Shown one piece after another: positions 1 to 64,000 of a DNA stretch of 64,000 bases. Location: the NCBI GenBank assembly GCA_020060625.1, contig JAGUZU010000087.1, positions 8,500-72,499 on the forward strand, written 5' to 3'. The translations under genes and the position numbers were made by a program. The notes under the pieces are model-generated. The model worked only from the letters and a program-made list of their open reading frames with translations. It was not told where the DNA came from and made no database searches. Position 1 is the first letter of the stretch. The number at the start of each line of letters is the position of its first letter. Origin of the DNA: Anaerolineales bacterium. Lineage in GTDB: Bacteria > Chloroflexota > Anaerolineae > Anaerolineales > Villigracilaceae.

Positions 1-1
1 G

Positions 2-733
2 CAGTCTGCTCTTAACCCTGTCTTCCGTTCGGGGGATCAGATATCCGAAGTGCTGGGCATTCACCAGAAGTTTGGCAGGGAGGCGGGCAGGGTGCGCGCG
101 GTTGAACTTTTGAAGCAGGTGGGAATTCCCGACCCGGAGCGGCGCGCGGCTTCCTATCCTCATGAACTTTCGGGCGGTATGGCGCAGCGTGTGATGATCG
201 CCATGGCGCTTGCCTGCGTGCCGGACCTGCTTATTGCAGACGAACCCACCACCGCCCTGGACGTTACCATTCAGGCGCAGATTCTGGATCTGATGCGTGA
301 AATGCGCAGCCAACTCAGTTCGACCATGATTCTTATTACGCATGATCTTGGGGTGATCGCCGAAATGGCGGATCGCGTGGCGGTTATGTATGCCGGTGAG
401 ATCGTGGAGGAATCTGCTGTGGCTGCGCTCTTCGACAATGCCCTGCATCCGTACACGAAGGGATTGATCGGTTCTGTTCCCGTGCTGGGCGAGATCCGCG
501 AGCGGTTGGAGGTCATTCCGGGTTCGGTGCCGAACCTGATCAACCTGCCGAATGGCTGCCGCTTTGCCCCGCGCTGCGCGGCTCGCGTGGAACATGGGCT
601 GACGATCTGCACGGAACGCGATCCCGAATTGATCGAAATCGAGGAAGGTCACAAGGTTCGCTGCTGGCTTTATCAGGACGGGGAGGGTCATGCCGCGCCC
701 ATTAAACATGCCGGTCAATCCACAACGAAGTGA
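2..733 (+). CDS. Oligopeptide/dipeptide ABC transporter ATP-binding subunit (OppD/DppD-like), 5' end cut by window edge
   Basis: Frame stays open back to nt 2 (listed ORF 50..733 begins at an internal GTG). ABC signature ELSGGMAQR, Walker [14 protein letters not shown]-loop ITHDLGV, C-terminal oligopeptide-ABC tail HPYTKGL...CRFAPRC. Confidence 0.9.
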
Positions 734-747
734 AACGGACATAAAGA

Positions 748-1728
748 ATGCAGAATCAAGATAACAACAATCTGTTGACGGTAAAGGACCTGACCAAATA
801 TTTTCCCGTCCGCTCCGGGGTGCTTCAGCGGGTTTCCGCATGGGTGAAGGCAGTGGACAAGGTCAGTTTTTTTGTCAAAAAAGGCGAAACGCTGGGCATG
901 GTGGGCGAATCGGGCTGCGGCAAGACGACGATAGGGCGTTCCATTTTGCGCCTGATCGAGCCGACTTCCGGCGAAGTGTCCTTTAATGGGAAGGACGTTC
1001 TCAAAATGAATGCGAGGGAATTGAAATCCCTGCGCCGCGATATGCAGATCATCTTTCAAGACCCGTATGCCTCCCTGAACCCGCGCATGCCGATCGGCGA
1101 ATCAGTCATGGAAGGGTTGAACATTCACAGCATCGGCACCCCGAAGGAGCGCTGGGAGGTCGTCATTGACATGCTCAAGAAGGTGGGGCTGGAAGAATAC
1201 CATGCCCGCCGTTATCCGCATGAATTTTCGGGCGGTCAGCGCCAGCGCATTGGGATTGCGCGCGCGCTGGCGTTGCAGCCCAAGTTTATCGTCTGCGACG
1301 AGCCGGTCTCCGCGCTGGATGTTTCCATTCAGTCGCAGGTTTTGAATATCCTCAAGGACTTGCAGGGAGAGTTTGGGCTTACCTATTTGTTCATTGCCCA
1401 CAACTTGAGCGTGGTGGAGCATATTTCCGACCGCGTGGCGGTGATGTATCTTGGCAAGGTCGTCGAGTTGGCGGACCGCGAGGCGCTTTATCGCGAGCCG
1501 CTGCACCCCTATACCAAGGCGCTACTTTCCGCCATTCCGATTCCCCACCCGAAGATAAAACGCGAGCGCACCATTCTCAAAGGCGACGTGCCGAGTCCGC
1601 TCAACCCGCCGAGCGGATGCCGTTTTCACACCCGCTGCCCGATTGCGGTGGAACGCTGTTCGCAGGAAGAGCCTGAGTTCAGGGAAGCCCGCGCGGGTCA
1701 TTGGGTTGCCTGCTGGCTTGTGGAATAA
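748..1728 (+). CDS. Oligopeptide/dipeptide ABC transporter ATP-binding subunit (OppF/DppF-like)
   Basis: Walker [10 protein letters not shown], signature [15 protein letters not shown], Walker [14 protein letters not shown]-terminal HPYTKALL...CRFHTRCP tail. 15 nt after previous ABC gene. Confidence 0.92.
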
Positions 1729-1744
1729 TGGCTTCAAAGATGCG

Positions 1745-1776
1745 AGAGACTGCATGAGTGCGGTCTCTTTTTATTT
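1745..1776 (+). terminator. Rho-independent terminator candidate after the ABC ATPase genes
   Basis: AGAGAC / GTCTCT stem with 12-nt loop followed by TTTTATTT. Confidence 0.55.
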
Positions 1777-1854
1777 CGGAGGGCAACGTGGGTATAATTG
1801 CCGAATTGTCATGTATTCATGCCGCGCTCAACCCGCAATGCCGGATAGGAAATC

Positions 1855-3768
1855 ATGAATAAGAAAATTATTCTTTTCTTCTTTGCAACCGCATTCATCC
1901 TTGCTGGATGCCTTCGATTCCAATCCCAGACCGAAACGCCGACATTAACCTTCACGGCTCTGCCGACCCAAATACCGGAGCCTGCCGCCGAAACCGCCCT
2001 CACCGTCTGCCTTGGGCGGGAACCCAACACGTTGTATCCGTTTGGCGAGTTGAACTCAGCCGCGCAGAGCGTGCTGGCTGCCATTTATGACGGTCCCTTC
2101 GACACACTCGGCTATGAATACCAGCCCGTGATCCTGACGCAAATGCCGTCGCTCGAAAACGGGGACGCGCAAATCGTCAGCATAACCGTGCAGGATGAAA
2201 GTCTGGTGGTGGATGCGGAGGGGAATCTCGTCCAGTTGGAGGCGGGGACGCAGGTTCGCCCGTCGGGCTGCCGCAGCGACGATTGCGTCGTCACATTCGA
2301 TGGAACCGGCTCGCTTGAAATGGATCAGATGGTGGTCACGTTCCGTATGCGTCCAAACCTCACATGGTCCGACGGCACGCCTCTCACCGCGGACGACTCG
2401 GTGTTCGCATTTGAGATTCTTCAAAACGCCGACGAATATTTGATCGAACGCACCCAGGCATACGAAGCCGCCGACGCGCAAACCCTGCAATGGTGGGGCA
2501 TCCCCGGTTTTATTGATCCGACCTATTCTACAAATTTCTGGTCTCCTGCGCCAAAGCACTTATGGGGCGAGTTCACTTCGGAAGAACTGCCGTCCGTGGA
2601 CATCGCCGCCCGTTCGCCCGTTGGCTGGGGGGCATATCAGATCGAAGAATGGATACCGGGCGATCATATCACGTTGACGAAGAACCCCTATTACTATTTG
2701 AACGAAAGCGGCTACCCCGCGACGGACATTGTCAACATCCGCTTCATCCCGGACCCGGACACGGCTCTGACCGAGTTGATCGCATCACGCTGTGACATTC
2801 TCGATCCCTCCATCAACCTCGATAGCCACCTCGGTTTGCTGCTGGAAATGCAAGCCGCCGAACAGGCGCAGGTCTTCGTCGCCGGCGGCACGACCGTTGA
2901 ATGGCTTGGGCTGGGGCTTGCGCCCGCATCCTACGACGACGGTTATGATCAATCGAAAGACAGGCAGAACTTCTTTGCCGACAAACACACCCGCGCAGCC
3001 ATTGCATACTGCCTCGACCGCCAAGCCATTGTGGATAATGTGTTGTTTGGCATGACCACCGTCCCGGCGGGCTATGTGCCTGCCGAACACCCGGCTTTCG
3101 ACCCGAACCTTCCGCAGATTTCGTACGACCCGGAAACGGGGCGTTCCTTCCTCGAACTGGCTGGCTGGCGGGACGCGGACGACGACCCCGCCACACCCAT
3201 GCGCGCGGTCAATGTCCGCAATGTGGCATATAACACGCCTCTTCAACTGGATTACTACACAACCGGCTCGACCCAGCGCAAACAGATCGTGGAGATCATC
3301 GAAAAATCGCTCGCGGAATGCGGCATCGGGCTCAACGTGATCTATCTTTCATCAAACGAACTTTATACGGGCGGACCAAACGGAGTTCTCTTCGGGCGCA
3401 ATTTCGATCTGGCGGAATATGCAATGGGCGTGGAAGGCATTGAGCCGCCCTGTAACTGGTTTGCCAGCGACGGGATTCCCACCGAGGATAACTCATGGGC
3501 TGGGACGAATATCACGGGCTTCAGCAGCGAAGCCTACGATGAGGCGTGCCGCGAAGCGCAATCATCCCTGCGCGACGAACAAACCTACATCGCCACTCAC
3601 CGCCAGGCGCAGGTCATCCTTTCCGATGAACTTCCCGCCATTCCGCTTTTTCATCGTCTGAAGATTGCCGTGGCGCGCCCCGACGTGTGCCACTTCGACC
3701 TCGACCCGAGCGCCAACTCTCTTTGGAATATCGAATCCATTGGCAAGGGAGAAACCTGTCAAAAATGA
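1855..3768 (+). CDS. ABC transporter substrate-binding lipoprotein, family 5 (peptide/nickel type)
   Basis: Signal peptide with lipobox (FILAGC). Length and motifs (ITLTKNPYY, RQAIAYCLDR) typical of family-5 SBPs. Adjacent to Opp-like ATPases. Confidence 0.8.
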   Translation: MNKKIILFFFATAFILAGCLRFQSQTETPTLTFTALPTQIPEPAAETALTVCLGREPNTLYPFGELNSAAQSVLAAIYDGPFDTLGYEYQPVILTQMPSLENGDAQIVSITVQDESLVVDAEGNLVQLEAGTQVRPSGCRSDDCVVTFDGTGSLEMDQMVVTFRMRPNLTWSDGTPLTADDSVFAFEILQNADEYLIERTQAYEAADAQTLQWWGIPGFIDPTYSTNFWSPAPKHLWGEFTSEELPSVDIAARSPVGWGAYQIEEWIPGDHITLTKNPYYYLNESGYPATDIVNIRFIPDPDTALTELIASRCDILDPSINLDSHLGLLLEMQAAEQAQVFVAGGTTVEWLGLGLAPASYDDGYDQSKDRQNFFADKHTRAAIAYCLDRQAIVDNVLFGMTTVPAGYVPAEHPAFDPNLPQISYDPETGRSFLELAGWRDADDDPATPMRAVNVRNVAYNTPLQLDYYTTGSTQRKQIVEIIEKSLAECGIGLNVIYLSSNELYTGGPNGVLFGRNFDLAEYAMGVEGIEPPCNWFASDGIPTEDNSWAGTNITGFSSEAYDEACREAQSSLRDEQTYIATHRQAQVILSDELPAIPLFHRLKIAVARPDVCHFDLDPSANSLWNIESIGKGETCQK

Positions 3769-3790
3769 TTAGGTTTTGAAAAGCGGACTT

Positions 3791-3819
3791 TGCTATAATC
3801 AATTTATTCATTGATGAAT
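3791..3819 (+). promoter_or_regulatory. Extended -10 (TGCTATAAT) followed by a 14-nt palindrome ATTCATTGATGAAT (possible operator) upstream of the response-regulator gene
   Basis: TGCTATAAT at 3791-3799. Perfect inverted repeat ATTCAT-TG-ATGAAT at 3806-3819. About 50 nt upstream of the ATG at 3871. Confidence 0.35.
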
Positions 3820-3870
3820 TCATTCCCACATCCGCGCGGACACCCTGCCGGATGACAAGGACAGGAATTT

Positions 3871-4935
3871 ATGGATCGTAAAATTTTGATCGTGGACGAC
3901 CAGCGGGACATCATTCGGCTGCTTCATTCGACGCTGGATGCGCTCAAGAACGACGACCTCAAAATATTCGAAGCCCCGTCAGGTGAGGAAGCGCTTCTCG
4001 AATCCACCCGCCATTCCATAGACCTGCTTATCGCCGATTACAAACTCCCCGGCATAAGCGGCGTGGAACTCATGCACAAGGTGCGCGCCCGCCACCCCGA
4101 GGTCAAGGTCATTTTCATCACCGGCATGACCGATAAAAAAATGCGCGACGAAATGCTCAACGCGGGCGCGCTTGCCGTTTTCGACAAACCCATCCCCATG
4201 GCGGATTTTCTGGATGTGGTCGAACGCGGGCTGGGACTCGTCCAAACCATCTTTCCCTCCGAACCGCGGGGCGAACAAGTGGAAGAACGCCACAGCCGCG
4301 TCTCTGATCTGCTTGCCAACTTCAGGCAGGATGTCAGCGCTGATGCGGTTTTCCTGCTCAATGACCGCGGGCTGGTGCAGGCGCGCACAGGCTCCCTGCA
4401 CGACTCCAGCATGGAAGTTTCGCTCATCTCCTCCTTGATGGCGATCCATACTGCCAGCCTGAAGGTCGCCCGTCACAACCATCAGGAAATGCCGAATGCC
4501 TACCACGTCTTCAGCGGCGGAGATCACGACCTACTCTTCATCCCCGTCACGCCGCTTTACGCCCTGCTCGTCGCCGGGGTGGGACTCGTCACCGAGGAAC
4601 GCATCCTTGAAACAATTGGCGGACTGAGCGCATTGCGAGGCGAAATTGAAAAGGCGCTCAAATCCATGGGCGTGACCGGCGAATTAAAGACCGCTTCGGA
4701 ATCCGCGCGAAAACCTGCTCCCAAAAAGCAAACCGACCAGCTCGCCCAAGCCGCTCCCGCCCCTGAAATGGAAGCCTTGCTCAACCAGGCTGTCACCAAA
4801 AAGACGAAAATCCAAAATGCGGACGATTTTTGGACGCAAGCCGCAGAAAAACATGCCGCAAAACCCGCCAACGAAGATGTTATTACATTGGAGGAGGCTC
4901 GCAAACTCGGCATCATTCCCGGTGAAAAGCAATAA
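3871..4935 (+). CDS. Response regulator: CheY-like receiver plus uncharacterised C-terminal domain (roadblock/LC7-like suspected) and a Lys/Ala/Pro-rich tail
   Basis: ILIVDDQRD, DLLIADYKLPGISG, VIFITGM receiver motifs. No recognisable DNA-binding output. Confidence 0.8.
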   Translation: MDRKILIVDDQRDIIRLLHSTLDALKNDDLKIFEAPSGEEALLESTRHSIDLLIADYKLPGISGVELMHKVRARHPEVKVIFITGMTDKKMRDEMLNAGALAVFDKPIPMADFLDVVERGLGLVQTIFPSEPRGEQVEERHSRVSDLLANFRQDVSADAVFLLNDRGLVQARTGSLHDSSMEVSLISSLMAIHTASLKVARHNHQEMPNAYHVFSGGDHDLLFIPVTPLYALLVAGVGLVTEERILETIGGLSALRGEIEKALKSMGVTGELKTASESARKPAPKKQTDQLAQAAPAPEMEALLNQAVTKKTKIQNADDFWTQAAEKHAAKPANEDVITLEEARKLGIIPGEKQ

Positions 4936-4960
4936 AACTGTGATAAAATCTTGCCCGCAC

Positions 4961-5031
4961 TGGGGCATGGTGCAATGGCAGCACACCAGCCTTTGGAGCT
5001 GTGGATCTTGGTTCGAATCCAGGTGCCCCAG
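4961..5031 (+). tRNA. tRNA-Gln (anticodon TTG)
   Basis: Hand-folded cloverleaf: acceptor TGGGGCA/TGCCCCA, D arm GTGC-AATGGCA-GCAC, anticodon arm CCAGC-CTTTGGA-GCTGT (loop anticodon TTG), 4-nt variable loop, T arm CTTGG-TTCGAAT-CCAGG, discriminator G. UGGGG...CCCCAG ends are typical of bacterial tRNA-Gln. Confidence 0.88.
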
Positions 5032-5062
5032 CCTGAACCCATCCGCGATGCGGACGATTTTC

Positions 5063-5116
5063 AAACAGGATTTGTTGCGGAGCGATGTACAGCCCGCGCA
5101 AATCCTGTTTTTGTTC
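5063..5116 (+). terminator. Hairpin plus T-run after tRNA-Gln
   Basis: AAACAGGATTTG ... CAAATCCTGTTT 12-bp stem followed by TTGTT. Loop is long (24 nt). Confidence 0.45.
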
Positions 5117-5126
5117 TAGGAGAATT

Positions 5127-6491
5127 ATGAAGAGTACCGCAATCCTTCTCGCCGCCGGGCAGGGGACGCGCATGAAATCATCCCTGCCAAAGGTGTTGCA
5201 TCCCATTGCGGGCAAGCCCATGATCTGGCATGCCCTGCGCGCGATCCAGCAATCCACCACCGAAAAACCCGTCGTGGTGGTCGGTCACGGCGCGGACGAG
5301 GTAAAAGCCTGGCTTGGCGAATCAGCCCAAACCGTCTTGCAGGAGCCGCAGCTTGGCACGGGACATGCCGTGATGCAAGCCGAGTCCTTGTTAAAGGGAA
5401 AGAACGATCTCGTCGTCGTCTGCTACAGCGACATGCCCCTCCTGCGCGGCGAGACCTTGCAGCAATTGGTGGAAACGCAGGAAAAGAACAGCGGACCCAT
5501 TTCGATGCTGACCGTCATTGCGGATGACCCGCGCGGGTTCGGGCGCGTCATCCGCAGGGACGACGGCTCGGTGGAAGCCATTGTGGAGGAATATGTCGCC
5601 ACACCCGAGCAGTTACAGGTCAAGGAACTGAACGTGGGCGGTTATTGTTTCGACGCGAACTGGCTCTGGGACGCCCTGCATCGCATCCCGAAAAATCCTC
5701 AAAAAGGCGAATATTATCTGACGGATACCGTCGAACTGGCGACCAGGGACGGCTTGTCCGTCCAAGCCAATGTGATGGACGATCTCGAAGAGACGATTGG
5801 AATCAACACCCGCGCGCATCTTGCGGAGGTGGAAGCCGCCATGCGCCGCCGCATCACTCAGGAACACATGCTCAATGGCGTGACGATGATGGATCCCGCC
5901 TCCACTTATATCGAAGTAGACGTGAAGATCGGCAGGGATACCATCCTCATGCCGAATACGTACCTGCACGGCAAGACCGAGATTGGCGAAGCCAACGTGA
6001 TCGGACCAAACACCATCATCCGCGATTCAAAGATCGGGAATCGCTGTAAGATACTCGCCTCGGTGATGGAAGGCGCGACGCTCGAAGACGATGTGGATAT
6101 GGGTCCGTTTGCGCGGCTGAGAAAGGGAGCGCATTTGGGCAGCCACGTCCGCATGGGGAATTTTGGCGAGGTAAAGGATTCGTACCTTGCCGAAGGCGTG
6201 AAAATGGGACATTTCTCGTACGTCGGCAACGCGCAAATCGGCGCGAATACCAACATCGGCGCGGGGACCATCACCTGCAATTATGACGGAGAAAAGAAGC
6301 ACAACACCGAGATCGGCGAAGATGTCTTCATCGGTTCGGATACCATGCTGGTCGCGCCGTTGAAGATCGGGGATGGCGCGCGCACGGGCGCGGGCGCAGT
6401 GGTGACAAAAAATGTGGCGGACGACACGCTTGTGGTCGGTATGCCCGCGCGCGCGATCAAGAAACTGGAACGAAAATCAAAAAAGAAATAG
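5127..6491 (+). CDS. glmU: Bifunctional UDP-N-acetylglucosamine pyrophosphorylase / glucosamine-1-phosphate N-acetyltransferase
   Basis: LAAGQGTRMKS nucleotidyltransferase motif and C-terminal left-handed beta-helix hexapeptide repeats. ATG at 5127 preceded by AGGAGA (listed ORF starts earlier at 5085). Confidence 0.93.
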   Translation: MKSTAILLAAGQGTRMKSSLPKVLHPIAGKPMIWHALRAIQQSTTEKPVVVVGHGADEVKAWLGESAQTVLQEPQLGTGHAVMQAESLLKGKNDLVVVCYSDMPLLRGETLQQLVETQEKNSGPISMLTVIADDPRGFGRVIRRDDGSVEAIVEEYVATPEQLQVKELNVGGYCFDANWLWDALHRIPKNPQKGEYYLTDTVELATRDGLSVQANVMDDLEETIGINTRAHLAEVEAAMRRRITQEHMLNGVTMMDPASTYIEVDVKIGRDTILMPNTYLHGKTEIGEANVIGPNTIIRDSKIGNRCKILASVMEGATLEDDVDMGPFARLRKGAHLGSHVRMGNFGEVKDSYLAEGVKMGHFSYVGNAQIGANTNIGAGTITCNYDGEKKHNTEIGEDVFIGSDTMLVAPLKIGDGARTGAGAVVTKNVADDTLVVGMPARAIKKLERKSKKK

Positions 6492-6498
6492 GCAGCCC

Positions 6499-6903
6499 AT
6501 GATCACCAAAGCAGAAAAGCAATCCCTGATAGACCTTGCCAACGAAGCCCGCCGCCGCGCGTATGTGCCTTATTCGCATTACCCTGTCGGCGCGGCGCTG
6601 CGGACGAAAAGCGGAAAACTTTACACGGGTGTCAATGTGGAAAACGCCGCCTACCCGCAGACAATGTGCGCCGAGCGTGTCGCTATTTTCAAAGCCGTTT
6701 CCGAAGGCGAAACTGAATTTGAAGTGATCTCCGTTGTCACCAAGAACGGCGGCTCGCCCTGCGGCGGATGCCGGCAGGTGTTGGCGGAATTCGGGCTGAA
6801 TACCATTGTCCTGATGGCAAATGAGGATGGGAAATTGGTGAAGGAAATGACCGTCAGCGAGTTGCTCCCTGAAGCGTTCACGCCAAAACATCTCATCAAG
6901 TAG
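6499..6903 (+). CDS. cdd: Cytidine deaminase
   Basis: Zinc-binding motifs CAERVAIFKAV and PCGGCRQVL. ATG at 6499 just after the glmU stop (listed ORF 6412 start overlaps glmU). Confidence 0.9.
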   Translation: MITKAEKQSLIDLANEARRRAYVPYSHYPVGAALRTKSGKLYTGVNVENAAYPQTMCAERVAIFKAVSEGETEFEVISVVTKNGGSPCGGCRQVLAEFGLNTIVLMANEDGKLVKEMTVSELLPEAFTPKHLIK

Positions 6904-6947
6904 ACAGATACACACGATACAACTGTATACCTGTTTACTCTGTTTAC

Positions 6948-7721
6948 TTGTATACTTTCCCCATGACCGACTTCCGCTCCTTCCGCGCTTCCGCCGTTGT
7001 CCTCCGCCATGCGGATTGGGGCGAAGCCGACCAACTGCTCACGCTCTACACCCGCGAGCGGGGCATGGTGCGCGCGATTGCGAAAGGCGCGCGAAAGATC
7101 ACCTCGCGCAAGGGCGGACATTTGCAGCCCTTCACCTACATCACGGTCCAACTCGCAAAGGGGCGCGACCTGCTGATCGTCACGCAGGTGGAAACGATCA
7201 ACGCATTTCTTCCCCTGCATGACGACCTCGTCAAAACAAGTCATGCCGCATACACGGTGGAGCTGCTTCTGCGCTTTTCCTACGAAGACGAAGGTGCAAA
7301 TCCATCCATTTTTCGGCTGCTCGTGGAAACATTGGATCGCATCGAAAAAGAAACCGATGCGTGGCTTGCCGTCCGTTATTATGAAGTGAGATTGCTCGAT
7401 GCTGTGGGATTTCGCCCGCAATTATTCGAATGTGCCAATTGCCGACGCGAGATTTTCGCGGAAGACCAGTTCTTTTCGTTCACGGCGGGCGGGGTCATCT
7501 GTCCGCGCTGCGGCGGGGGGCTGCCCAACCTGCCGAAGATTTCGCTGGAGGCGCTCAAGTATCTGCGCCATTTCCAACGCTCGAGCTACAGAGATGCCTC
7601 TCGCGCGAATCCCAGCCTCGAGGTCCGGAAAGAGGCGGAAACGCTCATGCAGGGATACTTCACATATTTGCTGGAACGCAGCTTGAACACCCCGGGCTTC
7701 ATCAAAAAAATCAAATCGTAA
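6948..7721 (+). CDS. recO: DNA repair protein RecO
   Basis: N-terminal OB-fold motif (AVVLRHADWGEADQLLTLYTRERGMVRAIAKGARK) and zinc motif CANCRRE...CPRCGG. Alternative start at 6963. Confidence 0.9.
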   Translation: MYTFPMTDFRSFRASAVVLRHADWGEADQLLTLYTRERGMVRAIAKGARKITSRKGGHLQPFTYITVQLAKGRDLLIVTQVETINAFLPLHDDLVKTSHAAYTVELLLRFSYEDEGANPSIFRLLVETLDRIEKETDAWLAVRYYEVRLLDAVGFRPQLFECANCRREIFAEDQFFSFTAGGVICPRCGGGLPNLPKISLEALKYLRHFQRSSYRDASRANPSLEVRKEAETLMQGYFTYLLERSLNTPGFIKKIKS

Positions 7722-7750
7722 ACCTGCCCTGAACCTGGCCGGAGGGTCGC

Positions 7751-7788
7751 AAAAAGGGACAGCTTATTTGCCGTCCCTTTTTCTTTTA
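7751..7788. terminator. Bidirectional hairpin between convergent recO and the PHP gene
   Basis: AAAAAGGGAC ... GTCCCTTTTT stem, T-runs on both strands. Overlaps the last codons of the PHP gene. Confidence 0.5.
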
Positions 7789-8534
7789 ATCCTCTGCTGT
7801 AGGGTTTTGGTCATCGGCTGGGTATCTATTTCCCCGGAAGCCGAGCGGGCATCGGAGGCGTAACCCAGCCTTCGCATGGCGATCCGCCGCGCCCAACTGA
7901 AGATGGCGCGCGCCGATTCCTCCCCGTCGTAAGGGATGGGGAGGGTGGCGTTGGTTTCGAGCGCGGCGCGCAGTTCCCGGGCGGTTTTGCCGGCAAACTC
8001 GATGCGCCCCGCGCCGACCGCCCAATAGATGTGCGCGTCGCTGGAGGCGATCCTTGCCAGCGGCAGGTATGCCGAAATTTTGCGGGCGACCTTGTCGAAG
8101 GCTTGCGTGCCCATGTTGTGCGTTTCGATGCCCTTCAACACGTCCTTGGCGCGCGGATGGGCGAGCGCCCTCAGCACGGCTTTCATCGAAAGGCTGTTGG
8201 GCAGGTTGTTGAACGGGTGCGGGGCGATGGCGATGCCCCCCTGCCGTCCAATGTGCAGGAGCGTATCCACGATGGACATCCCCGCGGGCGGGAGGGTCTT
8301 GATGTACAGAGCCACCAAATGCCCGTCCTCGGTGGAGACTTCCGCACCGGGGACGACCTCGACGCCGTAGGCGGGCGCAATCTGCTGCGCTTCCAGCGAA
8401 CCCCTGAATTCGTCGTGATCGGTGATGGCGATTACATCCAAGCCGACGTCCATTGCCTGTTTGAGGATGGCATGAACGGTGGCGGTTGCGTCGTGGGAAT
8501 AGATGCTGTGAATGTGAAGGTCTGCGGTGCCCAT
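7764..8534 (-). CDS. PHP-domain metal-dependent phosphoesterase
   Basis: ADLHIHSIYSHD, VIAITDHD, IAPHP, SSDAH histidine-rich PHP motifs. Confidence 0.85.
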   Translation of the reverse strand: MGTADLHIHSIYSHDATATVHAILKQAMDVGLDVIAITDHDEFRGSLEAQQIAPAYGVEVVPGAEVSTEDGHLVALYIKTLPPAGMSIVDTLLHIGRQGGIAIAPHPFNNLPNSLSMKAVLRALAHPRAKDVLKGIETHNMGTQAFDKVARKISAYLPLARIASSDAHIYWAVGAGRIEFAGKTARELRAALETNATLPIPYDGEESARAIFSWARRIAMRRLGYASDARSASGEIDTQPMTKTLQQRIKRKRDGK

Positions 8535-8569
8535 TGCATTGTCCTATGATGTTATGCGCGCAGCGAAAT

Positions 8570-9754
8570 TCATTTCGCGCTTCCGGCGGAAGGCCAGCCC
8601 TGCGGTACGCCTTTTTTACTCCAATTCAAAACGAATATCCAGGCTGCAAGCAGGACGACGGGTTTCATCAACCGCCAGAGCAGGATTTGGAACCACTTCC
8701 ATTTGAAGGAATAGACGACCTGGGCAATAACCCAGCGCGCGAACAGGGTTTGACCAAGCCCGCTTCGTACCAGCCGACGCTTGTACCTGCTGAATGAGAA
8801 TTCGCCACGCTGAAACGACTCGGCGATCTCCTGCGCGGCGACCGCGCCGCAGCCCAGCGCCATGCTGATGCCTTCGCCGAAGACCGGGTCCGCGCCGACG
8901 GCATCGCCAACGAGCAGCACGCGCGGAACGGACGCCTTGTTCCACGGGCTGTACCAGCGGATGGGGTGACCTTTGATTTCGTACTCGTTCAAGTCGAAGC
9001 CGCGGCGTTTCATCTCTTCGGCGAGCGGTTCTTTCAATGCCGGGCGTTTCCGGTCTGCGAGCAGGTTTGTATCGTAGACGCCCCAACATCGCATGGACTG
9101 ACCCTTGACCTGCGTGGGGAAGTCCCAGACGTAGCCTGCGATGTTGTTGGGAACGGGGAAGAAATCGAAGAACGCCACCCCCTCCCGTCCTCCACCAATA
9201 CTGGGGGAGGGTTGGGCGGGGGTCAAAACTTCCAATACCCTTGCCGTGTAAACGGGATCGTTTGGAAAGATACAGCGACGTGTGACTCCATTCGAACCGT
9301 CCGCGCCGACGACGACCTGTGCGCGAAATTCTCCTTGATCGGTTTCGACGATAGCGCAATCTTCACGCGGCTGAACACTTTTTACAACGATTCCCTCTCT
9401 AATCTCTATTCCCCTGCCCTCTGTTTTTTTTGCCAGCCAGTGATCGAACTCGTCGCGGCGGATGATGCGGATGGCGTGACGCTTTCGGATGCGGACGTTC
9501 AACCCTTTGCCTGCGAAGTCGAAGCGCGCGGATTTGGCATCCACGTGCGGGACTTCGCTCACGTCCAGCCCGAGGCGTTCGAGGATGATCTCGGCGTCGA
9601 TAACCAGCCCGCCGGCGCAAAGTTTCAGGCGTGGATAATGTTCCTTTTCGAGAACCAGGATGCGGGGAGTGAGAGGCGGGGCAAACTTTGCCAGATGAAG
9701 CGCAGTGGAGAGTCCGCCCGGTCCGCCGCCGAGGATGAGGATGTCTTTATCCAT
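8570..9754 (-). CDS. FAD-dependent oxidoreductase, geranylgeranyl-reductase-like, with hydrophobic C-terminus
   Basis: ILILGGGPGGLSTA dinucleotide-binding motif, VVGADGSNGVTRR, LVGDAVG. Start taken at MDKDILIL (ATG 9754-9752), which overlaps the upstream stop as TGATG. The listed ORF extends to 10069 over the upstream gene. Confidence 0.8.
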   Translation of the reverse strand: MDKDILILGGGPGGLSTALHLAKFAPPLTPRILVLEKEHYPRLKLCAGGLVIDAEIILERLGLDVSEVPHVDAKSARFDFAGKGLNVRIRKRHAIRIIRRDEFDHWLAKKTEGRGIEIREGIVVKSVQPREDCAIVETDQGEFRAQVVVGADGSNGVTRRCIFPNDPVYTARVLEVLTPAQPSPSIGGGREGVAFFDFFPVPNNIAGYVWDFPTQVKGQSMRCWGVYDTNLLADRKRPALKEPLAEEMKRRGFDLNEYEIKGHPIRWYSPWNKASVPRVLLVGDAVGADPVFGEGISMALGCGAVAAQEIAESFQRGEFSFSRYKRRLVRSGLGQTLFARWVIAQVVYSFKWKWFQILLWRLMKPVVLLAAWIFVLNWSKKGVPQGWPSAGSAK

Positions 9755-11121
9755 CACGCATACGCGCCGGACCAGGTCTCGAAGCGCCGCCCATCGTGTT
9801 CTTCCGGCGTGTAGAACGTGAGGTAGGTGAGCGCCTGGTACGGCACGAACTTTTGTTCCCTGGGGTTTTGAATGGCGAGGTCGTAATAGGAATGCCACGT
9901 GCCTGCGTTGAAATAGACCTGGCTTTCGGGGTTTGAGGCTGCAAAGGTCATTCCCAGCGGCACCACTTCGTAATGATGCGTATGCCCGTACACGATGTGC
10001 TGGGCTTTGCCGTTGAGGTAAAACGGCTCTTTCAACGCATAATTGGCGAAAGAATGTTTTCCGCCCCACATCTTCTTGCGCACCCAGATGACGACATCGT
10101 TGATGGTCGAGAAGGAGGCGCGCCCTGAGATCTTCACGATCAGTTCCATCGCGTCCACCACATCGAAGCGGAAGGCTTTATCCGCTTCGCGCACGAAATC
10201 CATTTGCAGAAATTCATCGGCGATCTCGTCCCAAACCTGCTTCAACTCATCCTCCAGCGGATGCTCGCCGGCGTAGTGGCGGATCTGTCCGCTGATCCAC
10301 AACGGCGCCGCCAGCACCGGGCGGATGTTGGCGATCTTGCGCAAACTGTCTATGATGCCGGAGGGCAGCAGGTCGCCGTACCGTTTTTGCACTTCCACCG
10401 GAAAGCGGTTGCAGACGTCCATGGTGAAGGCGTCGCCGACCGTGCCGTGGTCGCGTCCCTTTTCCTTATCGAAGTTGAACTTGTCGTACATGTCGCCGTG
10501 CCGCGCAAAGACTTTATGACGCTCGAACAACTCTTGCAGGAGCGGGGATTCATCCGCTTCATACGGGAACGGGGAGGCTGGGTTGCTCAACCCCATCCTT
10601 TGAATCATCTCGAGGCGGATTCTGTCGAAGGCTTCGCCTTTGAGGTGGTAATACCAATCGTGGTTGCCCACCATGTAATGGATGCGTACTTTGAGCGGAA
10701 TCTGCTCTGCGGTTTGGAAATCGGGCTTGCCGTCGCGGGTGGCGGGCGCGAGTTGAATCTTTTCTCCGCTGGCGAGGCGGCGCAGGATGTCCATGGCTTC
10801 CTGATTTTCATCGAGGATCGCGCGTGTGACTTCGAGAAGCTTGGGCGCATAATGCGGATTGGACGGATCGGACCAGGGTCGGATGTAGTTGGAATCTCCG
10901 GGGGTGGTATCCAGCCAGCGGGTGGAGTGAAGCGGGTCGAGGACGTCGCCCATCAGGAGGACATCGAGGTTTTCGATGGGGCGGTATTTTCCGTCCTTGC
11001 GAACGGATGCGAAGCGGGCGGTTTCGGTGAGGCGGCGCGCGAACAGCCGAAACGCGCTGGCGGAAATTGAATCGGCGGTGGTTCCGTCTCCAAGGTGAAG
11101 GTCGCTGACGATGACTAACAT
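9754..11121 (-). CDS. Calcineurin-like metallophosphoesterase (455 aa)
   Basis: VSDLHLGDG, LLMGDVLD, MVGNHDWY, VYGHTHH motifs in canonical order. Confidence 0.85.
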   Translation of the reverse strand: MLVIVSDLHLGDGTTADSISASAFRLFARRLTETARFASVRKDGKYRPIENLDVLLMGDVLDPLHSTRWLDTTPGDSNYIRPWSDPSNPHYAPKLLEVTRAILDENQEAMDILRRLASGEKIQLAPATRDGKPDFQTAEQIPLKVRIHYMVGNHDWYYHLKGEAFDRIRLEMIQRMGLSNPASPFPYEADESPLLQELFERHKVFARHGDMYDKFNFDKEKGRDHGTVGDAFTMDVCNRFPVEVQKRYGDLLPSGIIDSLRKIANIRPVLAAPLWISGQIRHYAGEHPLEDELKQVWDEIADEFLQMDFVREADKAFRFDVVDAMELIVKISGRASFSTINDVVIWVRKKMWGGKHSFANYALKEPFYLNGKAQHIVYGHTHHYEVVPLGMTFAASNPESQVYFNAGTWHSYYDLAIQNPREQKFVPYQALTYLTFYTPEEHDGRRFETWSGAYA

Positions 11122-11174
11122 GATTTCTCCTCGGCGTGAATTATAGCGCGATTGACTTGGCTGACCGCATGTTT

Positions 11175-11298
11175 GTTGGATGATAAGGAAAAGCCTTGTG
11201 GTGAGCGAAGCCGAACCATCCTCCCCGGGCAGGATTTCGACATTCCCTTCGGTCGCAACCTACCAGATTGGGAATTGGAAATCCGCGAAGCGGTATAA
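11175..11298 (+). pseudogene. Internal fragment of a TIR-domain gene (codons equivalent to WLDKEK...LLPGQDWELEIREAV), interrupted by short insertions
   Basis: Nucleotide and peptide similarity to 14752-14815 of the full-length TIR gene and to 12113-12212. No start codon of its own. Ends in TAA inside GGTATAAT. Confidence 0.7.
11194..11220 (+). repeat. 27-nt insert CCTTGTGGTGAGCGAAGCCGAACCATC inside TIR fragment (copy 1 of 2)
   Basis: Same insert at the same codon position in the fragment at 12135-12161 (2 mismatches). Absent from the full-length gene. Confidence 0.75.
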
Positions 11299-11304
11299 TT
11301 GTCA
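11292..11304 (+). promoter_or_regulatory. Conserved cassette left end GGTATAATTGTCA (contains a -10-like TATAAT)
   Basis: Identical 13-mer at 13090-13102, in both cases at the junction between a TIR fragment and the first cargo gene. Confidence 0.4.
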
Positions 11305-11322
11305 TTGTTCAGGAGAAAGACA

Positions 11323-11541
11323 ATGACTGTTTATCCACATCCATACACAAAAAAAATTTCCCAGGAAATCGAAAAGACACCAGATGAGTATTTGCCCGCC
11401 TTATTGGAAATGATTCGCCTGTTCCGTGAGACCGTGACACTTAAACCCGCCGACGAAAGTTTTGCGCAGGGCTGGAAAGAGGCGATGAACAACGAATTGC
11501 TCCCGCTCGATCAACTTTGGGAAGGGATAGATGCCCGATAG
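11323..11541 (+). CDS. Small hypothetical protein (72 aa), antitoxin-like, first gene of the hicBA cassette
   Basis: ATG at 11323 preceded by AGGAGA. No family recognised. Confidence 0.5.
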   Translation: MTVYPHPYTKKISQEIEKTPDEYLPALLEMIRLFRETVTLKPADESFAQGWKEAMNNELLPLDQLWEGIDAR

Positions 11542-11565
11542 CCTAAAGTGAAAAGAGGCAGTTTT

Positions 11566-11763
11566 ATGAAATACAAAATCCGACTCGAAGAAACAGACGA
11601 GGGCTTTGCCGTTTGGGTTCCTGGCTTGCCAGGTTGCTGGTCGCAGGGAGAGACGGAAGAGGAAGCCATCGAAAACATCAAGGACGCGATCAAAACATAT
11701 CTCGAAACCATTGAAATCTTGAACCAGAATGAGGAAACCCGCATTGTGGAGGTTCCAGTTTAA
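11566..11763 (+). CDS. hicB: HicB-family antitoxin
   Basis: MKYKIRLEETDEGFAVWVPGLPGCWSQGETEEEAIENIKDAI is the UPF0150/HicB N-terminal signature. Listed ORF starts at 11548. Confidence 0.8.
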   Translation: MKYKIRLEETDEGFAVWVPGLPGCWSQGETEEEAIENIKDAIKTYLETIEILNQNEETRIVEVPV

Positions 11764-11765
11764 TC

Positions 11766-11978
11766 ATGCCCAAATTGGCGGGAATTCCACACCAGCGGGC
11801 GGTAAAAGCATTCGAGAAAGCGGGGTTTCGCGTCATCCGCGAAGGGAAACATATCTCGATGGCAAAAGATGATCGTATTATCATCATCCCGCGCAATAAC
11901 CCGATCAACGCCTTCACCATGGGCGGAATTATCAAGGACGCGGGGTTGACCATCGACGAGTTCAAGAAATTGTTGTAA
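11766..11978 (+). CDS. hicA: HicA-family mRNA interferase toxin
   Basis: KAFEKAGFRVIREGKHISM...IIPRNNPI...IIKDAGLTIDEFKKLL matches the YcfA/HicA pattern. Starts 2 nt after hicB. Confidence 0.8.
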   Translation: MPKLAGIPHQRAVKAFEKAGFRVIREGKHISMAKDDRIIIIPRNNPINAFTMGGIIKDAGLTIDEFKKLL

Positions 11979-11980
11979 CT

Positions 11981-12212
11981 ATGACAACAGATAAACGCCC
12001 CCTCAAAGTCTTCCTGTGCCATATTATCCCCTTGTGGGACGCCCACGCGGACCGTGACGCCGTCCGCGCACTGCCGTAGGACGCGCCTGACGGACGATGG
12101 CGTGGACCGCTTCGCGTGGCTGGACAAAGAGAAACCTTGTGGTGAGCGCAGTCGAACCATCCCCGGCGCGGACTGGGAATTGGAAATCAAAAAAGCCGTG
12201 CGCGAAAAGTGA
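11981..12212 (+). pseudogene. Decayed 5' part of a TIR-domain gene (MTTDKRPLKVFLCH ... WLDKEK ... DWELEIKKAVRE)
   Basis: Own ATG. A roughly 18-nt insertion after CH, a premature TAG, a frame change and the 27-nt insert. Collinear with codons 1 to about 65 of the full-length gene. Confidence 0.75.
12135..12161 (+). repeat. 27-nt insert CCTTGTGGTGAGCGCAGTCGAACCATC inside TIR fragment (copy 2 of 2)
   Basis: See 11194-11220. Confidence 0.75.
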
Positions 12213-12225
12213 GTATAATAAAACC

Positions 12226-12489
12226 ATGACCACTTATACGCGAAAACGCCCCACGTACAAAACGGCTTTGGAACTGGCTCGCCAATTATCTCTGCGGGAC
12301 CAGCGGCGTTTGCGCGCGGAACTGGCAAGATTGTCTTCAACCAGATTCGTGCGTCCGTCCCGTGATCCCAAGGTCAGGCGTTCTGCGCTTCTGCTTGCAA
12401 ACGAGATACGAAAAACAGTGCAGTCTGCCACGGCAAAACAATCGCTTGATGATGGGATGCGCCAATTGCGGGGACGTTCATGGTCGTGA
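12226..12489 (+). CDS. Putative antitoxin (87 aa, basic) partnered with the following PIN gene
   Basis: ATG at 12226. 10-nt overlap with the PIN gene. No family recognised. The listed ORF 12097 start runs through the TIR fragment. Confidence 0.5.
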   Translation: MTTYTRKRPTYKTALELARQLSLRDQRRLRAELARLSSTRFVRPSRDPKVRRSALLLANEIRKTVQSATAKQSLDDGMRQLRGRSWS

Positions 12490-12935
12490 TCGACTCGGAT
12501 GTATTGCTTCTGGCTTTTGCATACCCCAACGATGACCGCCAGAGTGTAAATTTGAAATTTCTTGAAGCCGTTCAAACTGCCCAGCCTGCCACCACGATCT
12601 ACAACGTGATGGAAGTCCTTGGGCAGTTGTCTTTTAATCTTTCGGAAGAACAATTGGAAGGCTGGCAGGATTGGCTTGTCAATGCCTACAATCTGACCGT
12701 TATCTGGGACGCCGACTCAAAAGAGAAAATTGACCCTGAAACGTGGCGCGAAATCATTTACGAGCGTCCATTTCAGAAAATGCGAAGTGCCCGCATGGCG
12801 TTCATGGATGCCTTGATTATTTCGGCTACGGAATATGCTCCAGATGTGGATTGTTTCGTGACGTGGAATGCCAAACACTTCAAAGGAAAAACGGATTTAA
12901 CGGTTTTGACCCCCGAAGAATATTTGGCAAGATAG
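12480..12935 (+). CDS. PIN-domain ribonuclease toxin (VapC-like)
   Basis: Acidic quartet candidates VIDSDVLL, NVMEVL, FMDALI, TWNAKHF. Confidence 0.7.
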   Translation: MVVIDSDVLLLAFAYPNDDRQSVNLKFLEAVQTAQPATTIYNVMEVLGQLSFNLSEEQLEGWQDWLVNAYNLTVIWDADSKEKIDPETWREIIYERPFQKMRSARMAFMDALIISATEYAPDVDCFVTWNAKHFKGKTDLTVLTPEEYLAR

Positions 12936-12963
12936 TTTTCATTACCACCAAAACGGGACGGAT

Positions 12964-13074
12964 ATGACCGAGACCAAGCGACCTCTGAAAGTATTTTTAT
13001 GCCACGCCCACGCGGACCGGGACGCCGTCCGCGCACTATACACGCGCCTGACGGACGATGGCGTGGACGCATAA
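12964..13074 (+). pseudogene. 36-codon 5' stub of a TIR-domain gene (MTETKRPLKVFLCHAHADRDAVRALYTRLTDDGVDA-stop)
   Basis: About 87 percent identical by eye to the stub at 13840-13950, including about 14 nt upstream (AAAACGGGACGGAT). Stop codon sits where the intact gene continues with TGG. Confidence 0.8.
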
Positions 13075-13089
13075 CCCCATAATTTGGGC

Positions 13090-13102
13090 GGTATAATTGT
13101 CA
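13090..13102 (+). promoter_or_regulatory. Conserved cassette left end GGTATAATTGTCA (second copy)
   Basis: Identical to 11292-11304. 11 nt upstream of the PIN gene ATG. Confidence 0.4.
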
Positions 13103-13113
13103 CTGGAATTCAA

Positions 13114-13557
13114 ATGACCAAAATCTATCTCGATACATGCTGTCTTAATCGCCCATTCGATGACCAAACTCAAGAGAGGATTCGTCTTGAGGCGGAAGCA
13201 GTATTGGCAATTCTGTCTCGAATTGAAAAAGGTGACTGGGATTGGGTTGGAAGCGATGTATTGACTGACGAGATCGAACAGACGCCAGACACTCAAAAAT
13301 TAAGCCGCTCAAAATTGCTGTCAGGTTTCATTGATGAAAATGTGGAGATCGGCGAAAAAGAAATCAAGCGAGCGGCAGAATTACAGAAAGCAGGCTTTCA
13401 AATCTTCGATGCCTTGCATCTTGCCTCTGCTGAAAGCGCAAACGCGGACGTTTTTCTTTCGACCGATGACCGCCTGTTGAAACTGGCGAAACGAATATCG
13501 AAACGATTGAAAATACGAGTAATGAACCCTCTTGCCTGGGTAGAGGAGATGATCTGA
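13114..13557 (+). CDS. PIN-domain toxin
   Basis: IYLDTCCLNRPFDD, FDALHLASAE, FLSTDDRL motifs. ATG at 13114 (listed ORF from 13084). Confidence 0.7.
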   Translation: MTKIYLDTCCLNRPFDDQTQERIRLEAEAVLAILSRIEKGDWDWVGSDVLTDEIEQTPDTQKLSRSKLLSGFIDENVEIGEKEIKRAAELQKAGFQIFDALHLASAESANADVFLSTDDRLLKLAKRISKRLKIRVMNPLAWVEEMI

Positions 13558-13778
13558 TGAATGCACAAACAATGTCTCTTGAACAAATCCGCATCGCTGG
13601 CATGGAAGCGCTGGCGCGTGAACTTGGTATTGTGGGTATGGTGCGCTTCCTCCAGCAATTTGAAACGGGACACGGCGACTACTCCAAAGATCGCCACAAA
13701 TGGCTCGACGACCAAGACTTGGATACCATTGTCAAGCGGATTCAAGAGAAAAGGGAAACCAACAAGAAAGCGAAATAA
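13557..13778 (+). CDS. Putative antitoxin (73 aa) overlapping the PIN gene stop (TGATGA)
   Basis: Start overlaps upstream stop. Small helical protein (LEQIRIAGMEALARELGIVGMVRFLQQFETGHGDYSKDR). Family not identified with certainty. Confidence 0.55.
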   Translation: MNAQTMSLEQIRIAGMEALARELGIVGMVRFLQQFETGHGDYSKDRHKWLDDQDLDTIVKRIQEKRETNKKAK

Positions 13779-13839
13779 CCTGAAACGGCGCGTTCCTTGT
13801 GGTGGCGCGTCGTTTTTCATTCACTAAAACGGGACGGAT

Positions 13840-13950
13840 ATGACCGAAGCCAAGCGACCATTGAAGGTATTTTTATGCCATGCCCACGCGGACCGGGACG
13901 CCGTCCGCGCACTGTACACGCGGCTGACAAACGATGATATGGACGCGTGA
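13840..13950 (+). pseudogene. 36-codon 5' stub of a TIR-domain gene (MTEAKRPLKVFLCHAHADRDAVRALYTRLTNDDMDA-stop)
   Basis: Direct repeat of 12964-13074. Breaks at exactly the same codon. Confidence 0.8.
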
Positions 13951-13965
13951 CAAAAAGGCGGAATT

Positions 13966-14583
13966 ATGAATTGGGCAGATGAAAACCAGGAGTGGAAAAG
14001 ACAGCAGGAACAAAAGGTAAAGACAAAAGAATCGCGAGAAAAATTTAAAGCAGCTTCTGGCAATACTGCTGAATGGAATCGCGTATACAAAAATTATCTT
14101 TCTTCTCAAATCTGGCGAGAAATAAAGAGAAGGAAATTCAAACAAGTGGGGTATAAATGTGAAAGATGTGGAGCCGAATATATTAATGAGGCTGGATTGC
14201 AAGTTCATCATCTAAACTATGATCGCGTAGGTGGGCTTGAAAGGGATGGCGATCTTCAAATTGTTTGTGCAGGGGAATGTCACGAAGACGCCGATGAAGA
14301 ACGGGTTGAATCTGAGAGAAGATACGCAGAATATGAGCGTTGGTTTGAAAATTGGGGTACAAAAGTATATAAAGATGAGTGGGCAATGAAGAAATATGAT
14401 GATGAAATGCAAATGCGTGAAGAGTTTTGTGAATACGCCTATAAAATATGGTGTAAAAAGAACAACAAGGCTTATCGGTCTTATTTGAAAATCCCTGATG
14501 AATTTGTTGAATTGCTGGAGAGTGGCTTGTATGATGAATACGAAGAAGAATCTTATGATGACGATTTTTCTTGGTATAGGTAA
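13966..14583 (+). CDS. HNH-endonuclease-like protein with acidic C-terminal tail
   Basis: YLSSQIWREIKRRKF..CERCG...LQVHHLNYDRVGGLERDGDLQIVCAGECH is the phage-type HNH layout (CxxC ... HH ... CxxCH). Visibly AT-rich. Confidence 0.65.
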   Translation: MNWADENQEWKRQQEQKVKTKESREKFKAASGNTAEWNRVYKNYLSSQIWREIKRRKFKQVGYKCERCGAEYINEAGLQVHHLNYDRVGGLERDGDLQIVCAGECHEDADEERVESERRYAEYERWFENWGTKVYKDEWAMKKYDDEMQMREEFCEYAYKIWCKKNNKAYRSYLKIPDEFVELLESGLYDEYEEESYDDDFSWYR

Positions 14584-14644
14584 TCAACTAGAAAACTTCT
14601 TTTCAGTTGTATAATTTCGTTACTCCTTAGCGGGAAACCTCCCT

Positions 14645-15825
14645 ATGCCCGAACCCAAGCGCCCCCCCTCAAAGTCTTTCTCTGCCACGCACACAGCGAC
14701 AAAAATGCAGTGCGCTCTTTATATTCGCGTCTTAAGCGGGAAGGTGTTGACGCCTGGCTTGATAAGGAAAAGCTTCTTCCAGGTGCAGATTGGGAATATG
14801 AAATTCGCAAGGCTGTACGTGAAGCAGATGTAGTGGTGGTTTGCCTCTCAAAGCAGTTCAACCAAGCGGGGTTTCGACAGAAAGAAGTACGCCTTGCCCT
14901 TGATACCGCCATGGAAAAACCCGAAGGCGAGATTTTTATCATCCCTGCGCGCTTGGAGGAATGTGACAATCTCGAAAGCCTGAGAAAATGGCATTGGGTG
15001 GATTTATTTGAATCAGACGGTTATCAAAGCCTTGCGAGTACATTGAAAGCGCAGGCAGAGAAAGTCGGTGTAACCTTACAGATGAAACGTTCCAGAAAAT
15101 CGAAACCTATTGTGCAACTGCAGAAGAAACAGGGCATTTCAGAAAAAGCGATTTCATCAAGTGGCGTGGGGATTGGTGATGGAGTGTCTGAAAGTGTAAT
15201 TGTTACAGGTCATGGAAACGTTATCAATTTTGGCAATTCTGTGAGTTTTCCACCTTCCGAGAAACCAGAACAAGGCTCTGTTAAAACGAACTTGCATATT
15301 CAGTGGGTACCAACGGATGAATTGTATGATGGAAAGCCATACATAAGTATTGACATAACAAACAGGGAAAATCGCCTTGTCAGATGTCGTTGCTATATCA
15401 AGTCTTTGGGGCTAAACGGAATTACCCGTGACGACATAAAGCACGAAATTGTAAAGCATACAAATCGAGTTTCGTGGTCAGGTGGTTCAGATGAGGAAGT
15501 AGGAATTAAACATATTGATCCAAGGGGCTTCGGGAGAATAAATTTGGCGTCTTTGGACTCCCAAGATTTTATTCGGCGTCCTTTGCAGTTTGAAACCGCA
15601 AAGGGTGCTCAATTCAAAGACAAAGATGGTAGATACTTACCGTTTGGGAGATACATGGTTGAACTTGGATTGGCTTGTAGCGCTGATGGGAGAGATTTTA
15701 CGGAGATACCCATCAAGATAGGATTTGAATATATTGAGGAAAGAGTTCCCTTTGAGGATGATAGAATAAAAAACGGAATAACGATAAATAGAGTATTACG
15801 TCTTTTGGAAATAAAGCCAAAATAA
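14645..15825 (+). CDS. TIR-domain protein with uncharacterised beta-rich C-terminal domain. Reading frame broken in a C7 tract (14662-14668)
   Basis: ATG 14645 (MPEPKRPP) is in frame 2. The TIR core PLKVFLCHAHSDKNAVRSLYSRLKREGVDAWLDKEKLLPGADWEYEIRKAVREADVVVVCLSKQ...FRQKEVRLAL is in frame 1. The ORF track therefore splits it into 14645..14833 and 14710..15825. All fragment copies carry C5 at this position. Confidence 0.75.
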
Positions 15826-15852
15826 TTTGGTGAGACGATAAATCAGTAAAGC

Positions 15853-15933
15853 ATGGATACTAACAAACGCCCCCTCAAAGTCTTCTGCCACGCCCACGCG
15901 GACAAGCCGAAGGTGATGGAACTCCAGCTTTGA
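15853..15933 (+). pseudogene. 26-codon stub of a TIR gene 5' end (MDTNKRPLKVF-CHAHADKPK...)
   Basis: 21-nt identity AAACGCCCCCTCAAAGTCTTC with the fragment at 11991. One codon deleted, then diverges. Confidence 0.65.
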
Positions 15934-16006
15934 ACCGCAACTCAGATGGAGAATGGACTCAACCCCATTCTCCATCTTCCATTACCCATCAGTTATAATC
16001 CCCCCG

Positions 16007-16046
16007 CAACTTCAAACTGAATACTGACCACTGGTTACTCAAAACT
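16007..16046 (+). repeat. Heptamer array (nnACTnn) x6 forming the leader of the orphan glyQS 5' copy
   Basis: caacttc aaactga atactga ccactgg ttactca aaactat: strict 7-nt phasing of ACT, running into the ATG at 16047. Confidence 0.7.
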
Positions 16047-16108
16047 ATGCCTTCCTCTTTCCAATCCATCATCCTCAACCTCCAAGACTTCTGGGCATCG
16101 CACGGATG
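16047..16108 (+). pseudogene. Orphan 5' end of glyQS ([20 protein letters not shown])
   Basis: Collinear with 16904-16975 of the intact glyQS ([22 protein letters not shown]). Homology stops at CACGGATG, 2 nt before the vapC stop codon. Confidence 0.85.
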
Positions 16109-16110
16109 GG

Positions 16111-16515
16111 TTACATCGCTCTTAACAGATCAATGAATTCGCGCGCAGTGATGATGGGGATTTCTCTGAACGAGCTGATTTCCAGCAGGTGATTATCCCC
16201 GCTGACAACGTAATTTACTTTCCCAGCCACTGCCGCTTCGAGAAATTTATTATCTGTGGGGTCAGCCACGATGACAAGAATTTCCTCTTCTGGCGTAACG
16301 AACTCGGCGATTCGCAAAAGATAATCGGTGGCGGCAATAATTTCGCTTTTCGGGATTTTGAATTTTGGGCGATTGATAACATCCAGATATTCATGTGCAA
16401 CCGCTTCTGTCACAATCAGTTTGAATTTCCCCGCTTTCCATTCGTCAATGATTACGCCCAATCTTCCGCCCAACGTGGCGGAAATAAAAATATTTGTATC
16501 CAAAACCACGCGCAT
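16111..16515 (-). CDS. vapC: PIN-domain toxin VapC
   Basis: VVLDTNIFISA, TEAVAHEY, VADPTDNKFLEAAV, VSGDNHLL motifs. AT-rich. Confidence 0.8.
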   Translation of the reverse strand: MRVVLDTNIFISATLGGRLGVIIDEWKAGKFKLIVTEAVAHEYLDVINRPKFKIPKSEIIAATDYLLRIAEFVTPEEEILVIVADPTDNKFLEAAVAGKVNYVVSGDNHLLEISSFREIPIITAREFIDLLRAM

Positions 16516-16748
16516 TATTTGCCGTCCCGTACCGCGCGGATTTCGGCCTCTATGTCTTCATCGGTAATGTTCATTTCTTGCGCCCGCGCGCGTATGGATT
16601 TCAAGGCTTTATCGAAGCGTTCTTCCAGTTCTTTTTCTTCGGTTGGAATGCTTAATTTTAAGTAGCGAATAAAAGCCAGCACGTCTGCATAACGGGTTTC
16701 TGGCAACGTGGAAATTTCAAGCATGATGGTTTGTTCTAAATTGGTCAT
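16515..16748 (-). CDS. Antitoxin partner of VapC (77 aa)
   Basis: Stop overlaps the vapC start by 1 nt. Small acidic helical protein. Confidence 0.6.
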   Translation of the reverse strand: MTNLEQTIMLEISTLPETRYADVLAFIRYLKLSIPTEEKELEERFDKALKSIRARAQEMNITDEDIEAEIRAVRDGK

Positions 16749-16852
16749 GTTTCACCTCGTTAAAATTATTATACCTGCAATAAATGCCCTCGAAACAGAA
16801 CCAATTTCCACCGTCGCGTGAAACGCAAATCTTCCATCACCTTTCCATCAGT

Positions 16853-16858
16853 TATAAT
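16853..16858 (+). promoter_or_regulatory. -10 hexamer TATAAT of glyQS (duplicate copy at 15994-15999)
   Basis: CATCAGTTATAATCCC block conserved in both glyQS upstream copies, about 45 nt before each ATG. Confidence 0.45.
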
Positions 16859-16861
16859 CCC

Positions 16862-16903
16862 ATCCGTAATCCAAAATCGTAAATCTGAAATCGAAAATCC
16901 TAC
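16862..16903 (+). repeat. Heptamer array (ATCnnnA) x6 forming the whole glyQS leader
   Basis: atccgta atccaaa atcgtaa atctgaa atcgaaa atcctac then ATG. Exactly 42 nt, no Shine-Dalgarno motif. Confidence 0.75.
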
Positions 16904-19900
16904 ATGACACAAAAAGCCTCTTTCCAATCCATCATCCTCAAACTACAAGACTTCTGGGCATCGCACGGATGCCTGATCACACAGCCCTACTACACCCAGG
17001 TTGGCGCAGGGACGATGAACCCTGCCACCTTCCTGCGCGTGCTCGGACCCGAACCGTGGAACGTCGCCTACGTCGAGCCGTCTGTCCGTCCCGATGACGG
17101 GCGTTACGGCGAGAACCCCAACCGCTTCCAACTCCACACTCAATTTCAGGTCATCCTCAAGCCCGACCCCGGAAACCCGCAGGAACTCTATCTCGAGTCG
17201 CTCAAAGCCCTCGGCATCGACCCGCGCCAGCACGACATCCGCTTCGTGGAAGATAACTGGGAGCAACCCGCCATCTCCGCCTGGGGCTTGGGCTGGGAGG
17301 TCTGGCTCGACGGACAGGAGATCACGCAGTTCACCTACTTCCAGCAGATGGGCGGCGTGACGCTCGACCCCGTCTCGGTTGAGATCACCTACGGTCTCGA
17401 ACGCATCCTCATCGCGCTCAACAACGCCAAAGCCATCTGGAACGAAGAGTTCGGCGCAGGCGTCACCTATGGCGAGATCCGCCGTCAGGAAGAGTTCGAA
17501 CACTCCAAATATTATTTTGAAACCGCCGACATTGACCGCGTCCGCGCCATGTACGATCTCTTCTCCGCCGAAGCCGACGCCTGTCTCGCCGCCGGTCTCA
17601 TCGTCCCCGCGCACGACTACGTCCTCAAATGCTCGCACTCCTTCAACATCCTCGACACTCGCGGAGCCATCTCCGTCGCCGAACGTCAAGCCTTCTTCCG
17701 CCGCATCCGCGAACTCGCAAGGGGAGTGGCGCTCGCGTATGAAGAGCAGAGGAAGAATCTTGAGTATCCGCTATTGAAAGAAAAGGGAATAGTGAATAGT
17801 GAATTGGGCAAGGCATCCCTTCCTATTCCCCATTCCCCATTACCTTTCTTGCTTGAAATCGGTGTCGAAGAACTTCCAGCAGACGACGTCAATACCGCCT
17901 ACGCAGCCTTATCTGCCCGTGTGCCGACTCTTCTCAAGGAACTGAATCTCACTCATGGCGACGTCCGCATCTTCACAACCCCGAGGCGGATTGTCGTTTC
18001 AGTAGCCTCTCTCTCCCCGAATCAGCCTGACCGCGAAGACCTTGTCAAAGGTCCCCCCGCCGACAAAGCCATTGTAGGACAAGGCTCTGCCTTGTCCACC
18101 CCCGCCGAAGACGTAAGTCGGATTGCCAATCCGACCTACACTCAGGCGGCGATTGGCTTCGCCAAAAAGAACGGCATCAACGTCGAAGACCTGCAAGTCC
18201 GCGAAGAAGGCAATAACAAATACGTCTTCGCCCTCGTCAAGCAGACTGGACGCCCCACGCCCGAAGTCCTCGCCGAAGCATTGCCCAAGTTGGTGGCGGA
18301 TATCAAGTTCGAGAAGTCCATGCGCTGGAACGACTCCGGCGTCTCCTTCTCGCGTCCCATCCGCTGGTATGTGGCTCTGCTCGGTGACATGGTCATCCCG
18401 TTCGAATATGCTGGCGTCGTTTCTGGCAACGTCTCTCGCGGACTCCGCCCCTACGACTCGCCAGAGATCAAAATCACATCCGCCGACAAATACTTCGACA
18501 TCATCCGCGAAGCGGGCATCATTCTCGATAAAGAAGAACGCAAAGCCGCCATCGTGGAGCAAGTCAAACAAGCCGCGGCGCTGGTCGGCGGGGAAGCCAT
18601 CATCGAAGACGGTTTATTAAACGAAGTCACCAACCTCATCGAATTGCCCACCGCCGTTATGGGTGGATTCAACGAAGAATTCCTTTCATTGCCGCGCGAT
18701 GTGTTGATCTCGGTGATGAAGAAACACCAACGCTATTTTCCAGTTCAAAGTTCAAAGTCGAAGGTTGCAGGTTCGTCTGACCTTCAATTTTCAACCTTCA
18801 ACCTTTTACCCAATTTTATAGCCATCCGCAACGGCGACGACATGCACATCGACACCGTCCGCGAAGGAAACGAACACGTCCTCGGCGCGCGCTTTGCGGA
18901 TGCGAACTTTTTCGTCCGTGAAGATGTGAAACTCAAGCTCGAAGAATATCGCCCGAAACTTGCTTCGCTGACCTTCCACACCAAGCTCGGCTCCATGCTC
19001 GATAAATCCGACCGCATGTTGAAACTCGGCGCGGAAATCGGCGCAATGCTGGGTTACAAGAAGGATGACGTGACCGGCATCAAAAACCTTGCGCGCGCGG
19101 TCTATCTCTCCAAAGCCGATTTGGTCACGCAGATGGTCACCGAAATGACGTCCCTGCAAGGCATCATCGGCGGAGAATATGCCTTGCGAAGCGGCGAAGA
19201 CCCCGAAGTGGCGCAGGCGATTGCCGAACAGTATCAAACCGTGCCGGGATCGAAGATCGGTCTCGCGCTTGCGCTGACAGACAGGCTTGACTCCCTCATC
19301 GGTCTTTTCGCGGCGGGACTCGCTCCCACCGGCGCGAAAGACCCGTTCGGTCTGCGCCGTGCCGCGATTGGAGTCGTCCAGCCGCTCATCGAACATGACG
19401 TGGACTTCGATCTTGCGGAAGCGATCAAGAAATCCGCCATGACTCAACCCATTGAAGTCAGCGATGAAGCGCAGGCAAAAATTCTGGAATTTATCGCGGG
19501 GCGTCTGTCTGTGGTGTTGAAAGATGCAGGCTACAAACATGACGTCGTCGAAGCCGTGCTGGCGGCGTGGCGCCGCGGCGCCGCTAACCCGGCGGCGTCT
19601 GCCCGGGCGGTGAAGCAGTTGTCGGCTTGGGTCGGAGGCGAAGACTGGCGCGAAATCCTGCCTGCGTTCGCGCGTTGTGTCCGCATCACCCGCGATCAAA
19701 AACAGACGTTCAAAGTGAACGAGAATGCCTTTGTCGAAAAAGAGGAAAAGGATTTATTCAAGGCGTTGGAGAAGGCGGAAAAGTCCAAACGCGCCGAAGG
19801 CTCGGTGGATGATTTCCTGAATGCTTTCGTGCCGATGATTCCCGCTGTCAACGCCTTCTTCGACAAAGTGCTGGTGATGGCGGAGGATGTAAAGGTCAAA

Positions 19901-19981
19901 GAGAACCGGCTTGGCTTGTTGCAGCGCATCGCCGCGCTCGCAAGCGGCATTGCCGACCTGAGCAAACTCGAAGGGTTCTAA
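16904..19981 (+). CDS. glyQS: Glycine--tRNA ligase, fused alpha and beta subunits
   Basis: N-terminal GlyQ ([17 protein letters not shown]...YFQQMGG...) through about residue 290, a linker, then GlyS ([13 protein letters not shown] ... [10 protein letters not shown] ... [11 protein letters not shown] ...). Single 1025-aa ORF. Confidence 0.92.
17786..17848 (+). repeat. 63-nt heptamer array (9 x 7 nt = 21 codons) forming the GlyQ-GlyS linker
   Basis: ggaatag tgaatag tgaattg ggcaagg catccct tcctatt ccccatt ccccatt acctttc. Left units (GAATnGT) and right units (CCnATTC) are roughly complementary. Confidence 0.65.
18743..18805 (+). repeat. 63-nt heptamer array (9 x 7 nt) in frame inside the GlyS part
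   Basis: gttcaaa gttcaaa gtcgaag gttgcag gttcgtc tgacctt caatttt caacctt caacctt. Encodes [21 protein letters not shown] between the conserved QRYFP and LPNFI motifs. Confidence 0.65.
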
Positions 19982-20004
19982 TTCGGAAAAACCCATGCCG
20001 CCGC

Positions 20005-20046
20005 AAAACCGCAGGGTCGCAGACGCGACCTTGCGGTTTTATTTTG
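20005..20046 (+). terminator. Rho-independent terminator after glyQS
   Basis: AAAACCGCAGGGTCGC aga GCGACCTTGCGGTTTT then ATTTT. Confidence 0.75.
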
Positions 20047-20058
20047 CCGAACCATCAA

Positions 20059-20067
20059 ATGCTATAA
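20059..20067 (+). promoter_or_regulatory. Extended -10 TGCTATAAT upstream of dnaG
   Basis: Same 9-mer as at 3791. 13 nt before the dnaG ATG, implying a very short leader. Confidence 0.35.
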
Positions 20068-20079
20068 TTCAACCGCGCC

Positions 20080-21978
20080 ATGTCACAGATTGATGAGATC
20101 AAATCCAAGATAGATATTGTAGACCTCGTTTCCGAGGCTGGCGTGAAACTGCGCCATGCGGGGAAAAATTACACCGGCTTCTGCCCCTTCCACGATAACA
20201 AACACACGCCCGCCTTTGTCGTCTGGCCCGAGACCGGCACGTGGCGCTGTTTCGGCGCGTGCAACGAAGGCGGCGACATCTTCAAGTTCGTAATGAAACG
20301 AGAGGGGGTTGATTTCAAGGAAGCCCTCCAAAAACTTGCCGCGCGCGCGGGTGTGGAGTTGAAGGAGTTCCAGCGCGAAAGCCCCGAACAACGCGAGGCG
20401 TATGACAACCTCCGCAAACTGCTCGAGGACGCGGTTATCTTTTATCGAAATCACTTGCTCGCCAACGCGGATGTTCTCGATTACCTGCGCGAAAAACGCG
20501 GACTGACCGACGCCTCCATCGAGACCTTTGGGCTGGGTTATGCTCCCAATGCCTGGGATTCCGCCTTGACCTTTTTCACGGGGCGCGGCTACTCCCAGCA
20601 GGATTTGTTCGATGCGGGTCTGCTCTCCGAACGCGAAAGCGGCGGCTATTACGACAGGTTCCGTCACCGCATCATGATTCCCATCCGCGATGAGAACGGA
20701 CGCATGGCGGGTTTTGGCGCGCGCATCGTCAACCCGGACGATGTGCCGAAGTTTTTGAATTCTCCTGAAACCGCCATCTTCAGCAAAGGACGCCTGCTTT
20801 ACGGCTTGGACCGCGCCCGCAAACCCATCCGCGCGGCAGACCAGGCGGTGATCGTCGAAGGCTATCTCGATGTCATCGCCCTGCATCAGGCGGGCTATCA
20901 GAACGTCGTCTCGCCGATGGGTACGGCGCTCACCGAAGACCAGCTGCGTTTGCTCAAACGTTCCACGCGGCGCATTGTCCTTGCGCTCGACCCGGATACC
21001 GCCGGTCAGAAAGCCGTTTTGCGCGGGTTGGAAGCGGCGCGTTCGGCGATGGATAAGGAAGGCGAACTTGGTTTCGACGCGCGCGGATTGCTCCGCAACG
21101 AATCCCGTTTACAGGCAGATCTGCGCGTCGCATCCATCCCCGACGAACTCGACCCCGATGAGATCGTGGCGCGAGATAAAGAGGAATGGGCGCGGATCGT
21201 CGGGAATGCCAAACCCATCGTCACGCATGTGATGGAAACTCTGGCAGCGGGGCGGGATTTGAACGACGCGAAGGTGAAGAACCAGATCGCGGCGCAGGTG
21301 CTTCCGCTGATTGACGATCTGGGAAGCCCGCTGGAACGAGATACCTACCGTCAGGCGCTGGCGAGAATGCTGCGGGTAAGTGAAGGCGCGTTGATGGGGG
21401 CGCAGGCTCGAGGTCCGGTGGTGAGGCGCAGACCGAGGGGGATGACGTCGCAGCCGAACGCCGATGCGTCCGTTGCGGCGGTCAATCCGCGCTTGAAGAT
21501 CGAAACCTATTGCCTGGGTGTTTTGTATCGCAAGCCTGAGTTGTTGTATCGCGTGGATCGCAAACTGGAGGAGTTCGGTCTCAGCCCATTGGCGGCGGAG
21601 GATTTCGAGTATACTGACCATCAATTGTTGTTTGGAATCATGCGTCTTGCCGTGGAACAGGACGAAAAGGATCACCAGCATTATTTTGCGGGTCAATTGA
21701 CCGAAACGTTGACCCCGCTCGTCGAGAGTTTATTGCTGCAAACGGATGGGAGCGACACGCGCGAGGACAAACTGGCGGACGACCTGCTTGACCGTTTTCT
21801 CGACCTGCGCCGCGCCCATGCGATGACCAGCGTGAACCAACTGCGCTTTATCCAGGAGGAGCGTCAGCAGGAGGGCGGCGCAAATCTTAAAACATACATC
21901 GAACAGACGGGTCAATACATGCGCCTGATCCAAAAGATAGACCAGGCAAAGCGAGGATTATCGAAAAGAAGAACGTGA
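20080..21978 (+). CDS. dnaG: DNA primase
   Basis: Zinc finger CPFHDNKHTPAFVV...CFGAC, RNA polymerase core, TOPRIM VIVEGYLDVIAL...LDPDTAG. Confidence 0.92.
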   Translation: MSQIDEIKSKIDIVDLVSEAGVKLRHAGKNYTGFCPFHDNKHTPAFVVWPETGTWRCFGACNEGGDIFKFVMKREGVDFKEALQKLAARAGVELKEFQRESPEQREAYDNLRKLLEDAVIFYRNHLLANADVLDYLREKRGLTDASIETFGLGYAPNAWDSALTFFTGRGYSQQDLFDAGLLSERESGGYYDRFRHRIMIPIRDENGRMAGFGARIVNPDDVPKFLNSPETAIFSKGRLLYGLDRARKPIRAADQAVIVEGYLDVIALHQAGYQNVVSPMGTALTEDQLRLLKRSTRRIVLALDPDTAGQKAVLRGLEAARSAMDKEGELGFDARGLLRNESRLQADLRVASIPDELDPDEIVARDKEEWARIVGNAKPIVTHVMETLAAGRDLNDAKVKNQIAAQVLPLIDDLGSPLERDTYRQALARMLRVSEGALMGAQARGPVVRRRPRGMTSQPNADASVAAVNPRLKIETYCLGVLYRKPELLYRVDRKLEEFGLSPLAAEDFEYTDHQLLFGIMRLAVEQDEKDHQHYFAGQLTETLTPLVESLLLQTDGSDTREDKLADDLLDRFLDLRRAHAMTSVNQLRFIQEERQQEGGANLKTYIEQTGQYMRLIQKIDQAKRGLSKRRT

Positions 21979-22039
21979 CGTTTCGAGGGTTTAACATTGT
22001 AGGAAATGCAAGTTCATTGGAGTTTGGAAAGGGAAGCCA

Positions 22040-23659
22040 ATGCCTGCGAAAAGAAAATCGAAACCCAAAACCAAACCAGGACAAAAACAGGGAACGAAAA
22101 AAAAGCGGACGAAGGTCGAACGCAAACCCGTCGGGACCCTTTCTGTGGGAAATGTGTTGAGTTTGCTCTCTGCGGGCGGGACGCCCGCGCTGGAAGCCGG
22201 GACGGACGATTTTATCGAGCCTGATGAATCCCTGCTTGCCCAGCAGGAGGATGAACTGGATGACGCTTTGCCATTGCAGGCGCGGGATACGTCCGAACTT
22301 TCTGAAGACCCTGTGCGTTTGTATCTGCGGGAGATCGGGCAGGTAAAACTGCTCGATTCCGACAGCGAGTTCCGCCTTGCCACGCTCATCGAGGCAGACC
22401 GGCTGATTGGCGCGCTCCGAAAATTGAAACACCGCAGGGGGGTCTCGGAGGCTTGTTCTGTTTATCATTCGATCCTCTCGGATATGCTTACTTCGTGGGA
22501 ACGGCTTGTTGAAGACGCGGAACGGCTCAGCCATGAACCTCCCAACCTTGCCCTGGTGATCGCCGAATCCCAGACGCTTCACGCGGGTTGGGAATTTGAT
22601 TCGCCATCCTATCTCCGCGCCTACCTCGATAACGGTAATTGGGGGAGCGACCATCTCTGGGATAACCTCGCCAGGCATGCGTACAGCGTCTTCCTTAACC
22701 TGTACCTGCTCCCGTTCAAATACGCGGAGTGGCTGCTGGCGCGCGTCCGGGAGCAGCATGCTTTTCCCACGCAGCGCACCCTGTATCGCAACCTGCCGTC
22801 CGATAAGGAACTGCTCGAGGAAATGGAATCCATTCACAGCCGGGCAACGGAGGCGAACCAGGCGCTTATCCGCGCAAACCTGCGGCTGGTGGTGAGCGTC
22901 GCCAAACGTTATCTTGGGCGCGGCATTCCCCTGCTCGATTTGATTCAGGAGGGGAACATGGGGCTGTTGCGCGCCATCGGCAAGTTCGACCCGCGGCGCG
23001 GGTTCAAGTTCAGCACGTATGCAACGTGGTGGATCCGCCAGTCCATCAACCGTTCGATTGCGGAACAGGCGCGGACGATTCGCATCCCCGTCCATTTGTT
23101 TGAATCCATTTCGCGGATTTTGCGCGCGCAGAGATATCTTACCCAGACCTTCGGGCGCGAGCCAACGAATGAAGAATTGGCGCTCGAGGTGGGTTATCTT
23201 TCCGCGTCGGATGTGCAAGTCATTCTCCGCGCCCATGCGGAAAACAAACCCGTCAAACCGGAATTGCAAAAAAAGCTGGACATCGCCTCGCAAAAAGTGA
23301 CGCGCGCGCTTCGTTCGGCGGAGGAGACGGTTTCCCTGGAAGGACCGGTGGGGGACGATGAATCCAGCGCGCTTGGCGATTTCATCGAGGACATCGATGC
23401 GCCTTCGCCGATGGACGCTGCCGCGAAGGAGATGCTGCGCGAGCAGGTGCAGCACGCCCTCGAGGCGCTTTCCGAGCGCGAGCGCGAAGTGTTGGAACTG
23501 CGCTTCGGTTTGAAGGATGGCAAGGAGCATACGCTCGAGGAAGTCAGCCGCTACTTCGACGTGACGCGCGAGCGTATCCGGCAGATCGAGGCGAAGGCGC
23601 TGCGGAAACTGCGGCATCCCGCGCGGAGCCGCGAGTTGAGGGATTATTTGGGGGATTAA
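22040..23659 (+). CDS. rpoD: Primary RNA polymerase sigma factor (sigma-70 group 1) with Lys-rich N-terminal extension
   Basis: Region 2 [16 protein letters not shown]...[36 protein letters not shown], region 3, region 4 [30 protein letters not shown]. Follows dnaG as in many bacteria. Confidence 0.93.
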
Positions 23660-23849
23660 TGCGCCTTCCGCGCGCGATGGGGCGATTTAGTTTGCGGACA
23701 CAACAAAAAATTGCCCCCGTTATTTGTCTTTTTTACCGCAATATGACAATTATCACCAATTTTGTGAAAAGTAGCACTTTTACTGGTCTGTGAAAAACCT
23801 TTGTGATATACTTCGCAAAACTGTACCAGATTTCACGCATCAATGAGGT

Positions 23850-24212
23850 GTGTACATGTTATTGGAATACCTTGCCATTGCGGTGATGATCGCAACAGCC
23901 ACCTTGATCGCCTTTATCGCCATTGGACTGGGGGAATTATTCGGACCAAAGAAAAAATCTGCAACAAAAGACATGCCATACGAATCAGGCATGAACCCCT
24001 ACGGTGAAGGAACGCGCCGTATGCCTGTGCGCTTCTACCTGGTCGCCGTGTTGTTCATCCTTTTCGATATTGAAGTCGTATTCTTTCTGCCGTGGGCAAT
24101 CGCGTTCCGTCAGTTGAAGATATTCGGCTTGATCGAAATGATCGTGTTTATTGTTGTCCTGCTTATCGGTTATGTGTACGCATGGAAGAAGGGAGCGCTC
24201 GAATGGGAGTAG
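23850..24212 (+). CDS. nuoA: NADH-quinone oxidoreductase subunit A
   Basis: Three-TM small protein with YESGM and [12 protein letters not shown] motifs. Start GTG 23850 or ATG 23856 after GAGG. Confidence 0.88.
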
Positions 24213-24691
24213 AGCAGAAACTCGGAAATATGGGCGTGGTCACCACCACGCTGGAAAACATGGTCAACTGGTCGCGCACAAATGCGATGTGGCCCATGCT
24301 GTTCGGGCTTGCCTGCTGCGCCATCGAGATGATGTCGGCGCAGGCGCCGCATTATGACATGAGCCGCTTTGGCATGGAGTTGATGCGCGCCAGCCCGCGC
24401 CAGTCTGATTTGATGATCGTGGCGGGACGCGTCTCCAAGAAGATGGGACCCGTCCTGCGCCGTTTGTACGACCAGATGCCCGAGCCCAAGTGGGTAATCG
24501 CCATGGGCGACTGCGCCTCGTGCGGCGGCGTGTTCAATAACTATGCCATTTATCAGGGCGTGGATGAAGTTGTGCCGGTGGATGTGTACGTGGCGGGCTG
24601 CCCGCCGCGTCCCGAAGCGTTGATCCATGGCGTGCTGACCGTCCACGAAAAGGTGAAGGCGCAAAAGCTCAAGGATTTGGCAAAAAGTTAA
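24203..24691 (+). CDS. nuoB: NADH-quinone oxidoreductase subunit B
   Basis: Cluster N2 cysteines [30 protein letters not shown] 24203 overlaps nuoA by 10 nt (listed ORF starts at 24092). Confidence 0.92.
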
Positions 24692-24692
24692 T

Positions 24693-24781
24693 GTCGCTGT
24701 GGGGAGGGGGATCGTCCCGGCGAAGCAACCTTCATGTCACAAAGGAGATTGCCTCGCGGCGCGAGGCGCGCTCGCAATGAC
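24693..24781. repeat. Hairpin repeat, 'GTCATTGCGAG ... GGAGATTGCTTCG ... CTCGCAATGAC' family, in the nuoB-nuoC spacer
   Basis: Right half AGGAGATTGCCTCGCGG...GCGCTCGCAATGAC matches copies at 46437-46466 and 48538-48577. Left half degenerate. Confidence 0.6.
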
Positions 24782-24793
24782 AGGGTATAGATT

Positions 24794-25306
24794 ATGGATA
24801 AAAAACTCGAACCAATCGTAAAAACGATGCAGGAAAAATTCAGCGCGGCGCATGAAGAATTCCGCGGTGAAGTGCATGTGTTCGTCAACCCCGAACAGAT
24901 CGTGGATGCGCTGACCGTTCTGCGCGATGAATACAAATTCGAACTACTCTCGGCGTTGACGGCGGTGGATTATTATCCGCAGACCTCGCCGCGCTTTCAC
25001 GTCGTCTACCAGCTCACGTCGCTGGCGAACAATGTGTCGGTGCAGGTGAGGGTCCCGGTCGATGGAGACAGCCCAAAAGTCCCGACAGCGGCGCGCGTGT
25101 ATGCGACGGCGAACTGGCGCGAGCGCGAACTCCTCGACATGTTCGGCATCGAATTCGAGGGTCATCCCGATCCGCGCCGCATCCTCATGCCGGAGGAGAC
25201 CGAAGGACATCCGCTGCGAAAGGATTTTCCGCTTGGGTATGAAGAGCCGCAGTTTACGTTCAACTTTGAAGAGATCGATTTGCGCAAGCCGTACGTAAAG
25301 GAATAA
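24794..25306 (+). CDS. nuoC: NADH-quinone oxidoreductase subunit C
   Basis: 30-kDa subunit motifs ANWRERELLDMFGIEFEGHPDPRRIL. Separate from nuoD. Confidence 0.9.
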   Translation: MDKKLEPIVKTMQEKFSAAHEEFRGEVHVFVNPEQIVDALTVLRDEYKFELLSALTAVDYYPQTSPRFHVVYQLTSLANNVSVQVRVPVDGDSPKVPTAARVYATANWRERELLDMFGIEFEGHPDPRRILMPEETEGHPLRKDFPLGYEEPQFTFNFEEIDLRKPYVKE

Positions 25307-25308
25307 TC

Positions 25309-26538
25309 ATGGCACAGCTTGAAGAAGTCGGCGTAGAAAAATATAAACACCTGGTTTCGGAACGGGCGCTTACCGGCGAAACCATGCTTTTGAACATGGG
25401 ACCCCAGCATCCATCCACGCACGGTGTTTTGCGCCTGTTGCTGGAACTGGATGGCGAGATCGTCGTCAACTGCATTCCCGATGTCGGGTTCCTGCACACG
25501 GGCATCGAAAAGAACATGGAAGCCAAGACCTACCAAAAGGCTGAAGTGATGACCGACCGCCTCGATTACATGAACCCAATCGGCAACAACCTTGCCTATG
25601 TGATGGCGGTGGAAAAATTGGTGGATGTGGATGTGCCGCCGCGGGCGCAGGCATTGCGTGTGATTCTGACGGAACTCCAGCGCATCGCCTCCCATTTGGT
25701 CTGGCTCGGCACTTCGGGCCTCGACCTCGCTGCGATGTCCATGTTCCTTTATTGTTTCCGCGAGCGCGAGCAGATTTTGGACATTTTCGAGCTGGTCTCC
25801 GGTCAACGCATGATGACGACCTACATCCGCCCTGGCGGTGTCTGGCGCGATGTGCCGGTGGAGTTCGAAAACGCTGTCCGCGACTTTATAAAGATCTTCC
25901 CCAAGCGCGTTGATGAATATGAAAGTCTGTTGACCAAAAACCCGCTTTTTATTGACCGCACAGTTGGCATTGGTATTTTGAGTCGGGAAGTCGCCTTATC
26001 TCACGGGGTGACGGGTCCCATGCTCCGCGCTTCCGGCGTGGATTGGGACTTGCGTAAGGCGCGCCCCTACATGGGGTATGAGCAATACGATTTTAATGTG
26101 CCTGTGCGTCCGGAAGGCGATACGTACGCCAGGTATCTCGTCCGTGTGCGGGAATTGCGCGAGTCGTTGAAGATCGTGGAACAGGCATTAAACAGACTGC
26201 CGATGGGTCCTGTGCGCTCGGAGAATCGAAAAATCGTCCCGCCGCCGCGCTCGGAGATCGGCGTGAGCATGGAGGCGCTGATCCATCACTTCAAGCTGTG
26301 GACGGAGGGTTTCCCTGCCCCCAAAGCATCCGTTTACAGCGCAGTCGAGTCGCCGCGCGGCGAGTTGGGCGTCCTGCTCGAAGGTGATGGCGGGCCCAAA
26401 CCTGTGCGCGTCCACATGCGCACCCCCTCATTTGATAATCTTTCCGTGCTGCCTGAAATCGTCAAGGGGCATTTGGTGGCGGACCTGGTTGCCGTCCTCG
26501 CGTCCACAGACATTGTCCTCGGAGATATTGACCGATGA
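25309..26538 (+). CDS. nuoD: NADH-quinone oxidoreductase subunit D
   Basis: 49-kDa subunit motifs NMGPQHPSTHGVLRL, HTGIEK, RPGG, SPRGELG, IVLGDIDR. Confidence 0.93.
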   Translation: MAQLEEVGVEKYKHLVSERALTGETMLLNMGPQHPSTHGVLRLLLELDGEIVVNCIPDVGFLHTGIEKNMEAKTYQKAEVMTDRLDYMNPIGNNLAYVMAVEKLVDVDVPPRAQALRVILTELQRIASHLVWLGTSGLDLAAMSMFLYCFREREQILDIFELVSGQRMMTTYIRPGGVWRDVPVEFENAVRDFIKIFPKRVDEYESLLTKNPLFIDRTVGIGILSREVALSHGVTGPMLRASGVDWDLRKARPYMGYEQYDFNVPVRPEGDTYARYLVRVRELRESLKIVEQALNRLPMGPVRSENRKIVPPPRSEIGVSMEALIHHFKLWTEGFPAPKASVYSAVESPRGELGVLLEGDGGPKPVRVHMRTPSFDNLSVLPEIVKGHLVADLVAVLASTDIVLGDIDR

Positions 26539-27044
26539 GCCTTGAGAAAAAATATCCGAAGGAAATAAAACAAATCCTTTCCAAATATCCGCCGGAACAT
26601 AAACGCTCGGCGGTCATGCCGCTTTTGTATCTTGCCCAGCGTGAAGAGGGCTATATCACAAAGGAGGCGATGAAGGACATTGCTCATCTGTTGGATATAA
26701 CCGAAACGGATGTTGCCTCCATTGTCGGGTTTTATACGCTCTACCACGATAAGAGGGAAGGCAAGTATCGGATGCAGGTCTGCACCGACCTGCCGTGCGC
26801 CTTGCGAGGCGCGGATGAATTCCTCGAAAACCTGTGCGAAAACCTCGGCATCAAGGTTGGCGAGACGACGGAAGACGGGCTGGTTACGCTGGAATCCGTC
26901 ATGTGCCTGGCAGCGTGTGATCGCGCGCCCATGTTCCAGACGCAGGGACCTGACGGGATCAAGTACCATGAATACATGACGGTGGACCGCACGATGGAAT
27001 TGATCGAAGCATTGAAGAAGGCGGAGTCGGAGGTGGAGAAATGA
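26535..27044 (+). CDS. nuoE: NADH-quinone oxidoreductase subunit E
   Basis: 2Fe-2S motifs VCTDLPCALRG and CLAACDRAP. 4-nt overlap with nuoD. Confidence 0.9.
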   Translation: MSLEKKYPKEIKQILSKYPPEHKRSAVMPLLYLAQREEGYITKEAMKDIAHLLDITETDVASIVGFYTLYHDKREGKYRMQVCTDLPCALRGADEFLENLCENLGIKVGETTEDGLVTLESVMCLAACDRAPMFQTQGPDGIKYHEYMTVDRTMELIEALKKAESEVEK

Positions 27045-28279
27045 CCCACGTCCTTTTACGTCATCGCGATATTCCCGATATCAATACGCTGAATGTTTAC
27101 AAGAAGAACGGCGGTTTTGACGCGTTCAAACGAGCCGTCACTAAAATGAAGCCAACCGAAGTGACGGACGTGGTCAAGAACTCCGGTCTGCGCGGACGCG
27201 GGGGGGCGGGCTTTCCCACTGGCATGAAGTGGGCGTTCATCGACAACAGGAACTGGCCCCATTATGTGGTGGCAAATGCGGATGAGTCCGAGCCGGGCAC
27301 GTTCAAAGACCGCGAGATCATGGAGGGGAATCCCTTTCAATTTTTGGAGGGGGTCGCCATCGCCAGTTACGCCATCGGCGCAAACGTGGCGTACGTCTAT
27401 TTGCGCGGCGAGTTTTGGCAGGTTGCCGCCTTCCTCGATGAAAAGATCGCGGAGATGGAAGAGGCAGGTTATCTCGGGAACAAACTTTTCGGCACAGACT
27501 ACTCGCTGAAAATCTACACCCACCTCGGCGCAGGCGCGTACATCTGCGGCGAAGAAACCGCCCTGCTCGAATCCCTCGAAGGCAAACGCGGACAGCCGCG
27601 CGTGCGTCCGCCCTTCCCGCCCTCGTATGGTCTTTATGGCAAGCCGACTGTCATCAACAACGTGGAAACCCTTGCCAACGTTCCGATGATCCTTGCCAAT
27701 GGCGCGGACTGGTACAAAAGCATGGGAACAGCCGATAGCGCCGGCGTGAAAATCTTCTCGCTTTCGGGGCGCGTGCGCAAACCCGGAAATTATGAGCTGC
27801 CTTTCGGCGCGACTTTCCGCGAGTTGATCTACGAACACGGCATGGGCATTCAGGAGGGCAGGTCAGTCAAAGCCATCATGCCCGCGGGAGCCTCCTCTTC
27901 GCTGATCGTGGTGGACGATAAAGTGCTGGATACTCCGATGGACTATGCCACCGTCCGCACGCTCGGCGCGGACCTCGGATCTGCTTCCGTGATCGTGCTG
28001 GATGACACTGTGGATATTGACTGGGTCGTCAACAAGACCATTCATTTCTTCAAGCACGAGTCCTGCGGCAAATGCACCCCCTGCCGCGAAGGCAATTACT
28101 GGATGCGGCATCTTACGGAACGCATTCATTCAGGCGGCGGCTCGTCAGGCGACGTGGACCTGCTTTTGAACGTCGCCAAACAGATGCAGGGCAAATGTCT
28201 GTGCGCGCTGGGCGAATTCTCCACCATGGCGGTCGTAACCGGCATCGAACGCTTCCCGCAGGATTTCAAGAAGGCATAA
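27041..28279 (+). CDS. nuoF: NADH-quinone oxidoreductase subunit F
   Basis: GLRGRGGAGFPTG, NADESEPGTFKDR, ESCGKCTPCREG. Confidence 0.93.
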   Translation: MTHVLLRHRDIPDINTLNVYKKNGGFDAFKRAVTKMKPTEVTDVVKNSGLRGRGGAGFPTGMKWAFIDNRNWPHYVVANADESEPGTFKDREIMEGNPFQFLEGVAIASYAIGANVAYVYLRGEFWQVAAFLDEKIAEMEEAGYLGNKLFGTDYSLKIYTHLGAGAYICGEETALLESLEGKRGQPRVRPPFPPSYGLYGKPTVINNVETLANVPMILANGADWYKSMGTADSAGVKIFSLSGRVRKPGNYELPFGATFRELIYEHGMGIQEGRSVKAIMPAGASSSLIVVDDKVLDTPMDYATVRTLGADLGSASVIVLDDTVDIDWVVNKTIHFFKHESCGKCTPCREGNYWMRHLTERIHSGGGSSGDVDLLLNVAKQMQGKCLCALGEFSTMAVVTGIERFPQDFKKA

Positions 28280-28281
28280 GA

Positions 28282-28330
28282 CGATATTCGATACCGGATA
28301 TTCGAATATCGAATAACGAGTATCGTTTTT
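28282..28330 (+). repeat. Heptamer array in the nuoF-nuoG spacer
   Basis: cgatatt cgatacc ggatatt cgaatat cgaataa cgagtat cgttttt. Partly self-complementary (GATATTCGAATATC). Confidence 0.75.
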
Positions 28331-28344
28331 TTTTCGGAGACTTA

Positions 28345-30792
28345 ATGAGCAAACAGGTCACAATAACAATCAACGGAACGCAAGTAACCGTACCCGACGG
28401 CACGCTGGTTGTGGACGCGGCAAAGATGGCGGGCATTGATATCCCCGTCTTTTGCCATCACCCCAAATTGGAGCCGGTCGGCATGTGCCGCATGTGCCTG
28501 GTTGAGATCGGCAGACCCATGCTCGACCGCAACACCGGGCAGGTGGTGATGGAAAACGGTCAGCCCAAGATCCAGTTCATGCCCAAACTCGAAACCGCCT
28601 GCACCAACCGCGTTTCGGAAGGCATGGTGGTGATGACCACTTCCGACAAGGCAATGGATGGACAAAAAGGCACGGTTGAGTTCCTGCTCACGTCGCATCC
28701 GCTGGATTGTCCGGTCTGCGACAAGGGCGGCGAATGCCCGCTTCAAAACCTGACCATGCAGTTTGGTCCGGGCAGGAGCCGCTTCATCTACGACGAAAAA
28801 CTGCGTCTCGAAAAACAAGTTCCGCTCGGCGAATTGATCTGGCTCGACCGTGAACGCTGCATCCAATGCGCCCGCTGTATCCGTTTTCAGGATGAAATCG
28901 CCGGGGAAGCCGTTCTCGGCTTCGACGAGCGCGGACGCAACACCCAGATCGTCTCATTATCGGACCCCGGATTTGATTCTGTTTTCTCAGGCAACACCAC
29001 CGACATTTGCCCTGTCGGCGCTTTGACCACGGCAGACTTCCGCTTTGGGGCGCGCCCCTGGGAGTTGAAAGCGCAAGCCTCGATTTGTACGCAGTGCCCT
29101 GTTGGCTGCAACACCACGCTCAACACGCGGCGCGAAGCCAAGGCGGGCGGCGACATTGTAGTGAAACGCGTCATGCCGCGCCAGAACGAGGAAGTGAACG
29201 AGATCTGGCTGTGCGACAAGGGACGCTTTGCCCACCATTATCTGGAGAGCAAAAAACGCCTTACCCGACCCATGATCCGCAAGGACGGCAAACCAACCCG
29301 CGCCTCATGGGATGCCGCAACCAAACTCGCCGCCGACAACTTTGCGAAGGCGAAGAAGGATTTTGTCCTGTTGGCTTCGGGCAGGCTTTCCAATGAAGAC
29401 CTGTTCAACCTCAAGTCGCTGGCGGATACGGCGGGCGGCAAAGCCATCCTGTATTCCGACATGGGCGGCGGCGAATTGACGCAGTTGGTCGGTGTGGGCG
29501 CAGGCACGAATATCGGCGCGATGGGGAAGGGCGATGCCATCCTCGTGATCGCCTCCGACCTGTACGAAGAGGCGCCGATCTGGTGGCTGAGGGTCAAGCA
29601 GGCGGCGGACCGCGGCGCGACGCTGATTGTCGCCAACCCGCGCGAAACAAAACTGGATCGTTTTGCCAGATACACCATCCGTTACGCGTACGGCGATGAG
29701 GTCAAGACCGTTTCAAGTTTCGGCAAGAAAAGCAAAATTTCAGACGAGTTTGCAAAAGCCAAAAATGCGATTGTATTCTTCGGCAGTGAAGGGCTGGGCG
29801 TGAATGGCGTGTCCGCGCTGGCTTCTTCGTGCGCCAGCCTGCTGAAGGAATCGGATCATGTTGGACGCCCCAATAATGGGCTGATCGGCGTGTGGCAGAG
29901 AGCCAACGATCAGGGCGCATTCGAGATCGGTTTCCGCCCGGAAGCCAATCTGGCGAAGGCTTTGAAAGGCAGGGCGGTTTACATTGTGGGCGCTGACCCG
30001 GCGGGCGACAGCCCCGCTTTGGCAAAAGCCCTTGACGGCGCGAAGTTCGTTGCGGTACAGGATATTCTGGAAACCGCTACCACCGAGATTGCGGATGTCG
30101 TCTTTCCGGCGCAGGCGTTTACCGAACGCGAGGGAACGTATGTTTCCGGCGAACGCCGCGTGCAGCGTTTTTACGCTGCCGTGCCTGTGAAAGGCAGCAG
30201 CAAGCCCGACTTTGCGATCACTTCGATGATCGCAAAGCAGATGGGCATTATCCTCGAGGGTACGTCGCCTTCGGTGGTGTTCGACATCCTTGCCAATTCG
30301 ATTGATGCCTTCAATGAGTTGAACTATGAAAGACTCGCCGAAGTGCGCGGACAGTGGCCCATTGTCGGGCGCGGCGACTTGTATTACGGCGGCACGACCT
30401 ATGAAAACACGCAAGGCTTGGGCGTGCAACTCGTCCCGATGGCTCAGGTTATGGGAACGGTACGCATTCCCAAAGTCAGAAAAGAGGCGGCTCTTCGTCC
30501 CAAGGAAAAGGAATTGCTGGCTGTGCCGGTCAATAAATTATACGATCTCGGCGCGACCGTCCGCTCCGCTGAATTGCTCGGCGGGCGTATTGGAGAAGCA
30601 ACCATCTTCCTGCATTCGTCCACTGCGAAGAAGCTGGGTGTGGAAGAAGGCAAGCCTGCGAAAATTTCCTTTGGCGGTGTGAGTGTGGAAGCGGTTGTGA
30701 AGTTCGACGATACGATTTCAACGGGTGTGGCGCTGGCGCCGCGCAGTATGGGCATTCCCATTCGTGAACCTGTTGTCTCAAAGGTGAAGTGA
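28345..30792 (+). CDS. nuoG: NADH-quinone oxidoreductase subunit G
   Basis: MSKQVTITINGTQV start at ATG 28345 after GGAG. Fe-S motifs CHHPKLEPVGMCRMC, HPLDCPVCDKGGEC, CIQCARCIRF, CPVGAL. The listed ORF 28072 start overlaps nuoF. Confidence 0.92.
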   Translation: MSKQVTITINGTQVTVPDGTLVVDAAKMAGIDIPVFCHHPKLEPVGMCRMCLVEIGRPMLDRNTGQVVMENGQPKIQFMPKLETACTNRVSEGMVVMTTSDKAMDGQKGTVEFLLTSHPLDCPVCDKGGECPLQNLTMQFGPGRSRFIYDEKLRLEKQVPLGELIWLDRERCIQCARCIRFQDEIAGEAVLGFDERGRNTQIVSLSDPGFDSVFSGNTTDICPVGALTTADFRFGARPWELKAQASICTQCPVGCNTTLNTRREAKAGGDIVVKRVMPRQNEEVNEIWLCDKGRFAHHYLESKKRLTRPMIRKDGKPTRASWDAATKLAADNFAKAKKDFVLLASGRLSNEDLFNLKSLADTAGGKAILYSDMGGGELTQLVGVGAGTNIGAMGKGDAILVIASDLYEEAPIWWLRVKQAADRGATLIVANPRETKLDRFARYTIRYAYGDEVKTVSSFGKKSKISDEFAKAKNAIVFFGSEGLGVNGVSALASSCASLLKESDHVGRPNNGLIGVWQRANDQGAFEIGFRPEANLAKALKGRAVYIVGADPAGDSPALAKALDGAKFVAVQDILETATTEIADVVFPAQAFTEREGTYVSGERRVQRFYAAVPVKGSSKPDFAITSMIAKQMGIILEGTSPSVVFDILANSIDAFNELNYERLAEVRGQWPIVGRGDLYYGGTTYENTQGLGVQLVPMAQVMGTVRIPKVRKEAALRPKEKELLAVPVNKLYDLGATVRSAELLGGRIGEATIFLHSSTAKKLGVEEGKPAKISFGGVSVEAVVKFDDTISTGVALAPRSMGIPIREPVVSKVK

Positions 30793-30793
30793 T

Positions 30794-31942
30794 ATGGATT
30801 GGACGATCTGGCTTGAATGGTTTCTCAAAGGCTTGATATTATGCCTGCTTCTGCTGACAGGCTTTGCATACCTGACGCTGTATGAACGCCGTGCGCTGGC
30901 GCGCATTCAGATTCGCGTGGGACCGAATCGCGCCGGGCCCCAGGGTCTGCTCCAACCCATTGCGGATGCGATCAAACTGATCTTCAAGGAAGAACTGACC
31001 CCTGCAAAAGTTTATCGGTTTGTCTTCATTCTTGCGCCCGTGCTGACGGTGGTGCCTTCGCTGATCATTGCGGCGGTAATCCCGCTTGGGACATCGTTCA
31101 TGCTGTTTGGGCGCGAAATCACGTTGTACGTTGCGAATTTGAATGTGGGCGTTTTGTACCTGATGTCCATTGCTTCGATTGCGGTGTATGGTATTGTGCT
31201 GGCGGGATGGTCGAGCAATAACAAGTATGCCATGTTGGGCGGCATCCGCTCTTCCGCGCAGATGATCTCGTATGAGATCTCGCTGGGGTTGTGTTTTGCA
31301 ATCGCCATTCTGCTGGGTAATTCGATGAACCTGAACGATCTTGTCGAAGCCCAGAGAAATATATGGTTTGTGGTTGTTCAGCCTGCGGGCGCATTGGTCT
31401 TCATGTTTGTGGTTTTGGCGGAGGTGAATCGCGCGCCGTTCGACATGCCCGAAGCCGAGCAGGAATTGACAGCGGGCTATCACGCCGAATATTCGGGCAT
31501 GAAGTTCGCCCTGTTCTTCATGGCGGAATACCAGAAGATGATTGTGGTCTCGATGATTGGCGCGACGCTGTTCTTCGGCGGATACCGCGAACCCTGGTTT
31601 ATGACGGGATGGTTGAATGGGCTGTTCAGCGTGGATCGGTTCTGGTTCCTGGGACCGGCTTATCTTTTCATCAAGGTCATTCTTCTGCTGTTCTTCATGA
31701 TCTGGATCCGCGCCACCTGGCCCCGCATCCGGTATGACCGCCTGATGGCGCTGGGCTGGAAAATCCTCCTGCCGTTGACGCTGGTCATCGCGTTTATCAC
31801 TGCCACGGGCATTCTGCTCCAGCAGGAGTTGAACAATCCGCTGTTCTATTGGAGTATTCCCATTCTTTCCATTATCTGTTTACTGGCGGCGGTCGCTTTT
31901 ATTTATCGCGACTTGAGGAGAAAATCTCATGGGCGTTTTTGA
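30794..31942 (+). CDS. nuoH: NADH-quinone oxidoreductase subunit H
   Basis: Polytopic membrane protein with [56 protein letters not shown]. Confidence 0.93.
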
Positions 31943-32450
31943 TCCCATTATCGAACTTTCGAGAGGGCTGGGCGAAACGCTTCGTTCGTTCCTGTTCGAG
32001 AAGACCGTAACCTATCAATATCCCGAAGAGAAGCGGCCCGTCCGCCCGCGTTTTCGCGGACGTCACGTGTTGAAGCGTTACGACAATGGCTTGGAAAAGT
32101 GCATCGGATGCTCGCTATGCGCCGCCGCCTGCCCCGCGGATGCGATCTTCGTGGAAGCCTCGGAAAACACCGATGAAAAACGCTTCTCACCCGGAGAGCG
32201 GTATGCCTCCACCTACGAGATCAACATGCTCCGCTGTATCTATTGCGGCTTTTGCGAGGATGCCTGCCCGACGGAGGCGATTGTGCTGGGCGATAACTAC
32301 GAACTATCCTTCACCGACCGCAAACAGGCGATCTACACCAAGGATTTGTTGTTGGAGCCTGTCCCGTCCGAGCAGATGCTCACGCCGCGCAAGGTGGAGC
32401 CGCGCGCGTTCACACGATCCGTGCCGGAGATGAAAGACCCTACGGACTGA
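31929..32450 (+). CDS. nuoI: NADH-quinone oxidoreductase subunit I
   Basis: Two 4Fe-4S ferredoxin motifs [12 protein letters not shown] and [12 protein letters not shown]. Confidence 0.92.
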
Positions 32451-32506
32451 CGATTTACGATTTCAGATTTTCGATTGTTCCGCGCATCGTCAGTCGAAAA
32501 TCGTAA
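32451..32506 (+). repeat. Heptamer array / long imperfect hairpin in the nuoI-nuoJ spacer
   Basis: cgattta cgatttc agatttt cgattgt tccgcgc atcgtca gtcgaaa atcgtaa. ATTTACGATTT pairs perfectly with AAATCGTAAAT. Confidence 0.75.
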
Positions 32507-32516
32507 ATGGAGAAAT

Positions 32517-33041
32517 ATGACCTCTGACTTGATTGTTTTCCTCGTCCTTTCCCTCGTTGCGATTTCCGCCGCATTGGGGATGTTGTTCAGCCGCAATGCG
32601 GTCTATTCGGCGTTGTTCCTGGTGTTGAATTTCGTCACAGTGGCGGTATTCTATCTTTTGCTGGGCGCGCCCTTCATCGCCATGACGCAGGTCACGGTGT
32701 ACGCGGGCGCGATCATGGTGTTGTTTCTCTTCGTCATTATGCTCCTCGGCGCGGAAAACCTCCCGCCTTCCGACGCGCTCCCCTGGCAGAAGCCGCTGGC
32801 GGTGCTGCTCTCCGCCATTCTTGCGGTCGAAGCGATCTATCTCCTGTTCATGAACGCCCGCACAAATATGGCGATTGCCGCCCCTGAAGCCTCGGTTAAC
32901 ACGATGGAAAACCTGCGCGAAATGGCAATGACATTATTCAACCAGTTTCTCCTGCCTTTCGAAGTCACGTCCATATTGTTGCTGGTTGCCATGGTCGGCG
33001 CCATCGTGCTGACCAAACAGGAAAAAGGAGGACGAAGTTAA
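32517..33041 (+). CDS. nuoJ: NADH-quinone oxidoreductase subunit J
   Basis: Five-TM protein with [20 protein letters not shown] 32517 after GGAGA (listed ORF from 32475). Confidence 0.88.
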
Positions 33042-33343
33042 TGGTCCCCGTTGATTATTACATTGCCTTATCCGCGATCCTATTTGTCATCGGCTCGCTC
33101 GGTGTGCTTTCGCGCCGTAACCCGCTCATCATCTTCATGTCCATCGAGTTGATGCTCAATGCGGCGAACCTCGCCTTCGTGGCATTTGCCAGAATGTACG
33201 ATAGTTTCAGCGGACAGATCTTCGTCTTCTTCGTCATCGCGGTTGCGGCGGCAGAGGTGGCGGTGGGGCTTGCGCTGATTGTGGAAATTTTCAAAACCCG
33301 CAAGAACATCAATGTGGATGAGATGAATTCTCTAAAAGGATAA
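33041..33343 (+). CDS. nuoK: NADH-quinone oxidoreductase subunit K
   Basis: 100-aa three-TM protein, [26 protein letters not shown]. Confidence 0.9.
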
Positions 33344-33344
33344 T

Positions 33345-33386
33345 TCGATATTCGATGCTCGATGATCGAATATCGAGTATCGAATT
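33345..33386 (+). repeat. Heptamer array in the nuoK-nuoL spacer
   Basis: tcgatat tcgatgc tcgatga tcgaata tcgagta tcgaatt. The ends AATTCGATATTCGAT / ATCGAATATCGA..ATCGAATT are inverted repeats. Confidence 0.75.
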
Positions 33387-33398
33387 ACGGAGAATGTT

Positions 33399-35546
33399 AT
33401 GCACTTAAGCGAAACAGTACATACGGGCTTTTATTTCCTCGCTCCCTGGCTGGTGCTTGCGCCCGTCACCGGCTTGTTGGTCAACGCCGCGTTCGGGCGT
33501 CGGATGAGCGAAACGCTGATCGGCGCAGTGGCAAGCCTGGCGTCGGGCGCGGCGTTCGTCGTATCCATCCTGCTGGCGTACTCGGTGTCGGTCAATCACG
33601 GGCTGGCGGTCAGCGTGCCGTTCCTCGAATGGATTCACATCGGCAGCCTCGAACTCGACTGGACCTTCCGCGTGGACTCGCTTTCGACCACGATGATGGT
33701 CGCCGTTACAGGCGTGGGAACTCTCATCCACATCTACGCGATTGGATACATGCACGAGGATGTCCGCTTCAAGCATCAGGAAGGACGCTTCGCCCGCTTC
33801 TTCGTCTTCATGAACCTGTTTATCGCTGCGATGATGATCCTCGTCTCGGGCGACTCCTACTTAATGCTTTTCGTCGGCTGGGAAGGCGTGGGACTTTGCT
33901 CCTTCCTCCTCATTGGCTTCTGGTTCGAGATGGATACACTCGCCCGACCCTCCTGGGCAAACTCGGACGCTGCAAAGAAAGCCTTCATCACCAACCGCGT
34001 GGGCGACTTCGGTTTCCTGATCGCGGGCTTTTTGATGTTCTGGTATCTCGGCTCATTCCAATTTGACGAAGTGTTTGCCGCCGCGCCCGCCATTGCGGAA
34101 GCAGCCCCCTGGGTCATCGTGGCGATCACGCTTTTTATGCTTGTCGGCGTTGCCGGTAAATCCGCGCAAATTCCGCTTTATATCTGGCTTCCCGACGCAA
34201 TGGCAGGTCCCACGCCTGTCTCTGCTCTCATCCATGCCGCCACGATGGTGACGGCGGGCGTGTATCTCGTGGCGCGCTCGGCTCCGCTTTACACGCTGGT
34301 TCCCGAAGCGCAATACATCGTGGCGATGGTTGGCGCAGGGACGGCGCTCTTCGCCGCGACGATTGCCGTCGGTCAGTATGACATCAAGAAAGTGCTTGCC
34401 TATTCCACCATCTCACAACTCGGCTTCATGGTTGCCGCGGTTGGGATGGGCGCGTACGTGGCGGGGATGTTCCATCTTGTCACGCACGCCTTCTTCAAGG
34501 CGTTGTTGTTCCTTTCCGCCGGCTCGGTCATCCTCGGGCTCGAGCGCGGACATCATCATCTCGCGCATCATGGTCACGATAAGAAACCACTCAAAGGAAA
34601 AAAGAAAAAAGAAGAGCATGGCGGTCACGACGACCATGGAGAAGTCTTCGACCCCGGCGATATGCGCAACATGGGCGGCATCCGCAAGACCATGCCTGTC
34701 ACGTTCTGGCTGTACATGATCGGCACGCTGGCATTGGCGGGCATTTTCCCGTTCGCGGGTTTCTGGTCGAAGGATGAAATTCTGCTCGATGCCAGCCTGC
34801 ATTACCCCAGCGTTTATTGGCAGTTGACCATCGCCGCCTTCTTCACTGCCTTCTACATGGGACGCCAAATCTGGATGGTCTTCTTCGGCAAGGCACGGAC
34901 AGACGCCGCCAAACATGCGGAAGAAAGCCCAAAGATTATGACCGTGCCGCTTATGGTGCTGGCAGGCTTGAGCGTAGTCGGAGGCGCGTTGAACCTTCCG
35001 TTTGAAGGCTTCCATAACCTGAGTCACTGGCTGGAATATACGCTTGGCGAAGTCCATGCGCTTCCGCTCGATTTGCAGGTTGCGGGCATATCCACCGCGC
35101 TGGCGTTGCTTGCCATTTTTATTTCATGGCTGATCTACGGACGTAATCCGCTCAAGGCTGGTCAGACCGATCCATTGAAGAAGCCGCTTGGTTTCCTGTT
35201 CACAGGCATGGAAAACAAATGGTTCGTGGACGAAGGCTATGGCGTTTTGATCATCACGCCGTTCAAAAAGATTTCGCAGTTCCTGGCGGATGTGATTGAC
35301 TGGCGCTTCTGGCACGACTTTGTGCATGATACGGTCATTGCCGGAACCTATAACTGGATCAGCAATATTGCGCTCGACCGCTATGCCGATCAGCGCGGCA
35401 TTGACGCCTTTGCCAACTGGCTCGGCACGACAACGCAATGGATTTCCAACCATGTGCGTAAAGTCCAAAACGGATTTGTGCGTTCGTACGCGCTTTCCGT
35501 TTTGCTGGGCGTTGTCTTGATTTTGGGTTATTTGATTTTGAAATAA
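33399..35546 (+). CDS. nuoL: NADH-quinone oxidoreductase subunit L (with His/Lys-rich insertion)
   Basis: Antiporter-like subunit with WEGVGLCSFLLIGFW, PDAMAGPTPVSALIHAATMVTAG, KVLAYSTISQLGFM and a long C-terminal lateral helix region. Confidence 0.92.
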   Translation: MHLSETVHTGFYFLAPWLVLAPVTGLLVNAAFGRRMSETLIGAVASLASGAAFVVSILLAYSVSVNHGLAVSVPFLEWIHIGSLELDWTFRVDSLSTTMMVAVTGVGTLIHIYAIGYMHEDVRFKHQEGRFARFFVFMNLFIAAMMILVSGDSYLMLFVGWEGVGLCSFLLIGFWFEMDTLARPSWANSDAAKKAFITNRVGDFGFLIAGFLMFWYLGSFQFDEVFAAAPAIAEAAPWVIVAITLFMLVGVAGKSAQIPLYIWLPDAMAGPTPVSALIHAATMVTAGVYLVARSAPLYTLVPEAQYIVAMVGAGTALFAATIAVGQYDIKKVLAYSTISQLGFMVAAVGMGAYVAGMFHLVTHAFFKALLFLSAGSVILGLERGHHHLAHHGHDKKPLKGKKKKEEHGGHDDHGEVFDPGDMRNMGGIRKTMPVTFWLYMIGTLALAGIFPFAGFWSKDEILLDASLHYPSVYWQLTIAAFFTAFYMGRQIWMVFFGKARTDAAKHAEESPKIMTVPLMVLAGLSVVGGALNLPFEGFHNLSHWLEYTLGEVHALPLDLQVAGISTALALLAIFISWLIYGRNPLKAGQTDPLKKPLGFLFTGMENKWFVDEGYGVLIITPFKKISQFLADVIDWRFWHDFVHDTVIAGTYNWISNIALDRYADQRGIDAFANWLGTTTQWISNHVRKVQNGFVRSYALSVLLGVVLILGYLILK

Positions 35547-35551
35547 AATCT

Positions 35552-35599
35552 CCCTCACCCCACCCCCTTCTCCCACTGGGAAAGGGGCAGGGGTGAGGG
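35552..35599. repeat. Hairpin repeat, 'CCCTCACCCC ... GGGGTGAGGG' family, nuoL-nuoM spacer
   Basis: CCCTCACCCCACCCCCTTCTCCCACTGGGAAAGGGGCAGGGGTGAGGG. Related copy in the next spacer. Confidence 0.7.
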
Positions 35600-35613
35600 C
35601 ACGAGGATAGAAC

Positions 35614-37128
35614 ATGGAATTTCTTTTGCAACCTCTTACACTCCTGACCTTCTTCCCGATCTTGGGCGTGCTTGTGATCCTCTTCATGAATTCCGAAATG
35701 AAGAACGCCATTCGCTGGGTCGCGCTGGTCACATCCCTGCTGACGTTCGGCATTTCGTTGTGGGTCTTCTCGATGTTCAGCGCGTCGAACCCCGACCTGC
35801 AACTGGAAGCCAAATATCCGTGGATCCACGTTGCAGGCTGGAACATTTACTACTACCTCGCCGTGGACGGTCTGAGCGTTCTGCTTGTTCTGCTCACCGC
35901 CTTCCTTACGCCGATCTCCATCCTTTCCACCTGGACTGCTGTGGAAGAGCGCGTGAAGGATTTCATGCTCTTCTTCCTCCTCCTGGAAGTCGGCATGACG
36001 GGCGTGTTCCTGGCGCAGGACTTGTTCCTGTTCTACATTTTTTGGGAATTCACCCTCGTGCCGATGTACTTCCTCATCGGCATCTGGGGCGGACCGCGCC
36101 GCGTGTATGCCGCGATCAAGTTCTTCCTCTACACCATGGCGGGTTCCATTTTGATGCTGCTCGCCATCATCTATCTCGGTATCAAAGCGGACACCTTCAA
36201 TCTGCCCACCATGCTTGTCCGCCTGCCTGACCTATACGCCACAGGCGCGATTACGGCTGGCACACAGATGTTCCTCTTCCTCGCGTTTACCGCCGCTTTT
36301 GCCATCAAGGTCCCAATGTGGCCCCTCCATTCGTGGCTGCCCGATGCTCACGTGGAAGCGCCGACGGCTGGCTCCGTCATCCTTGCGGGCGTCCTGCTGA
36401 AGATGGGAACGTATGGCTTCCTGCGCTTCAATATTCCGCTTTTCCCGAACGCCGCCATCCAAGCCGCCCCATGGATCGCGCTCTTTGCGACCATCGGCAT
36501 TATTTACGGCGCGGCGGTCTCCTTCGCGCAGGCGGATGTAAAGAAACTGGTCGCTTACTCCTCGGTGAGCCACCTCGGTTTCGTTATGCTCGGTCTTTTT
36601 GCGCTCAATGCCGAAGGCGTGGCTGGCGCAATTTTGCAGATGGTCAATCACGGTCTCAGCACGGGAGCGTTGTTCCTTCTCATCGGCATGATCTACGAGC
36701 AGACTCACACCCGCGAGATCAAAGTCTATGGCGGCTTGTGGAAGATCACGCCGATCTTCGGAACCATCATGCTCATCGCCTCGCTCTCCTCGATGGGTTT
36801 GCCCGGTCTTAACGGCTTTGTGGGTGAGTTCACCATCCTGCTTGGCGCGTTTGGCTCGAAAGCCATCGGCAGCCCCTGGTTCGCGGGTATCTCCGCCATC
36901 GGCGTCATCATGGCGGCGATCTACATCCTGTACATGTTCCAAAAGGTTTTCCTCGGTCCCGCAGGCGAAGTGACCCATCACCACGAACTCAAAGACCTCA
37001 ACTGGCGCGAGATTCTCACCGTCGTGCCGCTGGTCATCTTTATGTTCTGGATCGGTTTGTACCCCAAACCCTTCTTCGATATCCTCGCCCCCGCGGTTGA
37101 GAAACTACTTTCTGCATTGCCTTTGTAA
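35614..37128 (+). CDS. nuoM: NADH-quinone oxidoreductase subunit M
   Basis: FYIFWEFTLVPMYFLIG, HSWLPDAHVEAPTAGSVILAGVLLKMG, KKLVAYSSVSHLGF. Confidence 0.92.
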   Translation: MEFLLQPLTLLTFFPILGVLVILFMNSEMKNAIRWVALVTSLLTFGISLWVFSMFSASNPDLQLEAKYPWIHVAGWNIYYYLAVDGLSVLLVLLTAFLTPISILSTWTAVEERVKDFMLFFLLLEVGMTGVFLAQDLFLFYIFWEFTLVPMYFLIGIWGGPRRVYAAIKFFLYTMAGSILMLLAIIYLGIKADTFNLPTMLVRLPDLYATGAITAGTQMFLFLAFTAAFAIKVPMWPLHSWLPDAHVEAPTAGSVILAGVLLKMGTYGFLRFNIPLFPNAAIQAAPWIALFATIGIIYGAAVSFAQADVKKLVAYSSVSHLGFVMLGLFALNAEGVAGAILQMVNHGLSTGALFLLIGMIYEQTHTREIKVYGGLWKITPIFGTIMLIASLSSMGLPGLNGFVGEFTILLGAFGSKAIGSPWFAGISAIGVIMAAIYILYMFQKVFLGPAGEVTHHHELKDLNWREILTVVPLVIFMFWIGLYPKPFFDILAPAVEKLLSALPL

Positions 37129-37134
37129 TTCTTG

Positions 37135-37181
37135 CCCTTGCCCCCAACCCCTCTCCCATTGAGAGGGACAGGGGTGAGGGG
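37135..37181. repeat. Hairpin repeat of the same family, nuoM-nuoN spacer
   Basis: CCCTTGCCCCCAACCCCTCTCCCATTGAGAGGGACAGGGGTGAGGGG. Inner stem CCTCTC/GAGAGG. Confidence 0.7.
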
Positions 37182-37192
37182 ATGGAGCGTTC

Positions 37193-38638
37193 ATGACGCA
37201 GCCTCAATTTACAGATTTTTACACCATTCTTCCATATCTCATCCTCACCGTGTGGGCGTGCCTGCTTTTGCTGGTGGATCTCTTCATTCCGAAAAACCGT
37301 AAAAGTATCACCGCGCTCCTCTCGGCAGTGGGGCTGACGGGCGCGCTGGGATATTCCATCACACAGATCGGTCTCTCCAGCGCGGGTTTCAACCGCATGG
37401 TCTCGCTGGATGGATTCTCCACATTCGCCAACATCCTCCTCCTCATGAGCGGCTTGTTCGGCGTGGCGCTCGCCTATGGTTACACCAAACGCATGGGCAT
37501 TGAACGCGGCGAATTCTATATCCTCCTGCTTTTCAGCGTTTCCGGCATGATGCTCATGGCGCAAGCCAGCGACCTGATTGTCGTCTTCCTCGCGCTCGAA
37601 CTGCTTTCCATTCCGCTTTACGTCCTTTCCGCCATCGCCCGCAAACTCGACTCCGAAGAATCAGGTCTCAAATACTTTTTACTTGGCGCATTCGCCAGCG
37701 GATTTGTGGTGTACGGGACGGCTCTCATCTTCGGCGCGACCGGCTCCACCAACCTTGCCGACATCTTCGCCAAAGCCGCCTCCGGCGAGACCTCGAACCT
37801 GCTCCTCACCATCGGGGCGGCGCTGCTCCTCGTCGGGTTCGGCTTCAAGGTGGCGGCGGTCCCCTTCCACATGTGGACTCCCGACGTTTACCAGGGCGCG
37901 CCGACGGCGGTCACCGCTTTTATGGCAGCGGGCGCAAAGATTGCGGGTTTCGCGGCATTGTTTCGCGTATTCTCCACCGCCTTCCCCGCCCTCGCCGCCG
38001 ATTTCACCGACATCCTCTGGGCGCTCTCCGCCCTGACGATGATTGTAGGCAATCTGATCGCCATCTCGCAGACCAACATCAAACGCATGCTGGCGTACTC
38101 CGCCATTGCCCATGCTGGCTACATCCTTATGGCGTTCGTCCCCTACGGAAACGCGGACGTTGCCCCCGTCGCCATTGCAGCAGGCTTGTTCTACCTTGCC
38201 GCCTACGCCGTGACGAACTTCGGTTCATGGGGTGTTGTGATCGCGCTTGAACAAGCCGAAGGCAGGGGGCTTGAAATTGCGGATTACGCCGGTCTGGCGA
38301 AGAAGCATCCCGCCCTCGCCGCCGCCATGACCGTCTTCATGCTTTCCCTTATCGGCTTCCCCCCAACCATCGGGCTGGTGGGCAAGTTCTACCTCTTCCG
38401 TTCCGCTATTGCGGGCGGTTTCACAGGACTTGCCCTCATCGGCGTGGTTACATCATTGATCTCCGCATTCTACTACTTGCGCGTCGTCGTCAACATGTAC
38501 ATGAAGGAAGGCGATCCTGTTGTCGAACGCGAACCTTTGCTTGGCTTCACAACCGCGGTAATGGCAATCGTCACCGTGGCGCTAAGTTTCGTTCCGCAGT
38601 TCCTATTCCTGCTGGCAGGCACGGCAGTTTTGCGATAG
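37193..38638 (+). CDS. nuoN: NADH-quinone oxidoreductase subunit N
   Basis: FLALELLSIPLY, PFHMWTPDVYQGAPT, KRMLAYSAIAHAGY. Confidence 0.92.
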   Translation: MTQPQFTDFYTILPYLILTVWACLLLLVDLFIPKNRKSITALLSAVGLTGALGYSITQIGLSSAGFNRMVSLDGFSTFANILLLMSGLFGVALAYGYTKRMGIERGEFYILLLFSVSGMMLMAQASDLIVVFLALELLSIPLYVLSAIARKLDSEESGLKYFLLGAFASGFVVYGTALIFGATGSTNLADIFAKAASGETSNLLLTIGAALLLVGFGFKVAAVPFHMWTPDVYQGAPTAVTAFMAAGAKIAGFAALFRVFSTAFPALAADFTDILWALSALTMIVGNLIAISQTNIKRMLAYSAIAHAGYILMAFVPYGNADVAPVAIAAGLFYLAAYAVTNFGSWGVVIALEQAEGRGLEIADYAGLAKKHPALAAAMTVFMLSLIGFPPTIGLVGKFYLFRSAIAGGFTGLALIGVVTSLISAFYYLRVVVNMYMKEGDPVVEREPLLGFTTAVMAIVTVALSFVPQFLFLLAGTAVLR

Positions 38639-38662
38639 CGGAAATAATGCGAAATCAACCAA

Positions 38663-38698
38663 CCCTGAGCGCTCTCGCTGCTCGGGGTTTTTGTTTTA
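38663..38698 (+). terminator. Rho-independent terminator after nuoN
   Basis: CCCTGAGC gctctcgct GCTCGGGG followed by TTTTTGTTTT. Confidence 0.7.
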
Positions 38699-38765
38699 TC
38701 TAAGGTTTGCTCCCGTTGTGAAAAAAGCGTATACTGAAATTGGCACACACAGAAAGGATGAATCC

Positions 38766-39182
38766 ATGACGAAACAAATCGGCGTTTGGATTGACCATAA
38801 AAGGGCGGTGATCCTGACGGTGAGCGAACACAGTGAAGATATGCAAAAAATCGAATCGGGCATTGAACATCTCCGCCTGCGCGGGGTGACACGTTCACGC
38901 TCGCCGTACAGCGCCCAATACCAAAAAGGAGACGACCAGCTGGACAAACAGTACGACGGCTATCTCAACAAATATTATGAAAGCGTGCTTGCCCGTCTGC
39001 GCGGCGCGGACGCGCTTCTGATTTTGGGTCCCGGCGAGGCGAAGATGGAATTGAAGAAACGCCTCGAACGGGGGAAGACCTGTCCGCCGATTTCGGGCGT
39101 TTTCCCCGCCGACAAGATGACCGACCGTCAATTTGCGGCGAAAGTACGGAGACATTTTGCGGAGGTCGGAGAAGCCGTCTAA
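38766..39182 (+). CDS. Hypothetical protein (138 aa). Host-attachment / eRF1-like fold suspected only
   Basis: ATG 38766 after AAAGGA. VWIDHKRAVIL and LLILGPGEAKMELKKRL resemble that family, weak. Listed ORF from 38691. Confidence 0.5.
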   Translation: MTKQIGVWIDHKRAVILTVSEHSEDMQKIESGIEHLRLRGVTRSRSPYSAQYQKGDDQLDKQYDGYLNKYYESVLARLRGADALLILGPGEAKMELKKRLERGKTCPPISGVFPADKMTDRQFAAKVRRHFAEVGEAV

Positions 39183-39215
39183 TGCCGGGCAGGTTTCAGG
39201 TCGAGAGTGAAGCGG

Positions 39216-39248
39216 ACAGGACGGGCTTGCGCCCGTCCTGTTTCTGTT
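39216..39248 (+). terminator. Rho-independent terminator
   Basis: ACAGGACGGGC ttgc GCCCGTCCTGT then TTCTGTT. Confidence 0.7.
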
Positions 39249-39324
39249 AATTAGTTCCGCCGTCAAACTAATTCTTCGGCGTCAAAATTCACTATTGTTG
39301 CCTTTTACGGTATCATTCCCCGCT

Positions 39325-41457
39325 ATGGAATTTATCACATCCCCTTCACAAAAATTTGACCTTCCCAAACGCATCGCGCGTTTGGGAGAACTTGCCACAA
39401 ATCTGTGGTGGACCTGGAACCCCGAAGCGGCGCGCCTGTTTGGGCGGCTCGACTATGACCTGTGGGAACGTCTTGGTCACAACCCCATCCGCCTGTTGAA
39501 TGAGATCGAACATGCGCGTTTGAAACAATCCGCCAAGGATGCGGATTATCTGGCATTGTATGACGCGGTCTTTGAAAGGTTCGATGCTTATTTCAAAAAG
39601 CAGGCATGGACGCAGAAGGCGCATCCCGAATTGAAAAACCCGGTCGCCTATTTTTCGATGGAGTACGGCTTGCATGAAACGCTTCCCATTTATTCGGGCG
39701 GGCTCGGCGTGCTTTCCGGCGACCACCTCAAGGAAGCCTCCGATCTTGGGCTGCCGCTGGTCGGCGTCGGCTTTATGTACGCGCAGGGATATTTCTCCCA
39801 GCGCATCAGCGAAGACGGCTGGCAGGAGGCGCTCAACAACTTCCTCACCTTCGATGACCTGCCCGTCGCGCTCGTTACCAAAGATGGCGAGCCTGTTGCC
39901 ATCGAAATCAATTTCCCCGACCGCGCAATCCGCGCCCAGATTTGGGAAGTGCGCGTCGGGCGGGTGCCGCTTTACCTGCTCGATTCGAACGTGGAAGGCA
40001 ACGACGAATACGACCGCCTGCTGACAGCGCGTTTGTACTGGTCTGACCTCGACCGCCGCATCATGCAGGAAATCCTTTTGGGGATCGGCGGAGTCCGCGC
40101 CCTGCGCGCGTTGGGATACGACCCCGCCGTCTGGCACATGAACGAGGGACACGCCTCCTTCCTGACCCTGGAGCGGATTCGTGAACTTGTGGCTGGCGGC
40201 AACACCTTTGCCGACGCCGCCAGGCAGACGCTTTCACAAAACGTCTTTACCACGCATACGCCCGTCCCGGCTGGCAATGACGAATTCCCGCTCTGGCTGG
40301 TGGAAAAATATCTCGCGAATTACTGGGGCGAACTTGGCATCACCCGCGAGGAATTCATGGAGGTTGCCAAACACAGCCATCCGCACGGCGAGACGTACTC
40401 CATGCCGATCCTTGCCTTGAAATTATCAGGCGGCAGCAACGCCGTCTCTGAACTGCATGGCGAAGTCTCGCGTGAGATGTGGAAATCCTTGTGGAGCGAC
40501 CGCCCTGTGAAGGACGTGCCGATTGATCACATCACCAACGGAGTCCACACCGCGAACTGGCTGGCGCGCCGCATGAACATCCTGCTGGAGAAATACCTCG
40601 GCGCGGACTGGTACGACAATCTGGACGACCCGAAGTTGATGCAGAAGCTCGATACCATTCCCGACGAGGAATTATGGAAGGTTCGCCTGCATCTCAAACG
40701 CAAGCTGGCGTTCTACCTGCGCGAGCGCGTCCGTGACCGCTGGACGCATGGCGGATTCCATCCCGTGCAGGTGGTCTCCTCCGGCGTGCTCATCAACCCC
40801 TACGCGCTGACCATCGGCTTTGCGCGCCGCTTCGCCACCTACAAACGCGCCAGCCTCGTCTTCTCGGATGTGGAACGCCTGCTGGAAATCATCAACCGCC
40901 CGAACATGCCTGTGCAGATCATCTTCGCAGGCAAGGCGCATCCCGCCGACGAGCCGGGCAAGCAGTTGATCCAGAAGGTCTATCGCACCGTCAAGAAAGC
41001 CGAAACGGGCGGACGCCTCGTCTTCCTCGAAGATTACGACATGAACCTTGCCCGTTACCTCGTGCAGGGCGTGGATGTGTGGATGAACACGCCGCGCCGT
41101 CCTTATGAAGCGAGCGGAACATCGGGGATGAAAGCTGCCATCAACGGCGCGCTGAACTTCTCCATTTTGGATGGCTGGTGGCGCGAAGCGTACAACGAGC
41201 GCAACGGCTGGGCGATTGGCGAAGAGAAACCATACGAATCCGCTGAAACACAGGATGCTGCCGATGCGGAAAGCCTGTATCGCGCGCTCGAACATGAGAT
41301 CATCCCGCTGTATTACGACCGGAACTCAAAAGAAATGCCCCTTGATTGGATCGCCCGCGCAAAGGACGCGATGAAGACGGTCATTCCGCAGTTTTCCACC
41401 CGCCGCATGGTCAAGGAATACGTGGAGAAGTTCTACGCGCCCGCGGCAAAGAAATAA
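39325..41457 (+). CDS. glgP: Alpha-glucan (glycogen/maltodextrin) phosphorylase, GT35
   Basis: N-terminal LATNLWWTWNPEA (DUF3417-type), GGLGVLSGDHLKEASDLGLP, PLP-lysine region EASGTSGMKAAINGALNFSILDGWW. Start probably ATG 39325 (listed 39295). Confidence 0.9.
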   Translation: MEFITSPSQKFDLPKRIARLGELATNLWWTWNPEAARLFGRLDYDLWERLGHNPIRLLNEIEHARLKQSAKDADYLALYDAVFERFDAYFKKQAWTQKAHPELKNPVAYFSMEYGLHETLPIYSGGLGVLSGDHLKEASDLGLPLVGVGFMYAQGYFSQRISEDGWQEALNNFLTFDDLPVALVTKDGEPVAIEINFPDRAIRAQIWEVRVGRVPLYLLDSNVEGNDEYDRLLTARLYWSDLDRRIMQEILLGIGGVRALRALGYDPAVWHMNEGHASFLTLERIRELVAGGNTFADAARQTLSQNVFTTHTPVPAGNDEFPLWLVEKYLANYWGELGITREEFMEVAKHSHPHGETYSMPILALKLSGGSNAVSELHGEVSREMWKSLWSDRPVKDVPIDHITNGVHTANWLARRMNILLEKYLGADWYDNLDDPKLMQKLDTIPDEELWKVRLHLKRKLAFYLRERVRDRWTHGGFHPVQVVSSGVLINPYALTIGFARRFATYKRASLVFSDVERLLEIINRPNMPVQIIFAGKAHPADEPGKQLIQKVYRTVKKAETGGRLVFLEDYDMNLARYLVQGVDVWMNTPRRPYEASGTSGMKAAINGALNFSILDGWWREAYNERNGWAIGEEKPYESAETQDAADAESLYRALEHEIIPLYYDRNSKEMPLDWIARAKDAMKTVIPQFSTRRMVKEYVEKFYAPAAKK

Positions 41458-41464
41458 AAGGATT

Positions 41465-41535
41465 CACCACAGAGGTCACGGAGTTCACAGAGAAAAAACC
41501 GTAAAAATCTCCGTGATCTCTGTGCGCTCTGTGGT
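41465..41535. repeat. Hairpin repeat, 'CACCACAGAG ... CTCTGTGGTG' family
   Basis: CACCACAGAGGTCACGGAG ... CTCCGTGATCTCTGTGCGCTCTGTGGT. Related copies at 59067-59130, variants at 58916-58971 and 48366-48427. Confidence 0.7.
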
Positions 41536-41547
41536 AAAAGAGAGTCT

Positions 41548-41892
41548 ATGTTGCCCGAAATCACAGTCACTGAACTTGCCGAAAAGCTCAAATCCGAAGA
41601 AAGATTCATCCTGCTGGATGTGCGCGAACTCGCAGAGTTGAATCATGCCAAAATCGAAGACACCAGGCTTGAGGTCGCGCCTTTGAGCCGGTTGGCGAGC
41701 GGGGGACCGGGCGCATTGCCCGAGTCGGTCAAAGCGCAGGAACTGCCTGTCTATATCATCTGTCATCACGGCAGCCGCAGTATGCAGGTGACCGTATGGC
41801 TGGCGCAGCAGGAATTTAAAAACGTCTTCAACGTGCGCGGGGGGATCGACGAATACGCGCGCAAAGTGGATTCTTCGGTAGGTATGTATTAA
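41548..41892 (+). CDS. Single-domain rhodanese sulfurtransferase
   Basis: Active-site loop ICHHGSRS and C-terminal GGIDEY. Confidence 0.85.
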   Translation: MLPEITVTELAEKLKSEERFILLDVRELAELNHAKIEDTRLEVAPLSRLASGGPGALPESVKAQELPVYIICHHGSRSMQVTVWLAQQEFKNVFNVRGGIDEYARKVDSSVGMY

Positions 41893-42286
41893 CTCTGTAC
41901 TTTAAACCAGACTGCCACCCTTGCGGGTGGCAATCGTGGGGCGCTGTGGCTTCCCGAAGGTACAGGCGTGCTTCCTGCCTGAATTACTTGAGGAGGGATG
42001 CCACAGCGCTGGGTTTAATGCTACTATCCATGAGAGACATCACCTCCTCCTTTCTATAGGATGGCGGTTCAATTTGTTTGCCCCCAAGCGATGGCAGAAG
42101 TATGTCACAAAATAATTTGGGTGTCAATGGCGCGGAATTCGATTCTCACAAATTTGTAATCATCGTCCGGTTGCGCCCAAATCCTCCACATTTTTGAGAT
42201 TTCTGACACCTTTTGATAGACTCCGCAAGTCTTGCAGGGCTATCCTTGCCCAAATCCGCAAACCCTCGTGGTAAAAGGAGCAATCA

Positions 42287-43876
42287 ATGAAAACCAATCC
42301 CAACAAACTCTGGATCATCGCCCTTGCCCTCGGCTGGCTCTTCGACTTCCTCTTTTGGAAGCACATCCCCGGCATCAACTTTGCCGTCTTCTGGACGGCT
42401 TGTGTGATTGCCGCCTTCTACCTGTTGCTGAGCGACGGGCTTCGCCCGCATCGCGCCAGCCTCATCCTGCTCCCGCTTTTCGGCTTCTTCGCCGCTGTGA
42501 CCTTCATCCGCGCCGAGCCGATGACGACCTTTCTCGCCTATACCTTCACCATGTTCACGCTCACCATCCTTGCGCTCACTTATCTTGGCGGACGCTGGGT
42601 GCAATACACCCTCGCAGATTACTTCGCGAAACTTTTCGCGCTGGCTGGAAGCATGATCGCCCGCCCATTGACCTTCACCACTGACGCGCGAAAGGCGCAG
42701 GCGGAGGCGGGCGGGCAAACTCCGAAGTTCAATCTCTGGCCCCTCGTGCGCGGAATCCTGATCGCCCTGCCGGTTGTGGCGATCTTCGCCTCCCTGCTCG
42801 CCTCCGCAGACGTGGTCTTCGGGCAGCGGCTGGATGATTTCGTCGAACTCTTCAAACTCGAGAAACTGCCCGAATACATCTTCCGCCTGATCTACATTCT
42901 TGTCATTGGCTATGCCCTTGCGGGGATCGTTTTACACGCCGCTTTTTCATCGAAGGATGAAAAGCTGGTTGGCGAAGAAAAGCCATTTATCCCGCAGTTT
43001 CTCGGCTTCATCGAATCTGGCATTGTGCTGGGGAGCGTGGTCGTGCTGTTCGCCGTTTTTGTGACCATCCAATTCCAATACTTCTTTGGCGGCGAGACGA
43101 ACATCAACGTCGAAGGCTATACCTACGCCGAATACGCCCGCCGCGGATTTGGCGAACTGGTCGCGGTGGCATTCTTCGCCCTGCTCATGCTGCTGACTTT
43201 GAGCGCCGTCACCAAACGCGAGACCGAATCACAGCGCAGGATATTCTCGGGCTTGGGCATTGCGCTCGTCGCTTTGTTGTTGGTGATGCTTATATCGGCG
43301 TATCAACGTCTCGTTTTGTATGAGGCGGCGTATGGCTTCTCACGCCTGCGCGCCTACACCCACGTCTTCCTCGTCTGGATCGGTCTGCTCCTCGTCGCCG
43401 TCATCGCCCTTGAAATTCTGCGCAAGGAGCGGATGTTCGCCTTTGCCATGCTGATCGCTTCCTTTGGCTTTGCCGTTACACTGCCCATCCTGAACGTGGA
43501 TGCGTTCATCGTGAATCAAAACATTCAGCGCGAACTGAATGGAGGCGAGGCTGAAGACCTGGACTCGCAATACTTCATCGAACTCTCCGATGACGCCGTG
43601 CCCGCGCTCGTGGGCTTGCTTCGCGCTTCGACCCTGCCTGATTCCGTCCATGAGAAGGTGGGCGCGGCTCTGGCTTGCATCCGCCACCAGCGCGGACAGA
43701 ACGACCGCGACCAGTCATGGCAATCCTTCCACTTCGCCCGCCTCAACGCGGACAAGGCTTTGGCTTCGGTGAAGGTTGATCTCGACGAATACGAAATAGT
43801 GGATGCGGAATGGCCTGTGATGGCAATCGCCCCCTCCGGCACGGAATATTCCTGCTGGCGGTATTATTACGATTAG
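42287..43876 (+). CDS. Polytopic membrane protein, DUF4173/DUF4153-like
   Basis: About 10 predicted TM helices. N-terminus LWIIALALGWLFDFLFW is typical of that family. Function unknown. Confidence 0.65.
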   Translation: MKTNPNKLWIIALALGWLFDFLFWKHIPGINFAVFWTACVIAAFYLLLSDGLRPHRASLILLPLFGFFAAVTFIRAEPMTTFLAYTFTMFTLTILALTYLGGRWVQYTLADYFAKLFALAGSMIARPLTFTTDARKAQAEAGGQTPKFNLWPLVRGILIALPVVAIFASLLASADVVFGQRLDDFVELFKLEKLPEYIFRLIYILVIGYALAGIVLHAAFSSKDEKLVGEEKPFIPQFLGFIESGIVLGSVVVLFAVFVTIQFQYFFGGETNINVEGYTYAEYARRGFGELVAVAFFALLMLLTLSAVTKRETESQRRIFSGLGIALVALLLVMLISAYQRLVLYEAAYGFSRLRAYTHVFLVWIGLLLVAVIALEILRKERMFAFAMLIASFGFAVTLPILNVDAFIVNQNIQRELNGGEAEDLDSQYFIELSDDAVPALVGLLRASTLPDSVHEKVGAALACIRHQRGQNDRDQSWQSFHFARLNADKALASVKVDLDEYEIVDAEWPVMAIAPSGTEYSCWRYYYD

Positions 43877-43932
43877 TCCGCGCTGCGTCGTTGCGGGCGA
43901 AGCAATTTCAATATATTGGAGGGATATTGCAT

Positions 43933-43969
43933 AAGCGACCTGACTGTTTCTAAAACAGACAGGTCGCTT
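43933..43969. terminator. Bidirectional hairpin between convergent genes
   Basis: AAGCGACCTGaCTGTTT cta AAACAGaCAGGTCGCTT followed by T. Confidence 0.6.
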
Positions 43970-44017
43970 TAGATAATGGAAAAGGCGTTGTGGATTCTTA
44001 TCCTAACGCGTTTAGGG

Positions 44018-44842
44018 CTATTTATTGGCTTCGTTTCCCACCCCTACCTGAAACTGAACGATCCGATCCAGCCGAAACGTGCGTTCGGCTGCGCGGGTGT
44101 GGCAATAGGCTTGCAGGTAAATATAATCCGCCAAGCCGATCACTTCCTTCGGCGTGATCCAGCGTTCGGAAGTCTCGCCGTCCTTGTCCATGTATTTGAT
44201 GAACAGGCGTTTCCCGCTCGTAATGGCTTCGCTCAACTCGGTCGGCAGGTACACGCCTTCGGGCGGCCAGGCGGGCGAATTGTAAATGCCGATGAAATCC
44301 TCCAGCGACTTGCCGATGGACTTGAGCGAATCGGTCATGGCGAAGAACAGGTTCTTCATCGTGATCGCATCGGCAAGCGCCTGCGAGCCGTCCATGTTGG
44401 CAGTCACGTTGAAATCCCGCGCGAGATGTTTCAGGCTGTATGATGGCAGGTCGTAGAACTGGCGCGACATTAACAGTGTATCAATCAGGTTGGGGAATTC
44501 GACGGCGCGATTCAACTTGCGATATTCGTTATCGAGGAATTGGATATCGAACTTGGCGTTGTGACAGACGACCACCGCCTCATTTAACAACGGGTCGAGT
44601 TGCTCGGTGATCTCCGCAAACTTCGGCGCCGCTGACAGCTTTGACTCGTCCAAACCATTGACGTGAACCGCTGACGGCGAAAGAGTCCGCTCGGGGTTGA
44701 TGAGCAGGTCGAGGGTCCGTTTGACGCGTTTGCCTTCGGTCAGCACAACCGCGATCTGGCAGATGCGGTCTCCGAACCAGGGCGAAAGTCCGGTCGTTTC
44801 GATATCCAAAAAAGCGAAGCGGGCATTTGCGATGTTAAGCAT
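44018..44842 (-). CDS. DnaQ-like 3'-5' exonuclease fused to a C-terminal WYL domain
   Basis: Exo[10 protein letters not shown], Exo[15 protein letters not shown], ExoIII region [10 protein letters not shown]-terminal [24 protein letters not shown]...[20 protein letters not shown] is a WYL-type signature. Confidence 0.8.
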
Positions 44843-44925
44843 GGCTATTATTTTACCCCGCCAAACCCCGCTTCAAATCAGATACAATCAGGGAATTCCG
44901 AACAGTATCACGGAGAAACGAATCC

Positions 44926-45561
44926 ATGCAAAACCCTGAAACGAACGAAGATTTCGACGAACGCCCAACGTTCAACGAAGATATTGACACCCCTGCCATT
45001 GAAGAGGCAGTCCGTGCGATGCTGACCGCCTTTGGCGAAAACCCCGACCGTGAAGGGTTGGTCAACACGCCCAAGCGCGTCGCGCGCATGTACCCCGAAC
45101 TGCTCAGCGGATACCGCACCGACGTGCATAAACTCGTCAACGGCGCGATCTTCAATGTCACCTATGATGATATGGTCATTGTGCGCGACATCGAATTCTT
45201 TAGCCTGTGCGAACATCACATGCTGCCGTTCGTGGGACGCGCCCATGTCGCTTATATTCCAAACGGGCAGGTGATCGGTCTCTCGAAAATCCCCCGCATC
45301 GTGGATATGTACGCCCGCCGCCTTCAAGTGCAGGAACGCATGACGCGCCAGATCGCCGACTTCCTTCACGACCTGCTCAAGCCGCAGGGCGTGGCGGTGG
45401 TCATCGAGGCGCTGCATCTGTGCGCGATGATGCGCGGTGTGAGAAAACATGACGCGCGCATGACCACTTCTTCCATGCTTGGTAGTTTTCGCAAGAGCAT
45501 CAACACCCGCCAGGAATTTCTGGATCATCTCGACCGCGGCGCGGAACCGCTCAGGATATGA
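44926..45561 (+). CDS. folE: GTP cyclohydrolase I
   Basis: [50 protein letters not shown]. Confidence 0.93.
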
Positions 45562-46033
45562 CAACACCCTCCCGCTTTCGCATCCATACCTGACGTTTGA
45601 CCTGCTCTGCCACCCGGGCAAGCGTCTCGCCCCGGGCTGGATGGATGAAATCGGGCAGTAATTCCGCCAGCGGCACGATGACGAAGGCGTACTCCCAAAA
45701 ATCCGCGTTGAGCGGGGTTTCGTCATAGAGTTCGATGTCAATATCAATGGGACGGGGCGCGTTCTTCTCCGCGCTCCGCACCCTGCCAAGTTTTGCTTCG
45801 ATGGGGCGGATGACGGTTTCTTTAAATTCGACGGGTCCCAGCGGGGTGAGAAACAATGCGCAGGCGTTCAAGAAATTCGGTCCATCGAACCCCACTGATT
45901 CCGTTTCCCACACCGACGATACAGCCTCGACTTTCCCAACCTCTTGAAGCATTTGTATCGCCTTTGGCAAATTGACCTCCGCCCCAATGTTCGAGCCGAG
46001 GCTCAAATAAGCGCGATGCAGGTCACTCGTCAC
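45551..46033 (-). CDS. folK: 2-amino-4-hydroxy-6-hydroxymethyldihydropteridine pyrophosphokinase
   Basis: [10 protein letters not shown] start, [11 protein letters not shown]-type motif ([13 protein letters not shown]). Overlaps folB. Confidence 0.88.
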
Positions 46034-46379
46034 GGCTGCGCTCCACCTCCACGCCTACGGATTTTGCAAAGCGCACCGCGCCGGGCTTCTCCACCCGCAC
46101 GATGACCTTATTCACCAAACCATCTTCGAGACATAGTTTTGCAAGGTCATTTGCCAGCGCTTCCACGGTCAAACGCGCGGCGGTTTCGGCGTGGGTTTGC
46201 ACCTTCTTTGCCAACGCGCTGTAATCCACGCTGTATGCGATGTCGTCCGTTTCACCGGCGCGCGAGGTGTCGGTGAACACGGTCATGTTGATCAAAATGT
46301 CCTGCGCCTTTTCCCGCTCCCAATCACGGATGCCGATAATGCCGCGCGCGAGCAGGTCTTTGATGAATACTTTGTCCAT
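46023..46379 (-). CDS. folB: Dihydroneopterin aldolase
   Basis: MDKVFIKDLLARGIIGIRDWEREKAQDILINM...DYSAL pattern. 118 aa. Confidence 0.85.
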   Translation of the reverse strand: MDKVFIKDLLARGIIGIRDWEREKAQDILINMTVFTDTSRAGETDDIAYSVDYSALAKKVQTHAETAARLTVEALANDLAKLCLEDGLVNKVIVRVEKPGAVRFAKSVGVEVERSRDE

Positions 46380-46392
46380 GAATTCTCCTTAT

Positions 46393-46466
46393 GTCATTGC
46401 GAGGGCGAAGCCCAAAGCGATCTCGAACTTTGAATGAGGAGATTGCTTCGCTGCGCTCGCAATGAC
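46393..46466. repeat. Complete hairpin repeat of the GTCATTGCGAG family
   Basis: GTCATTGCGAGGGCGAAGC ... GCTTCGCTGCGCTCGCAATGAC inverted arms. Confidence 0.75.
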
Positions 46467-46469
46467 AAG

Positions 46470-47192
46470 CTAAAGTAAATGCCTTCCACCATCTACATGA
46501 ATGATTTCACCTGTGATATAGGCGGGACCCGTCAATAAAAACAATAGCGCGTCTTCGGCTTCGCCCGCCTCGCTCCAGCGTTTGGCTGGCACGGCTTCGA
46601 TGATCTTTTCACTTGCCGATGATGAATCCGCGGGCGGGAGGATTGCTCCCAACGCCAGCCCATTGACGGTGATATCCGGGGCGAGCGCCGCCGCCAGAGA
46701 TTTTGTCATCGCTGCAAGCGCGGATTTGGTGACAGTGTAGGGGAAATGGTCCGCGCCGGGGCGCAATGCGCGCCAATCGAGGATGTTGACGATACGCCCT
46801 TCTTTGACATGTTTTGCAAACGCCTGACTAAGCAAAAACGGCGCAGTGAGGTTGATATTCAAATGGCGATTCCAATCTTCCAGCGTGGTGTCATGGACTG
46901 TGAGCGGCTCGAAAATGGATGCGCTGTTGACCAGCGCGTAGAGCGGGCTCAATTCGCTGGCGCGTTCGATTAATTGCAAAACGTTTTCGGGTTGGGAAAA
47001 GTCCGCAGCGAGCGCCCAAGCCCGGCGTCCGAATGAGGCGATTTCTTGTCTGACGGATTCGGCTTCTGCGGGGGAATGTCCATGATGGAGGATGACATCC
47101 GCGCCCGCTTTCACGCAGGCGAGCGCGAAGAGACGCCCCAGGCGGCGGGCGGCTCCGGTGACGAGGATTGTCTTGCCTTTCAGGTCGTTCAT
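46470..47192 (-). CDS. Short-chain dehydrogenase/reductase, pteridine-reductase-like by context
   Basis: ILVTGAARRLGR cofactor motif, NSAS, YTVTKSAL catalytic YxxxK. Start taken at MNDLKGK (47192), listed ORF extends to 47309. Confidence 0.8.
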   Translation of the reverse strand: MNDLKGKTILVTGAARRLGRLFALACVKAGADVILHHGHSPAEAESVRQEIASFGRRAWALAADFSQPENVLQLIERASELSPLYALVNSASIFEPLTVHDTTLEDWNRHLNINLTAPFLLSQAFAKHVKEGRIVNILDWRALRPGADHFPYTVTKSALAAMTKSLAAALAPDITVNGLALGAILPPADSSSASEKIIEAVPAKRWSEAGEAEDALLFLLTGPAYITGEIIHVDGGRHLL

Positions 47193-47335
47193 TAGGTTGA
47201 TTTTATCATTTCCAAAAAAGATGGGTTTTATCCTATTCTTGACGTCCCTTTTTTGTGGTGATAACATGACCCGAAACGTTGCAGAGACTGCCGATGTTTT
47301 GCTCTTCAAAATTTATTTGAGAAAGGCGCAAACGT

Positions 47336-48346
47336 ATGACCAGGAATCAAAACGTTCCAAGTTACACCGGGGATATTGCCGAACAACACATTGACCCATC
47401 CCGCGAGTATTCAGCCGAAAATCAGGAGATTGAATTTTCCCGCGAACAGCACGCCATCTGGGCGGACCTGTTCGCGGGTGTTCATCAGCCGTATCTGTTG
47501 GAGCATATTTGCGATGAGTGGAAGACGGGGGTGGAGTTACTGCGACTCAACCCGAAGGGTATTCCCACCGTAAAGCATTTGATAGACCAGATCACGCCGC
47601 GCACGGGCTGGCATATCGAGCGCACGGTCATCCGTTACACGCTGGCGGATGACTGGTATAAGAAGTTCGCCCAGCGTGTATTTTTGATTACGGACTATTT
47701 GCGCGCGCGCGACCAGATGGAGTTCACGCCGGAACCCGACATGTTCCACGACATCTTCGGGCACCTGCCGTTCCTGACGCAAAAATTCTACGCCGACATC
47801 GAGGACAAGTTCGCTCCCGCCTACATGAAGGCGACGACGGAGGAACGCGAGGTCATCAAACGTTTGGCATGGTACAGCACGGAGTTTGGTCTGTTGGTGC
47901 AGGATAACCGCTTTACCGTTTTTGGCGCGGGGATCATCTCCGGGCGCAAGGAATTGACGCGCACGATCATGGAGTTCTACCGCCTCGGTCGTGACAATGT
48001 GATTGACTACACCCAGCCGATCTTTCCTCAACTCCGGGAGCGTTTCCAGGCAAACAAGACCAACCTGCACCGCATCATTGACGGGGTGAACTCGCTTCAT
48101 CAAAAGGGACAGATGTCCTCCGCCGACGAAGGCTGGAACGTGGTGCTCGGGTTGTACAAGAGTCTGGGTATCGAGCCGAAGGGAATTTTCGGCGGCGAGG
48201 TGATTCTGGTTCCGTTCAATGTCGAGACGATCTCGCGTATCCCGAAGACGGTCTACGCCTTTAACCCGATGCTCTTCGTATGCGAGTCGCTGGAGCAGAT
48301 GGATGCGATCCTCGATTCGTATTTGAAGCCGATTGCAATGCGGTGA
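47336..48346 (+). CDS. phhA: Aromatic amino acid (phenylalanine-4-) hydroxylase-like protein with C-terminal extension
   Basis: Iron-binding motif PDMFHDIFGHLPFL and LAWYSTEFGLL. Pterin genes adjacent. Confidence 0.8.
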   Translation: MTRNQNVPSYTGDIAEQHIDPSREYSAENQEIEFSREQHAIWADLFAGVHQPYLLEHICDEWKTGVELLRLNPKGIPTVKHLIDQITPRTGWHIERTVIRYTLADDWYKKFAQRVFLITDYLRARDQMEFTPEPDMFHDIFGHLPFLTQKFYADIEDKFAPAYMKATTEEREVIKRLAWYSTEFGLLVQDNRFTVFGAGIISGRKELTRTIMEFYRLGRDNVIDYTQPIFPQLRERFQANKTNLHRIIDGVNSLHQKGQMSSADEGWNVVLGLYKSLGIEPKGIFGGEVILVPFNVETISRIPKTVYAFNPMLFVCESLEQMDAILDSYLKPIAMR

Positions 48347-48365
48347 AAGAGTCGGTGGCAAACAC

Positions 48366-48427
48366 AAAGGACATCAGGGACACGAAGGAAAATTTTCTTG
48401 TTAACCTTCGCGCATCTCGTGTCCTTT
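48366..48427. repeat. Hairpin repeat AAAGGACAtcagGGACACGAAGG ... CCTTCGcgcatctCGTGTCCTTT
   Basis: Inverted arms read directly. Variant of the CACAGAG-type family. Confidence 0.6.
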
Positions 48428-48436
48428 ATGTTTTAA

Positions 48437-48590
48437 TTCTCTACCGTACATCCATGTCAAATCATGTCGTTGCGAGCCGCCGCTCTTGGTTTTTGGCGGC
48501 GCGGCAACCTCCCTTTGACTGGAATTCTCCAAATAACAGGAGATTGCTTCGGGGAGATCACCCTCGCAACGACATTTGTACGGTAGAGAA
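48437..48590. repeat. Nested roughly 150-nt hairpin element (outer arms TTCTCTACCGTACA / TGTACGGTAGAGAA enclosing a GTCGTTGCGAG-family element)
   Basis: Outer 14-nt perfect inverted repeat plus inner ATGTCGTTGCGAG ... CTCGCAACGACAT arms. Confidence 0.7.
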
Positions 48591-48774
48591 CAGGATTTTA
48601 GAAACCGTCTGGTCATACAGGAAGGATCGCCCTGTGACAAACAAACCGATCGCTCGGAGGGCGACCCTCCCTTTGCGCAACATTATGCTTTCCGATTTTG
48701 ACGGGTCGCCCCTATTGCGTAAGATGCGTTAATAAAGCAACCGCCGCTTTCACCACCTGACAAGGAGCATTCTC

Positions 48775-50859
48775 ATGGCTGGACCATACCACTTCCAATG
48801 GCAAAACCCCGTTCTGTTGAAAGACATCTATCCGATGCGCATTCCCAAACTGCGCGACTTCCTCCTCTTCTACAAGGAAGCCGACCTGTGGGCGCAGTAC
48901 AAGGACAAGGACATCTCCACCCTCGCGGCGGACGTTGCGGAATACGAAAAAGGGATGGACGACGCCCGCGCCGCCGAATTCAAACAGTATTCCACGCTCA
49001 AAAATTATTTCATGACGAAGGACGTCAAGGGCTTTTTCGTTAAATACAACCCGCAGGAGCCGGAGGCGCTGGCGCTGATCCAAAAGAACCACGACCTCTT
49101 TATCGCCTCCTGGCCCAAGGACATCCGCGGCGAGCGCGGCTTCATTCAAATGCGCGTCGAGTCGTTCAAGACCCAGCTGGGCTTCCTGCGCGACCGCATC
49201 CGCTATTTACAGCGCCAGTTGGAAGGGATGCCGCCCGAACACCCGAACCGTTCCAAAGTGGAAGCCGAGTTCAAACTCAAGAACGAATCCGCCCTGCCGA
49301 TGGTGCTGGAGGAGATGGAAAAACTGCGCCAGTTCGACGAAACCTACGACAAGGTCGGAGAGCCGAAACTGGAATGGTACAAACTCAGCAAGGCAGACCC
49401 GAACTACAAGACCACCGAAGAGGAATTCCTGGTCAACTACGACCCGAAGACACCTGTTACCGTGAAGGACATTGTCCGCCTGAAGGTGGAACAGTACGCC
49501 AAAACGCTCGCAGGCAGGGATCAATATCAACTGCTGGCGGAGATCCGCGCGCGGTTCGAGAAGGAGCCGAAACGCTTCCCGCTCTGGCTGCAATATATGA
49601 TCGTCCATTTTTCGGGGATGCGGTACAAGTCCGCGCACGGCTCGTGGGCAGACCCAAAAGACCTGCTCGCGCGCCTGCGCGTGGATGAGATCAAAAAGGC
49701 GCAAGCCGCGCTCAGCGATGCCGAAGTGACCGCGAAATGCCAGGAAAAGATCGCGCAGTATGACCCGGCATTTACCGGAACCAAACCCAAACTTGCATCC
49801 GCCACAGAGAAAGTATGGACGGATCGAATCGCGCGTCACATGCAGGGCGTCAAAGCAAATGGACCGCAGTCCAAACGGATTGGCTTGGACGGGCTGGTGG
49901 AGGAAGAGGTCAAGTACGAGTACATGTCCATGACGACCGACCAGGCTTTGGCGAAGTTGGAGGCGATGAAAGACAGCCTCCCAGCCTGGGCGTGGAAGAT
50001 GATCGTCATGCTCACGCCGCTGCGGGTCAACCACGTCAAACAGGCAGGCTGGGAAACCTTCACGCCCGAGGAAGATAAAATCCGTTTTGCCGACACAAAG
50101 CTCTACCCCGTCCTCAGCAAATGGGCGGCGGATAACATCGGCAATTGGCGGGCTGAGCATGGGCATACCCAGGAACTGATCGTCACGCGCGCGGTTTGCA
50201 ACGAGACCGCCGAACATGCCCAGCACATCCGCGGGCACCTCCCCCCCGGCGGGCTGACCGACAATGCCGCGCGTTACGTCAAACTCGCCGCCGAAAAATC
50301 GCCCGGCGCATATTTCATCAAACCCGCCAGCGCGGAGCATTACACACAAGGCGCGAGCATCTTCTGGCTGAGGTTCGTCAACAGCCAGCCGAGTCAATGG
50401 CAGATCCCCAAACCGACGCAGGACGCGAACGGCGTGGGCTTGATCCCTGCGGAATATCTCGGCAAACGTCCCCAACCCAAAGGCGGAAAGAACGCCCCGC
50501 CGCCCGTTGTGCCGTGGGAATACAAAGGCGGCGGCATGACCCGCGCCCGCACCACCATGGACGCGAACAAACAGAAATCCACGCAAACCCAGTGGCTGCG
50601 CTGGATCCACGAAGCCACCGTCATCGAAGTGGTGGATACCGCCGACGGCGCGTACGTGTACACCTTCGAAACCTCCCTGCCCGACGACTTCCGCGGCACC
50701 TCCTGCCTCGGCGTTTTCCGCAACACCCTGCGCTGGAATCTCGACGACGGCGCGGAAGATGCGTACAACCGTTCGTTCGTGGGATACGCCCCCGAAGGTC
50801 AAATCCCGCTCGATAACGTCAAGCCGATGATGGATTGGAATCGAATCATTTTGAAATAG
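48775..50859 (+). CDS. Large hypothetical protein (694 aa), no family recognised
   Basis: Long ORF with balanced, protein-like composition, preceded by GGAGCA. The antisense ORF (49207..50916) is Arg/Gly/His-rich shadow-like. Confidence 0.6.
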   Translation: MAGPYHFQWQNPVLLKDIYPMRIPKLRDFLLFYKEADLWAQYKDKDISTLAADVAEYEKGMDDARAAEFKQYSTLKNYFMTKDVKGFFVKYNPQEPEALALIQKNHDLFIASWPKDIRGERGFIQMRVESFKTQLGFLRDRIRYLQRQLEGMPPEHPNRSKVEAEFKLKNESALPMVLEEMEKLRQFDETYDKVGEPKLEWYKLSKADPNYKTTEEEFLVNYDPKTPVTVKDIVRLKVEQYAKTLAGRDQYQLLAEIRARFEKEPKRFPLWLQYMIVHFSGMRYKSAHGSWADPKDLLARLRVDEIKKAQAALSDAEVTAKCQEKIAQYDPAFTGTKPKLASATEKVWTDRIARHMQGVKANGPQSKRIGLDGLVEEEVKYEYMSMTTDQALAKLEAMKDSLPAWAWKMIVMLTPLRVNHVKQAGWETFTPEEDKIRFADTKLYPVLSKWAADNIGNWRAEHGHTQELIVTRAVCNETAEHAQHIRGHLPPGGLTDNAARYVKLAAEKSPGAYFIKPASAEHYTQGASIFWLRFVNSQPSQWQIPKPTQDANGVGLIPAEYLGKRPQPKGGKNAPPPVVPWEYKGGGMTRARTTMDANKQKSTQTQWLRWIHEATVIEVVDTADGAYVYTFETSLPDDFRGTSCLGVFRNTLRWNLDDGAEDAYNRSFVGYAPEGQIPLDNVKPMMDWNRIILK

Positions 50860-50894
50860 GCGAAACGCAAAACGTAAAACGCGAAACGCAAAGC
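50860..50894 (+). repeat. Heptamer array immediately upstream of the TolB-like gene
   Basis: gcgaaac gcaaaac gtaaaac gcgaaac gcaaagc then AA-ATG. Confidence 0.75.
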
Positions 50895-50896
50895 AA

Positions 50897-51955
50897 ATGC
50901 CCTCCCGAGCGCTCACATGGATCGAATCCCTTCTGCTTGCCGGTCTGGGGGTTGGCTTCCTTGCGCTTTGCCTGTTGGTCGGTTACGCCGTCATCGTCGT
51001 TGCCAGCGAACCATTGGAATCACCCACGCCCACACCGGATCCGCCTCCTGCCGCCACCGCCGCTGTTGAGACCTTGATCCTCCCCACCGACCTTGCCACG
51101 CTTCCTCCGACCTTCGACCTGCCCACTCCGACCGAATTTATTCCCACGCCCCAGCCGACCTACAACGACTCCCCGCCGCCTGTTGGAAAAATCGCCTTCA
51201 CCTGCTACGTCCAGCAGATTGACCAGATCTGCCTGCTCAACGCGGACGGCAGCGGGCGCAAACAGTTGACCAGTCTCAAAGCCACCGCGTTCTATCCCTC
51301 CGTTTCACCCGATGGCGAAACCGTCTACTTCTCCTCGCGCGAGGGCGGCAATTTTGAAATCTACTCCATTGACGGCAACGGGGATAATCTGACGAAACTG
51401 ACGAATGCCATCGGCGCGCTCTACGCCCCCGAACTCTCCCCGGACGGCGAGTGGATCGTCTTCACCAAGCACGGAGACGGTCTCTGGAAAATGCGCCCCG
51501 ACGGATCGGGTATCCAACGCATCACGAACAAGGACGACATTGACCCCGCGTGGTCGCCCGACGGTTCGATGATCTCTTTTGCGTCCTCACGGGCGGGCGC
51601 GCGCCAACTCTTCATCATGAACGCGGACGGCTCAAATGTTCAGCAGGTCACTGACCTGACGAACATGGGCGGACGCAACACCTGGTCGCCGGACGGCGCG
51701 AAACTGGCTTTTTATCGAGGTCCGCAGGGCGACCGGAACATCTACGTCATCAACCTGGACGGCACGGGTCTGGTCAAACTCACGAACGGCGGCGACAACC
51801 TCGCCCCGTCCTGGTCGCCCGACGGCAATTGGATCGCGTTCACATCCTTTCGGGACGGGAATAACGAAATCTACATGATGCACCCCGACGGCACCGGCGT
51901 GACCCGCCTGACGAACAGTCCCATTTCGGATTGGCAGCCGAGGTGGGGGAGGTAG
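50897..51955 (+). CDS. Membrane-anchored TolB-like beta-propeller (PD40/WD40-like repeats)
   Basis: N-terminal TM, Pro/Thr linker, then repeated SPDG motifs (VSPDGETVYFSS, LSPDGEWIVFTK, WSPDGSMISFAS, WSPDGAKLAFYR, WSPDGNWIAFTS). Confidence 0.8.
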   Translation: MPSRALTWIESLLLAGLGVGFLALCLLVGYAVIVVASEPLESPTPTPDPPPAATAAVETLILPTDLATLPPTFDLPTPTEFIPTPQPTYNDSPPPVGKIAFTCYVQQIDQICLLNADGSGRKQLTSLKATAFYPSVSPDGETVYFSSREGGNFEIYSIDGNGDNLTKLTNAIGALYAPELSPDGEWIVFTKHGDGLWKMRPDGSGIQRITNKDDIDPAWSPDGSMISFASSRAGARQLFIMNADGSNVQQVTDLTNMGGRNTWSPDGAKLAFYRGPQGDRNIYVINLDGTGLVKLTNGGDNLAPSWSPDGNWIAFTSFRDGNNEIYMMHPDGTGVTRLTNSPISDWQPRWGR

Positions 51956-51958
51956 TCG

Positions 51959-52999
51959 CTACCTCCCAAACTCCACCACGAAATAATCCCCATACGAACC
52001 GTTCGAAAAGTACGCGTATCCCACGCCCATTTCGCCTGACTTGGCGTTCAGAATGGCGTCGCGATGGACTTGATCGTTCATCCACCACGTCATCGCCGCC
52101 TGCGGACCGCCTCCGCCGTAGATGATCTCCTCGGTGAATGCGCCGCCGTATCCCGCCGCCAGCGCGCGCGCGTATGCGGATGAACCGTCCGAGCCGGTGT
52201 GACTGATCATGCTGTTGCACGCCATGTCCGCGGCGTGGGCTTGGGCGGCGTTCGCCAGCAGGGAATTGATCGTCAAGGCGGGCAAGCCAGCCTTGGAACG
52301 CTCCTCGTTGATCTTCGCCGCGATCTGGTTGACGTAGTCCGCGTTCTGGCTGTAATTGCAATTTCCGCCCCCGCCTGTCGAAGCGGATGGCGTGTTGGCA
52401 TTGCCCGCGCTGGTCGGCTGCGGCGAACCGTTCCCAACGGTGATTTTCACCCAAAACGTCCTTTCGGTTCCGATCAGCACGTCCCTGCCGTTCGGGTCGT
52501 TCAGCGTGAAGTAACCGGTGAAAGCGCCATTGATCGTGGGCGCGGTCAGCGGCACGGAGACTTGGACAATGTCCTTCGGAAGCGTATCAGGTATCGGCGC
52601 GGAGAGAGGCGCGTTCATCTGGTCGCCCGCGGCGAACTTGAGCGAGTATCCGATCCATGGGCAGGTTCCCGTGTTTTGGAATTCCCACGTCTTCGTAAAT
52701 TTTTCCCCGGGGTTGACGCGCGTTCCATCTTGAATGGTCACGTCGCGCAGGAGGACGGCGCTGTTGGTGCAGTTCGGCGGGATGGTGACGGACAACGTGG
52801 GCGTGAGCGTGACTTCCGGCGCGCGCGTGATGGTGGGCGGCACGTAGCCGGATTTGGTCGGCGCGAGCGTGGCGGTGACGAAGCCGGAAGGGACGGGCGT
52901 GTCTGCCTCTTCCACCTCCACTGAAATGCAGGAGGAGAAAAGAAGCGCAAGTGTAAAAACGAGTAAGACTTTCCTGAACATGAAACTCCATTTACGCAT
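51959..52999 (-). CDS. Secreted lipoprotein with NBR1-like Ig domain and C-terminal CAP/SCP (YkwD-like) domain
   Basis: Lipobox LFSSC. FTKTWEFQNTGTCPW motif. C-terminal INEERSKAGLPAL...HTGSDGSS...WMNDQVHRDAIL...GVGYA. Confidence 0.7.
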   Translation of the reverse strand: MRKWSFMFRKVLLVFTLALLFSSCISVEVEEADTPVPSGFVTATLAPTKSGYVPPTITRAPEVTLTPTLSVTIPPNCTNSAVLLRDVTIQDGTRVNPGEKFTKTWEFQNTGTCPWIGYSLKFAAGDQMNAPLSAPIPDTLPKDIVQVSVPLTAPTINGAFTGYFTLNDPNGRDVLIGTERTFWVKITVGNGSPQPTSAGNANTPSASTGGGGNCNYSQNADYVNQIAAKINEERSKAGLPALTINSLLANAAQAHAADMACNSMISHTGSDGSSAYARALAAGYGGAFTEEIIYGGGGPQAAMTWWMNDQVHRDAILNAKSGEMGVGYAYFSNGSYGDYFVVEFGR

Positions 53000-53009
53000 T
53001 ACGCGGCTC

Positions 53010-55205
53010 TCAAAACATCATGAGCTGCCCAGCTGCCTTCTCCACCGGGTCGCTGGCGATCTGCTCCTCGAATGTTTCTCGCGTCAAAATCGGGACCTCG
53101 AACAGGCTCCGCAGTAAACGATATTTTACAAGCCTATACTTTTTCAATTGCTCTTTCAGGGACGGGTCGCGCTCCTGTTTGTGCGCCACCAGCGCGGCGC
53201 GTCCGCCTGGAATGACGATGATGGTTTGCGAATCCGCTCCCTCCAACGCGCGGCGGACCAGCGCCGAAACCAGCACGTAAAACCTTCGCGCAGGCTTTCC
53301 ATGTTCAAGCCACGTCAGCGTTTTGTCGTCTTTCGATGAAGCGTAATCGAGCCGTCCCCCGATCTCTTCCAGCAGGTTGAACATATTCGCCATTTCCCCG
53401 CGTCGCGCGGATGCCACGTCTTCTTCGCGCAGCGACCAGTTTGCGCCGTCCTTTCTCGCGTATGAATTCAAAACCGCGTAGATCAAACCTTTGGACGGCG
53501 TCATCAACCCGGCGAATTGATTGTTCAATTCCTCCTCCACTTCGAGGAAGATGGCGGTTCGTTGCTTTTGAAGATAACTTACGATGGCGACCTCCACGCG
53601 GTCGGCTAGGGAATCGTTTTTCGAGACCAACCCCCACATCCCCGTGTCCACGCCTTCGCCCGTCGAATAATGGATGAAACTCTTATCCCTTCTCAATGCG
53701 GATTCGAGCAAGCCGTTCGTTTTGCGCATGGCTTCATCGAACTCATCTTCCATTTGTTTCAACGCATTTGACTCCGCCAGCGCGATCAAGCCCGCCGTGT
53801 GCGGGTGTAAATATCCAACCGGCTCGCCTCGCGCCGCCAAAAAACCGCGCATCGCGTTGCGGACGAGTTCAACATCCGCAGGCGAATTTTCTGTCGGTTG
53901 CGCGCTCCTCCAAACGACCTGCATCGCGTCATGTTCCGTGCGCAGGGCAATGCTTTCCAGTTTGAAACCGGCGGCGTGCGCGGCAGTCAGCGCGGAAGTC
54001 GCAAAGGCAGGCTCCGGCTCGGCGAGTAAACCGAACATTGGCACGTCGTCGGCGAGCAGGTCGTTCAAATGCCTGAACATCGCATTCAACGCGGTCGCAT
54101 TCCAAGCCCAATCATACCGCCTGCGGCGCAGCGCGGCTTTATACGGCTCCACCGCCTCTTTGCCCCACAACCATCCCGCCCACAACGCCGAAAACGTCCA
54201 GAACGCCTGGTTGGGACGCGGTACCGAACCGATGATCGCAGCAATTGGAATCTCGCGTTTGACTTTATGCGCCAGGTCCGACAGGCGCCCTTCATAGATG
54301 CAGATTCCGCCGCTCTCTGGAAGTTTTTTGGGCCACGCCTCACACACGACGGGCGAGCCTGATCCTGCAAACAAACCGACTCCACGCTCCAGCGCCATCC
54401 ACACGTTGTTCTCGCGGAATTGATTTGGCGTGCTTAACTGCTTCGGGCGCGGACGCTCCGCCGGATGCCCCCAAAGCGTGTTGCCCGCGTCGCACGCCAA
54501 CAGGACGAGCGCGGTCAACGCCCGCCTGCGCGCTTCGGATAGTTTCAAACTGTCCAACCGGTTGATGACCGTGCCAAGCGCATACAGCGGGCGCGGTAAA
54601 TAATGTTCAATGGCTTCTTCGGCATAGATGCGGTCTTCGTCCTTCAACGAAACCACGCGCTCGAACAGGCGCGAGCGGTGCAGGGTGTCCGTCGCGGCGA
54701 TTTTCCTGGCGCGTTCCCGGTCTTCATCGGTGGTTGTGCGTTCGCCCGAGTCGCCGCAATGTTTGCATTCGTAGATGCGCGCATAGGGCGTCTCTTCACC
54801 TTTGCGCCAGAGATAGGCTTGCGCATGGATTTGTTTTTCGCATTTTTCGCATGTGGTCAGATACAGGGATTGCAAGTGGACTTCGAGCCGTTCCTCCCCC
54901 TTTTTGACCGCGCCCAGATCCGCGAGCGCGGCGACGAATTCCGACTCGGGCGGCGGGTCGGCGAAGACCTCCAGCAGAAAGCGCGTGACCGGGTTGTTCG
55001 CCGTCACCAGCACGCGGTATCCGCTGCGCGCGGCTTCCAGCGTAAGCTTCGGGGAGAATCCGAATGGGTCGAGCAGCCAGGCGGAGGGTTGGTCGAGGCG
55101 CGCGAGCCAGGCGGAGACGACTCCCTCCTCCAGCGCGGGCAGGAAGCGGGCGAGCGGTCCCGAATCTGCGGGTTTGAATCCTGGAATGTAAGGCTGATGG
55201 TCCAT
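53010..55205 (-). CDS. Large conserved-hypothetical protein (731 aa). Degenerate Zn-ribbon DNA-methylase-like N-terminal region suspected
   Basis: Start taken at MDHQPYIPG (ATG 55205), 1 nt after the upstream GT stop. LLDPFGFSPKLTLEAARSGYRV resembles methylase motif I. CEKCEK...CKHCGD zinc ribbon. No intact (D/N)PPY. Confidence 0.55.
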   Translation of the reverse strand: MDHQPYIPGFKPADSGPLARFLPALEEGVVSAWLARLDQPSAWLLDPFGFSPKLTLEAARSGYRVLVTANNPVTRFLLEVFADPPPESEFVAALADLGAVKKGEERLEVHLQSLYLTTCEKCEKQIHAQAYLWRKGEETPYARIYECKHCGDSGERTTTDEDRERARKIAATDTLHRSRLFERVVSLKDEDRIYAEEAIEHYLPRPLYALGTVINRLDSLKLSEARRRALTALVLLACDAGNTLWGHPAERPRPKQLSTPNQFRENNVWMALERGVGLFAGSGSPVVCEAWPKKLPESGGICIYEGRLSDLAHKVKREIPIAAIIGSVPRPNQAFWTFSALWAGWLWGKEAVEPYKAALRRRRYDWAWNATALNAMFRHLNDLLADDVPMFGLLAEPEPAFATSALTAAHAAGFKLESIALRTEHDAMQVVWRSAQPTENSPADVELVRNAMRGFLAARGEPVGYLHPHTAGLIALAESNALKQMEDEFDEAMRKTNGLLESALRRDKSFIHYSTGEGVDTGMWGLVSKNDSLADRVEVAIVSYLQKQRTAIFLEVEEELNNQFAGLMTPSKGLIYAVLNSYARKDGANWSLREEDVASARRGEMANMFNLLEEIGGRLDYASSKDDKTLTWLEHGKPARRFYVLVSALVRRALEGADSQTIIVIPGGRAALVAHKQERDPSLKEQLKKYRLVKYRLLRSLFEVPILTRETFEEQIASDPVEKAAGQLMMF

Positions 55206-55206
55206 C

Positions 55207-56175
55207 TCATACCAGCGCTTTGCTGATGGCTTTACGCGGGGCGGCGTACAGGTCAATTTCGATGGCGGAAAGCAGGATTTGAATTCCAAGAATGACGGCA
55301 AGCGTCGGCAGGATGACCGTGCCGGTGGGCGCGGCAATACCCAGTTTGGCGTATTGGATCCATTTTGTGACGCCGAAGATGAGACCGAATAAAAGGAGCG
55401 GGACGCCGGTTGCAAAATAAATGGAGATCATCGAAAAATCGAAGATGAAATATTTGAGGACGATGCGCCTCAAAAGCGTGCGCGCGAGTTTGAACGGAAA
55501 TTGGAACAAAACGCGGCGGATGGAAAGACTGGAAGTTTCGTTTCCGTAACGGGCGGGGATGGTCACGTCCATGACGAAGGCATCGAGCAGGTAGAGGTGT
55601 GAGAGCATGGACGTTTCAAAGAAATAGCCCTTGTCTATTTTCTCGAGGGGGATCTGCGCCAGCACATCGGCGCGGATGGCGAAATAGCCGTTGGTCGGGT
55701 CGAAGAGATTCCAGTAGCCGGTGGCGGCTTTGGTAAGGAAACTCAAACCGAGGTTGCCGATGCGGCGGATGACGGGCATCTGTTGCAGGGCGTGAAAATC
55801 GCGGAAGCGGTTGCCCTTTGCGTAATCGGCGCTGCCCTCGATGAGCGGCGTGATGAGCGCGGGGATGCGCGCCGGGTCCATCTGCCCGTCGCCGTCCACT
55901 TTGACGACGATCTGCGCGCCGAGTTCCAGCGCCTTGCGAAAGCCGGTGAGCATCGCGCCGCCCACGCCCTGGTTTTGCTCGTGCCGGATGAGGCGGATGC
56001 GTTTGTCCTTTTTGGCGGAGGCAGTTACGAGGTCCGCGGTAGAGTCGGGCGAAGCGTCATCCACCACGATGATGGCGCGGACATAGGACGGAATTCCGCG
56101 CAAAACGGCTTGGATGTCCCGCTCCACGCGGTAGGCTGGGATGACGACGGCGATTTTGAATCTCGAAAAACGCAT
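55207..56175 (-). CDS. Family 2 glycosyltransferase with C-terminal TM helices
   Basis: VVIPAYRVERDI, VVDDASPDST, VKVDGDGQMDP motifs. Start at MRFSRFK (56175), since the listed 56304 start would overlap the divergent gene. Confidence 0.85.
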   Translation of the reverse strand: MRFSRFKIAVVIPAYRVERDIQAVLRGIPSYVRAIIVVDDASPDSTADLVTASAKKDKRIRLIRHEQNQGVGGAMLTGFRKALELGAQIVVKVDGDGQMDPARIPALITPLIEGSADYAKGNRFRDFHALQQMPVIRRIGNLGLSFLTKAATGYWNLFDPTNGYFAIRADVLAQIPLEKIDKGYFFETSMLSHLYLLDAFVMDVTIPARYGNETSSLSIRRVLFQFPFKLARTLLRRIVLKYFIFDFSMISIYFATGVPLLLFGLIFGVTKWIQYAKLGIAAPTGTVILPTLAVILGIQILLSAIEIDLYAAPRKAISKALV

Positions 56176-56226
56176 GATCAAAATTGTAATCGAAAAGGTG
56201 ATAGAATTCGTGCGAGGATAAAATAA

Positions 56227-57378
56227 ATGGCTACCGGGGAACGGATACTCATCGTCGAAAACGACCCAACCATTGCGGATTTGATCGGCAGGCAAGCGCT
56301 CCAACCGCTTGGCTATCAGGTGACTGTGATGCGCGATGCCGCATCCGCGCTGAAACAGGCGCTTCAGACTCCCCCGGACCTGATTCTATCCAGTTTGAAT
56401 TTCCCCGGTTTGAGCGGTAAAGACCTGCTGACGGCGCTGAATTCGAAAAATGTGAAGTCGCCCGTCCTCGTGATCGCCGAAAAGGGGCAGGAAATGGACG
56501 CGATCCAGGCGTTCCGTCTTGGCGCGATGGACGTGCTTTTCTGGCCCCTGCGCGATGCCGAAGTCGTTGCCATCGTGGAACGCGCCCTGCGTCAAACGCA
56601 GGAGGCGCGTGAAAGACAAAAACTGGACCGCCAATTGAAGGCGACGAACGAGCAATTACAAAAAAGGCTGAGAGACCTGACCACGATCCTTGCCACTGCA
56701 AAGGCGGTGGTTTCGGTCACCGACCAGCGGAAGTTGTTCGACCGCATCCTTGAAAGCGCCATCCAGGTGACCGAAGCGGACATGTGCTGGCTGATGTTGA
56801 AAGAGGAACGGAAGAACGTCTTTTACATGCGGGCGCACCGCAACCTGCCCGCTGCCTGGGCGGCAAAAATAAACCAGCCTGTGGATGACGGGATCAGCTC
56901 GCTGGTGGCGCTTTCTGGTGAAAGCCTGCTGATGAACGGCTCGCCGCTGCAAAAATTCAAACTGGCGGCGCTTGGCAAGGCGGCTGGGGTGATTCCCATC
57001 AAGATACAGGGAGAGGTGATCGGACTGTTCATCGTTGCGCGCAAAGAGGATCGCGGTTTTTCACACGAAGAACAGACCCTGCTCGAAGCGATGGCGGATT
57101 TCGCCTCCATTTCGCTGGTGAACGCAAGGTTGTTTCGCGCCCTGCAAGACACCGTCGAAAGCGCTCGCGCGGGCGAGAAACATCGTTACGCCGCGCTTGA
57201 ATCCCTGCGCGAGGCGATACAAGGTGAAGTACAATCGGCAGGTTCCCGCCTTAACCTGCTTCTGACAGAGATGCCGGGAGCCTTGACTGAAGAACAGAGA
57301 AAGAACCTGGAAGCGGCACAAGCGACGTTGCGGCGACTTCTGTATTCCTCTGAGAAGACGGTCCCGCCCTCGAAATAA
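56227..57378 (+). CDS. Response regulator: receiver plus GAF domain
   Basis: ILIVENDPTIADL, DLILSSLNFPGLSG, VLVIAEKG receiver motifs. Coiled coil, then a GAF-like region. Confidence 0.8.
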   Translation: MATGERILIVENDPTIADLIGRQALQPLGYQVTVMRDAASALKQALQTPPDLILSSLNFPGLSGKDLLTALNSKNVKSPVLVIAEKGQEMDAIQAFRLGAMDVLFWPLRDAEVVAIVERALRQTQEARERQKLDRQLKATNEQLQKRLRDLTTILATAKAVVSVTDQRKLFDRILESAIQVTEADMCWLMLKEERKNVFYMRAHRNLPAAWAAKINQPVDDGISSLVALSGESLLMNGSPLQKFKLAALGKAAGVIPIKIQGEVIGLFIVARKEDRGFSHEEQTLLEAMADFASISLVNARLFRALQDTVESARAGEKHRYAALESLREAIQGEVQSAGSRLNLLLTEMPGALTEEQRKNLEAAQATLRRLLYSSEKTVPPSK

Positions 57379-57399
57379 AAGAGTTTTATTTTGGAGAAC

Positions 57400-58851
57400 A
57401 TGGCAAAACAGGAAATGATCTTGCTGGCGATGGACCCATCGCCCACGCTGGATTTGATGCAGCGCGCCCTGTCGGCGGCGGGGTTTGAAGTCGCCATCGT
57501 CCATAACCGCCCGGCGCTGGATAAATCCGTGCAGGAGGCGATCCCGTCGTTGATGCTCATCGGTGATACGTTCGCAGGGCAGGACGGGCTGACCGTTTCG
57601 AGCGAGATGCTTGCGCGTTTTCCCACGCTCCCGATCATCCTTTATGCGAATCAGGACACAACCGGGCTTGCCAAATCCATATTGAAGAAGGGGTTGAGCG
57701 GCTATCTCTATCCGCCGCTCAAAATGGCGGACATTGTGGATGAAGTTCAACGGTGTCTTGTCCGCGCGCGGACGCTGGGGGATTGGCTGCGGCGCGAGGT
57801 CAAGCGCACAACGGCGTCGCTGGAGGAAAAAGCCCATATCTCCGAAACAGAACGGGTCAAGTTGGAGGCGATCATTGCGAACATCCAGGACGGCGTGATC
57901 GTCATGGATGAGGGTCAGAATATCCTGTTGATCAACCGGGCGGTGCGGGAGATATTCAATCTTGGCGAAGAAACGCCGCTGACGGGAAAGTCCCTGAAGG
58001 CGGTCATCACGAACGACGACTTGCATGCCTTGTTGGATCGTACCAATGAGGGCGTGTTGAAATATCACGAAATCAATTTCGACGACGGGCGGGTCTTCAA
58101 TGCGCAATATACGCCCATTCCGAAGATCGGCAGCGCGGTAACCATGCAGGATATTTCCTATTTGAAGGAACTCGACCGCATGAAGAGCGATTTTATTCAC
58201 ACGGTTTCCCACGACCTGCGCTCCCCGTTGACATCCATTCTCGGTTACATGGAATTGATCGAACGCACCGGACCGTTGAACCAGAATCAACAGGAATTCA
58301 TGCAGCGGCTTCAGGGAAGCGTCCAGCATATTACCAGTTTGGTCAACGACCTGCTCGACCTGGGGCGGTTGGAGGCGGGTTTCGATACGCGCCGCGAGAC
58401 CGTGTATCTTGAAAACGTTCTCCGGTACTCGCTGGATATGTTCGATACGCAGATCAGGAAGAAGAAGATACAACTGGATGTGGAGATCGCCCCGGGCTTG
58501 CAGCCCGTGCGCGCAAATCCCATCCGCATCCGCCAAATGCTGGATAACCTCCTCGGCAATGCGATCAAATACACCCCGAACGAAGGGCGCATCCGCGTGC
58601 GCATCTCCATGGAGGAGGAGCAGGTTGTGCTTCGCGTGGAGGATACGGGTCCCGGAATTCCGCCCGACGAGCAGAATCGCATTTTCGAAAAATTCTATCG
58701 CGCCTCGAACCGCCCTGATGACGTGACCGGCTCCGGGCTCGGGCTGGCAATCGTCAAATCCATTGTGGATAGTCACCAGGGGCGGGTATGGGTGGAATCG
58801 ACGCTGGAGCGCGGGTCCACGTTTGCCGTCCTTTTGCCGGCGGGGGAGTAG
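57400..58851 (+). CDS. Sensor histidine kinase with N-terminal receiver-like domain and PAS domain
   Basis: H-box FIHTVSHDLRSPLTSILGY, N-box NLLGNAIKYTP, G1 DTGPGIP, G2 GSGLGLAIV. ATG 57400 after GGAGA. Confidence 0.88.
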   Translation: MAKQEMILLAMDPSPTLDLMQRALSAAGFEVAIVHNRPALDKSVQEAIPSLMLIGDTFAGQDGLTVSSEMLARFPTLPIILYANQDTTGLAKSILKKGLSGYLYPPLKMADIVDEVQRCLVRARTLGDWLRREVKRTTASLEEKAHISETERVKLEAIIANIQDGVIVMDEGQNILLINRAVREIFNLGEETPLTGKSLKAVITNDDLHALLDRTNEGVLKYHEINFDDGRVFNAQYTPIPKIGSAVTMQDISYLKELDRMKSDFIHTVSHDLRSPLTSILGYMELIERTGPLNQNQQEFMQRLQGSVQHITSLVNDLLDLGRLEAGFDTRRETVYLENVLRYSLDMFDTQIRKKKIQLDVEIAPGLQPVRANPIRIRQMLDNLLGNAIKYTPNEGRIRVRISMEEEQVVLRVEDTGPGIPPDEQNRIFEKFYRASNRPDDVTGSGLGLAIVKSIVDSHQGRVWVESTLERGSTFAVLLPAGE

Positions 58852-58915
58852 TTTTTCGATAATTCACCTAAGTTGTCACCTTCAAAGGGGTAATAGGAAA
58901 TTCGCCTGTTTTGAA

Positions 58916-58971
58916 CCGCCGAGGCGCAGAGGGCGCGGAGTTCTTCATGAATTTCTCTGCGACTCTGCGGT
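58916..58971. repeat. Hairpin repeat ACCGCcgagGCGCAGAG ... CTCTGCGactCTGCGGT
   Basis: Inverted arms read directly. Lies just after the kinase gene and may also act as its terminator. Confidence 0.55.
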
Positions 58972-58980
58972 AAAAAAGTA

Positions 58981-59008
58981 GATAAGGTAGCAACTTAGTA
59001 CCTTATCA
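58981..59008. repeat. Perfect 9-bp palindrome GATAAGGTA-n9-TACCTTATC. Its right arm is the left copy of a 14-nt inverted repeat bracketing the nuclease islet
   Basis: TTAGTACCTTATCA at 58995-59008 and its reverse complement at 60842-60855. GATAAGGTA also recurs directly at 60843-60851. Confidence 0.7.
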
Positions 59009-59066
59009 ATGAAATTCTTGTTTTTTGCCTGCACTGTGACGCAGGCACACGTGTGCAAGGTTTTTT

Positions 59067-59130
59067 CCACCACAGAGAACACGGAGATCACGGAGAAACC
59101 CTTTTTGAAATCTCTGTGCGCTCTGTGGTG
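59067..59130. repeat. Hairpin repeat of the CACCACAGAG family
   Basis: CCACCACAGAGAACACGGAGATCACGGAG ... TCTCTGTGCGCTCTGTGGTG. Confidence 0.7.
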
Positions 59131-59368
59131 AAATCTCTTTCGGCTTGTCCGAGTTAGGTTATTCCAATTAAAAATGCTGCCGCCGGGAAACCCAGCGGCA
59201 GCTTTCGCCAAAGGAGGAGACAGGGGTGAGCATTGGAGGTGTCTTCTTGCCGTCTCCTGATTCATGTTAATCCATGTTTCTCTTTTTCACCATGTCAAAT
59301 GTCACAGATTGAAAGTGATAATATTCACAAACTGTCACAGGATATTCAAAAAGTCTTTTGTCTTGAGG

Positions 59369-59986
59369 TTATTCAAGGTTTAACACAGTTTGACGTATTT
59401 CCTGCCAAAATTGCAAATGTTCTCTTTTGATACCGCTTGCACGCTGATATTCAAATTCAAGCCATTTGGTGTATTCGTCAATAATATCCTGGGGATTGCT
59501 TATTAAGCGCATGTAATATTTCAACGATGGAATAACGCCATTGACAATAATCTGGCATGAGTGAATTTTCTTGTATTTTTCTATTTCCTGCATAACTGCT
59601 TCGTGGTCGTCAAAATTCGGCTCGCTCGTTGTCAAAATGTAATAGCGGTCAATATCTGTATTTCTGATTTTTCGATAAGCCACGCCAACCATATCGGCGG
59701 TGATTGGCTTGTTATGTTTAACTTCAACCGATTCAAAGCAGGAATTATCAGCATTGTTCACATCAATATCACCCAGAGATTTTGATCTTGAATCGGGGCT
59801 TGTATGTGCTTCCAAGGGCGCGAGGAACTTCCCAGAGTATCTTCTGGATTCATTTACGAGAACAATATACATAGAATACATCGCCAGGACAAACAACTTT
59901 CTGCTGGCAAATTTAGCACATGAGAGATATTGAGATATCGCCTTCGTCGCATCGTCAGGATAAACTTTATTGAAGTTAATCTGCAT
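59369..59986 (-). CDS. PD-(D/E)xK-type nuclease candidate (205 aa)
   Basis: GDIDV ... ESVEVKH fits the D...(D/E)xK catalytic core. AT-rich. 11-nt overlap with the upstream PLD gene. Confidence 0.55.
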   Translation of the reverse strand: MQINFNKVYPDDATKAISQYLSCAKFASRKLFVLAMYSMYIVLVNESRRYSGKFLAPLEAHTSPDSRSKSLGDIDVNNADNSCFESVEVKHNKPITADMVGVAYRKIRNTDIDRYYILTTSEPNFDDHEAVMQEIEKYKKIHSCQIIVNGVIPSLKYYMRLISNPQDIIDEYTKWLEFEYQRASGIKREHLQFWQEIRQTVLNLE

Positions 59987-60842
59987 TGCTAAGTTTCCAT
60001 TTACTATCTACTCTCACAACCTTCCCATTCTCTTGTAAATACTCTTGCGCCCTGCGGACATAGTGCTTCCACTTTTTCCCATAATGTTGCCCGTTAATTA
60101 CCCGGTCAATAGAGTCGTCGCAAATGTCAGGATGAATCAATTGAACTTCTCTGTGTATCTGCCCCGTCGTGAGTCCGTCTTTATGTTTTTGAAGAACGAA
60201 CAAGATGGTGTCGCAAAATAAAGCGTTGACAGTTTTCCCTTTACGTATTCTATTGGCAAGTAAAACATCTTGTAATTCCTCTTGAGATTGTTGGGCTTTC
60301 CTTTGCAACGATTTAGTTGCATTGTTGACTTCAATTCCTTTCTTATTTTGCGCGAGTTCGTCAATTTTATTTTCAACAATATCCAGAAACTCGCGAGAAA
60401 CAACGCCGCCCAAATTCATATATGCATATATGTCGTCTAAAATTACCTGTACGGCGTTTCCTCCATTGATGACGACGCCATATTCATAATTTTTCCATAA
60501 CCCTCCATTTGTAAGGTTTGCCGACGTTACCAATGCAGTGGATTTATCAGCGACAAACACTTTCGCGTGCAAATAAGGCAGGCTAACTATAGACGTGGTC
60601 TGAAATTCATCAAGCAATAAACGCAGCGCTGAAGTATCAAGGCTTTTTGATAGGACATTTTCTACTGAGACATTCGTTAACACCGATACTTTTGTTATAG
60701 ATGGCGATTTTATTGCGATAAGCCAATCTATTGCCGCCTTTTTGATATATGGCGAAGCGATTATCAGGTCTGATTGACATTTGTCAATTAAACGCTGTAG
60801 ATGAGGCTGTATTGGGGATGAGATTAGCTGGAAATTTTCCAT
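59976..60842 (-). CDS. Single-HKD phospholipase-D-family nuclease fused to a C-terminal winged-helix (Mrr_N-like) domain
   Basis: HAKVFVADKSTALVTSAN fits HxK(x)4D(x)6(G/T)SxN. Central coiled coil. C-terminal LTTGQIHREV...WKHYVRRAQEYLQENGKV resembles restriction-system wHTH. Confidence 0.7.
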   Translation of the reverse strand: MENFQLISSPIQPHLQRLIDKCQSDLIIASPYIKKAAIDWLIAIKSPSITKVSVLTNVSVENVLSKSLDTSALRLLLDEFQTTSIVSLPYLHAKVFVADKSTALVTSANLTNGGLWKNYEYGVVINGGNAVQVILDDIYAYMNLGGVVSREFLDIVENKIDELAQNKKGIEVNNATKSLQRKAQQSQEELQDVLLANRIRKGKTVNALFCDTILFVLQKHKDGLTTGQIHREVQLIHPDICDDSIDRVINGQHYGKKWKHYVRRAQEYLQENGKVVRVDSKWKLSNAD

Positions 60843-60930
60843 GATAAGGTACTAAAGAAAGCCCCGCCCAACCCTCGATAAACAACTTCGAACTCGCGTC
60901 CGCCGGTGATGGAACAGGCAAAATAAACGT

Positions 60931-61539
60931 TCATTTGCGCGGCAGGCGGGAGAGAATGGACGAATCGCGTTTTCTCTGCGAAGGGTCGGCGGCTTTGCCG
61001 GAGCGCATGCTTTCCAACTCGGCGCTGAGCCGCATCCAGTCGTTGACCAAAATGACGAGGTGCGGGCTTTTATCCTTGAAGAATAACGGGGATAGAAAAA
61101 AACGCAGCGCAGTCCGCGACATGGGCAATGCGTTCAACTCGATGACAATGGCAGTCAGCCTTGCCAGCGGCTCGATGATCTCCGCCTGCGATTTCGAGAC
61201 GCTCTTCGGAGGAAACAAACCGCCCATGGTGGAGGGCGAACTGCGCCGGATTCTCTTATAGGAAATATTCAAACGCAGGAAGGGCGTTGCCAGCCGCAGG
61301 TGATCGCTGAACGGTTGAACGTAGGCGCTTTTTCGAAACACAAGCAACAACAGCCCGAGGAAAACATTCAAGCCTCCCACGCTTGCAAGGGCGAGCCAGC
61401 GCCATTGTTCGAACCCCCACGAATACACCGCCCAAGCCAGCCCGAGCAGGGCAAACCCAAGCACAAGCACCGCGGGCCACCAGCGGTTGACCATGTGGGT
61501 ATAAATGACCAGTGGATAACGACGTCCGCCTTTTGCCAT
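60931..61539 (-). CDS. Membrane protein (2 TM plus cytoplasmic domain), function unknown
   Basis: Two hydrophobic helices near the N-terminus. Last gene of the ssb operon (2-nt gap to the translin-like gene). Confidence 0.55.
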   Translation of the reverse strand: MAKGGRRYPLVIYTHMVNRWWPAVLVLGFALLGLAWAVYSWGFEQWRWLALASVGGLNVFLGLLLLVFRKSAYVQPFSDHLRLATPFLRLNISYKRIRRSSPSTMGGLFPPKSVSKSQAEIIEPLARLTAIVIELNALPMSRTALRFFLSPLFFKDKSPHLVILVNDWMRLSAELESMRSGKAADPSQRKRDSSILSRLPRK

Positions 61540-61541
61540 GC

Positions 61542-62225
61542 CTATTGACTCCCCTTTGACTTGCGAACGCTTCCCTCCCGACCTTGAGCCTGTTCGCCGT
61601 TTAATTGAGCGATCAACTCCCCGATGGCTTGTTCAAGGTGCTCGCCCCGCAGGCTGAAGGTAATGTCGCCGCGCGTCTTTTCGATGATGCCGCGCGCCAG
61701 ATCGGTCTGCCGGCGCAGACCGTTGGTGATGGCGTCGGGGTAATCCATGGTGACCATCACGGAGTAGATATCGTCCATGTAACCGAGCAGGCGTTCCGCC
61801 TCTGCGGAATATCCGTGACGGAGGATGTCCAACGTGCGGCGGCGCAGTTCGCCGACAACTTCCGCCAAACCGTTGAGATAGGTCGCGGGTTCAACGACCA
61901 GTTCTTCGGGAGTCTGAAGCGGTTCGCTGCGGATCAGGGCGCAGGTGACGTTCGCTTCCACGAATTCCTTGAGCGCGTCCTGCGTGTATCCCGCGTAGTA
62001 AAGGTCGGGATGCGATGCGAGCGAGTCGCGCAATGTATCCGCAAGTTGACGCGCCTCGCTGAGTTGGGCGTTCATCGTTTCGGCGTCGTCGCGATGCACG
62101 GCGCGGATCGCCAGCGAACAGGCGCGCGTGAGTTGACGCGCCTGGGCTAACGCATGGTCGCGGGCGGTTGTGCGGGCATCGAAACTTTTTCGAATCTGTT
62201 CGGCGATGTGTTCCAGTTTGCGCAT
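61542..62225 (-). CDS. Translin-family nucleic-acid-binding protein
   Basis: All-helical 227 aa. YLNGLAEVVGELRRRTLD matches the COG2178/translin signature as I recall it. Confidence 0.6.
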   Translation of the reverse strand: MRKLEHIAEQIRKSFDARTTARDHALAQARQLTRACSLAIRAVHRDDAETMNAQLSEARQLADTLRDSLASHPDLYYAGYTQDALKEFVEANVTCALIRSEPLQTPEELVVEPATYLNGLAEVVGELRRRTLDILRHGYSAEAERLLGYMDDIYSVMVTMDYPDAITNGLRRQTDLARGIIEKTRGDITFSLRGEHLEQAIGELIAQLNGEQAQGREGSVRKSKGSQ

Positions 62226-62227
62226 GG

Positions 62228-62572
62228 CTATTCTTTGGGAGGTTCCGGGGGCGGCGGTCCTTGAAACGGGCGGAAGAGATTTTCAGCAAGCGTGCTGTTG
62301 GTGGGGACGTTGATCTCGCCGAATGCGGCTTCGTACCGCGCCAGGTTTTCCGTAAGCGCCCGTACCAGTAATTTTGCGCTGAGCGGCGTCATCACCACGC
62401 GCGCGCGGACTTTTGCGCGCGGTTCGCCGGGCAGGAGGTGCGCAAAGTCCATGACGATGTCGGAGGGAGAGTGCGCGATGCGGGCAAGGTTGGCGTAAAC
62501 GATCTCGAGGTCTGCGGGGAGTTCGAGCGCCGGACCGACAGGCTTGGGGGGAGGCGTTTGGGGAGTGGTCAT
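62228..62572 (-). CDS. DUF3467-like small protein
   Basis: YANLARIAHSPSDIVMDFAHLLPG...ARVVMTPLSAKLL pattern. Confidence 0.6.
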   Translation of the reverse strand: MTTPQTPPPKPVGPALELPADLEIVYANLARIAHSPSDIVMDFAHLLPGEPRAKVRARVVMTPLSAKLLVRALTENLARYEAAFGEINVPTNSTLAENLFRPFQGPPPPEPPKE

Positions 62573-62584
62573 GGGGCTGCTTCG

Positions 62585-63010
62585 TTAGAAGGGAATATCG
62601 TCTTCGGGGGGGATCTCCGCCATGTCCGCGCCGCCGCCTGAAACGGGACCGCTTTCCGTTTCTCCGCGGGCGGAAAGGAAGCGCACGGTTTGGGCGGTGA
62701 CTTCAAAGGAGGCTCCGGCGGTGCCATCCTGCTTGGTCCAGATGCGGGGTCCGCCTGTGGTTTTATCCGGCGTGAGGCGTCCTTCGATCAAGACCTTGGA
62801 ACCTTTCTTGAGATATTGGTTGCAGACTTCGGCGGTCTTGCCCCAGGTGGAGATGCGGAACCAGATGGTCTCCTTGACCTGCTCGCCGCTTCCGGAAGTG
62901 TATTGGCGGTTGGTCGCAACAGAAAATGAAGTGACAGCCTGACCGGAAGGCGTGTAGCGCATTTCCGGGTCCCTGCCTACGTTGCCTACGATGATGAGGG
63001 TATGGTACAT
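62585..63010 (-). CDS. ssb: Single-stranded DNA-binding protein
   Basis: OB fold IIVGNVGRDPEMRYTPSGQAVTSFSVATNR, Gly-rich linker, acidic tip DDIPF. Confidence 0.93.
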   Translation of the reverse strand: MYHTLIIVGNVGRDPEMRYTPSGQAVTSFSVATNRQYTSGSGEQVKETIWFRISTWGKTAEVCNQYLKKGSKVLIEGRLTPDKTTGGPRIWTKQDGTAGASFEVTAQTVRFLSARGETESGPVSGGGADMAEIPPEDDIPF

Positions 63011-63161
63011 GGGGGAACTCCTTGTGTTTGAGGTACCCGTCGAAAAACGGCGGGGAAAGCGTGACGGTTTCCATTTTACACTACTCGCCTTTTGTAAGAA
63101 AGTAATTTCAGAAACTGTCTTTACACAATAAATCGTTCAACAGACCCGGAGGAGAAAAGCC

Positions 63162-63695
63162 ATGACTGAAACCGCCCCAAAACGTTATCACCCCGCCCAT
63201 GTCGTCATCCACTGGCTGATGGCATTGCTTGTGTTTATGATGCTTGCCACTGGCAAGTTCGTGCTGCCGGGCGTTGCGCCGGAAGACCCGCAAAAGGCTG
63301 GAATGCTTCAGACCCATGCCTACACTGGCGGCGCGATCACCCTGCTGCTGATTGCCCGCCTTGTTCTGCGCTTTACGACCAAACGCCCCGCGCCCGCCGA
63401 CGCCGGGAACGCCTTCCTGAACTTTCTTGCCAGGGCTGTGCATTTTCTTTTGTATCTGCTGTTGATCGGCATGGCAGTGAGCGGACTTGGGTTGTTCCAA
63501 TTGGCGAACCTGCCTGCCGTGTTCAGCGGCGCCGCGCCGTATCCTTCCAACTTCTTTGATTACCTGCCGCGCGGCGGTCATGGACTTTTCTCCTGGCTAC
63601 TGCTGGCGCTGGTCTTACTGCACTTCGGAGCGGCAATGTTCCATCAATTCATCAAAAAGGACAACCTGCTGGGGCGCATGTGGTTTGGAAAGTAG
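63162..63695 (+). CDS. Cytochrome b561 family protein
   Basis: Four TM helices with conserved His (HVVIHWLMALL, HAYTGG, VHFLLY, LHFGAAMFH). Confidence 0.8.
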   Translation: MTETAPKRYHPAHVVIHWLMALLVFMMLATGKFVLPGVAPEDPQKAGMLQTHAYTGGAITLLLIARLVLRFTTKRPAPADAGNAFLNFLARAVHFLLYLLLIGMAVSGLGLFQLANLPAVFSGAAPYPSNFFDYLPRGGHGLFSWLLLALVLLHFGAAMFHQFIKKDNLLGRMWFGK

Positions 63696-63704
63696 GCTAA
63701 AATT

Positions 63705-63739
63705 ACTTCCGAAGTTGTGAGACTTCGGAAGTTTTTTTT
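63705..63739 (+). terminator. Rho-independent terminator
   Basis: ACTTCCGAAGT tgtgag ACTTCGGAAGT followed by TTTTTTT. Confidence 0.85.
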
Positions 63740-63749
63740 GGAGGCAAAC

Positions 63750-64000
63750 ATGACGGTAAAACATTCGAATGACGTGGAGGCGAAGAGCGTCGCGGCTGGA
63801 AAAGACACGACCATTCAGGTCCTGATCTCCTCACAGGAGGGACCGAACTTCGCCTTGCGGAAGTTTTCCATGCAGCCCGGCGGCGGGATGCCGCGCCACA
63901 CCAACACGCTGGAGCATGAGCAATACGTCCTGCGCGGCGAAGCGACGATTACCATCGGTGACGAAACGCATCACGTCCAGACCGGGGACGTGGTCTTCAT
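63750..64000 (+). CDS. Cupin-domain protein, 3' end beyond window
   Basis: ATG 63750 after GGAGG. GGGMPRHTNTLEHEQYVLRGEATITIGDE is a cupin motif 1. Open to the window end, so absent from the ORF track. Confidence 0.7.
   Translation, partial: MTVKHSNDVEAKSVAAGKDTTIQVLISSQEGPNFALRKFSMQPGGGMPRHTNTLEHEQYVLRGEATITIGDETHHVQTGDVVF

Follow-up and report, generated by a model that had tools for sequence, protein, structure and literature searches.

What are the degenerate seven-nucleotide tandem repeats that fill three spacers between nuo (complex I) genes in an Anaerolineales metagenome-assembled genome, how did they come to lie there, and do they matter for the expression of their neighbours? A sequence-only reading of the window, that is the whole 64,000-nucleotide stretch of DNA analysed here, had named six such arrays, describing them as of period 7 and as close to an ATG. 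Our analysis confirms this observation, since period 7 is present in all six, with a lag-7 identity of 0.57-0.79 against a mean of 0.18-0.24 over lags 4-6 and 9-11. TRF reports period 7 at the same sites, and starts supported by homology (28345, 32517, 33399, 16904, 16047 and 50897) lie 0-15 nt 3' of the arrays. The GC content of the whole window is 0.55; the six arrays and their surroundings are as follows.

28280-28334, + strand: nuoF-G spacer, a heptamer hairpin array from the nuoF stop TAA (28277-28279); array 28282-28330, lag-7 identity 0.64, GC 0.35
32448-32508, + strand: nuoI-J spacer with the nuoI stop TGA (32448-32450) and, right behind it, a paired-array hairpin; array 32451-32506, lag-7 identity 0.57, GC 0.41
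33341-33388, + strand: nuoK-L spacer, a near-perfect hairpin taking in the nuoK stop TAA (33341-33343); array 33345-33386, lag-7 identity 0.77, GC 0.38
16853-16903, + strand: glyQS promoter -10 box (TATAAT, 16853-16858) and leader, with an array up to the ATG at 16904 and no Shine-Dalgarno (SD) motif; array 16862-16903, lag-7 identity 0.69, GC 0.33
15994-16049, + strand: orphan duplicate of the -10 box, leader and first codons of glyQS; array 16007-16046, lag-7 identity 0.61, GC 0.38
50860-50896, + strand: leader of a PD40 beta-propeller (TolB-like) gene, a single-polarity array before the ATG at 50897, no SD motif; array 50860-50894, lag-7 identity 0.79, GC 0.49

The comparison with other lags that the earlier reading had proposed as a refuting test places lag 7 far above every other lag, in the window as in its relatives. 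With 28 comparisons per scan window and at least 20 matches, the window holds eight segments at lag 7, one at lag 12, two at lag 14 and none at the other lags among 1-11, 13 and 15; at 16 or more matches of 21, lag 7 yields seven segments compared with 0.03 in 100 block shuffles. Across 1.74 Mb of related Anaerolineae there are 204 lag-7 arrays versus 28, 36 and 18 at lags 6, 8 and 9, and 0.31 Mb of non-Chloroflexi controls contain two lag-7 arrays. These degenerate heptanucleotide tandem repeats, with octanucleotide counterparts in some relatives, form a population that spans the clade.

The arrays take two main forms. In the first, arrays of opposite polarity pair into hairpins that reach from the upstream stop codon to a few bases before the next start, as had been anticipated from the half-arrays. 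The nuoF-G spacer (ACGATAT TCGATAC CGGATAT / TCGAATA TCGAATA ACGAGTA) folds at -17.5 kcal/mol (z -1.7) and leads through a T9 run (28326-28334) and GGAG (28336-28339) to the nuoG ATG at 28345. In nuoI-J (-20.7 kcal/mol, z -2.5) the 5' arm, CGATTTA CGATTTC AGATTTT CGATTGT, follows directly on the nuoI stop, and the 3' arm, ending in TCGAAAATCGTAAAT, runs up to GGAG (32509-32512), ahead of the nuoJ ATG at 32517. The nuoK-L spacer (TTCGATA TTCGATG CTCGATG / ATCGAAT ATCGAGT ATCGAAT; -24.6 kcal/mol, z -4.7) precedes GGAG (33389-33392) and the nuoL ATG at 33399. The SD motif lies outside the stem in all three.

This geometry recurs in relatives, whose nuo junctions fall into two states: tight, at 13 nt at most, or periodic, at 45-125 nt. 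Among 43 hairpin-type periodic nuo spacers, the median distance from the stop codon to the stem is 0 nt (-3 to +6 in 42) and that from the stem to the next start is 6 nt (range 0-19). The G-poorer half is the 3' one in 27 of 41 nuo spacers (p 5e-4, the spacers not being phylogenetically independent). Relatives L027, L045 and L048 carry nuoF-G arrays homologous to that of the window with differing unit numbers, and the nuoK-L junction holds a shorter version in L009 and a different hairpin element in L008. Many relatives have tight, array-free nuo junctions, and complex I can therefore do without the arrays.

In the second form, single-polarity, G-poor arrays reach the ATG without an SD motif. 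The glyQS leader (CCGTAAT CCAAAAT CGTAAAT CTGAAAT CGAAAAT) has a minimum free energy of 0, and all three leader arrays of the window are unstructured (0 to -6 kcal/mol). The orphan copy carries an ACTGA-type array (AAACTGA ATACTGA CCACTGG TTACTCA) that adjoins the ATG at 16047; the leader of relative L089 is the one to which this copy aligns best. The PD40 leader (GAAACGC AAAACGT AAAACGC GAAACGC AAAGC; fold z +0.4) begins immediately past the stop of the upstream gene and leaves 2 nt before its ATG. An SD-like motif is present in none of 31 array-type glyQS leaders of relatives, which contain 8% G, versus 10 of 38 non-array leaders (17% G), all ten being from more distant relatives (L147-L165). 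This comparison lends support to the suggestion that such arrays may act as SD-independent enhancers of translation, at least in their single-polarity form. Since glyQS is the only glycyl-tRNA synthetase gene in the window, array-type leaders presumably support initiation.

Arrays also occur within reading frames. The sequence-only reading had not noticed the following four features, three of them translated.

17776-17847, + strand: in-frame heptamer hairpin array in glyQS, in the linker between the GlyQ and GlyS parts
18737-18811, + strand: in-frame array in a GlyS loop, where orthologues with an empty site are 42 nt (6 x 7) shorter
34590-34615, + strand: degenerate AAAAGAA array in nuoL, translated into a His/Lys-rich loop
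6901-6951, + strand: octamer-like hairpin array of period about 8, from the stop TAG (6901-6903)

The linker array (GGGAATA GTGAATA GTGAATT ... TATTCCC CATTCCC CATTACC; -22.1 kcal/mol) lies between the GlyQ (amino acids 7-283) and GlyS (315-887) parts of GlyQS, and the linker is lag-7 periodic in 30 of 76 relatives, in many different words. The GlyS loop array (AGTTCAA AGTTCAA AGTCGAA GGTTGCA ... ACCTTCA ATTTTCA ACCTTCA; -14.9 kcal/mol, z -2.9) interrupts a stretch that reads FPVQK-NGKLL at empty sites. The array-bearing NuoL loop varies in length and is absent from non-Chloroflexi NuoL; L011, L015 and L020 have arrays at the same nuoL site. The octamer array (GTAGACAG ATACACAC ... CTGTTTAC TTGTATAC; lag-8 identity 0.51, -16.3 kcal/mol, z -3.8), upstream of the ATG at 6964, shares its word family with octamer nuoI-J arrays of L015, L019 and L023. 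The arrays at NuoI loci divide into 55 between genes and 15 within reading frames. Some of the 15 are open spacers that the coding test miscalled, and by this test non-coding DNA makes up a few tenths of the total at most. The association with start codons is not exclusive, as some arrays are translated within genes and others follow immediately on a stop codon, and in short spacers geometry alone brings an array close to an ATG.

Where do the repeat words come from? They often match the end of the adjacent gene; the nuoI end CGATTGA, for example, is itself a repeat unit. Where nuoI ends in CCGATTGA, GGATTAG or AGACTGA, the array that follows has units CGATTGA, GAATTAG or GACTAGA, respectively. 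In the GlyS loop of the window the ancestral flank GTTCAAA is the first unit, and at ten loci with heptamer inserts the flanking heptamer GTNSAAA, made up of a Val codon and the four bases after it, agrees with the first unit in 5-7 of 7 positions; over all 49 insert-bearing GlyS loci the match averages 2.8/7 versus 2.1/7 in permuted pairs. Insert lengths of 42 and 63 nt recur in this loop, and orthologous arrays differ in unit number by steps of about 7. The identity of unit and flank points to probable local tandem duplication rather than transposition as the origin of the arrays. The proposal of slippage-prone DNA fits this origin. The arrays are not hypervariable at present: no indels separate the window from six assemblies that match it at 99.4-99.99% identity. 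That each array has its own word holds in part only: the 12-mer AAAATCGTAAAT stands in identical form and with the same orientation in the glyQS leader and the nuoI-J 3' arm, and nuoF-G and nuoK-L share TTCGATATTCGA. The 13-mer TTCGATATTCGAT is identical at two different junctions, nuoF-G of L027 and L048 and nuoK-L of the window, which pure local seeding leaves unaccounted for. Hundreds of array words are in use, often several per genome, and a limited set turns up again in unrelated places and genomes (AATTACC 15 times, AAGGATG 10, AAATCGT 9).

The nuoI-J array is conserved across seven species with saturated synonymous sites: mean column identity in the spacer is 80% and the GATT/AATC cores are invariant, with four-fold sites only 41-53% identical. 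Repeated re-seeding from a coding-constrained gene end could account for part of this. The nuoI-J stem shows no compensatory changes in these species, its pairs being simply invariant. Sense hairpins are no more stable than antisense ones (27 versus 16, p 0.18; G-U pairs 79 versus 83) and hence give no sign of the RNA fold as such being under selection.

Our preferred reading, to which we give about one chance in two as a whole, joins an origin by duplication in place, a role as SD-free leaders and translational coupling by hairpins. Seven nucleotides from the end of a gene or the flank of a loop, in many cases with the stop codon among them, would be duplicated in tandem by slippage, as for CGATTGA at the nuoI end and GTTCAAA in the GlyS loop, and an inverted copy of the array would then be added via template switching. 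Selection would retain only tolerated products, namely those in intercistronic gaps, 5' leaders and, as frame-keeping inserts, linkers and loops. Unstructured single-polarity arrays would replace the SD motif, as in glyQS and the PD40 gene, giving SD-independent leaders of the TAACTGA kind. In paired arrays, the 5' arm starts at the upstream stop and the 3' arm, which tends to be G-poor and in nuoI-J carries the 12-mer of the glyQS leader, may be such a leader held in a stem. A ribosome finishing the upstream cistron would melt the 5' arm and free the leader arm, and the hairpin would thereby preserve or enforce coupled translation of neighbouring complex I subunits; it may also protect mRNA ends. 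Such unmasking is less compelling in the window than in relatives whose 3' arm reaches the start codon, because the SD motif of the three nuo hairpins lies outside the stem.

The arrays might instead be a neutral or mildly selfish by-product of lineage-specific 7-nt slippage and inverted duplication, from which selection removes only harmful arrays and in which the nuo-spacer arrays do nothing for expression. This is a serious possibility, if clearly a less probable one: it would account for arrays within GlyQS, NuoL and NuoG frames and after stop codons, the array-free junctions of many relatives, the lack of folding asymmetry and covariation, and the unrelated hairpin families found at the same junctions and in the same GlyS loop. 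It sits poorly, however, with the nuoI-J word and core positions kept across species, with the replacement of the glyQS SD motif throughout a clade by G-poor arrays of consistent polarity, and with the preference for the G-poor arm on the start-codon side. A search of 596 Gb adds a further difficulty. At least 123 (AAATCGN)n arrays occur across many phyla, including Acidobacteriota, Bacteroidota, Verrucomicrobiota, Planctomycetota and Chloroflexota, and among the matches listed an ORF in the sense direction starts no more than 45 nt away from 43 of 123 (no more than 4 nt away from 17 of these), compared with 22 of 123 for the antisense direction.

The same orientation toward start codons would fit another account, in which the arrays are multivalent binding sites whose short cores, one every 7 nt, are recognised by a sequence-specific factor, and in which the hairpin or leader shape comes second to that binding. 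Candidates for the factor would be ribosomal protein S1, a protein with a cold-shock domain, some other protein that binds RNA or DNA, or an RNA. The invariant GATT (5' arm) and AATC (3' arm) of nuoI-J at 7-nt spacing, separated by three variable and often unpaired positions, and the recurrence of a limited word set suit this account, as does the proposal of S1, Csp and CsrA as partners of TAACTGA repeats (PMC4679880) and of a partner in Nostoc. We nevertheless consider it unlikely, for one factor cannot read hundreds of words, the cores coincide with a coding-constrained gene end that may explain their invariance, AAATCGT is not demonstrably commoner than other words among the matches listed in the 596 Gb, and no candidate protein has been identified.

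Small mobile elements (MITE-, REP/REPIN- or RPE-like) with a transposase encoded elsewhere, entering spacers and permissive loops, are an improbable source. Patchy presence at the same junctions, in-frame inserts resembling Rickettsia palindromic elements, the shared 13-mer (with TTCGATA also in L009) and two glyQS leader alleles, AATCG type and ACTGA type, common to several species would suit them; but the arrays lack a conserved element sequence, target-site duplications and any terminal inverted repeats other than the array itself, their first unit is the very sequence of the flanking gene, the word follows local codons, and orthologous arrays vary by unit steps.

Equally improbable are partial terminators or RNase processing or stability elements setting the mRNA levels of nuoA-F, G-I, J-K and L-N, despite hairpins exactly between cistrons, T-rich tracts at nuoF-G (also in L027, L045 and L048) and such a role proposed for hupS-hupL STRR hairpins (PMC2670836): the stems are A/T-rich and interrupted, only one of three has a T-run, an overall sense-strand folding advantage is absent, single-polarity and in-frame arrays are left unaccounted for, and a simple terminator scan that calls the operon's real terminator (38661-38689) calls none of the three nuo hairpins on the + strand, its sole match among them being on the opposite strand (33376-33345).

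The interpretation offered from sequence alone is thus partly supported. Its assignment of the arrays to the STRR kind is borne out, whereas its view that no equivalent start-codon-associated family had been described does not hold, given the TAACTGA repeats of Beggiatoaceae, Cyanobacteria and Bacteroidetes (PMC4679880) and the start-proximal heptamers of Nostoc (bioRxiv 10.1101/2022.06.06.494920). The former and the cyanobacterial STRR hairpins, known between cistrons such as hupS and hupL (PMC2670836), are the closest known kinds. In-frame arrays can play no part in initiation; this speaks for a generating process that came first, with any function secondary to it. To conclude, the nuo-spacer arrays belong to the STRR, or heptameric simple-sequence-repeat, kind, a known yet poorly understood kind of bacterial repeat, here in the Anaerolineales (Chloroflexota).

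Heptanucleotide periodicity is a real, strongly non-random feature of the window. The sequence-only reading had described six A/T-rich arrays of period 7, and four further features had been missed by it; all are listed here, with nuoX|Y denoting the spacer between nuoX and nuoY and lag-7 identity the share of bases equal to the base 7 nt away.

Repeat arrays in the window (positions on its forward strand).
28282-28330: nuoF|G spacer, lag-7 identity 0.64
32451-32506: nuoI|J spacer, lag-7 identity 0.57
33345-33386: nuoK|L spacer, lag-7 identity 0.77
16862-16903: glyQS leader, lag-7 identity 0.69
16007-16046: orphan copy of the glyQS leader, lag-7 identity 0.61
50860-50894: leader of the PD40 (TolB-like) gene, lag-7 identity 0.79
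17776-17847: GlyQS linker, in-frame hairpin array at the GlyQ-GlyS linker
18737-18811: GlyS loop, a 42-nt insertion relative to orthologues reading FPVQK-NGKLL
34590-34615: NuoL loop, degenerate AAAAGAA array within a His/Lys-rich loop
6901-6951: octamer hairpin, period 8, starting on the stop codon TAG at 6901 (-16.3 kcal/mol, z -3.8)

The heptamers quoted for the three nuo spacers are all present, and the lag-7 identity of the six named arrays (0.57-0.79) compares with about 0.2 at other lags, mean identity over lags 4-6 and 9-11 being only 0.18-0.24. Their GC content of 0.33-0.49, against 0.55 window-wide, agrees with the A/T-richness described. A window-wide scan for at least 20 matches in 28 comparisons gave 8 segments at lag 7, 2 at lag 14 and 1 at lag 12, with none at lags 1-6, 8-11, 13 or 15; a second scan (21 comparisons, at least 16 matches) gave 7 lag-7 segments against 0.03 in block shuffles, and TRF also called period 7 at array sites. 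A lag-7 signal no stronger than that of other lags had been named as what would speak against the arrays, and the opposite was found, lag 7 being far ahead both in the window and in 1.74 Mb of relatives. There are at least six distinct words (repeat-unit sequences) in the 64 kb. The claim that each array uses its own word is only partly true: AAAATCGTAAAT is common to the glyQS leader and the nuoI|J 3' arm, in the same orientation, and TTCGATATTCGA to the nuoF|G and nuoK|L arrays. An Rfam scan of the window at the gathering threshold returned tRNA-Gln only, with no family at the spacers. A weak heptamer-like stretch with a CGA-type word (GAAACGA ATATCGA AACGATT GAAAATA) also lies at 13488-13520, inside the ORF 13084-13557.

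The neighbouring genes were confirmed by a Pfam search covering 10 window proteins together with public gene calls: nuoA-N at 23856-38638 (called genes on identical public contigs), a fused glyQS at 16904-19981 (GlyQ at residues 7-283, GlyS at 315-887) and the PD40 beta-propeller gene at 50897-51955. Positions 21929-42450 are 99.99% identical to contig QZJJ01000035.1 (GCA_003599285.1), and the closest NuoI relatives are Anaerolineales MAGs, among them Candidatus Villigracilis. Open frames cross the nuoF|G (28072-28344) and nuoI|J (32475-32516) spacers, giving the ORFs 28072..30792 and 32475..33041, and the public annotation of this locus holds three versions of the nuoG start (those of the retrieved loci L001 and L002, and that by homology). 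The arrays therefore mislead gene callers and start-codon calling.

The preference for period 7 extends to the relatives. Arrays were counted by lag in 1.74 Mb of Anaerolineae DNA (139 loci with nuoI or glyQS at their centre) and in 18 non-Chloroflexi nuoI loci (0.31 Mb).

Arrays by lag in Anaerolineae and control loci.
Lag 6: Anaerolineae 28, controls 7
Lag 7: Anaerolineae 204, controls 2
Lag 8: Anaerolineae 36, controls 2
Lag 9: Anaerolineae 18, controls 11
Lag 12: Anaerolineae 29, controls 13

Some genomes prefer octamers (loci L015, L019, L023, L033, L041, L044 and L049). The NuoI loci have 55 intergenic arrays and 15 within long open frames, these 15 including a few open spacers; this ratio is taken from NuoI loci only, the GlyQS loci being confounded by their selection on a gene that itself bears arrays. 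A classification into co-directional, convergent and divergent spacers was discarded, as most convergent and divergent cases were artefacts of spurious antisense ORFs in the nuo operon produced by greedy ORF calls. Junctions in nuo are two-state, either tight (at most 13 nt) or 45-125 nt and periodic, with nuoI|J as a hot spot: the word CGATTNA fills it in the window and in L008, L016, L021, L022, L029, L042 and L048, and other words or octamers do so in other lineages. The His/Lys-rich NuoL loop is without counterpart in non-Chloroflexi, and arrays are also present at this position in L011, L015 and L020. Long octamer arrays also occur inside the nuoG frame of L033 (7780-7932), L041 (959-1053) and L032 (335-431), with units AACCGGAA/AACCGAAC and complementary TTCTCCAG/TTAGCCAG; they add about 30-50 residues and are absent from nuoG of the window.

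Where the words come from is often visible next to the array, the repeat unit being in many cases the end of the upstream gene. For example, nuoI ends ...CCGATTGA and the array goes on with CGATTTA, CGATTGA and so forth, and nuoI ends of GGATTAG and AGACTGA are followed by units GAATTAG(N) and GACTAGA, respectively. Within the GlyS loop the conserved flank (CCN GTN SAA A) is itself the first unit, GTTCAAA two to three times in the window and L096, GTCGAAA in L097 and AATCGAA in L122. Flank and first unit match at 5-7 of 7 positions in 10 loci with heptamer inserts, and over all 49 insert-bearing GlyS loci the mean match is 2.8/7 against 2.1/7 for permuted pairs; the seeding effect is modest overall, diluted by the many inserts from hairpin families that are not heptameric, and is strong in the heptamer subset alone. 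Recurrent insert lengths are 42 and 63 nt, both multiples of 7 and 3, and comparison of filled with empty GlyS loop sites revealed no target-site duplication and no element end that is conserved. In 30 of 76 relatives the GlyQS linker has lag-7 periodicity, with many words; in more distant ones it is non-periodic, and orthologous nuoF|G arrays (window, L027, L045, L048) differ by whole units. An origin by local seeding, from a 7-mer at the adjacent gene end or loop flank, is well supported, and from these sequence comparisons we infer that the arrays probably grew in place by tandem duplication of the local 7-mer, after which an inverted copy of the array would have been added. TTCGATATTCGAT is present at two different junctions, so some spread or convergence also occurs.

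Over longer distances one array is conserved. Fourfold degenerate sites in nuoH-K are 41-53% identical between the window and ten relatives, that is, saturated; the nuoI|J spacer retains 80% mean column identity over seven aligned species, with every 5' unit keeping an invariant GATT and every 3' unit an invariant AATC, the three positions between cores varying. RNAalifold on the seven spacers found 1 compensatory pair among 21 in the stem. Being conserved with essentially no covariation, nuoI|J reflects either selection on its sequence or a steady renewal of units from the gene end, which is under coding constraint.

Folding splits the arrays into two classes, those with half-arrays of opposite polarity forming hairpins and those of one polarity remaining unstructured. 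The hairpins anticipated from sequence alone do form in all three nuo spacers: nuoF|G, with T9 after it, at -17.5 kcal/mol (z -1.7), nuoI|J at -20.7 kcal/mol (z -2.5) and nuoK|L at -24.6 kcal/mol (z -4.7). Across 43 hairpin-type periodic nuo spacers the median distance from stop codon to stem is 0 nt (42 of the 43 lie between -3 and +6) and that from stem to start codon is 6 nt; of 41 spacers, 27 have less G in the half next to the start codon than in the half next to the stop codon (p 5e-4, for spacers that are not independent). This geometry suggests the layout expected for translational coupling by unmasking: a ribosome ending the upstream cistron would have to open the 5' arm of the hairpin, which would release the 3' arm, tending to be G-poor and in nuoI|J holding the same 12-mer as the free-standing glyQS leader. 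A stop-to-start hairpin is also the least disruptive DNA insertion into an originally overlapping, coupled junction, and the reading of the arrays as a neutral by-product is a serious rival. A selected RNA fold is opposed by several results: folding does not differ significantly between sense and antisense (27 vs 16, p 0.18), the Shine-Dalgarno (SD) motif lies outside the stem in all three window nuo spacers, and a simple terminator scan called none of the three spacer hairpins on the nuo strand, its sole hit there being on the opposite strand (33376-33345). The same scan did call the operon-end terminator at 38661-38689. As an intrinsic terminator the nuoF|G hairpin was rejected; its T9 is present, but the stem is A/T-rich, interrupted and uncalled. 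For the hairpin form, then, a role in translation is only suggested by geometry.

Other hairpins share these sites. A G/C-rich family (ccctcacccc...ggggtgaggg) occupies nuoL|M (35547-35613, -39.4 kcal/mol, z -4.8) and nuoM|N (37129-37192, -33.8 kcal/mol, z -3.1), and is also translated (PSPSGRGVRGEG-like) in the GlyS loop of L102, L108, L118 and L128. A third family (gtcattgcgag...gagattgcttcg...ctcgcaatgac) lies in the nuoB|C spacer (24692-24793) and in intergenic DNA at 46380-46469 and 48347-48774, and in L008 (11431-11478) it stands at nuoK|L in the place of the window's heptamer array.

It is for the single-polarity leader that a role in translation is plausible, on comparative evidence. 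These arrays run in one polarity, contain 10-23% G, lead to the ATG with no SD in between, and fold weakly or not at all (glyQS, MFE 0; orphan copy, -2.6 kcal/mol; PD40, -6.3 kcal/mol, z +0.4). Running forward, they directly abut the ATGs at 16904 and 16047 (0 nt) and stop 2 nt short of the one at 50897, in keeping with the 0-25 nt first reported, and a search of the three window leaders for GGAG, GAGG and AGGA found none. In closer relatives the glyQS leader consists of TATAAT, a few bases and then a 35-50 nt single-polarity array up to the ATG, with words including AAATCGN, (A/T)AACTGA and AATCTCC/AATTACC; in more distant relatives the array is absent and GGAG-type SDs are present. Among the relatives an SD-like motif occurs in 0 of 31 array-type versus 10 of 38 non-array glyQS leaders (Fisher p 0.0015), mean G being 8% and 17%, respectively. 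Since glyQS is the sole glycyl-tRNA synthetase gene seen within the window, array-type leaders presumably, and on strong grounds, support initiation. Leader words do not always place stops in all three frames: AAATCGT, TAACTGA and CGATTGA do, AATTACC and AATCTCC do not.

The working leaders of the window use AAATCGN (glyQS) and AAACGCN (PD40). The orphan copy (15994-16049) is an ACTGA-type allele, as in L089 and others, with units AAACTGA, ATACTGA, CCACTGG and TTACTCA; exact TAACTGA units are absent from it and present in the relatives L097, L108 and L125. Orphan copy and working glyQS stand on opposite sides of a PIN/antitoxin cassette. The -10 box, leader and first ~20 codons of glyQS are duplicated (15975-16110 and 16841-16975) with different arrays and different N-termini (MPSSFQS vs MTQKASFQS), and between them the minus strand (16111-16748) carries the gene of a PIN-domain toxin (16111-16515, PF13470) and, upstream of that gene, a small ORF (16515-16748). 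The arrangement looks as though insertion of the cassette had brought two alleles together. Near the TIR-domain gene at 14710-15825 (PF13676), a short coding fragment (KRPLKVFLCHAHADRDAVRALYTRL-like), the N-terminus of a TIR-domain protein, recurs four times between genes, at ~12960-13083, 13840-13965, 14640-14709 and 15860-15925, resembling a series of TIR gene starts that are decayed or modular.

The search for AATCGTAAATCNNNAATCG was taken to 185,579 species genomes (596 Gb) and found it at 120 or more loci. By our own estimate 16 fixed bases would match about 280 times by chance in 596 Gb, so the count is uninformative on over-representation, and only extension beyond the pattern and orientation toward starts are informative. 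Among the matches listed, record titles place it in Acidobacteriota, Bacteroidota, Verrucomicrobiota, Planctomycetota, Patescibacteria, Armatimonadota, Cyanobacteria, Chloroflexota and others; 3.7 copies or more are reached by 110 of 123 arrays, and an ORF starts within 45 nt in the AAATCG sense direction in 43 of the 123 (17 of these within 4 nt), against only 22 in the opposite direction. The leader-type array is therefore not peculiar to Anaerolineae. Among the same matches, (AAATCGN)n arrays in L167-L286 often end 1-4 nt before a start codon, and in Pyrinomonadaceae they occur as inverted pairs forming hairpins.

One reading would unite both forms, and we consider it unlikely, at roughly 15%. 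Heptamers running up to the start would be a cross-phylum, SD-independent initiation signal written in AAATCGN, TAACTGA and a few other words and read by a conserved component of the translation machinery, and Anaerolineae would have supplemented it with a complementary arm, an 'anti-leader' fixed at the stop codon upstream, making a dedicated coupling device.

Heptanucleotide arrays are known in bacteria, STRR since 1990 and TAACTGA repeats since 2015, and to our knowledge none of the consensus words found here is a canonical STRR word. In filamentous cyanobacteria STRR heptamers form an intercistronic hairpin between hupS and hupL, for which transcript stability or translational coupling has been proposed (PMC2670836). 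The present arrays resemble these in being degenerate 7-nt tandem arrays, mostly non-coding, with several words per genome and with complementary neighbours that form intercistronic hairpins. They differ in their host, Chloroflexota (Anaerolineales) with Anaerolineae relatives and not a filamentous or heterocystous cyanobacterium, in their words, in the 8-nt units of some relatives, in stems that, at dozens of nuo junctions, reach from the stop codon to the start region, in being also translated in frame in GlyQS and NuoL, and in units traceable to the end of the neighbouring gene. In Beggiatoaceae, Cyanobacteria and Bacteroidetes, TAACTGA direct repeats stop immediately ahead of start codons that lack a ribosome-binding site, with S1, Csp and CsrA proposed as partners (MacGregor 2015, PMC4679880), and start-proximal heptamers precede recF and recO of Nostoc PCC 7120 (bioRxiv 10.1101/2022.06.06.494920). 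Our leaders likewise have a single forward polarity, end 0-3 nt before the ATG and have no canonical ribosome-binding site; as with TAACTGA repeats they precede essential genes, and the orphan leader has AAACTGA and ATACTGA units. Unlike TAACTGA repeats, the leader-type array is here paired with its complement in operons, and Chloroflexota is not among the taxa reported. An equivalent start-associated family had been suggested to be undescribed for this kind of genome; the TAACTGA family is known elsewhere (PMC4679880), and for Chloroflexi and Anaerolineae we found no report of heptamer repeats in literature searched largely outside subscription journals. The arrays have the structural features of STRR and TAACTGA-type repeats, in other taxa and with other words.

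Heptameric SSRs are over-represented in many bacteria, such as GGGAATC in Xanthomonas and GGGGAYT in Nostoc; as here, period 7 dominates, most are intergenic near gene ends, slippage is the proposed source, and the Xanthomonas heptamers also occur as inverted pairs (PMC4692102). In contrast to those G-rich, quadruplex-forming SSRs, the present arrays are built of A/T-rich or G-poor words and take up the entire spacer between cistrons. In Enterobacteria and Pseudomonas, REP/BIME and REPIN elements are hundreds of near-identical copies spread by the RAYT transposase. They too are imperfect palindromes in intercistronic and 3' regions, and as REPs can stabilise upstream mRNA, our arrays may by analogy do likewise; membership was rejected, since within the 64-kb window words differ between sites with only short strings in common, the stems being phased 7-mers whose words follow the local flank and no conserved family sequence existing. 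Rickettsia palindromic elements, conserved mobile families of 100-150 nt, are likewise in-frame palindromic DNA adding surface peptides, as in the GlyQS linker, GlyS loop and NuoL (the 42-nt GlyS insert and the periodic linker keep frame). This resemblance is functional only, the present inserts being 15-130 nt, periodic and seeded from the flank; an RPE or MITE was dismissed on the lack of terminal inverted repeats or target-site duplication at the GlyS loop, where the flank itself is the first unit. A contingency-locus SSR, which needs near-perfect repeats of varying copy number between close strains, was rejected: the units are degenerate, and no array has an indel across six assemblies with identical NuoI protein (99.4-99.99% identical to the window), so that the arrays are stable at this scale and not phase-variable.

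Anaerolineae are an unusually rich comparative set for the role of heptanucleotide arrays, offering the same operon junctions with and without arrays, one junction with many words, an essential glyQS in which arrays replace the SD throughout a clade, arrays translated inside conserved proteins and units traceable to the neighbouring gene end. Both the origin of the arrays, putatively by slippage and template switching from a local seed, and their possible action in translation, through SD-free leaders and stop-to-start coupling hairpins, are directly testable. If the uniting reading is true, operons such as nuo would have in the stop-to-start heptamer hairpin a means of coupling translation, more than slippage DNA that is tolerated.

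Follow-up and report, generated by a model that had tools for sequence, protein, structure and literature searches.

The AT-rich islet in the window (by which we mean the whole 64-kb stretch of DNA that was analyzed) is a horizontally acquired operon of two minus-strand genes. Its first gene encodes a PLD nuclease with a C-terminal winged helix (PLD-wH) and has taken over the methylase (M)-restriction (R) gene junction of a SacI/EcoT38I-like restriction-modification operon; its second gene encodes the surviving C-terminal part of the restriction enzyme. The best reading, which we consider probable, is that the cassette carries a type IV-like nuclease together with a retained restriction-enzyme remnant.

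Results and Discussion

A low-GC operon among housekeeping genes

According to the list of open reading frames, the two genes overlap by 11 nt at 59976-59986 (Table 1). GC content lies between 0.38 and 0.42 across ~59200-60800 and between 0.55 and 0.62 to either side, and the mean is 0.396 in the cassette against 0.574 and 0.581 in the flanks, which confirms the sharp drop in base composition described in the first-pass annotation. The neighboring genes are housekeeping genes, and the islet lies outside any defence island. A scan of all frames in the 64-kb window found no N6_N4-class methylase, in agreement with the earlier claim that no methyltransferase is nearby.

The left border is indeed crowded with hairpins (58909-58977, 58982-59008, 59065-59133, and 59173-59205). 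We rejected these as the ends of the cassette: they include a REP-like repeat of the host and a terminator-like stem. The REP-like element is a property of the host genome and not of the cassette, and the hairpin downstream of gene 2 is terminator-like in sequence and would close the two-gene operon. A separate inverted repeat has arms that bracket the islet and a core, TTAGTACCTTATCA, that is a perfect 14-nt match. The two arms are its only copies in the 64 kb, where 0.08 would be expected, and among all fetched loci it is confined to contigs of the same organism. At the PLD gene borders of other loci, neither terminal repeats nor a conserved motif turned up in the DNA, and an Rfam scan of the islet returned only chance-level matches.

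Neither IMG/VR nor PLSDB contained relatives, leaving a phage or plasmid origin unsupported. An empty site was not found: among 13 contigs with an identical flanking 202-aa protein, every one that was long enough carried the cassette. Horizontal acquisition is upheld, and across PLD-wH loci, in almost all hosts, cassette GC content falls 10-20 points short of that of the flanks (4 points in L057).

Table 1. Features of the islet, with positions in the window
Feature	Position	Strand	Basis or remark
Inverted repeat, left arm	58995-59014		18/20 complementary to 60836-60855
REP-like hairpin, left border	59040-59140		Near-identical element at 41440-41560
Intrinsic-terminator-like hairpin	59176-59202	-	12-pair stem (10 GC pairs), loop of 3, then ATTTTTAATT (T-run)
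R-M-derived arm	59356-59806	-	84% identity to intact restriction gene 3' end, L099 4487-4937 (blastn)
Gene 2, PD-(D/E)xK catalytic-domain protein, 205 aa	59369-59986	-	Start codon inside last codons of gene 1
Junction segment, gene 2 codons 1-47	59846-59986	-	blastn breakpoint
Gene 1, PLD-wH nuclease, 288 aa	59976-60842	-	Pfam, AF2, Foldseek, motif conservation
Gene 1 winged helix, residues 200-288	59979-60245	-	C-terminal
Gene 1 three-helix linker, residues ~146-199		-	Predicted structure
Gene 1 HKD/PLD domain, residues ~1-145	~60408-60842	-	Pfam PLDc_2
Inverted repeat, right arm	60836-60855		Overlaps start codon of gene 1

Gene 1 is a single-HKD nuclease with a C-terminal winged helix

Gene 1 fits the PLD/HKD nuclease superfamily in its HxK(x)4D motif and its fold, with one HKD motif per chain. 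Pfam PLDc_2 matched a single domain at residues 16-134 (E = 1.8e-12), and the PLDc active-site motif (E = 5e-5) and RE_NgoFVII (E = 9e-7) also matched. Using the AF2 model (pLDDT 91.4), Foldseek retrieved Nuc (1byr, E = 3e-8, TM 0.76 on target), with further matches to NucT, SauUSI, NgoAVII, and BfiI. Residues H92, K94, D99, S107, and N109, all within the segment HAKVFVADKSTALVTSAN (residues 92-109), are invariant across 44 homologues. The single-HKD PLD nuclease first noticed in the sequence is thus confirmed, and the accompanying coiled coil corresponds to a predicted helical linker (helices at 128-144, 150-172, and 177-198). The family comprises 1229 protein clusters and occurs in 386 GTDB species of bacteria and archaea, and its domain order is constant throughout, with the PLD domain N-terminal and the winged helix C-terminal.

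In the AF2 model, residues 205-284 form three successive helices and then a beta-hairpin, and the motif IHPDICDD..DRVINGQHFGKKWKH is invariant in the 44 homologues. When aligned with the EcoKMrr N-terminus (residues 1-86) in hhalign, the winged helix matched end-to-end over 74 columns at 27% identity (E = 6.6e-4, with a probability of just 27%). Pfam Mrr_N (PF14338) left the window protein unmatched and gave sub-threshold matches (E = 0.0012 at best) in two of 20 members. The Mrr-like character claimed for this domain is weakly supported. The winged helix alone forms 240 clusters at 50% identity and is always C-terminal in proteins of ~285 aa; we found this subtype in PLD proteins only, with no fusion to other nuclease types. 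Against DpnI residues 172-254, its profile aligned over 20 columns (E = 0.087, probability 0.7%). As DpnI similarity was undetectable, we rejected an m6A-reading winged helix of the DpnI type for gene 1.

The architecture had been taken as unrecognised, but 'PLD-wH' was described in 2024 as a putative m6A-dependent type IV endonuclease (Front Microbiol 2024, PMC11037411). The published set consists of 27 members chosen for a DpnI-like winged helix that reads Gm6ATC (PMC11037411), from which gene 1 differs in having a winged helix that looks Mrr_N-like and is without DpnI similarity. The published enzymes come from Anaerolineaceae and Chloroflexi and proved toxic to E. coli; the toxicity of CbaI depended on Dam methylation, while Aba4572I behaved in the contrary way, being toxic in a Dam- strain and milder in a Dam+ strain (PMC11037411). 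In architecture, gene 1 is like these two enzymes: they are stand-alone genes in Anaerolineae/Chloroflexi hosts, combine an N-terminal PLD domain with a winged helix at the C-terminus, and have been proposed to be modification-dependent (type IV). The likeness extends to an amino-methylase or restriction gene immediately upstream, and one of the Aba4572I and CbaI genes adjoins an amino-methylase (PMC11037411). Truncated neighboring methylases and a retained restriction-enzyme remnant are not reported for either.

Other known systems share parts of gene 1. EcoKMrr, a type IV enzyme that restricts methylated DNA, joins an Mrr_N-type winged helix to a nuclease, as gene 1 may do, and likewise has no methylase, but its winged helix is N-terminal and its nuclease is a PD-(D/E)xK Mrr_cat domain, whereas gene 1 has the reverse order and a PLD nuclease. 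BfiI and NgoAVII/NgoFVII combine an N-terminal single-HKD PLD domain with a C-terminal DNA-binding domain, as gene 1 does (structural matches 2c1l and 4rct); unlike gene 1, they have a B3-like DNA-binding domain and cognate methylases and cut unmethylated sites. Finally, PADLOC DrmC models matched gene 1 (E = 3e-16). We rejected an assignment to DrmC and DISARM because the likeness is confined to the PLD domain, NCBIfam NF038319 scored 53.4 bits where the cut-off is 133, and neither drmA, drmB, nor any other DISARM gene is nearby.

Gene 2 is the catalytic part of a restriction enzyme

Gene 2, which contains GDIDV...ESVEVKH, matched nothing in Pfam, PADLOC, or NCBIfam, and sequence searches of the PDB with gene 2, a profile of short and long forms, and a long-form profile also gave no match. 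Its fold was identified solely by structure comparison. The AF2 model (pLDDT 88.6) found EcoT38I as its top Foldseek match (7e8r/7edb, E = 5e-7 to 9e-6, TM 0.56-0.64 on query), in line with the PD-(D/E)xK core that had been read from the sequence, and the D...ExK motif is conserved as D73, E85, E88, and K90.

The origin of this protein became apparent from its long homologues. These are ~353-358 aa in length and are encoded directly 3' of an N6_N4 methylase, and precomputed annotations place PF09566 (RE_SacI_N) in homologues of 300-358 aa. Relative to the long form, gene 2 starts near residue 150 and lacks the ~150-aa RE_SacI_N domain; with the C-terminal part of the long proteins it shares 76-84% identity. 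After a cassette-specific N-terminus of ~45 aa, it continues with the last ~160 aa of a SacI/EcoT38I-like type II restriction enzyme. Gene 2 is thus like the SacI/EcoT38I-like type II systems in having the EcoT38I catalytic-domain fold, and unlike them in being without both the RE_SacI_N domain and a methylase. The long-form family is distant from SacI itself, and Pfam RE_SacI was matched by 1 of 11 long forms (E = 0.003 in the Pfam copy used). Gene 2 is therefore not a new type of nuclease but the catalytic half of an ordinary restriction enzyme. The first-pass annotation had weighed an origin as the nuclease half of a known enzyme whose methylase lies elsewhere; that is essentially what we found, except that the methylase was deleted and not relocated.

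The PLD gene occupies a former methylase-restriction junction

Comparison with an intact locus (L099) by blastn placed both breakpoints of the replacement: the left arm spans 270 nt (81% identity) and the right arm 451-475 nt (84-85%). In the window, the R-M-derived arm is 83.3% identical to both the intact long gene of L099 and the short gene of L003. At the DNA level, the junction segment at the start of gene 2 is not homologous to the closest intact restriction gene; it is common to short forms only, and its identity is 41-64% to other short forms and 23-31% to long forms. Four sister cassettes (L002-L005) keep a methylase stub of 51-60 aa (..VDLVITSPPYFQQRE) upstream of the PLD gene, which is absent from the window copy.

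Since the intact homologues follow an N6_N4 methylase and the sister cassettes retain its stub, the PLD gene took over the M-R junction of such an operon. In the process, the methylase gene lost its 3' five-sixths and the restriction gene its 5' 40%. A regular-expression search near PLD genes found no displaced methylase motif I, which favors replacement over simple insertion.

We surveyed the neighborhoods of PLD-wH genes at 80 genome loci and found that this arrangement is recurrent. Truncated amino-methylase genes adjoin ~27 of the 80 PLD-wH genes. At 19 loci, a truncated N6_N4 fragment lies upstream on the same strand, and none of these fragments reaches motif I. The other N6_N4 fragments are three convergent ones and two downstream C-terminal pieces; L081 has a truncated Dam-class (D12) fragment, and L071 one further downstream methylase fragment with a weak match. 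All three methylases that do not adjoin the PLD gene are intact, and two or three loci have an intact amino-methylase 0.5-1.3 kb from the PLD-wH gene. Downstream MTaX1-HNH restriction genes are present at 11 loci, and both of those scanned are missing MTaX1 model positions 1 to 40-48. In all, PLD-wH genes adjoin truncated methylases (two classes) and N-truncated restriction genes (two families or more) at ~30-40% of the 80 loci.

Gene 2 is retained in the window lineage and lost or degenerate in close relatives

The gene pair recurs beyond the window: the identical 11-nt overlap is found in at least five genomic contexts, and the overlapping ATG of gene 2 persists in diverged copies. The dN/dS of gene 2 is 0.08-0.13 at dS > 1, and its junction codons, which are specific to the short form, have a dN/dS of 0.18-0.47. 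The reading frame, overlapping start, and catalytic residues were all kept at dS 1.2-1.9 among the window, L003, and L002. Gene 2 has therefore been maintained by purifying selection in the window lineage. Part of the low dN/dS could be a legacy of intact restriction genes, passed on by recombination.

These observations bear on the suggestion that gene 2 is a functionless relic, with the PLD-wH nuclease working alone and the frame either young or repeatedly refreshed by recombination. We consider this unlikely. A tree of the shared region interleaves short and long forms, derived C-termini are common to short forms and particular long forms (e.g. P0011 and P0015, ending 'EIRQSL'), the arm and the PLD gene do not run in parallel in DNA identity, and several lineages have a lost or decayed gene 2, all of which favors a relic. 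The preservation of frame, start, and catalytic residues over such divergence argues against it, as do the junction codons, which occur only in short forms and still have dN/dS below 1. The methylase stub, by contrast, visibly decays, from 60 aa to 51 aa to absence.

At the other extreme, the two proteins could assemble into a single complex that depends on both nucleases, e.g. one per strand, making a new stand-alone defence system. The conserved pairing and overlap in different contexts, the purifying selection on both genes, and the intact catalytic residues of the window copy are consistent with this. SacI-C-type partners also follow PLD-wH genes at three separate points of the PLD tree, namely in the window clade and at L016 and L054, and other clades have a coupled partner of their own, such as the 92-aa family found at 13 loci. 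We nevertheless regard an obligate pair as quite unlikely. The partner is present at only ~5 of the 80 genome loci and is demonstrably a by-product of R-M replacement. It is missing from L011, which is nested within the window clade and whose PLD gene is 72% identical, and it is uncoupled, shortened, and altered by E88A in L103 (P0029) and catalytically degenerate in L013, P0023, and P0028. Given its loss or degeneration in these relatives, any role of gene 2 is dispensable.

The first-pass annotation had suggested either a type IV-like restriction pair or an abortive-infection module; the former is favored for gene 1, and the latter lacks evidence from the family. As a toxin-immunity pair, a toxic PLD-wH protein would be restrained by its coupled downstream partner (gene 2 here, a 92-aa or Zn-ribbon protein elsewhere). 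The downstream partners are translationally coupled and vary by clade, and the published PLD-wH genes were inexpressible and toxic in E. coli, Aba4572I even in a dam- strain (PMC11037411). Many loci are partnerless, though, including L021, L022, L026, and L037, where the PLD gene stands alone between rsgA and holB, and a catalytically intact nuclease domain would be an odd antitoxin. We judge this explanation very improbable.

Proposed mechanism and its implications

In Nuc and BfiI, the single HKD motifs of two chains pair to form a metal-independent site that acts through a phospho-histidine intermediate. By analogy, two chains of gene 1 would pair their motifs into one active site, and the two C-terminal Mrr_N-like winged helices, carried on the helical linker, would bind the target DNA. 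Gene 1 is most likely modification-dependent and type IV-like, since there is no host-protecting methylase and its relatives lie beside destroyed amino-methylase genes. It would then cut foreign adenine- or amino-methylated DNA but leave the host chromosome, which is unmethylated, intact. The missing DpnI similarity, the weak Mrr_N match, and the intact amino-methylases close to some PLD-wH genes count against methylation dependence. Gene 2 is translationally coupled to gene 1, and we infer that it is probably an accessory nuclease or a modulating subunit of the PLD-wH enzyme.

We also propose, tentatively, that PLD-wH genes are R-M-displacing cassettes that spread by homologous replacement of the M-R junction, using the truncated M and R genes as homology arms. 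The possibility is raised by the frequency of truncated M and R neighbors in our survey, by L013, where the PLD gene and an old remnant precede a second, N-truncated restriction gene, and by the phylogeny of gene 2, which is mosaic relative to intact restriction genes. Displacement of this kind would destroy the host amino-methylase, the maker of the nuclease's targets, in the same step. Gene 2 might then poison residual restriction-enzyme dimers and so blunt post-segregational killing; alternatively, it may be a recruited second nuclease.

Earlier work on epigenetic conflict with R-M systems describes methyl-dependent nucleases and methylases, whether incoming or resident, as mutually exclusive, one of the two being lost (McrBC, PMC2614495 and PMC2993543; Pectobacterium, PMC8989522). 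Unlike in those cases, the PLD-wH gene physically occupies the deleted M-R junction, and does so repeatedly and in several unrelated R-M families. If PLD-wH enzymes are methyl-dependent, these loci would provide direct genomic evidence of conflict between a type IV nuclease and R-M systems, resolved by physical replacement of the methylase and going beyond co-avoidance. They would also explain a puzzle left by the earlier study, namely an amino-methylase beside a nuclease expected to attack its product (PMC11037411), as the adjoining methylases in the loci we examined are truncated. Gene 2 is a rare and datable example of a defence gene fragment that was kept or exapted after the destruction of its system.

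The 92-aa family, coupled to the PLD gene in other PLD-wH clades, is not a restriction-enzyme fragment, as its homologues are all 79-104 aa, and P0035, from the cultured Thioflexithrix, was rejected as a PLD partner, being a restriction gene split by IS630. Coupled downstream genes such as gene 2 and the 92-aa family may be needed to express the otherwise intractable PLD-wH enzymes.

An AT-rich islet in a housekeeping neighbourhood

As the first-pass annotation had claimed, the islet carries two overlapping ORFs, a PLD-wH nuclease gene (gene 1) and a PD-(D/E)xK gene (gene 2), which share 11 nt, and base composition falls sharply across them. Sliding GC is 0.38–0.42 over the gene pair vs. 0.55–0.62 on either flank, with means of 0.396 for the cassette and 0.574 and 0.581 for the flanks. 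The claimed absence of a nearby methyltransferase also held, no N6_N4-class methylase being found in any frame of the 64 kb. The neighbours are housekeeping genes (glycosyltransferase, response regulator, histidine kinase, translin-like protein, DUF3467, and SSB), and the islet is not within a defence island.

The hairpins noted at the left border are present, but they form a heterogeneous set, and the REP-like palindrome among them is copied elsewhere in the host and thus lies outside the insert. This element (CACCACAGAG..CACGGAG..ATCTCTGTGCGCTCTGTGGT.AAA) is repeated in host intergenic DNA, with a weaker copy at 58890-58995, and the window has 10 occurrences of CCRCAGAG where 3.5 would be expected. 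The inverted repeat that brackets the islet has only two copies in 64 kb (0.08 expected) and, among all fetched loci, is confined to contigs of the window organism. Its right arm overlies the gene 1 start codon; its left arm is half of a 9-bp-stem hairpin (58982-59008), the other half of which (GATAAGGTA) repeats the islet's right border in direct orientation. About 15 kb from the islet lies a gene for an RNase_T-family exonuclease fused to a C-terminal WYL domain.

Features of the window and of fetched loci (L handles, each with its own coordinates)
Feature	Locus	Position	Strand	Remarks
Gene 1	window	59976-60842	-	ORF, 288 aa
Gene 2	window	59369-59986	-	ORF, 205 aa
Terminator-like hairpin, strong	window	59202-59176	-	165 nt 3' of gene 2 stop codon
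REP-like palindrome	window	59040-59140		host element; near-identical copy at 41440-41560
Inverted repeat bracketing islet	window	58995-59014 / 60836-60855		20 nt, 18/20 paired; perfect 14-nt core TTAGTACCTTATCA
RNase_T-WYL exonuclease	window	44018-44842	-	274 aa
PLD-wH gene, 205-aa degenerate short form, N-truncated 327-aa long form, in this order	L013	681-3192		
PLD + remnant cassette	L103; L104	4037-5495; 869-2327	co-oriented with succinate dehydrogenase operon	between sdhC/D-like genes and sdhA
Dam-class fragment and PLD-wH gene	L081	5300-7537		
SacI-like R-M operon with transposase	L102	2203-5501		

Gene 1 and the published PLD-wH enzymes

The gene 1 product has one PLDc_2 domain (residues 16-134; Pfam, E=1.8e-12), with weaker Pfam matches to RE_NgoFVII and the PLDc active-site motif. 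An AF2 model built from 44 homologues (pLDDT 91.4) has a PLD core followed by three long helices and ends in a winged helix (wH), and its Foldseek matches are Nuc, NucT, SauUSI, NgoAVII, and BfiI. PADLOC and NCBIfam matched DrmC-type PLD models only, an identity that we rejected (NCBIfam, 53 bits vs. a cut-off of 133). At E<=1e-3, the family has 1229 clusters, almost all of 280-300 aa and with 35-45% identity across phyla, and it spans 386 GTDB species, archaea among them. In the homologue alignment, H92, K94, D99, S107, and N109 are invariant and the wH signature IHPDICDDSIDRVINGQHFGKKWKH nearly so. All occurrences of this wH subtype (240 clusters at 50% identity) are C-terminal and in PLD proteins of this kind. 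Over its full length, the wH profile can be aligned with the wH that begins EcoKMrr (74 columns, E=6.6e-4), and Pfam Mrr_N gave weak matches in 2 of 20 family members; a DpnI-type wH was rejected, the alignment covering only 20 columns (E=0.087). Gene 1 is best read as a type IV-like PLD-wH nuclease with a predicted dimeric HKD active site and a wH predicted to read methylation, which retains the earlier "type IV-like" guess.

The folds first named for both proteins stand. The pair does not stand as an unrecognised two-nuclease system: the architecture of gene 1 was published in 2024 as "PLD-wH" (PMC11037411), and gene 2 is best explained as a restriction-enzyme remnant. The published enzymes Aba4572I, from Anaerolineaceae, and CbaI, from Chloroflexi, both proved toxic to E. 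coli, and their purification failed; CbaI toxicity depended on Dam methylation, Aba4572I was toxic in a Dam- strain, and the authors proposed m6A-dependent type IV activity for both (PMC11037411). An amino-methylase directly adjoins Aba4572I, for which the authors offered no explanation (PMC11037411). The gene 1 family has the same architecture, a likeness drawn from the published description. At three loci (L063, L077, and L079), a protein of ~460-500 aa with a C-terminal Mrr_cat domain is encoded directly 5' of the PLD-wH gene, recalling the "restriction endonuclease" reported beside CbaI, and L067 has a 167-aa fragment at this position.

Gene 2 as part of a restriction enzyme

Gene 2 matched no family in Pfam, PADLOC, or NCBIfam. 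Its homologues include proteins of 300-358 aa (long forms) with precomputed PF09566 (RE_SacI_N) matches, and gene 2 corresponds to their C-terminal ~160 residues behind a divergent N-terminus of ~45 residues, common only to other short forms. The long forms lie directly 3' of a ~360-aa N6_N4 methylase (L007-L010, L099-L101) and form an ordinary type II R-M operon with it. An AF2 model of gene 2 (pLDDT 88.6) matched EcoT38I in Foldseek (7e8r/7edb, E=5e-7, probability 1.0), and other PD-(D/E)xK nucleases more weakly. SacI proper is distant, as the Pfam RE_SacI copy used matches 1 of 11 long forms. In the best-supported reading, the PLD gene destroyed a restriction-enzyme operon, and gene 2 is what survives of that enzyme, its catalytic half.

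JGI labels many SacI-like homologues "DNA (cytosine-5)-methyltransferase 1," apparently an annotation error spread via orthology assignment. The isolate genome of the cultured Thioflexithrix psekupsensis (L102) shows a different route of inactivation, in contrast with the PLD-wH cassettes: an IS630-type transposase splits the restriction gene into pieces of 236 and 166 aa beside an intact 336-aa methylase.

R-M remnants beside PLD-wH genes

The survey covered 80 genome loci and used ORF calling, local HMMs, and Pfam spot checks. At 19 of them, an N6_N4 methylase fragment lies directly 5' of the PLD gene on the same strand, and none of the 19 reaches AdoMet motif I; the L034 fragment covers Pfam positions 1-188 of 221 and ends "..GDVVLD|YWRDKYAI*," that of L057 covers positions 1-134, and that of L076 is frameshifted. 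Convergent N-terminal fragments occur at 3/80 loci, and C-terminal fragments directly 3' of PLD at L039 (172-217 of 221) and L063 (161-217 of 221). At L081, the fragment directly 5' of the PLD-wH gene is Dam-class and truncated (MethyltransfD12 positions 1-88 of 253). The three methylases that do not abut a PLD gene are all full length. No displaced motif I sequences were found near PLD genes, which favours replacement over simple insertion.

A MTaX1-HNH_2 gene lies 3' of PLD at 11 loci; both members scanned (249 and 269 aa) lack the first 40-48 MTaX1 model positions, and shorter members are eroded further. SacI-C-type partners occupy three distinct positions in the PLD tree. At L013, the SacI-C remnant has lost its catalytic residues (GDIDV to EGLVV, EVK to VVR), the truncated long form keeps its motif, and the 7.5-kb contig piece showed no methylase. 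Downstream in L081, a 225-aa protein has a layout like the SacI-C remnant (..LPFLIVAAAY..EMKNK..YIFIST..) and no match with the A1 profile.

Cassette GC is 10-20 points below the flanks in nearly every host (only 4 points at L057), and IMG/VR and PLSDB held no relatives. In the literature searched, we found no earlier report of PLD-wH genes lying repeatedly beside truncated amino-methylases and N-truncated restriction genes. The association is compatible with the epigenetic conflict already known to set methyl-specific nucleases against R-M systems (PMC2614495, PMC2993543, PMC8989522).

Origin of the pair

The pair is present in every contig of the window organism and turns up, its overlap unchanged, in contexts unrelated to one another: next to holA in a Chloroflexota MAG (L001), at L003-L006, and within the sdhCD|AB operon (L103/L104), an insertion observed in 23 contigs. 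At L002-L005, the N-terminus of a SacI-type methylase survives as a 51-60-aa ORF just 5' of the PLD gene, terminating at the SPPY motif or just past it. Breakpoints were mapped by blastn between the intact locus L099 and the cassette. The left arm (L099 2618-2886, 81% identity) covers upstream DNA and the first ~57 methylase codons, and the right arm (L099 4450-4924, 85% identity) covers the 3'-terminal ~475 nt of the restriction gene; the window has the right arm only (59806-59356, 84% identity). The two arms imply that a ~1.0-kb segment was substituted for ~1.56 kb. The loss spans codons ~58-362 of the methylase and codons 1-~150 of the restriction enzyme, and what came in was the PLD gene together with 19 nt and a junction of 132 nt. 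The recurrent R-M remnants beside PLD-wH genes suggest that these cassettes may spread via homologous replacement of R-M junctions.

Retention and loss of gene 2

In comparisons among the window, L003, and L002, gene 2 has dS of 1.2-1.9 and dN/dS of 0.08-0.13, on par with the PLD gene (0.09-0.11) and intact restriction genes (0.08); junction codons, found in short forms only, give 0.18-0.47. The overlapping ATG is conserved, and D73, E85, E88, and K90 are intact, all of which speaks for maintenance of gene 2. Against a required role, short forms in a tree of the shared region are interspersed among long forms, and derived C-termini are common to short forms and particular long forms. Arm identity is decoupled from PLD-gene identity: the L003 arm is 85% identical to the intact L099 gene vs. 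68% to the L103 short gene, with PLD genes at 73-80%. Some of the apparent constraint may thus have been inherited via recombination.

Conservation of the pair, which had been proposed as a check, holds across contexts but not throughout. L011 (72% PLD identity, nested in the window clade) is without gene 2; in L103 it is 164 aa long, uncoupled, and carries E88A; and catalytic residues are lost in L013 and in the homologues P0023 and P0028. Gene 2 is thus a retained remnant, probably functional in the window copy and dispensable for the family.

Solitary PLD genes and other partners

At several loci, a solitary PLD gene is flanked by housekeeping genes such as rsgA and holB. In four Chloroflexota MAGs (L021, L022, L026, and L037, at ~5980-6850), the PLD-wH gene has an rsgA-like GTPase gene on one side and holB (DNA polymerase III delta') on the other, and this site holds no R-M remnants. 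One large PLD clade has a genuine 92-aa partner (..FILHDVIESKRYS..LIEG..; 46/46 homologues of 79-104 aa) with no Pfam match. Its gene overlaps the PLD stop or directly follows it at 13 loci, in translational coupling with PLD-wH (e.g. L031 6834-7112). A small PLD clade has a 70-aa Zn-ribbon partner.
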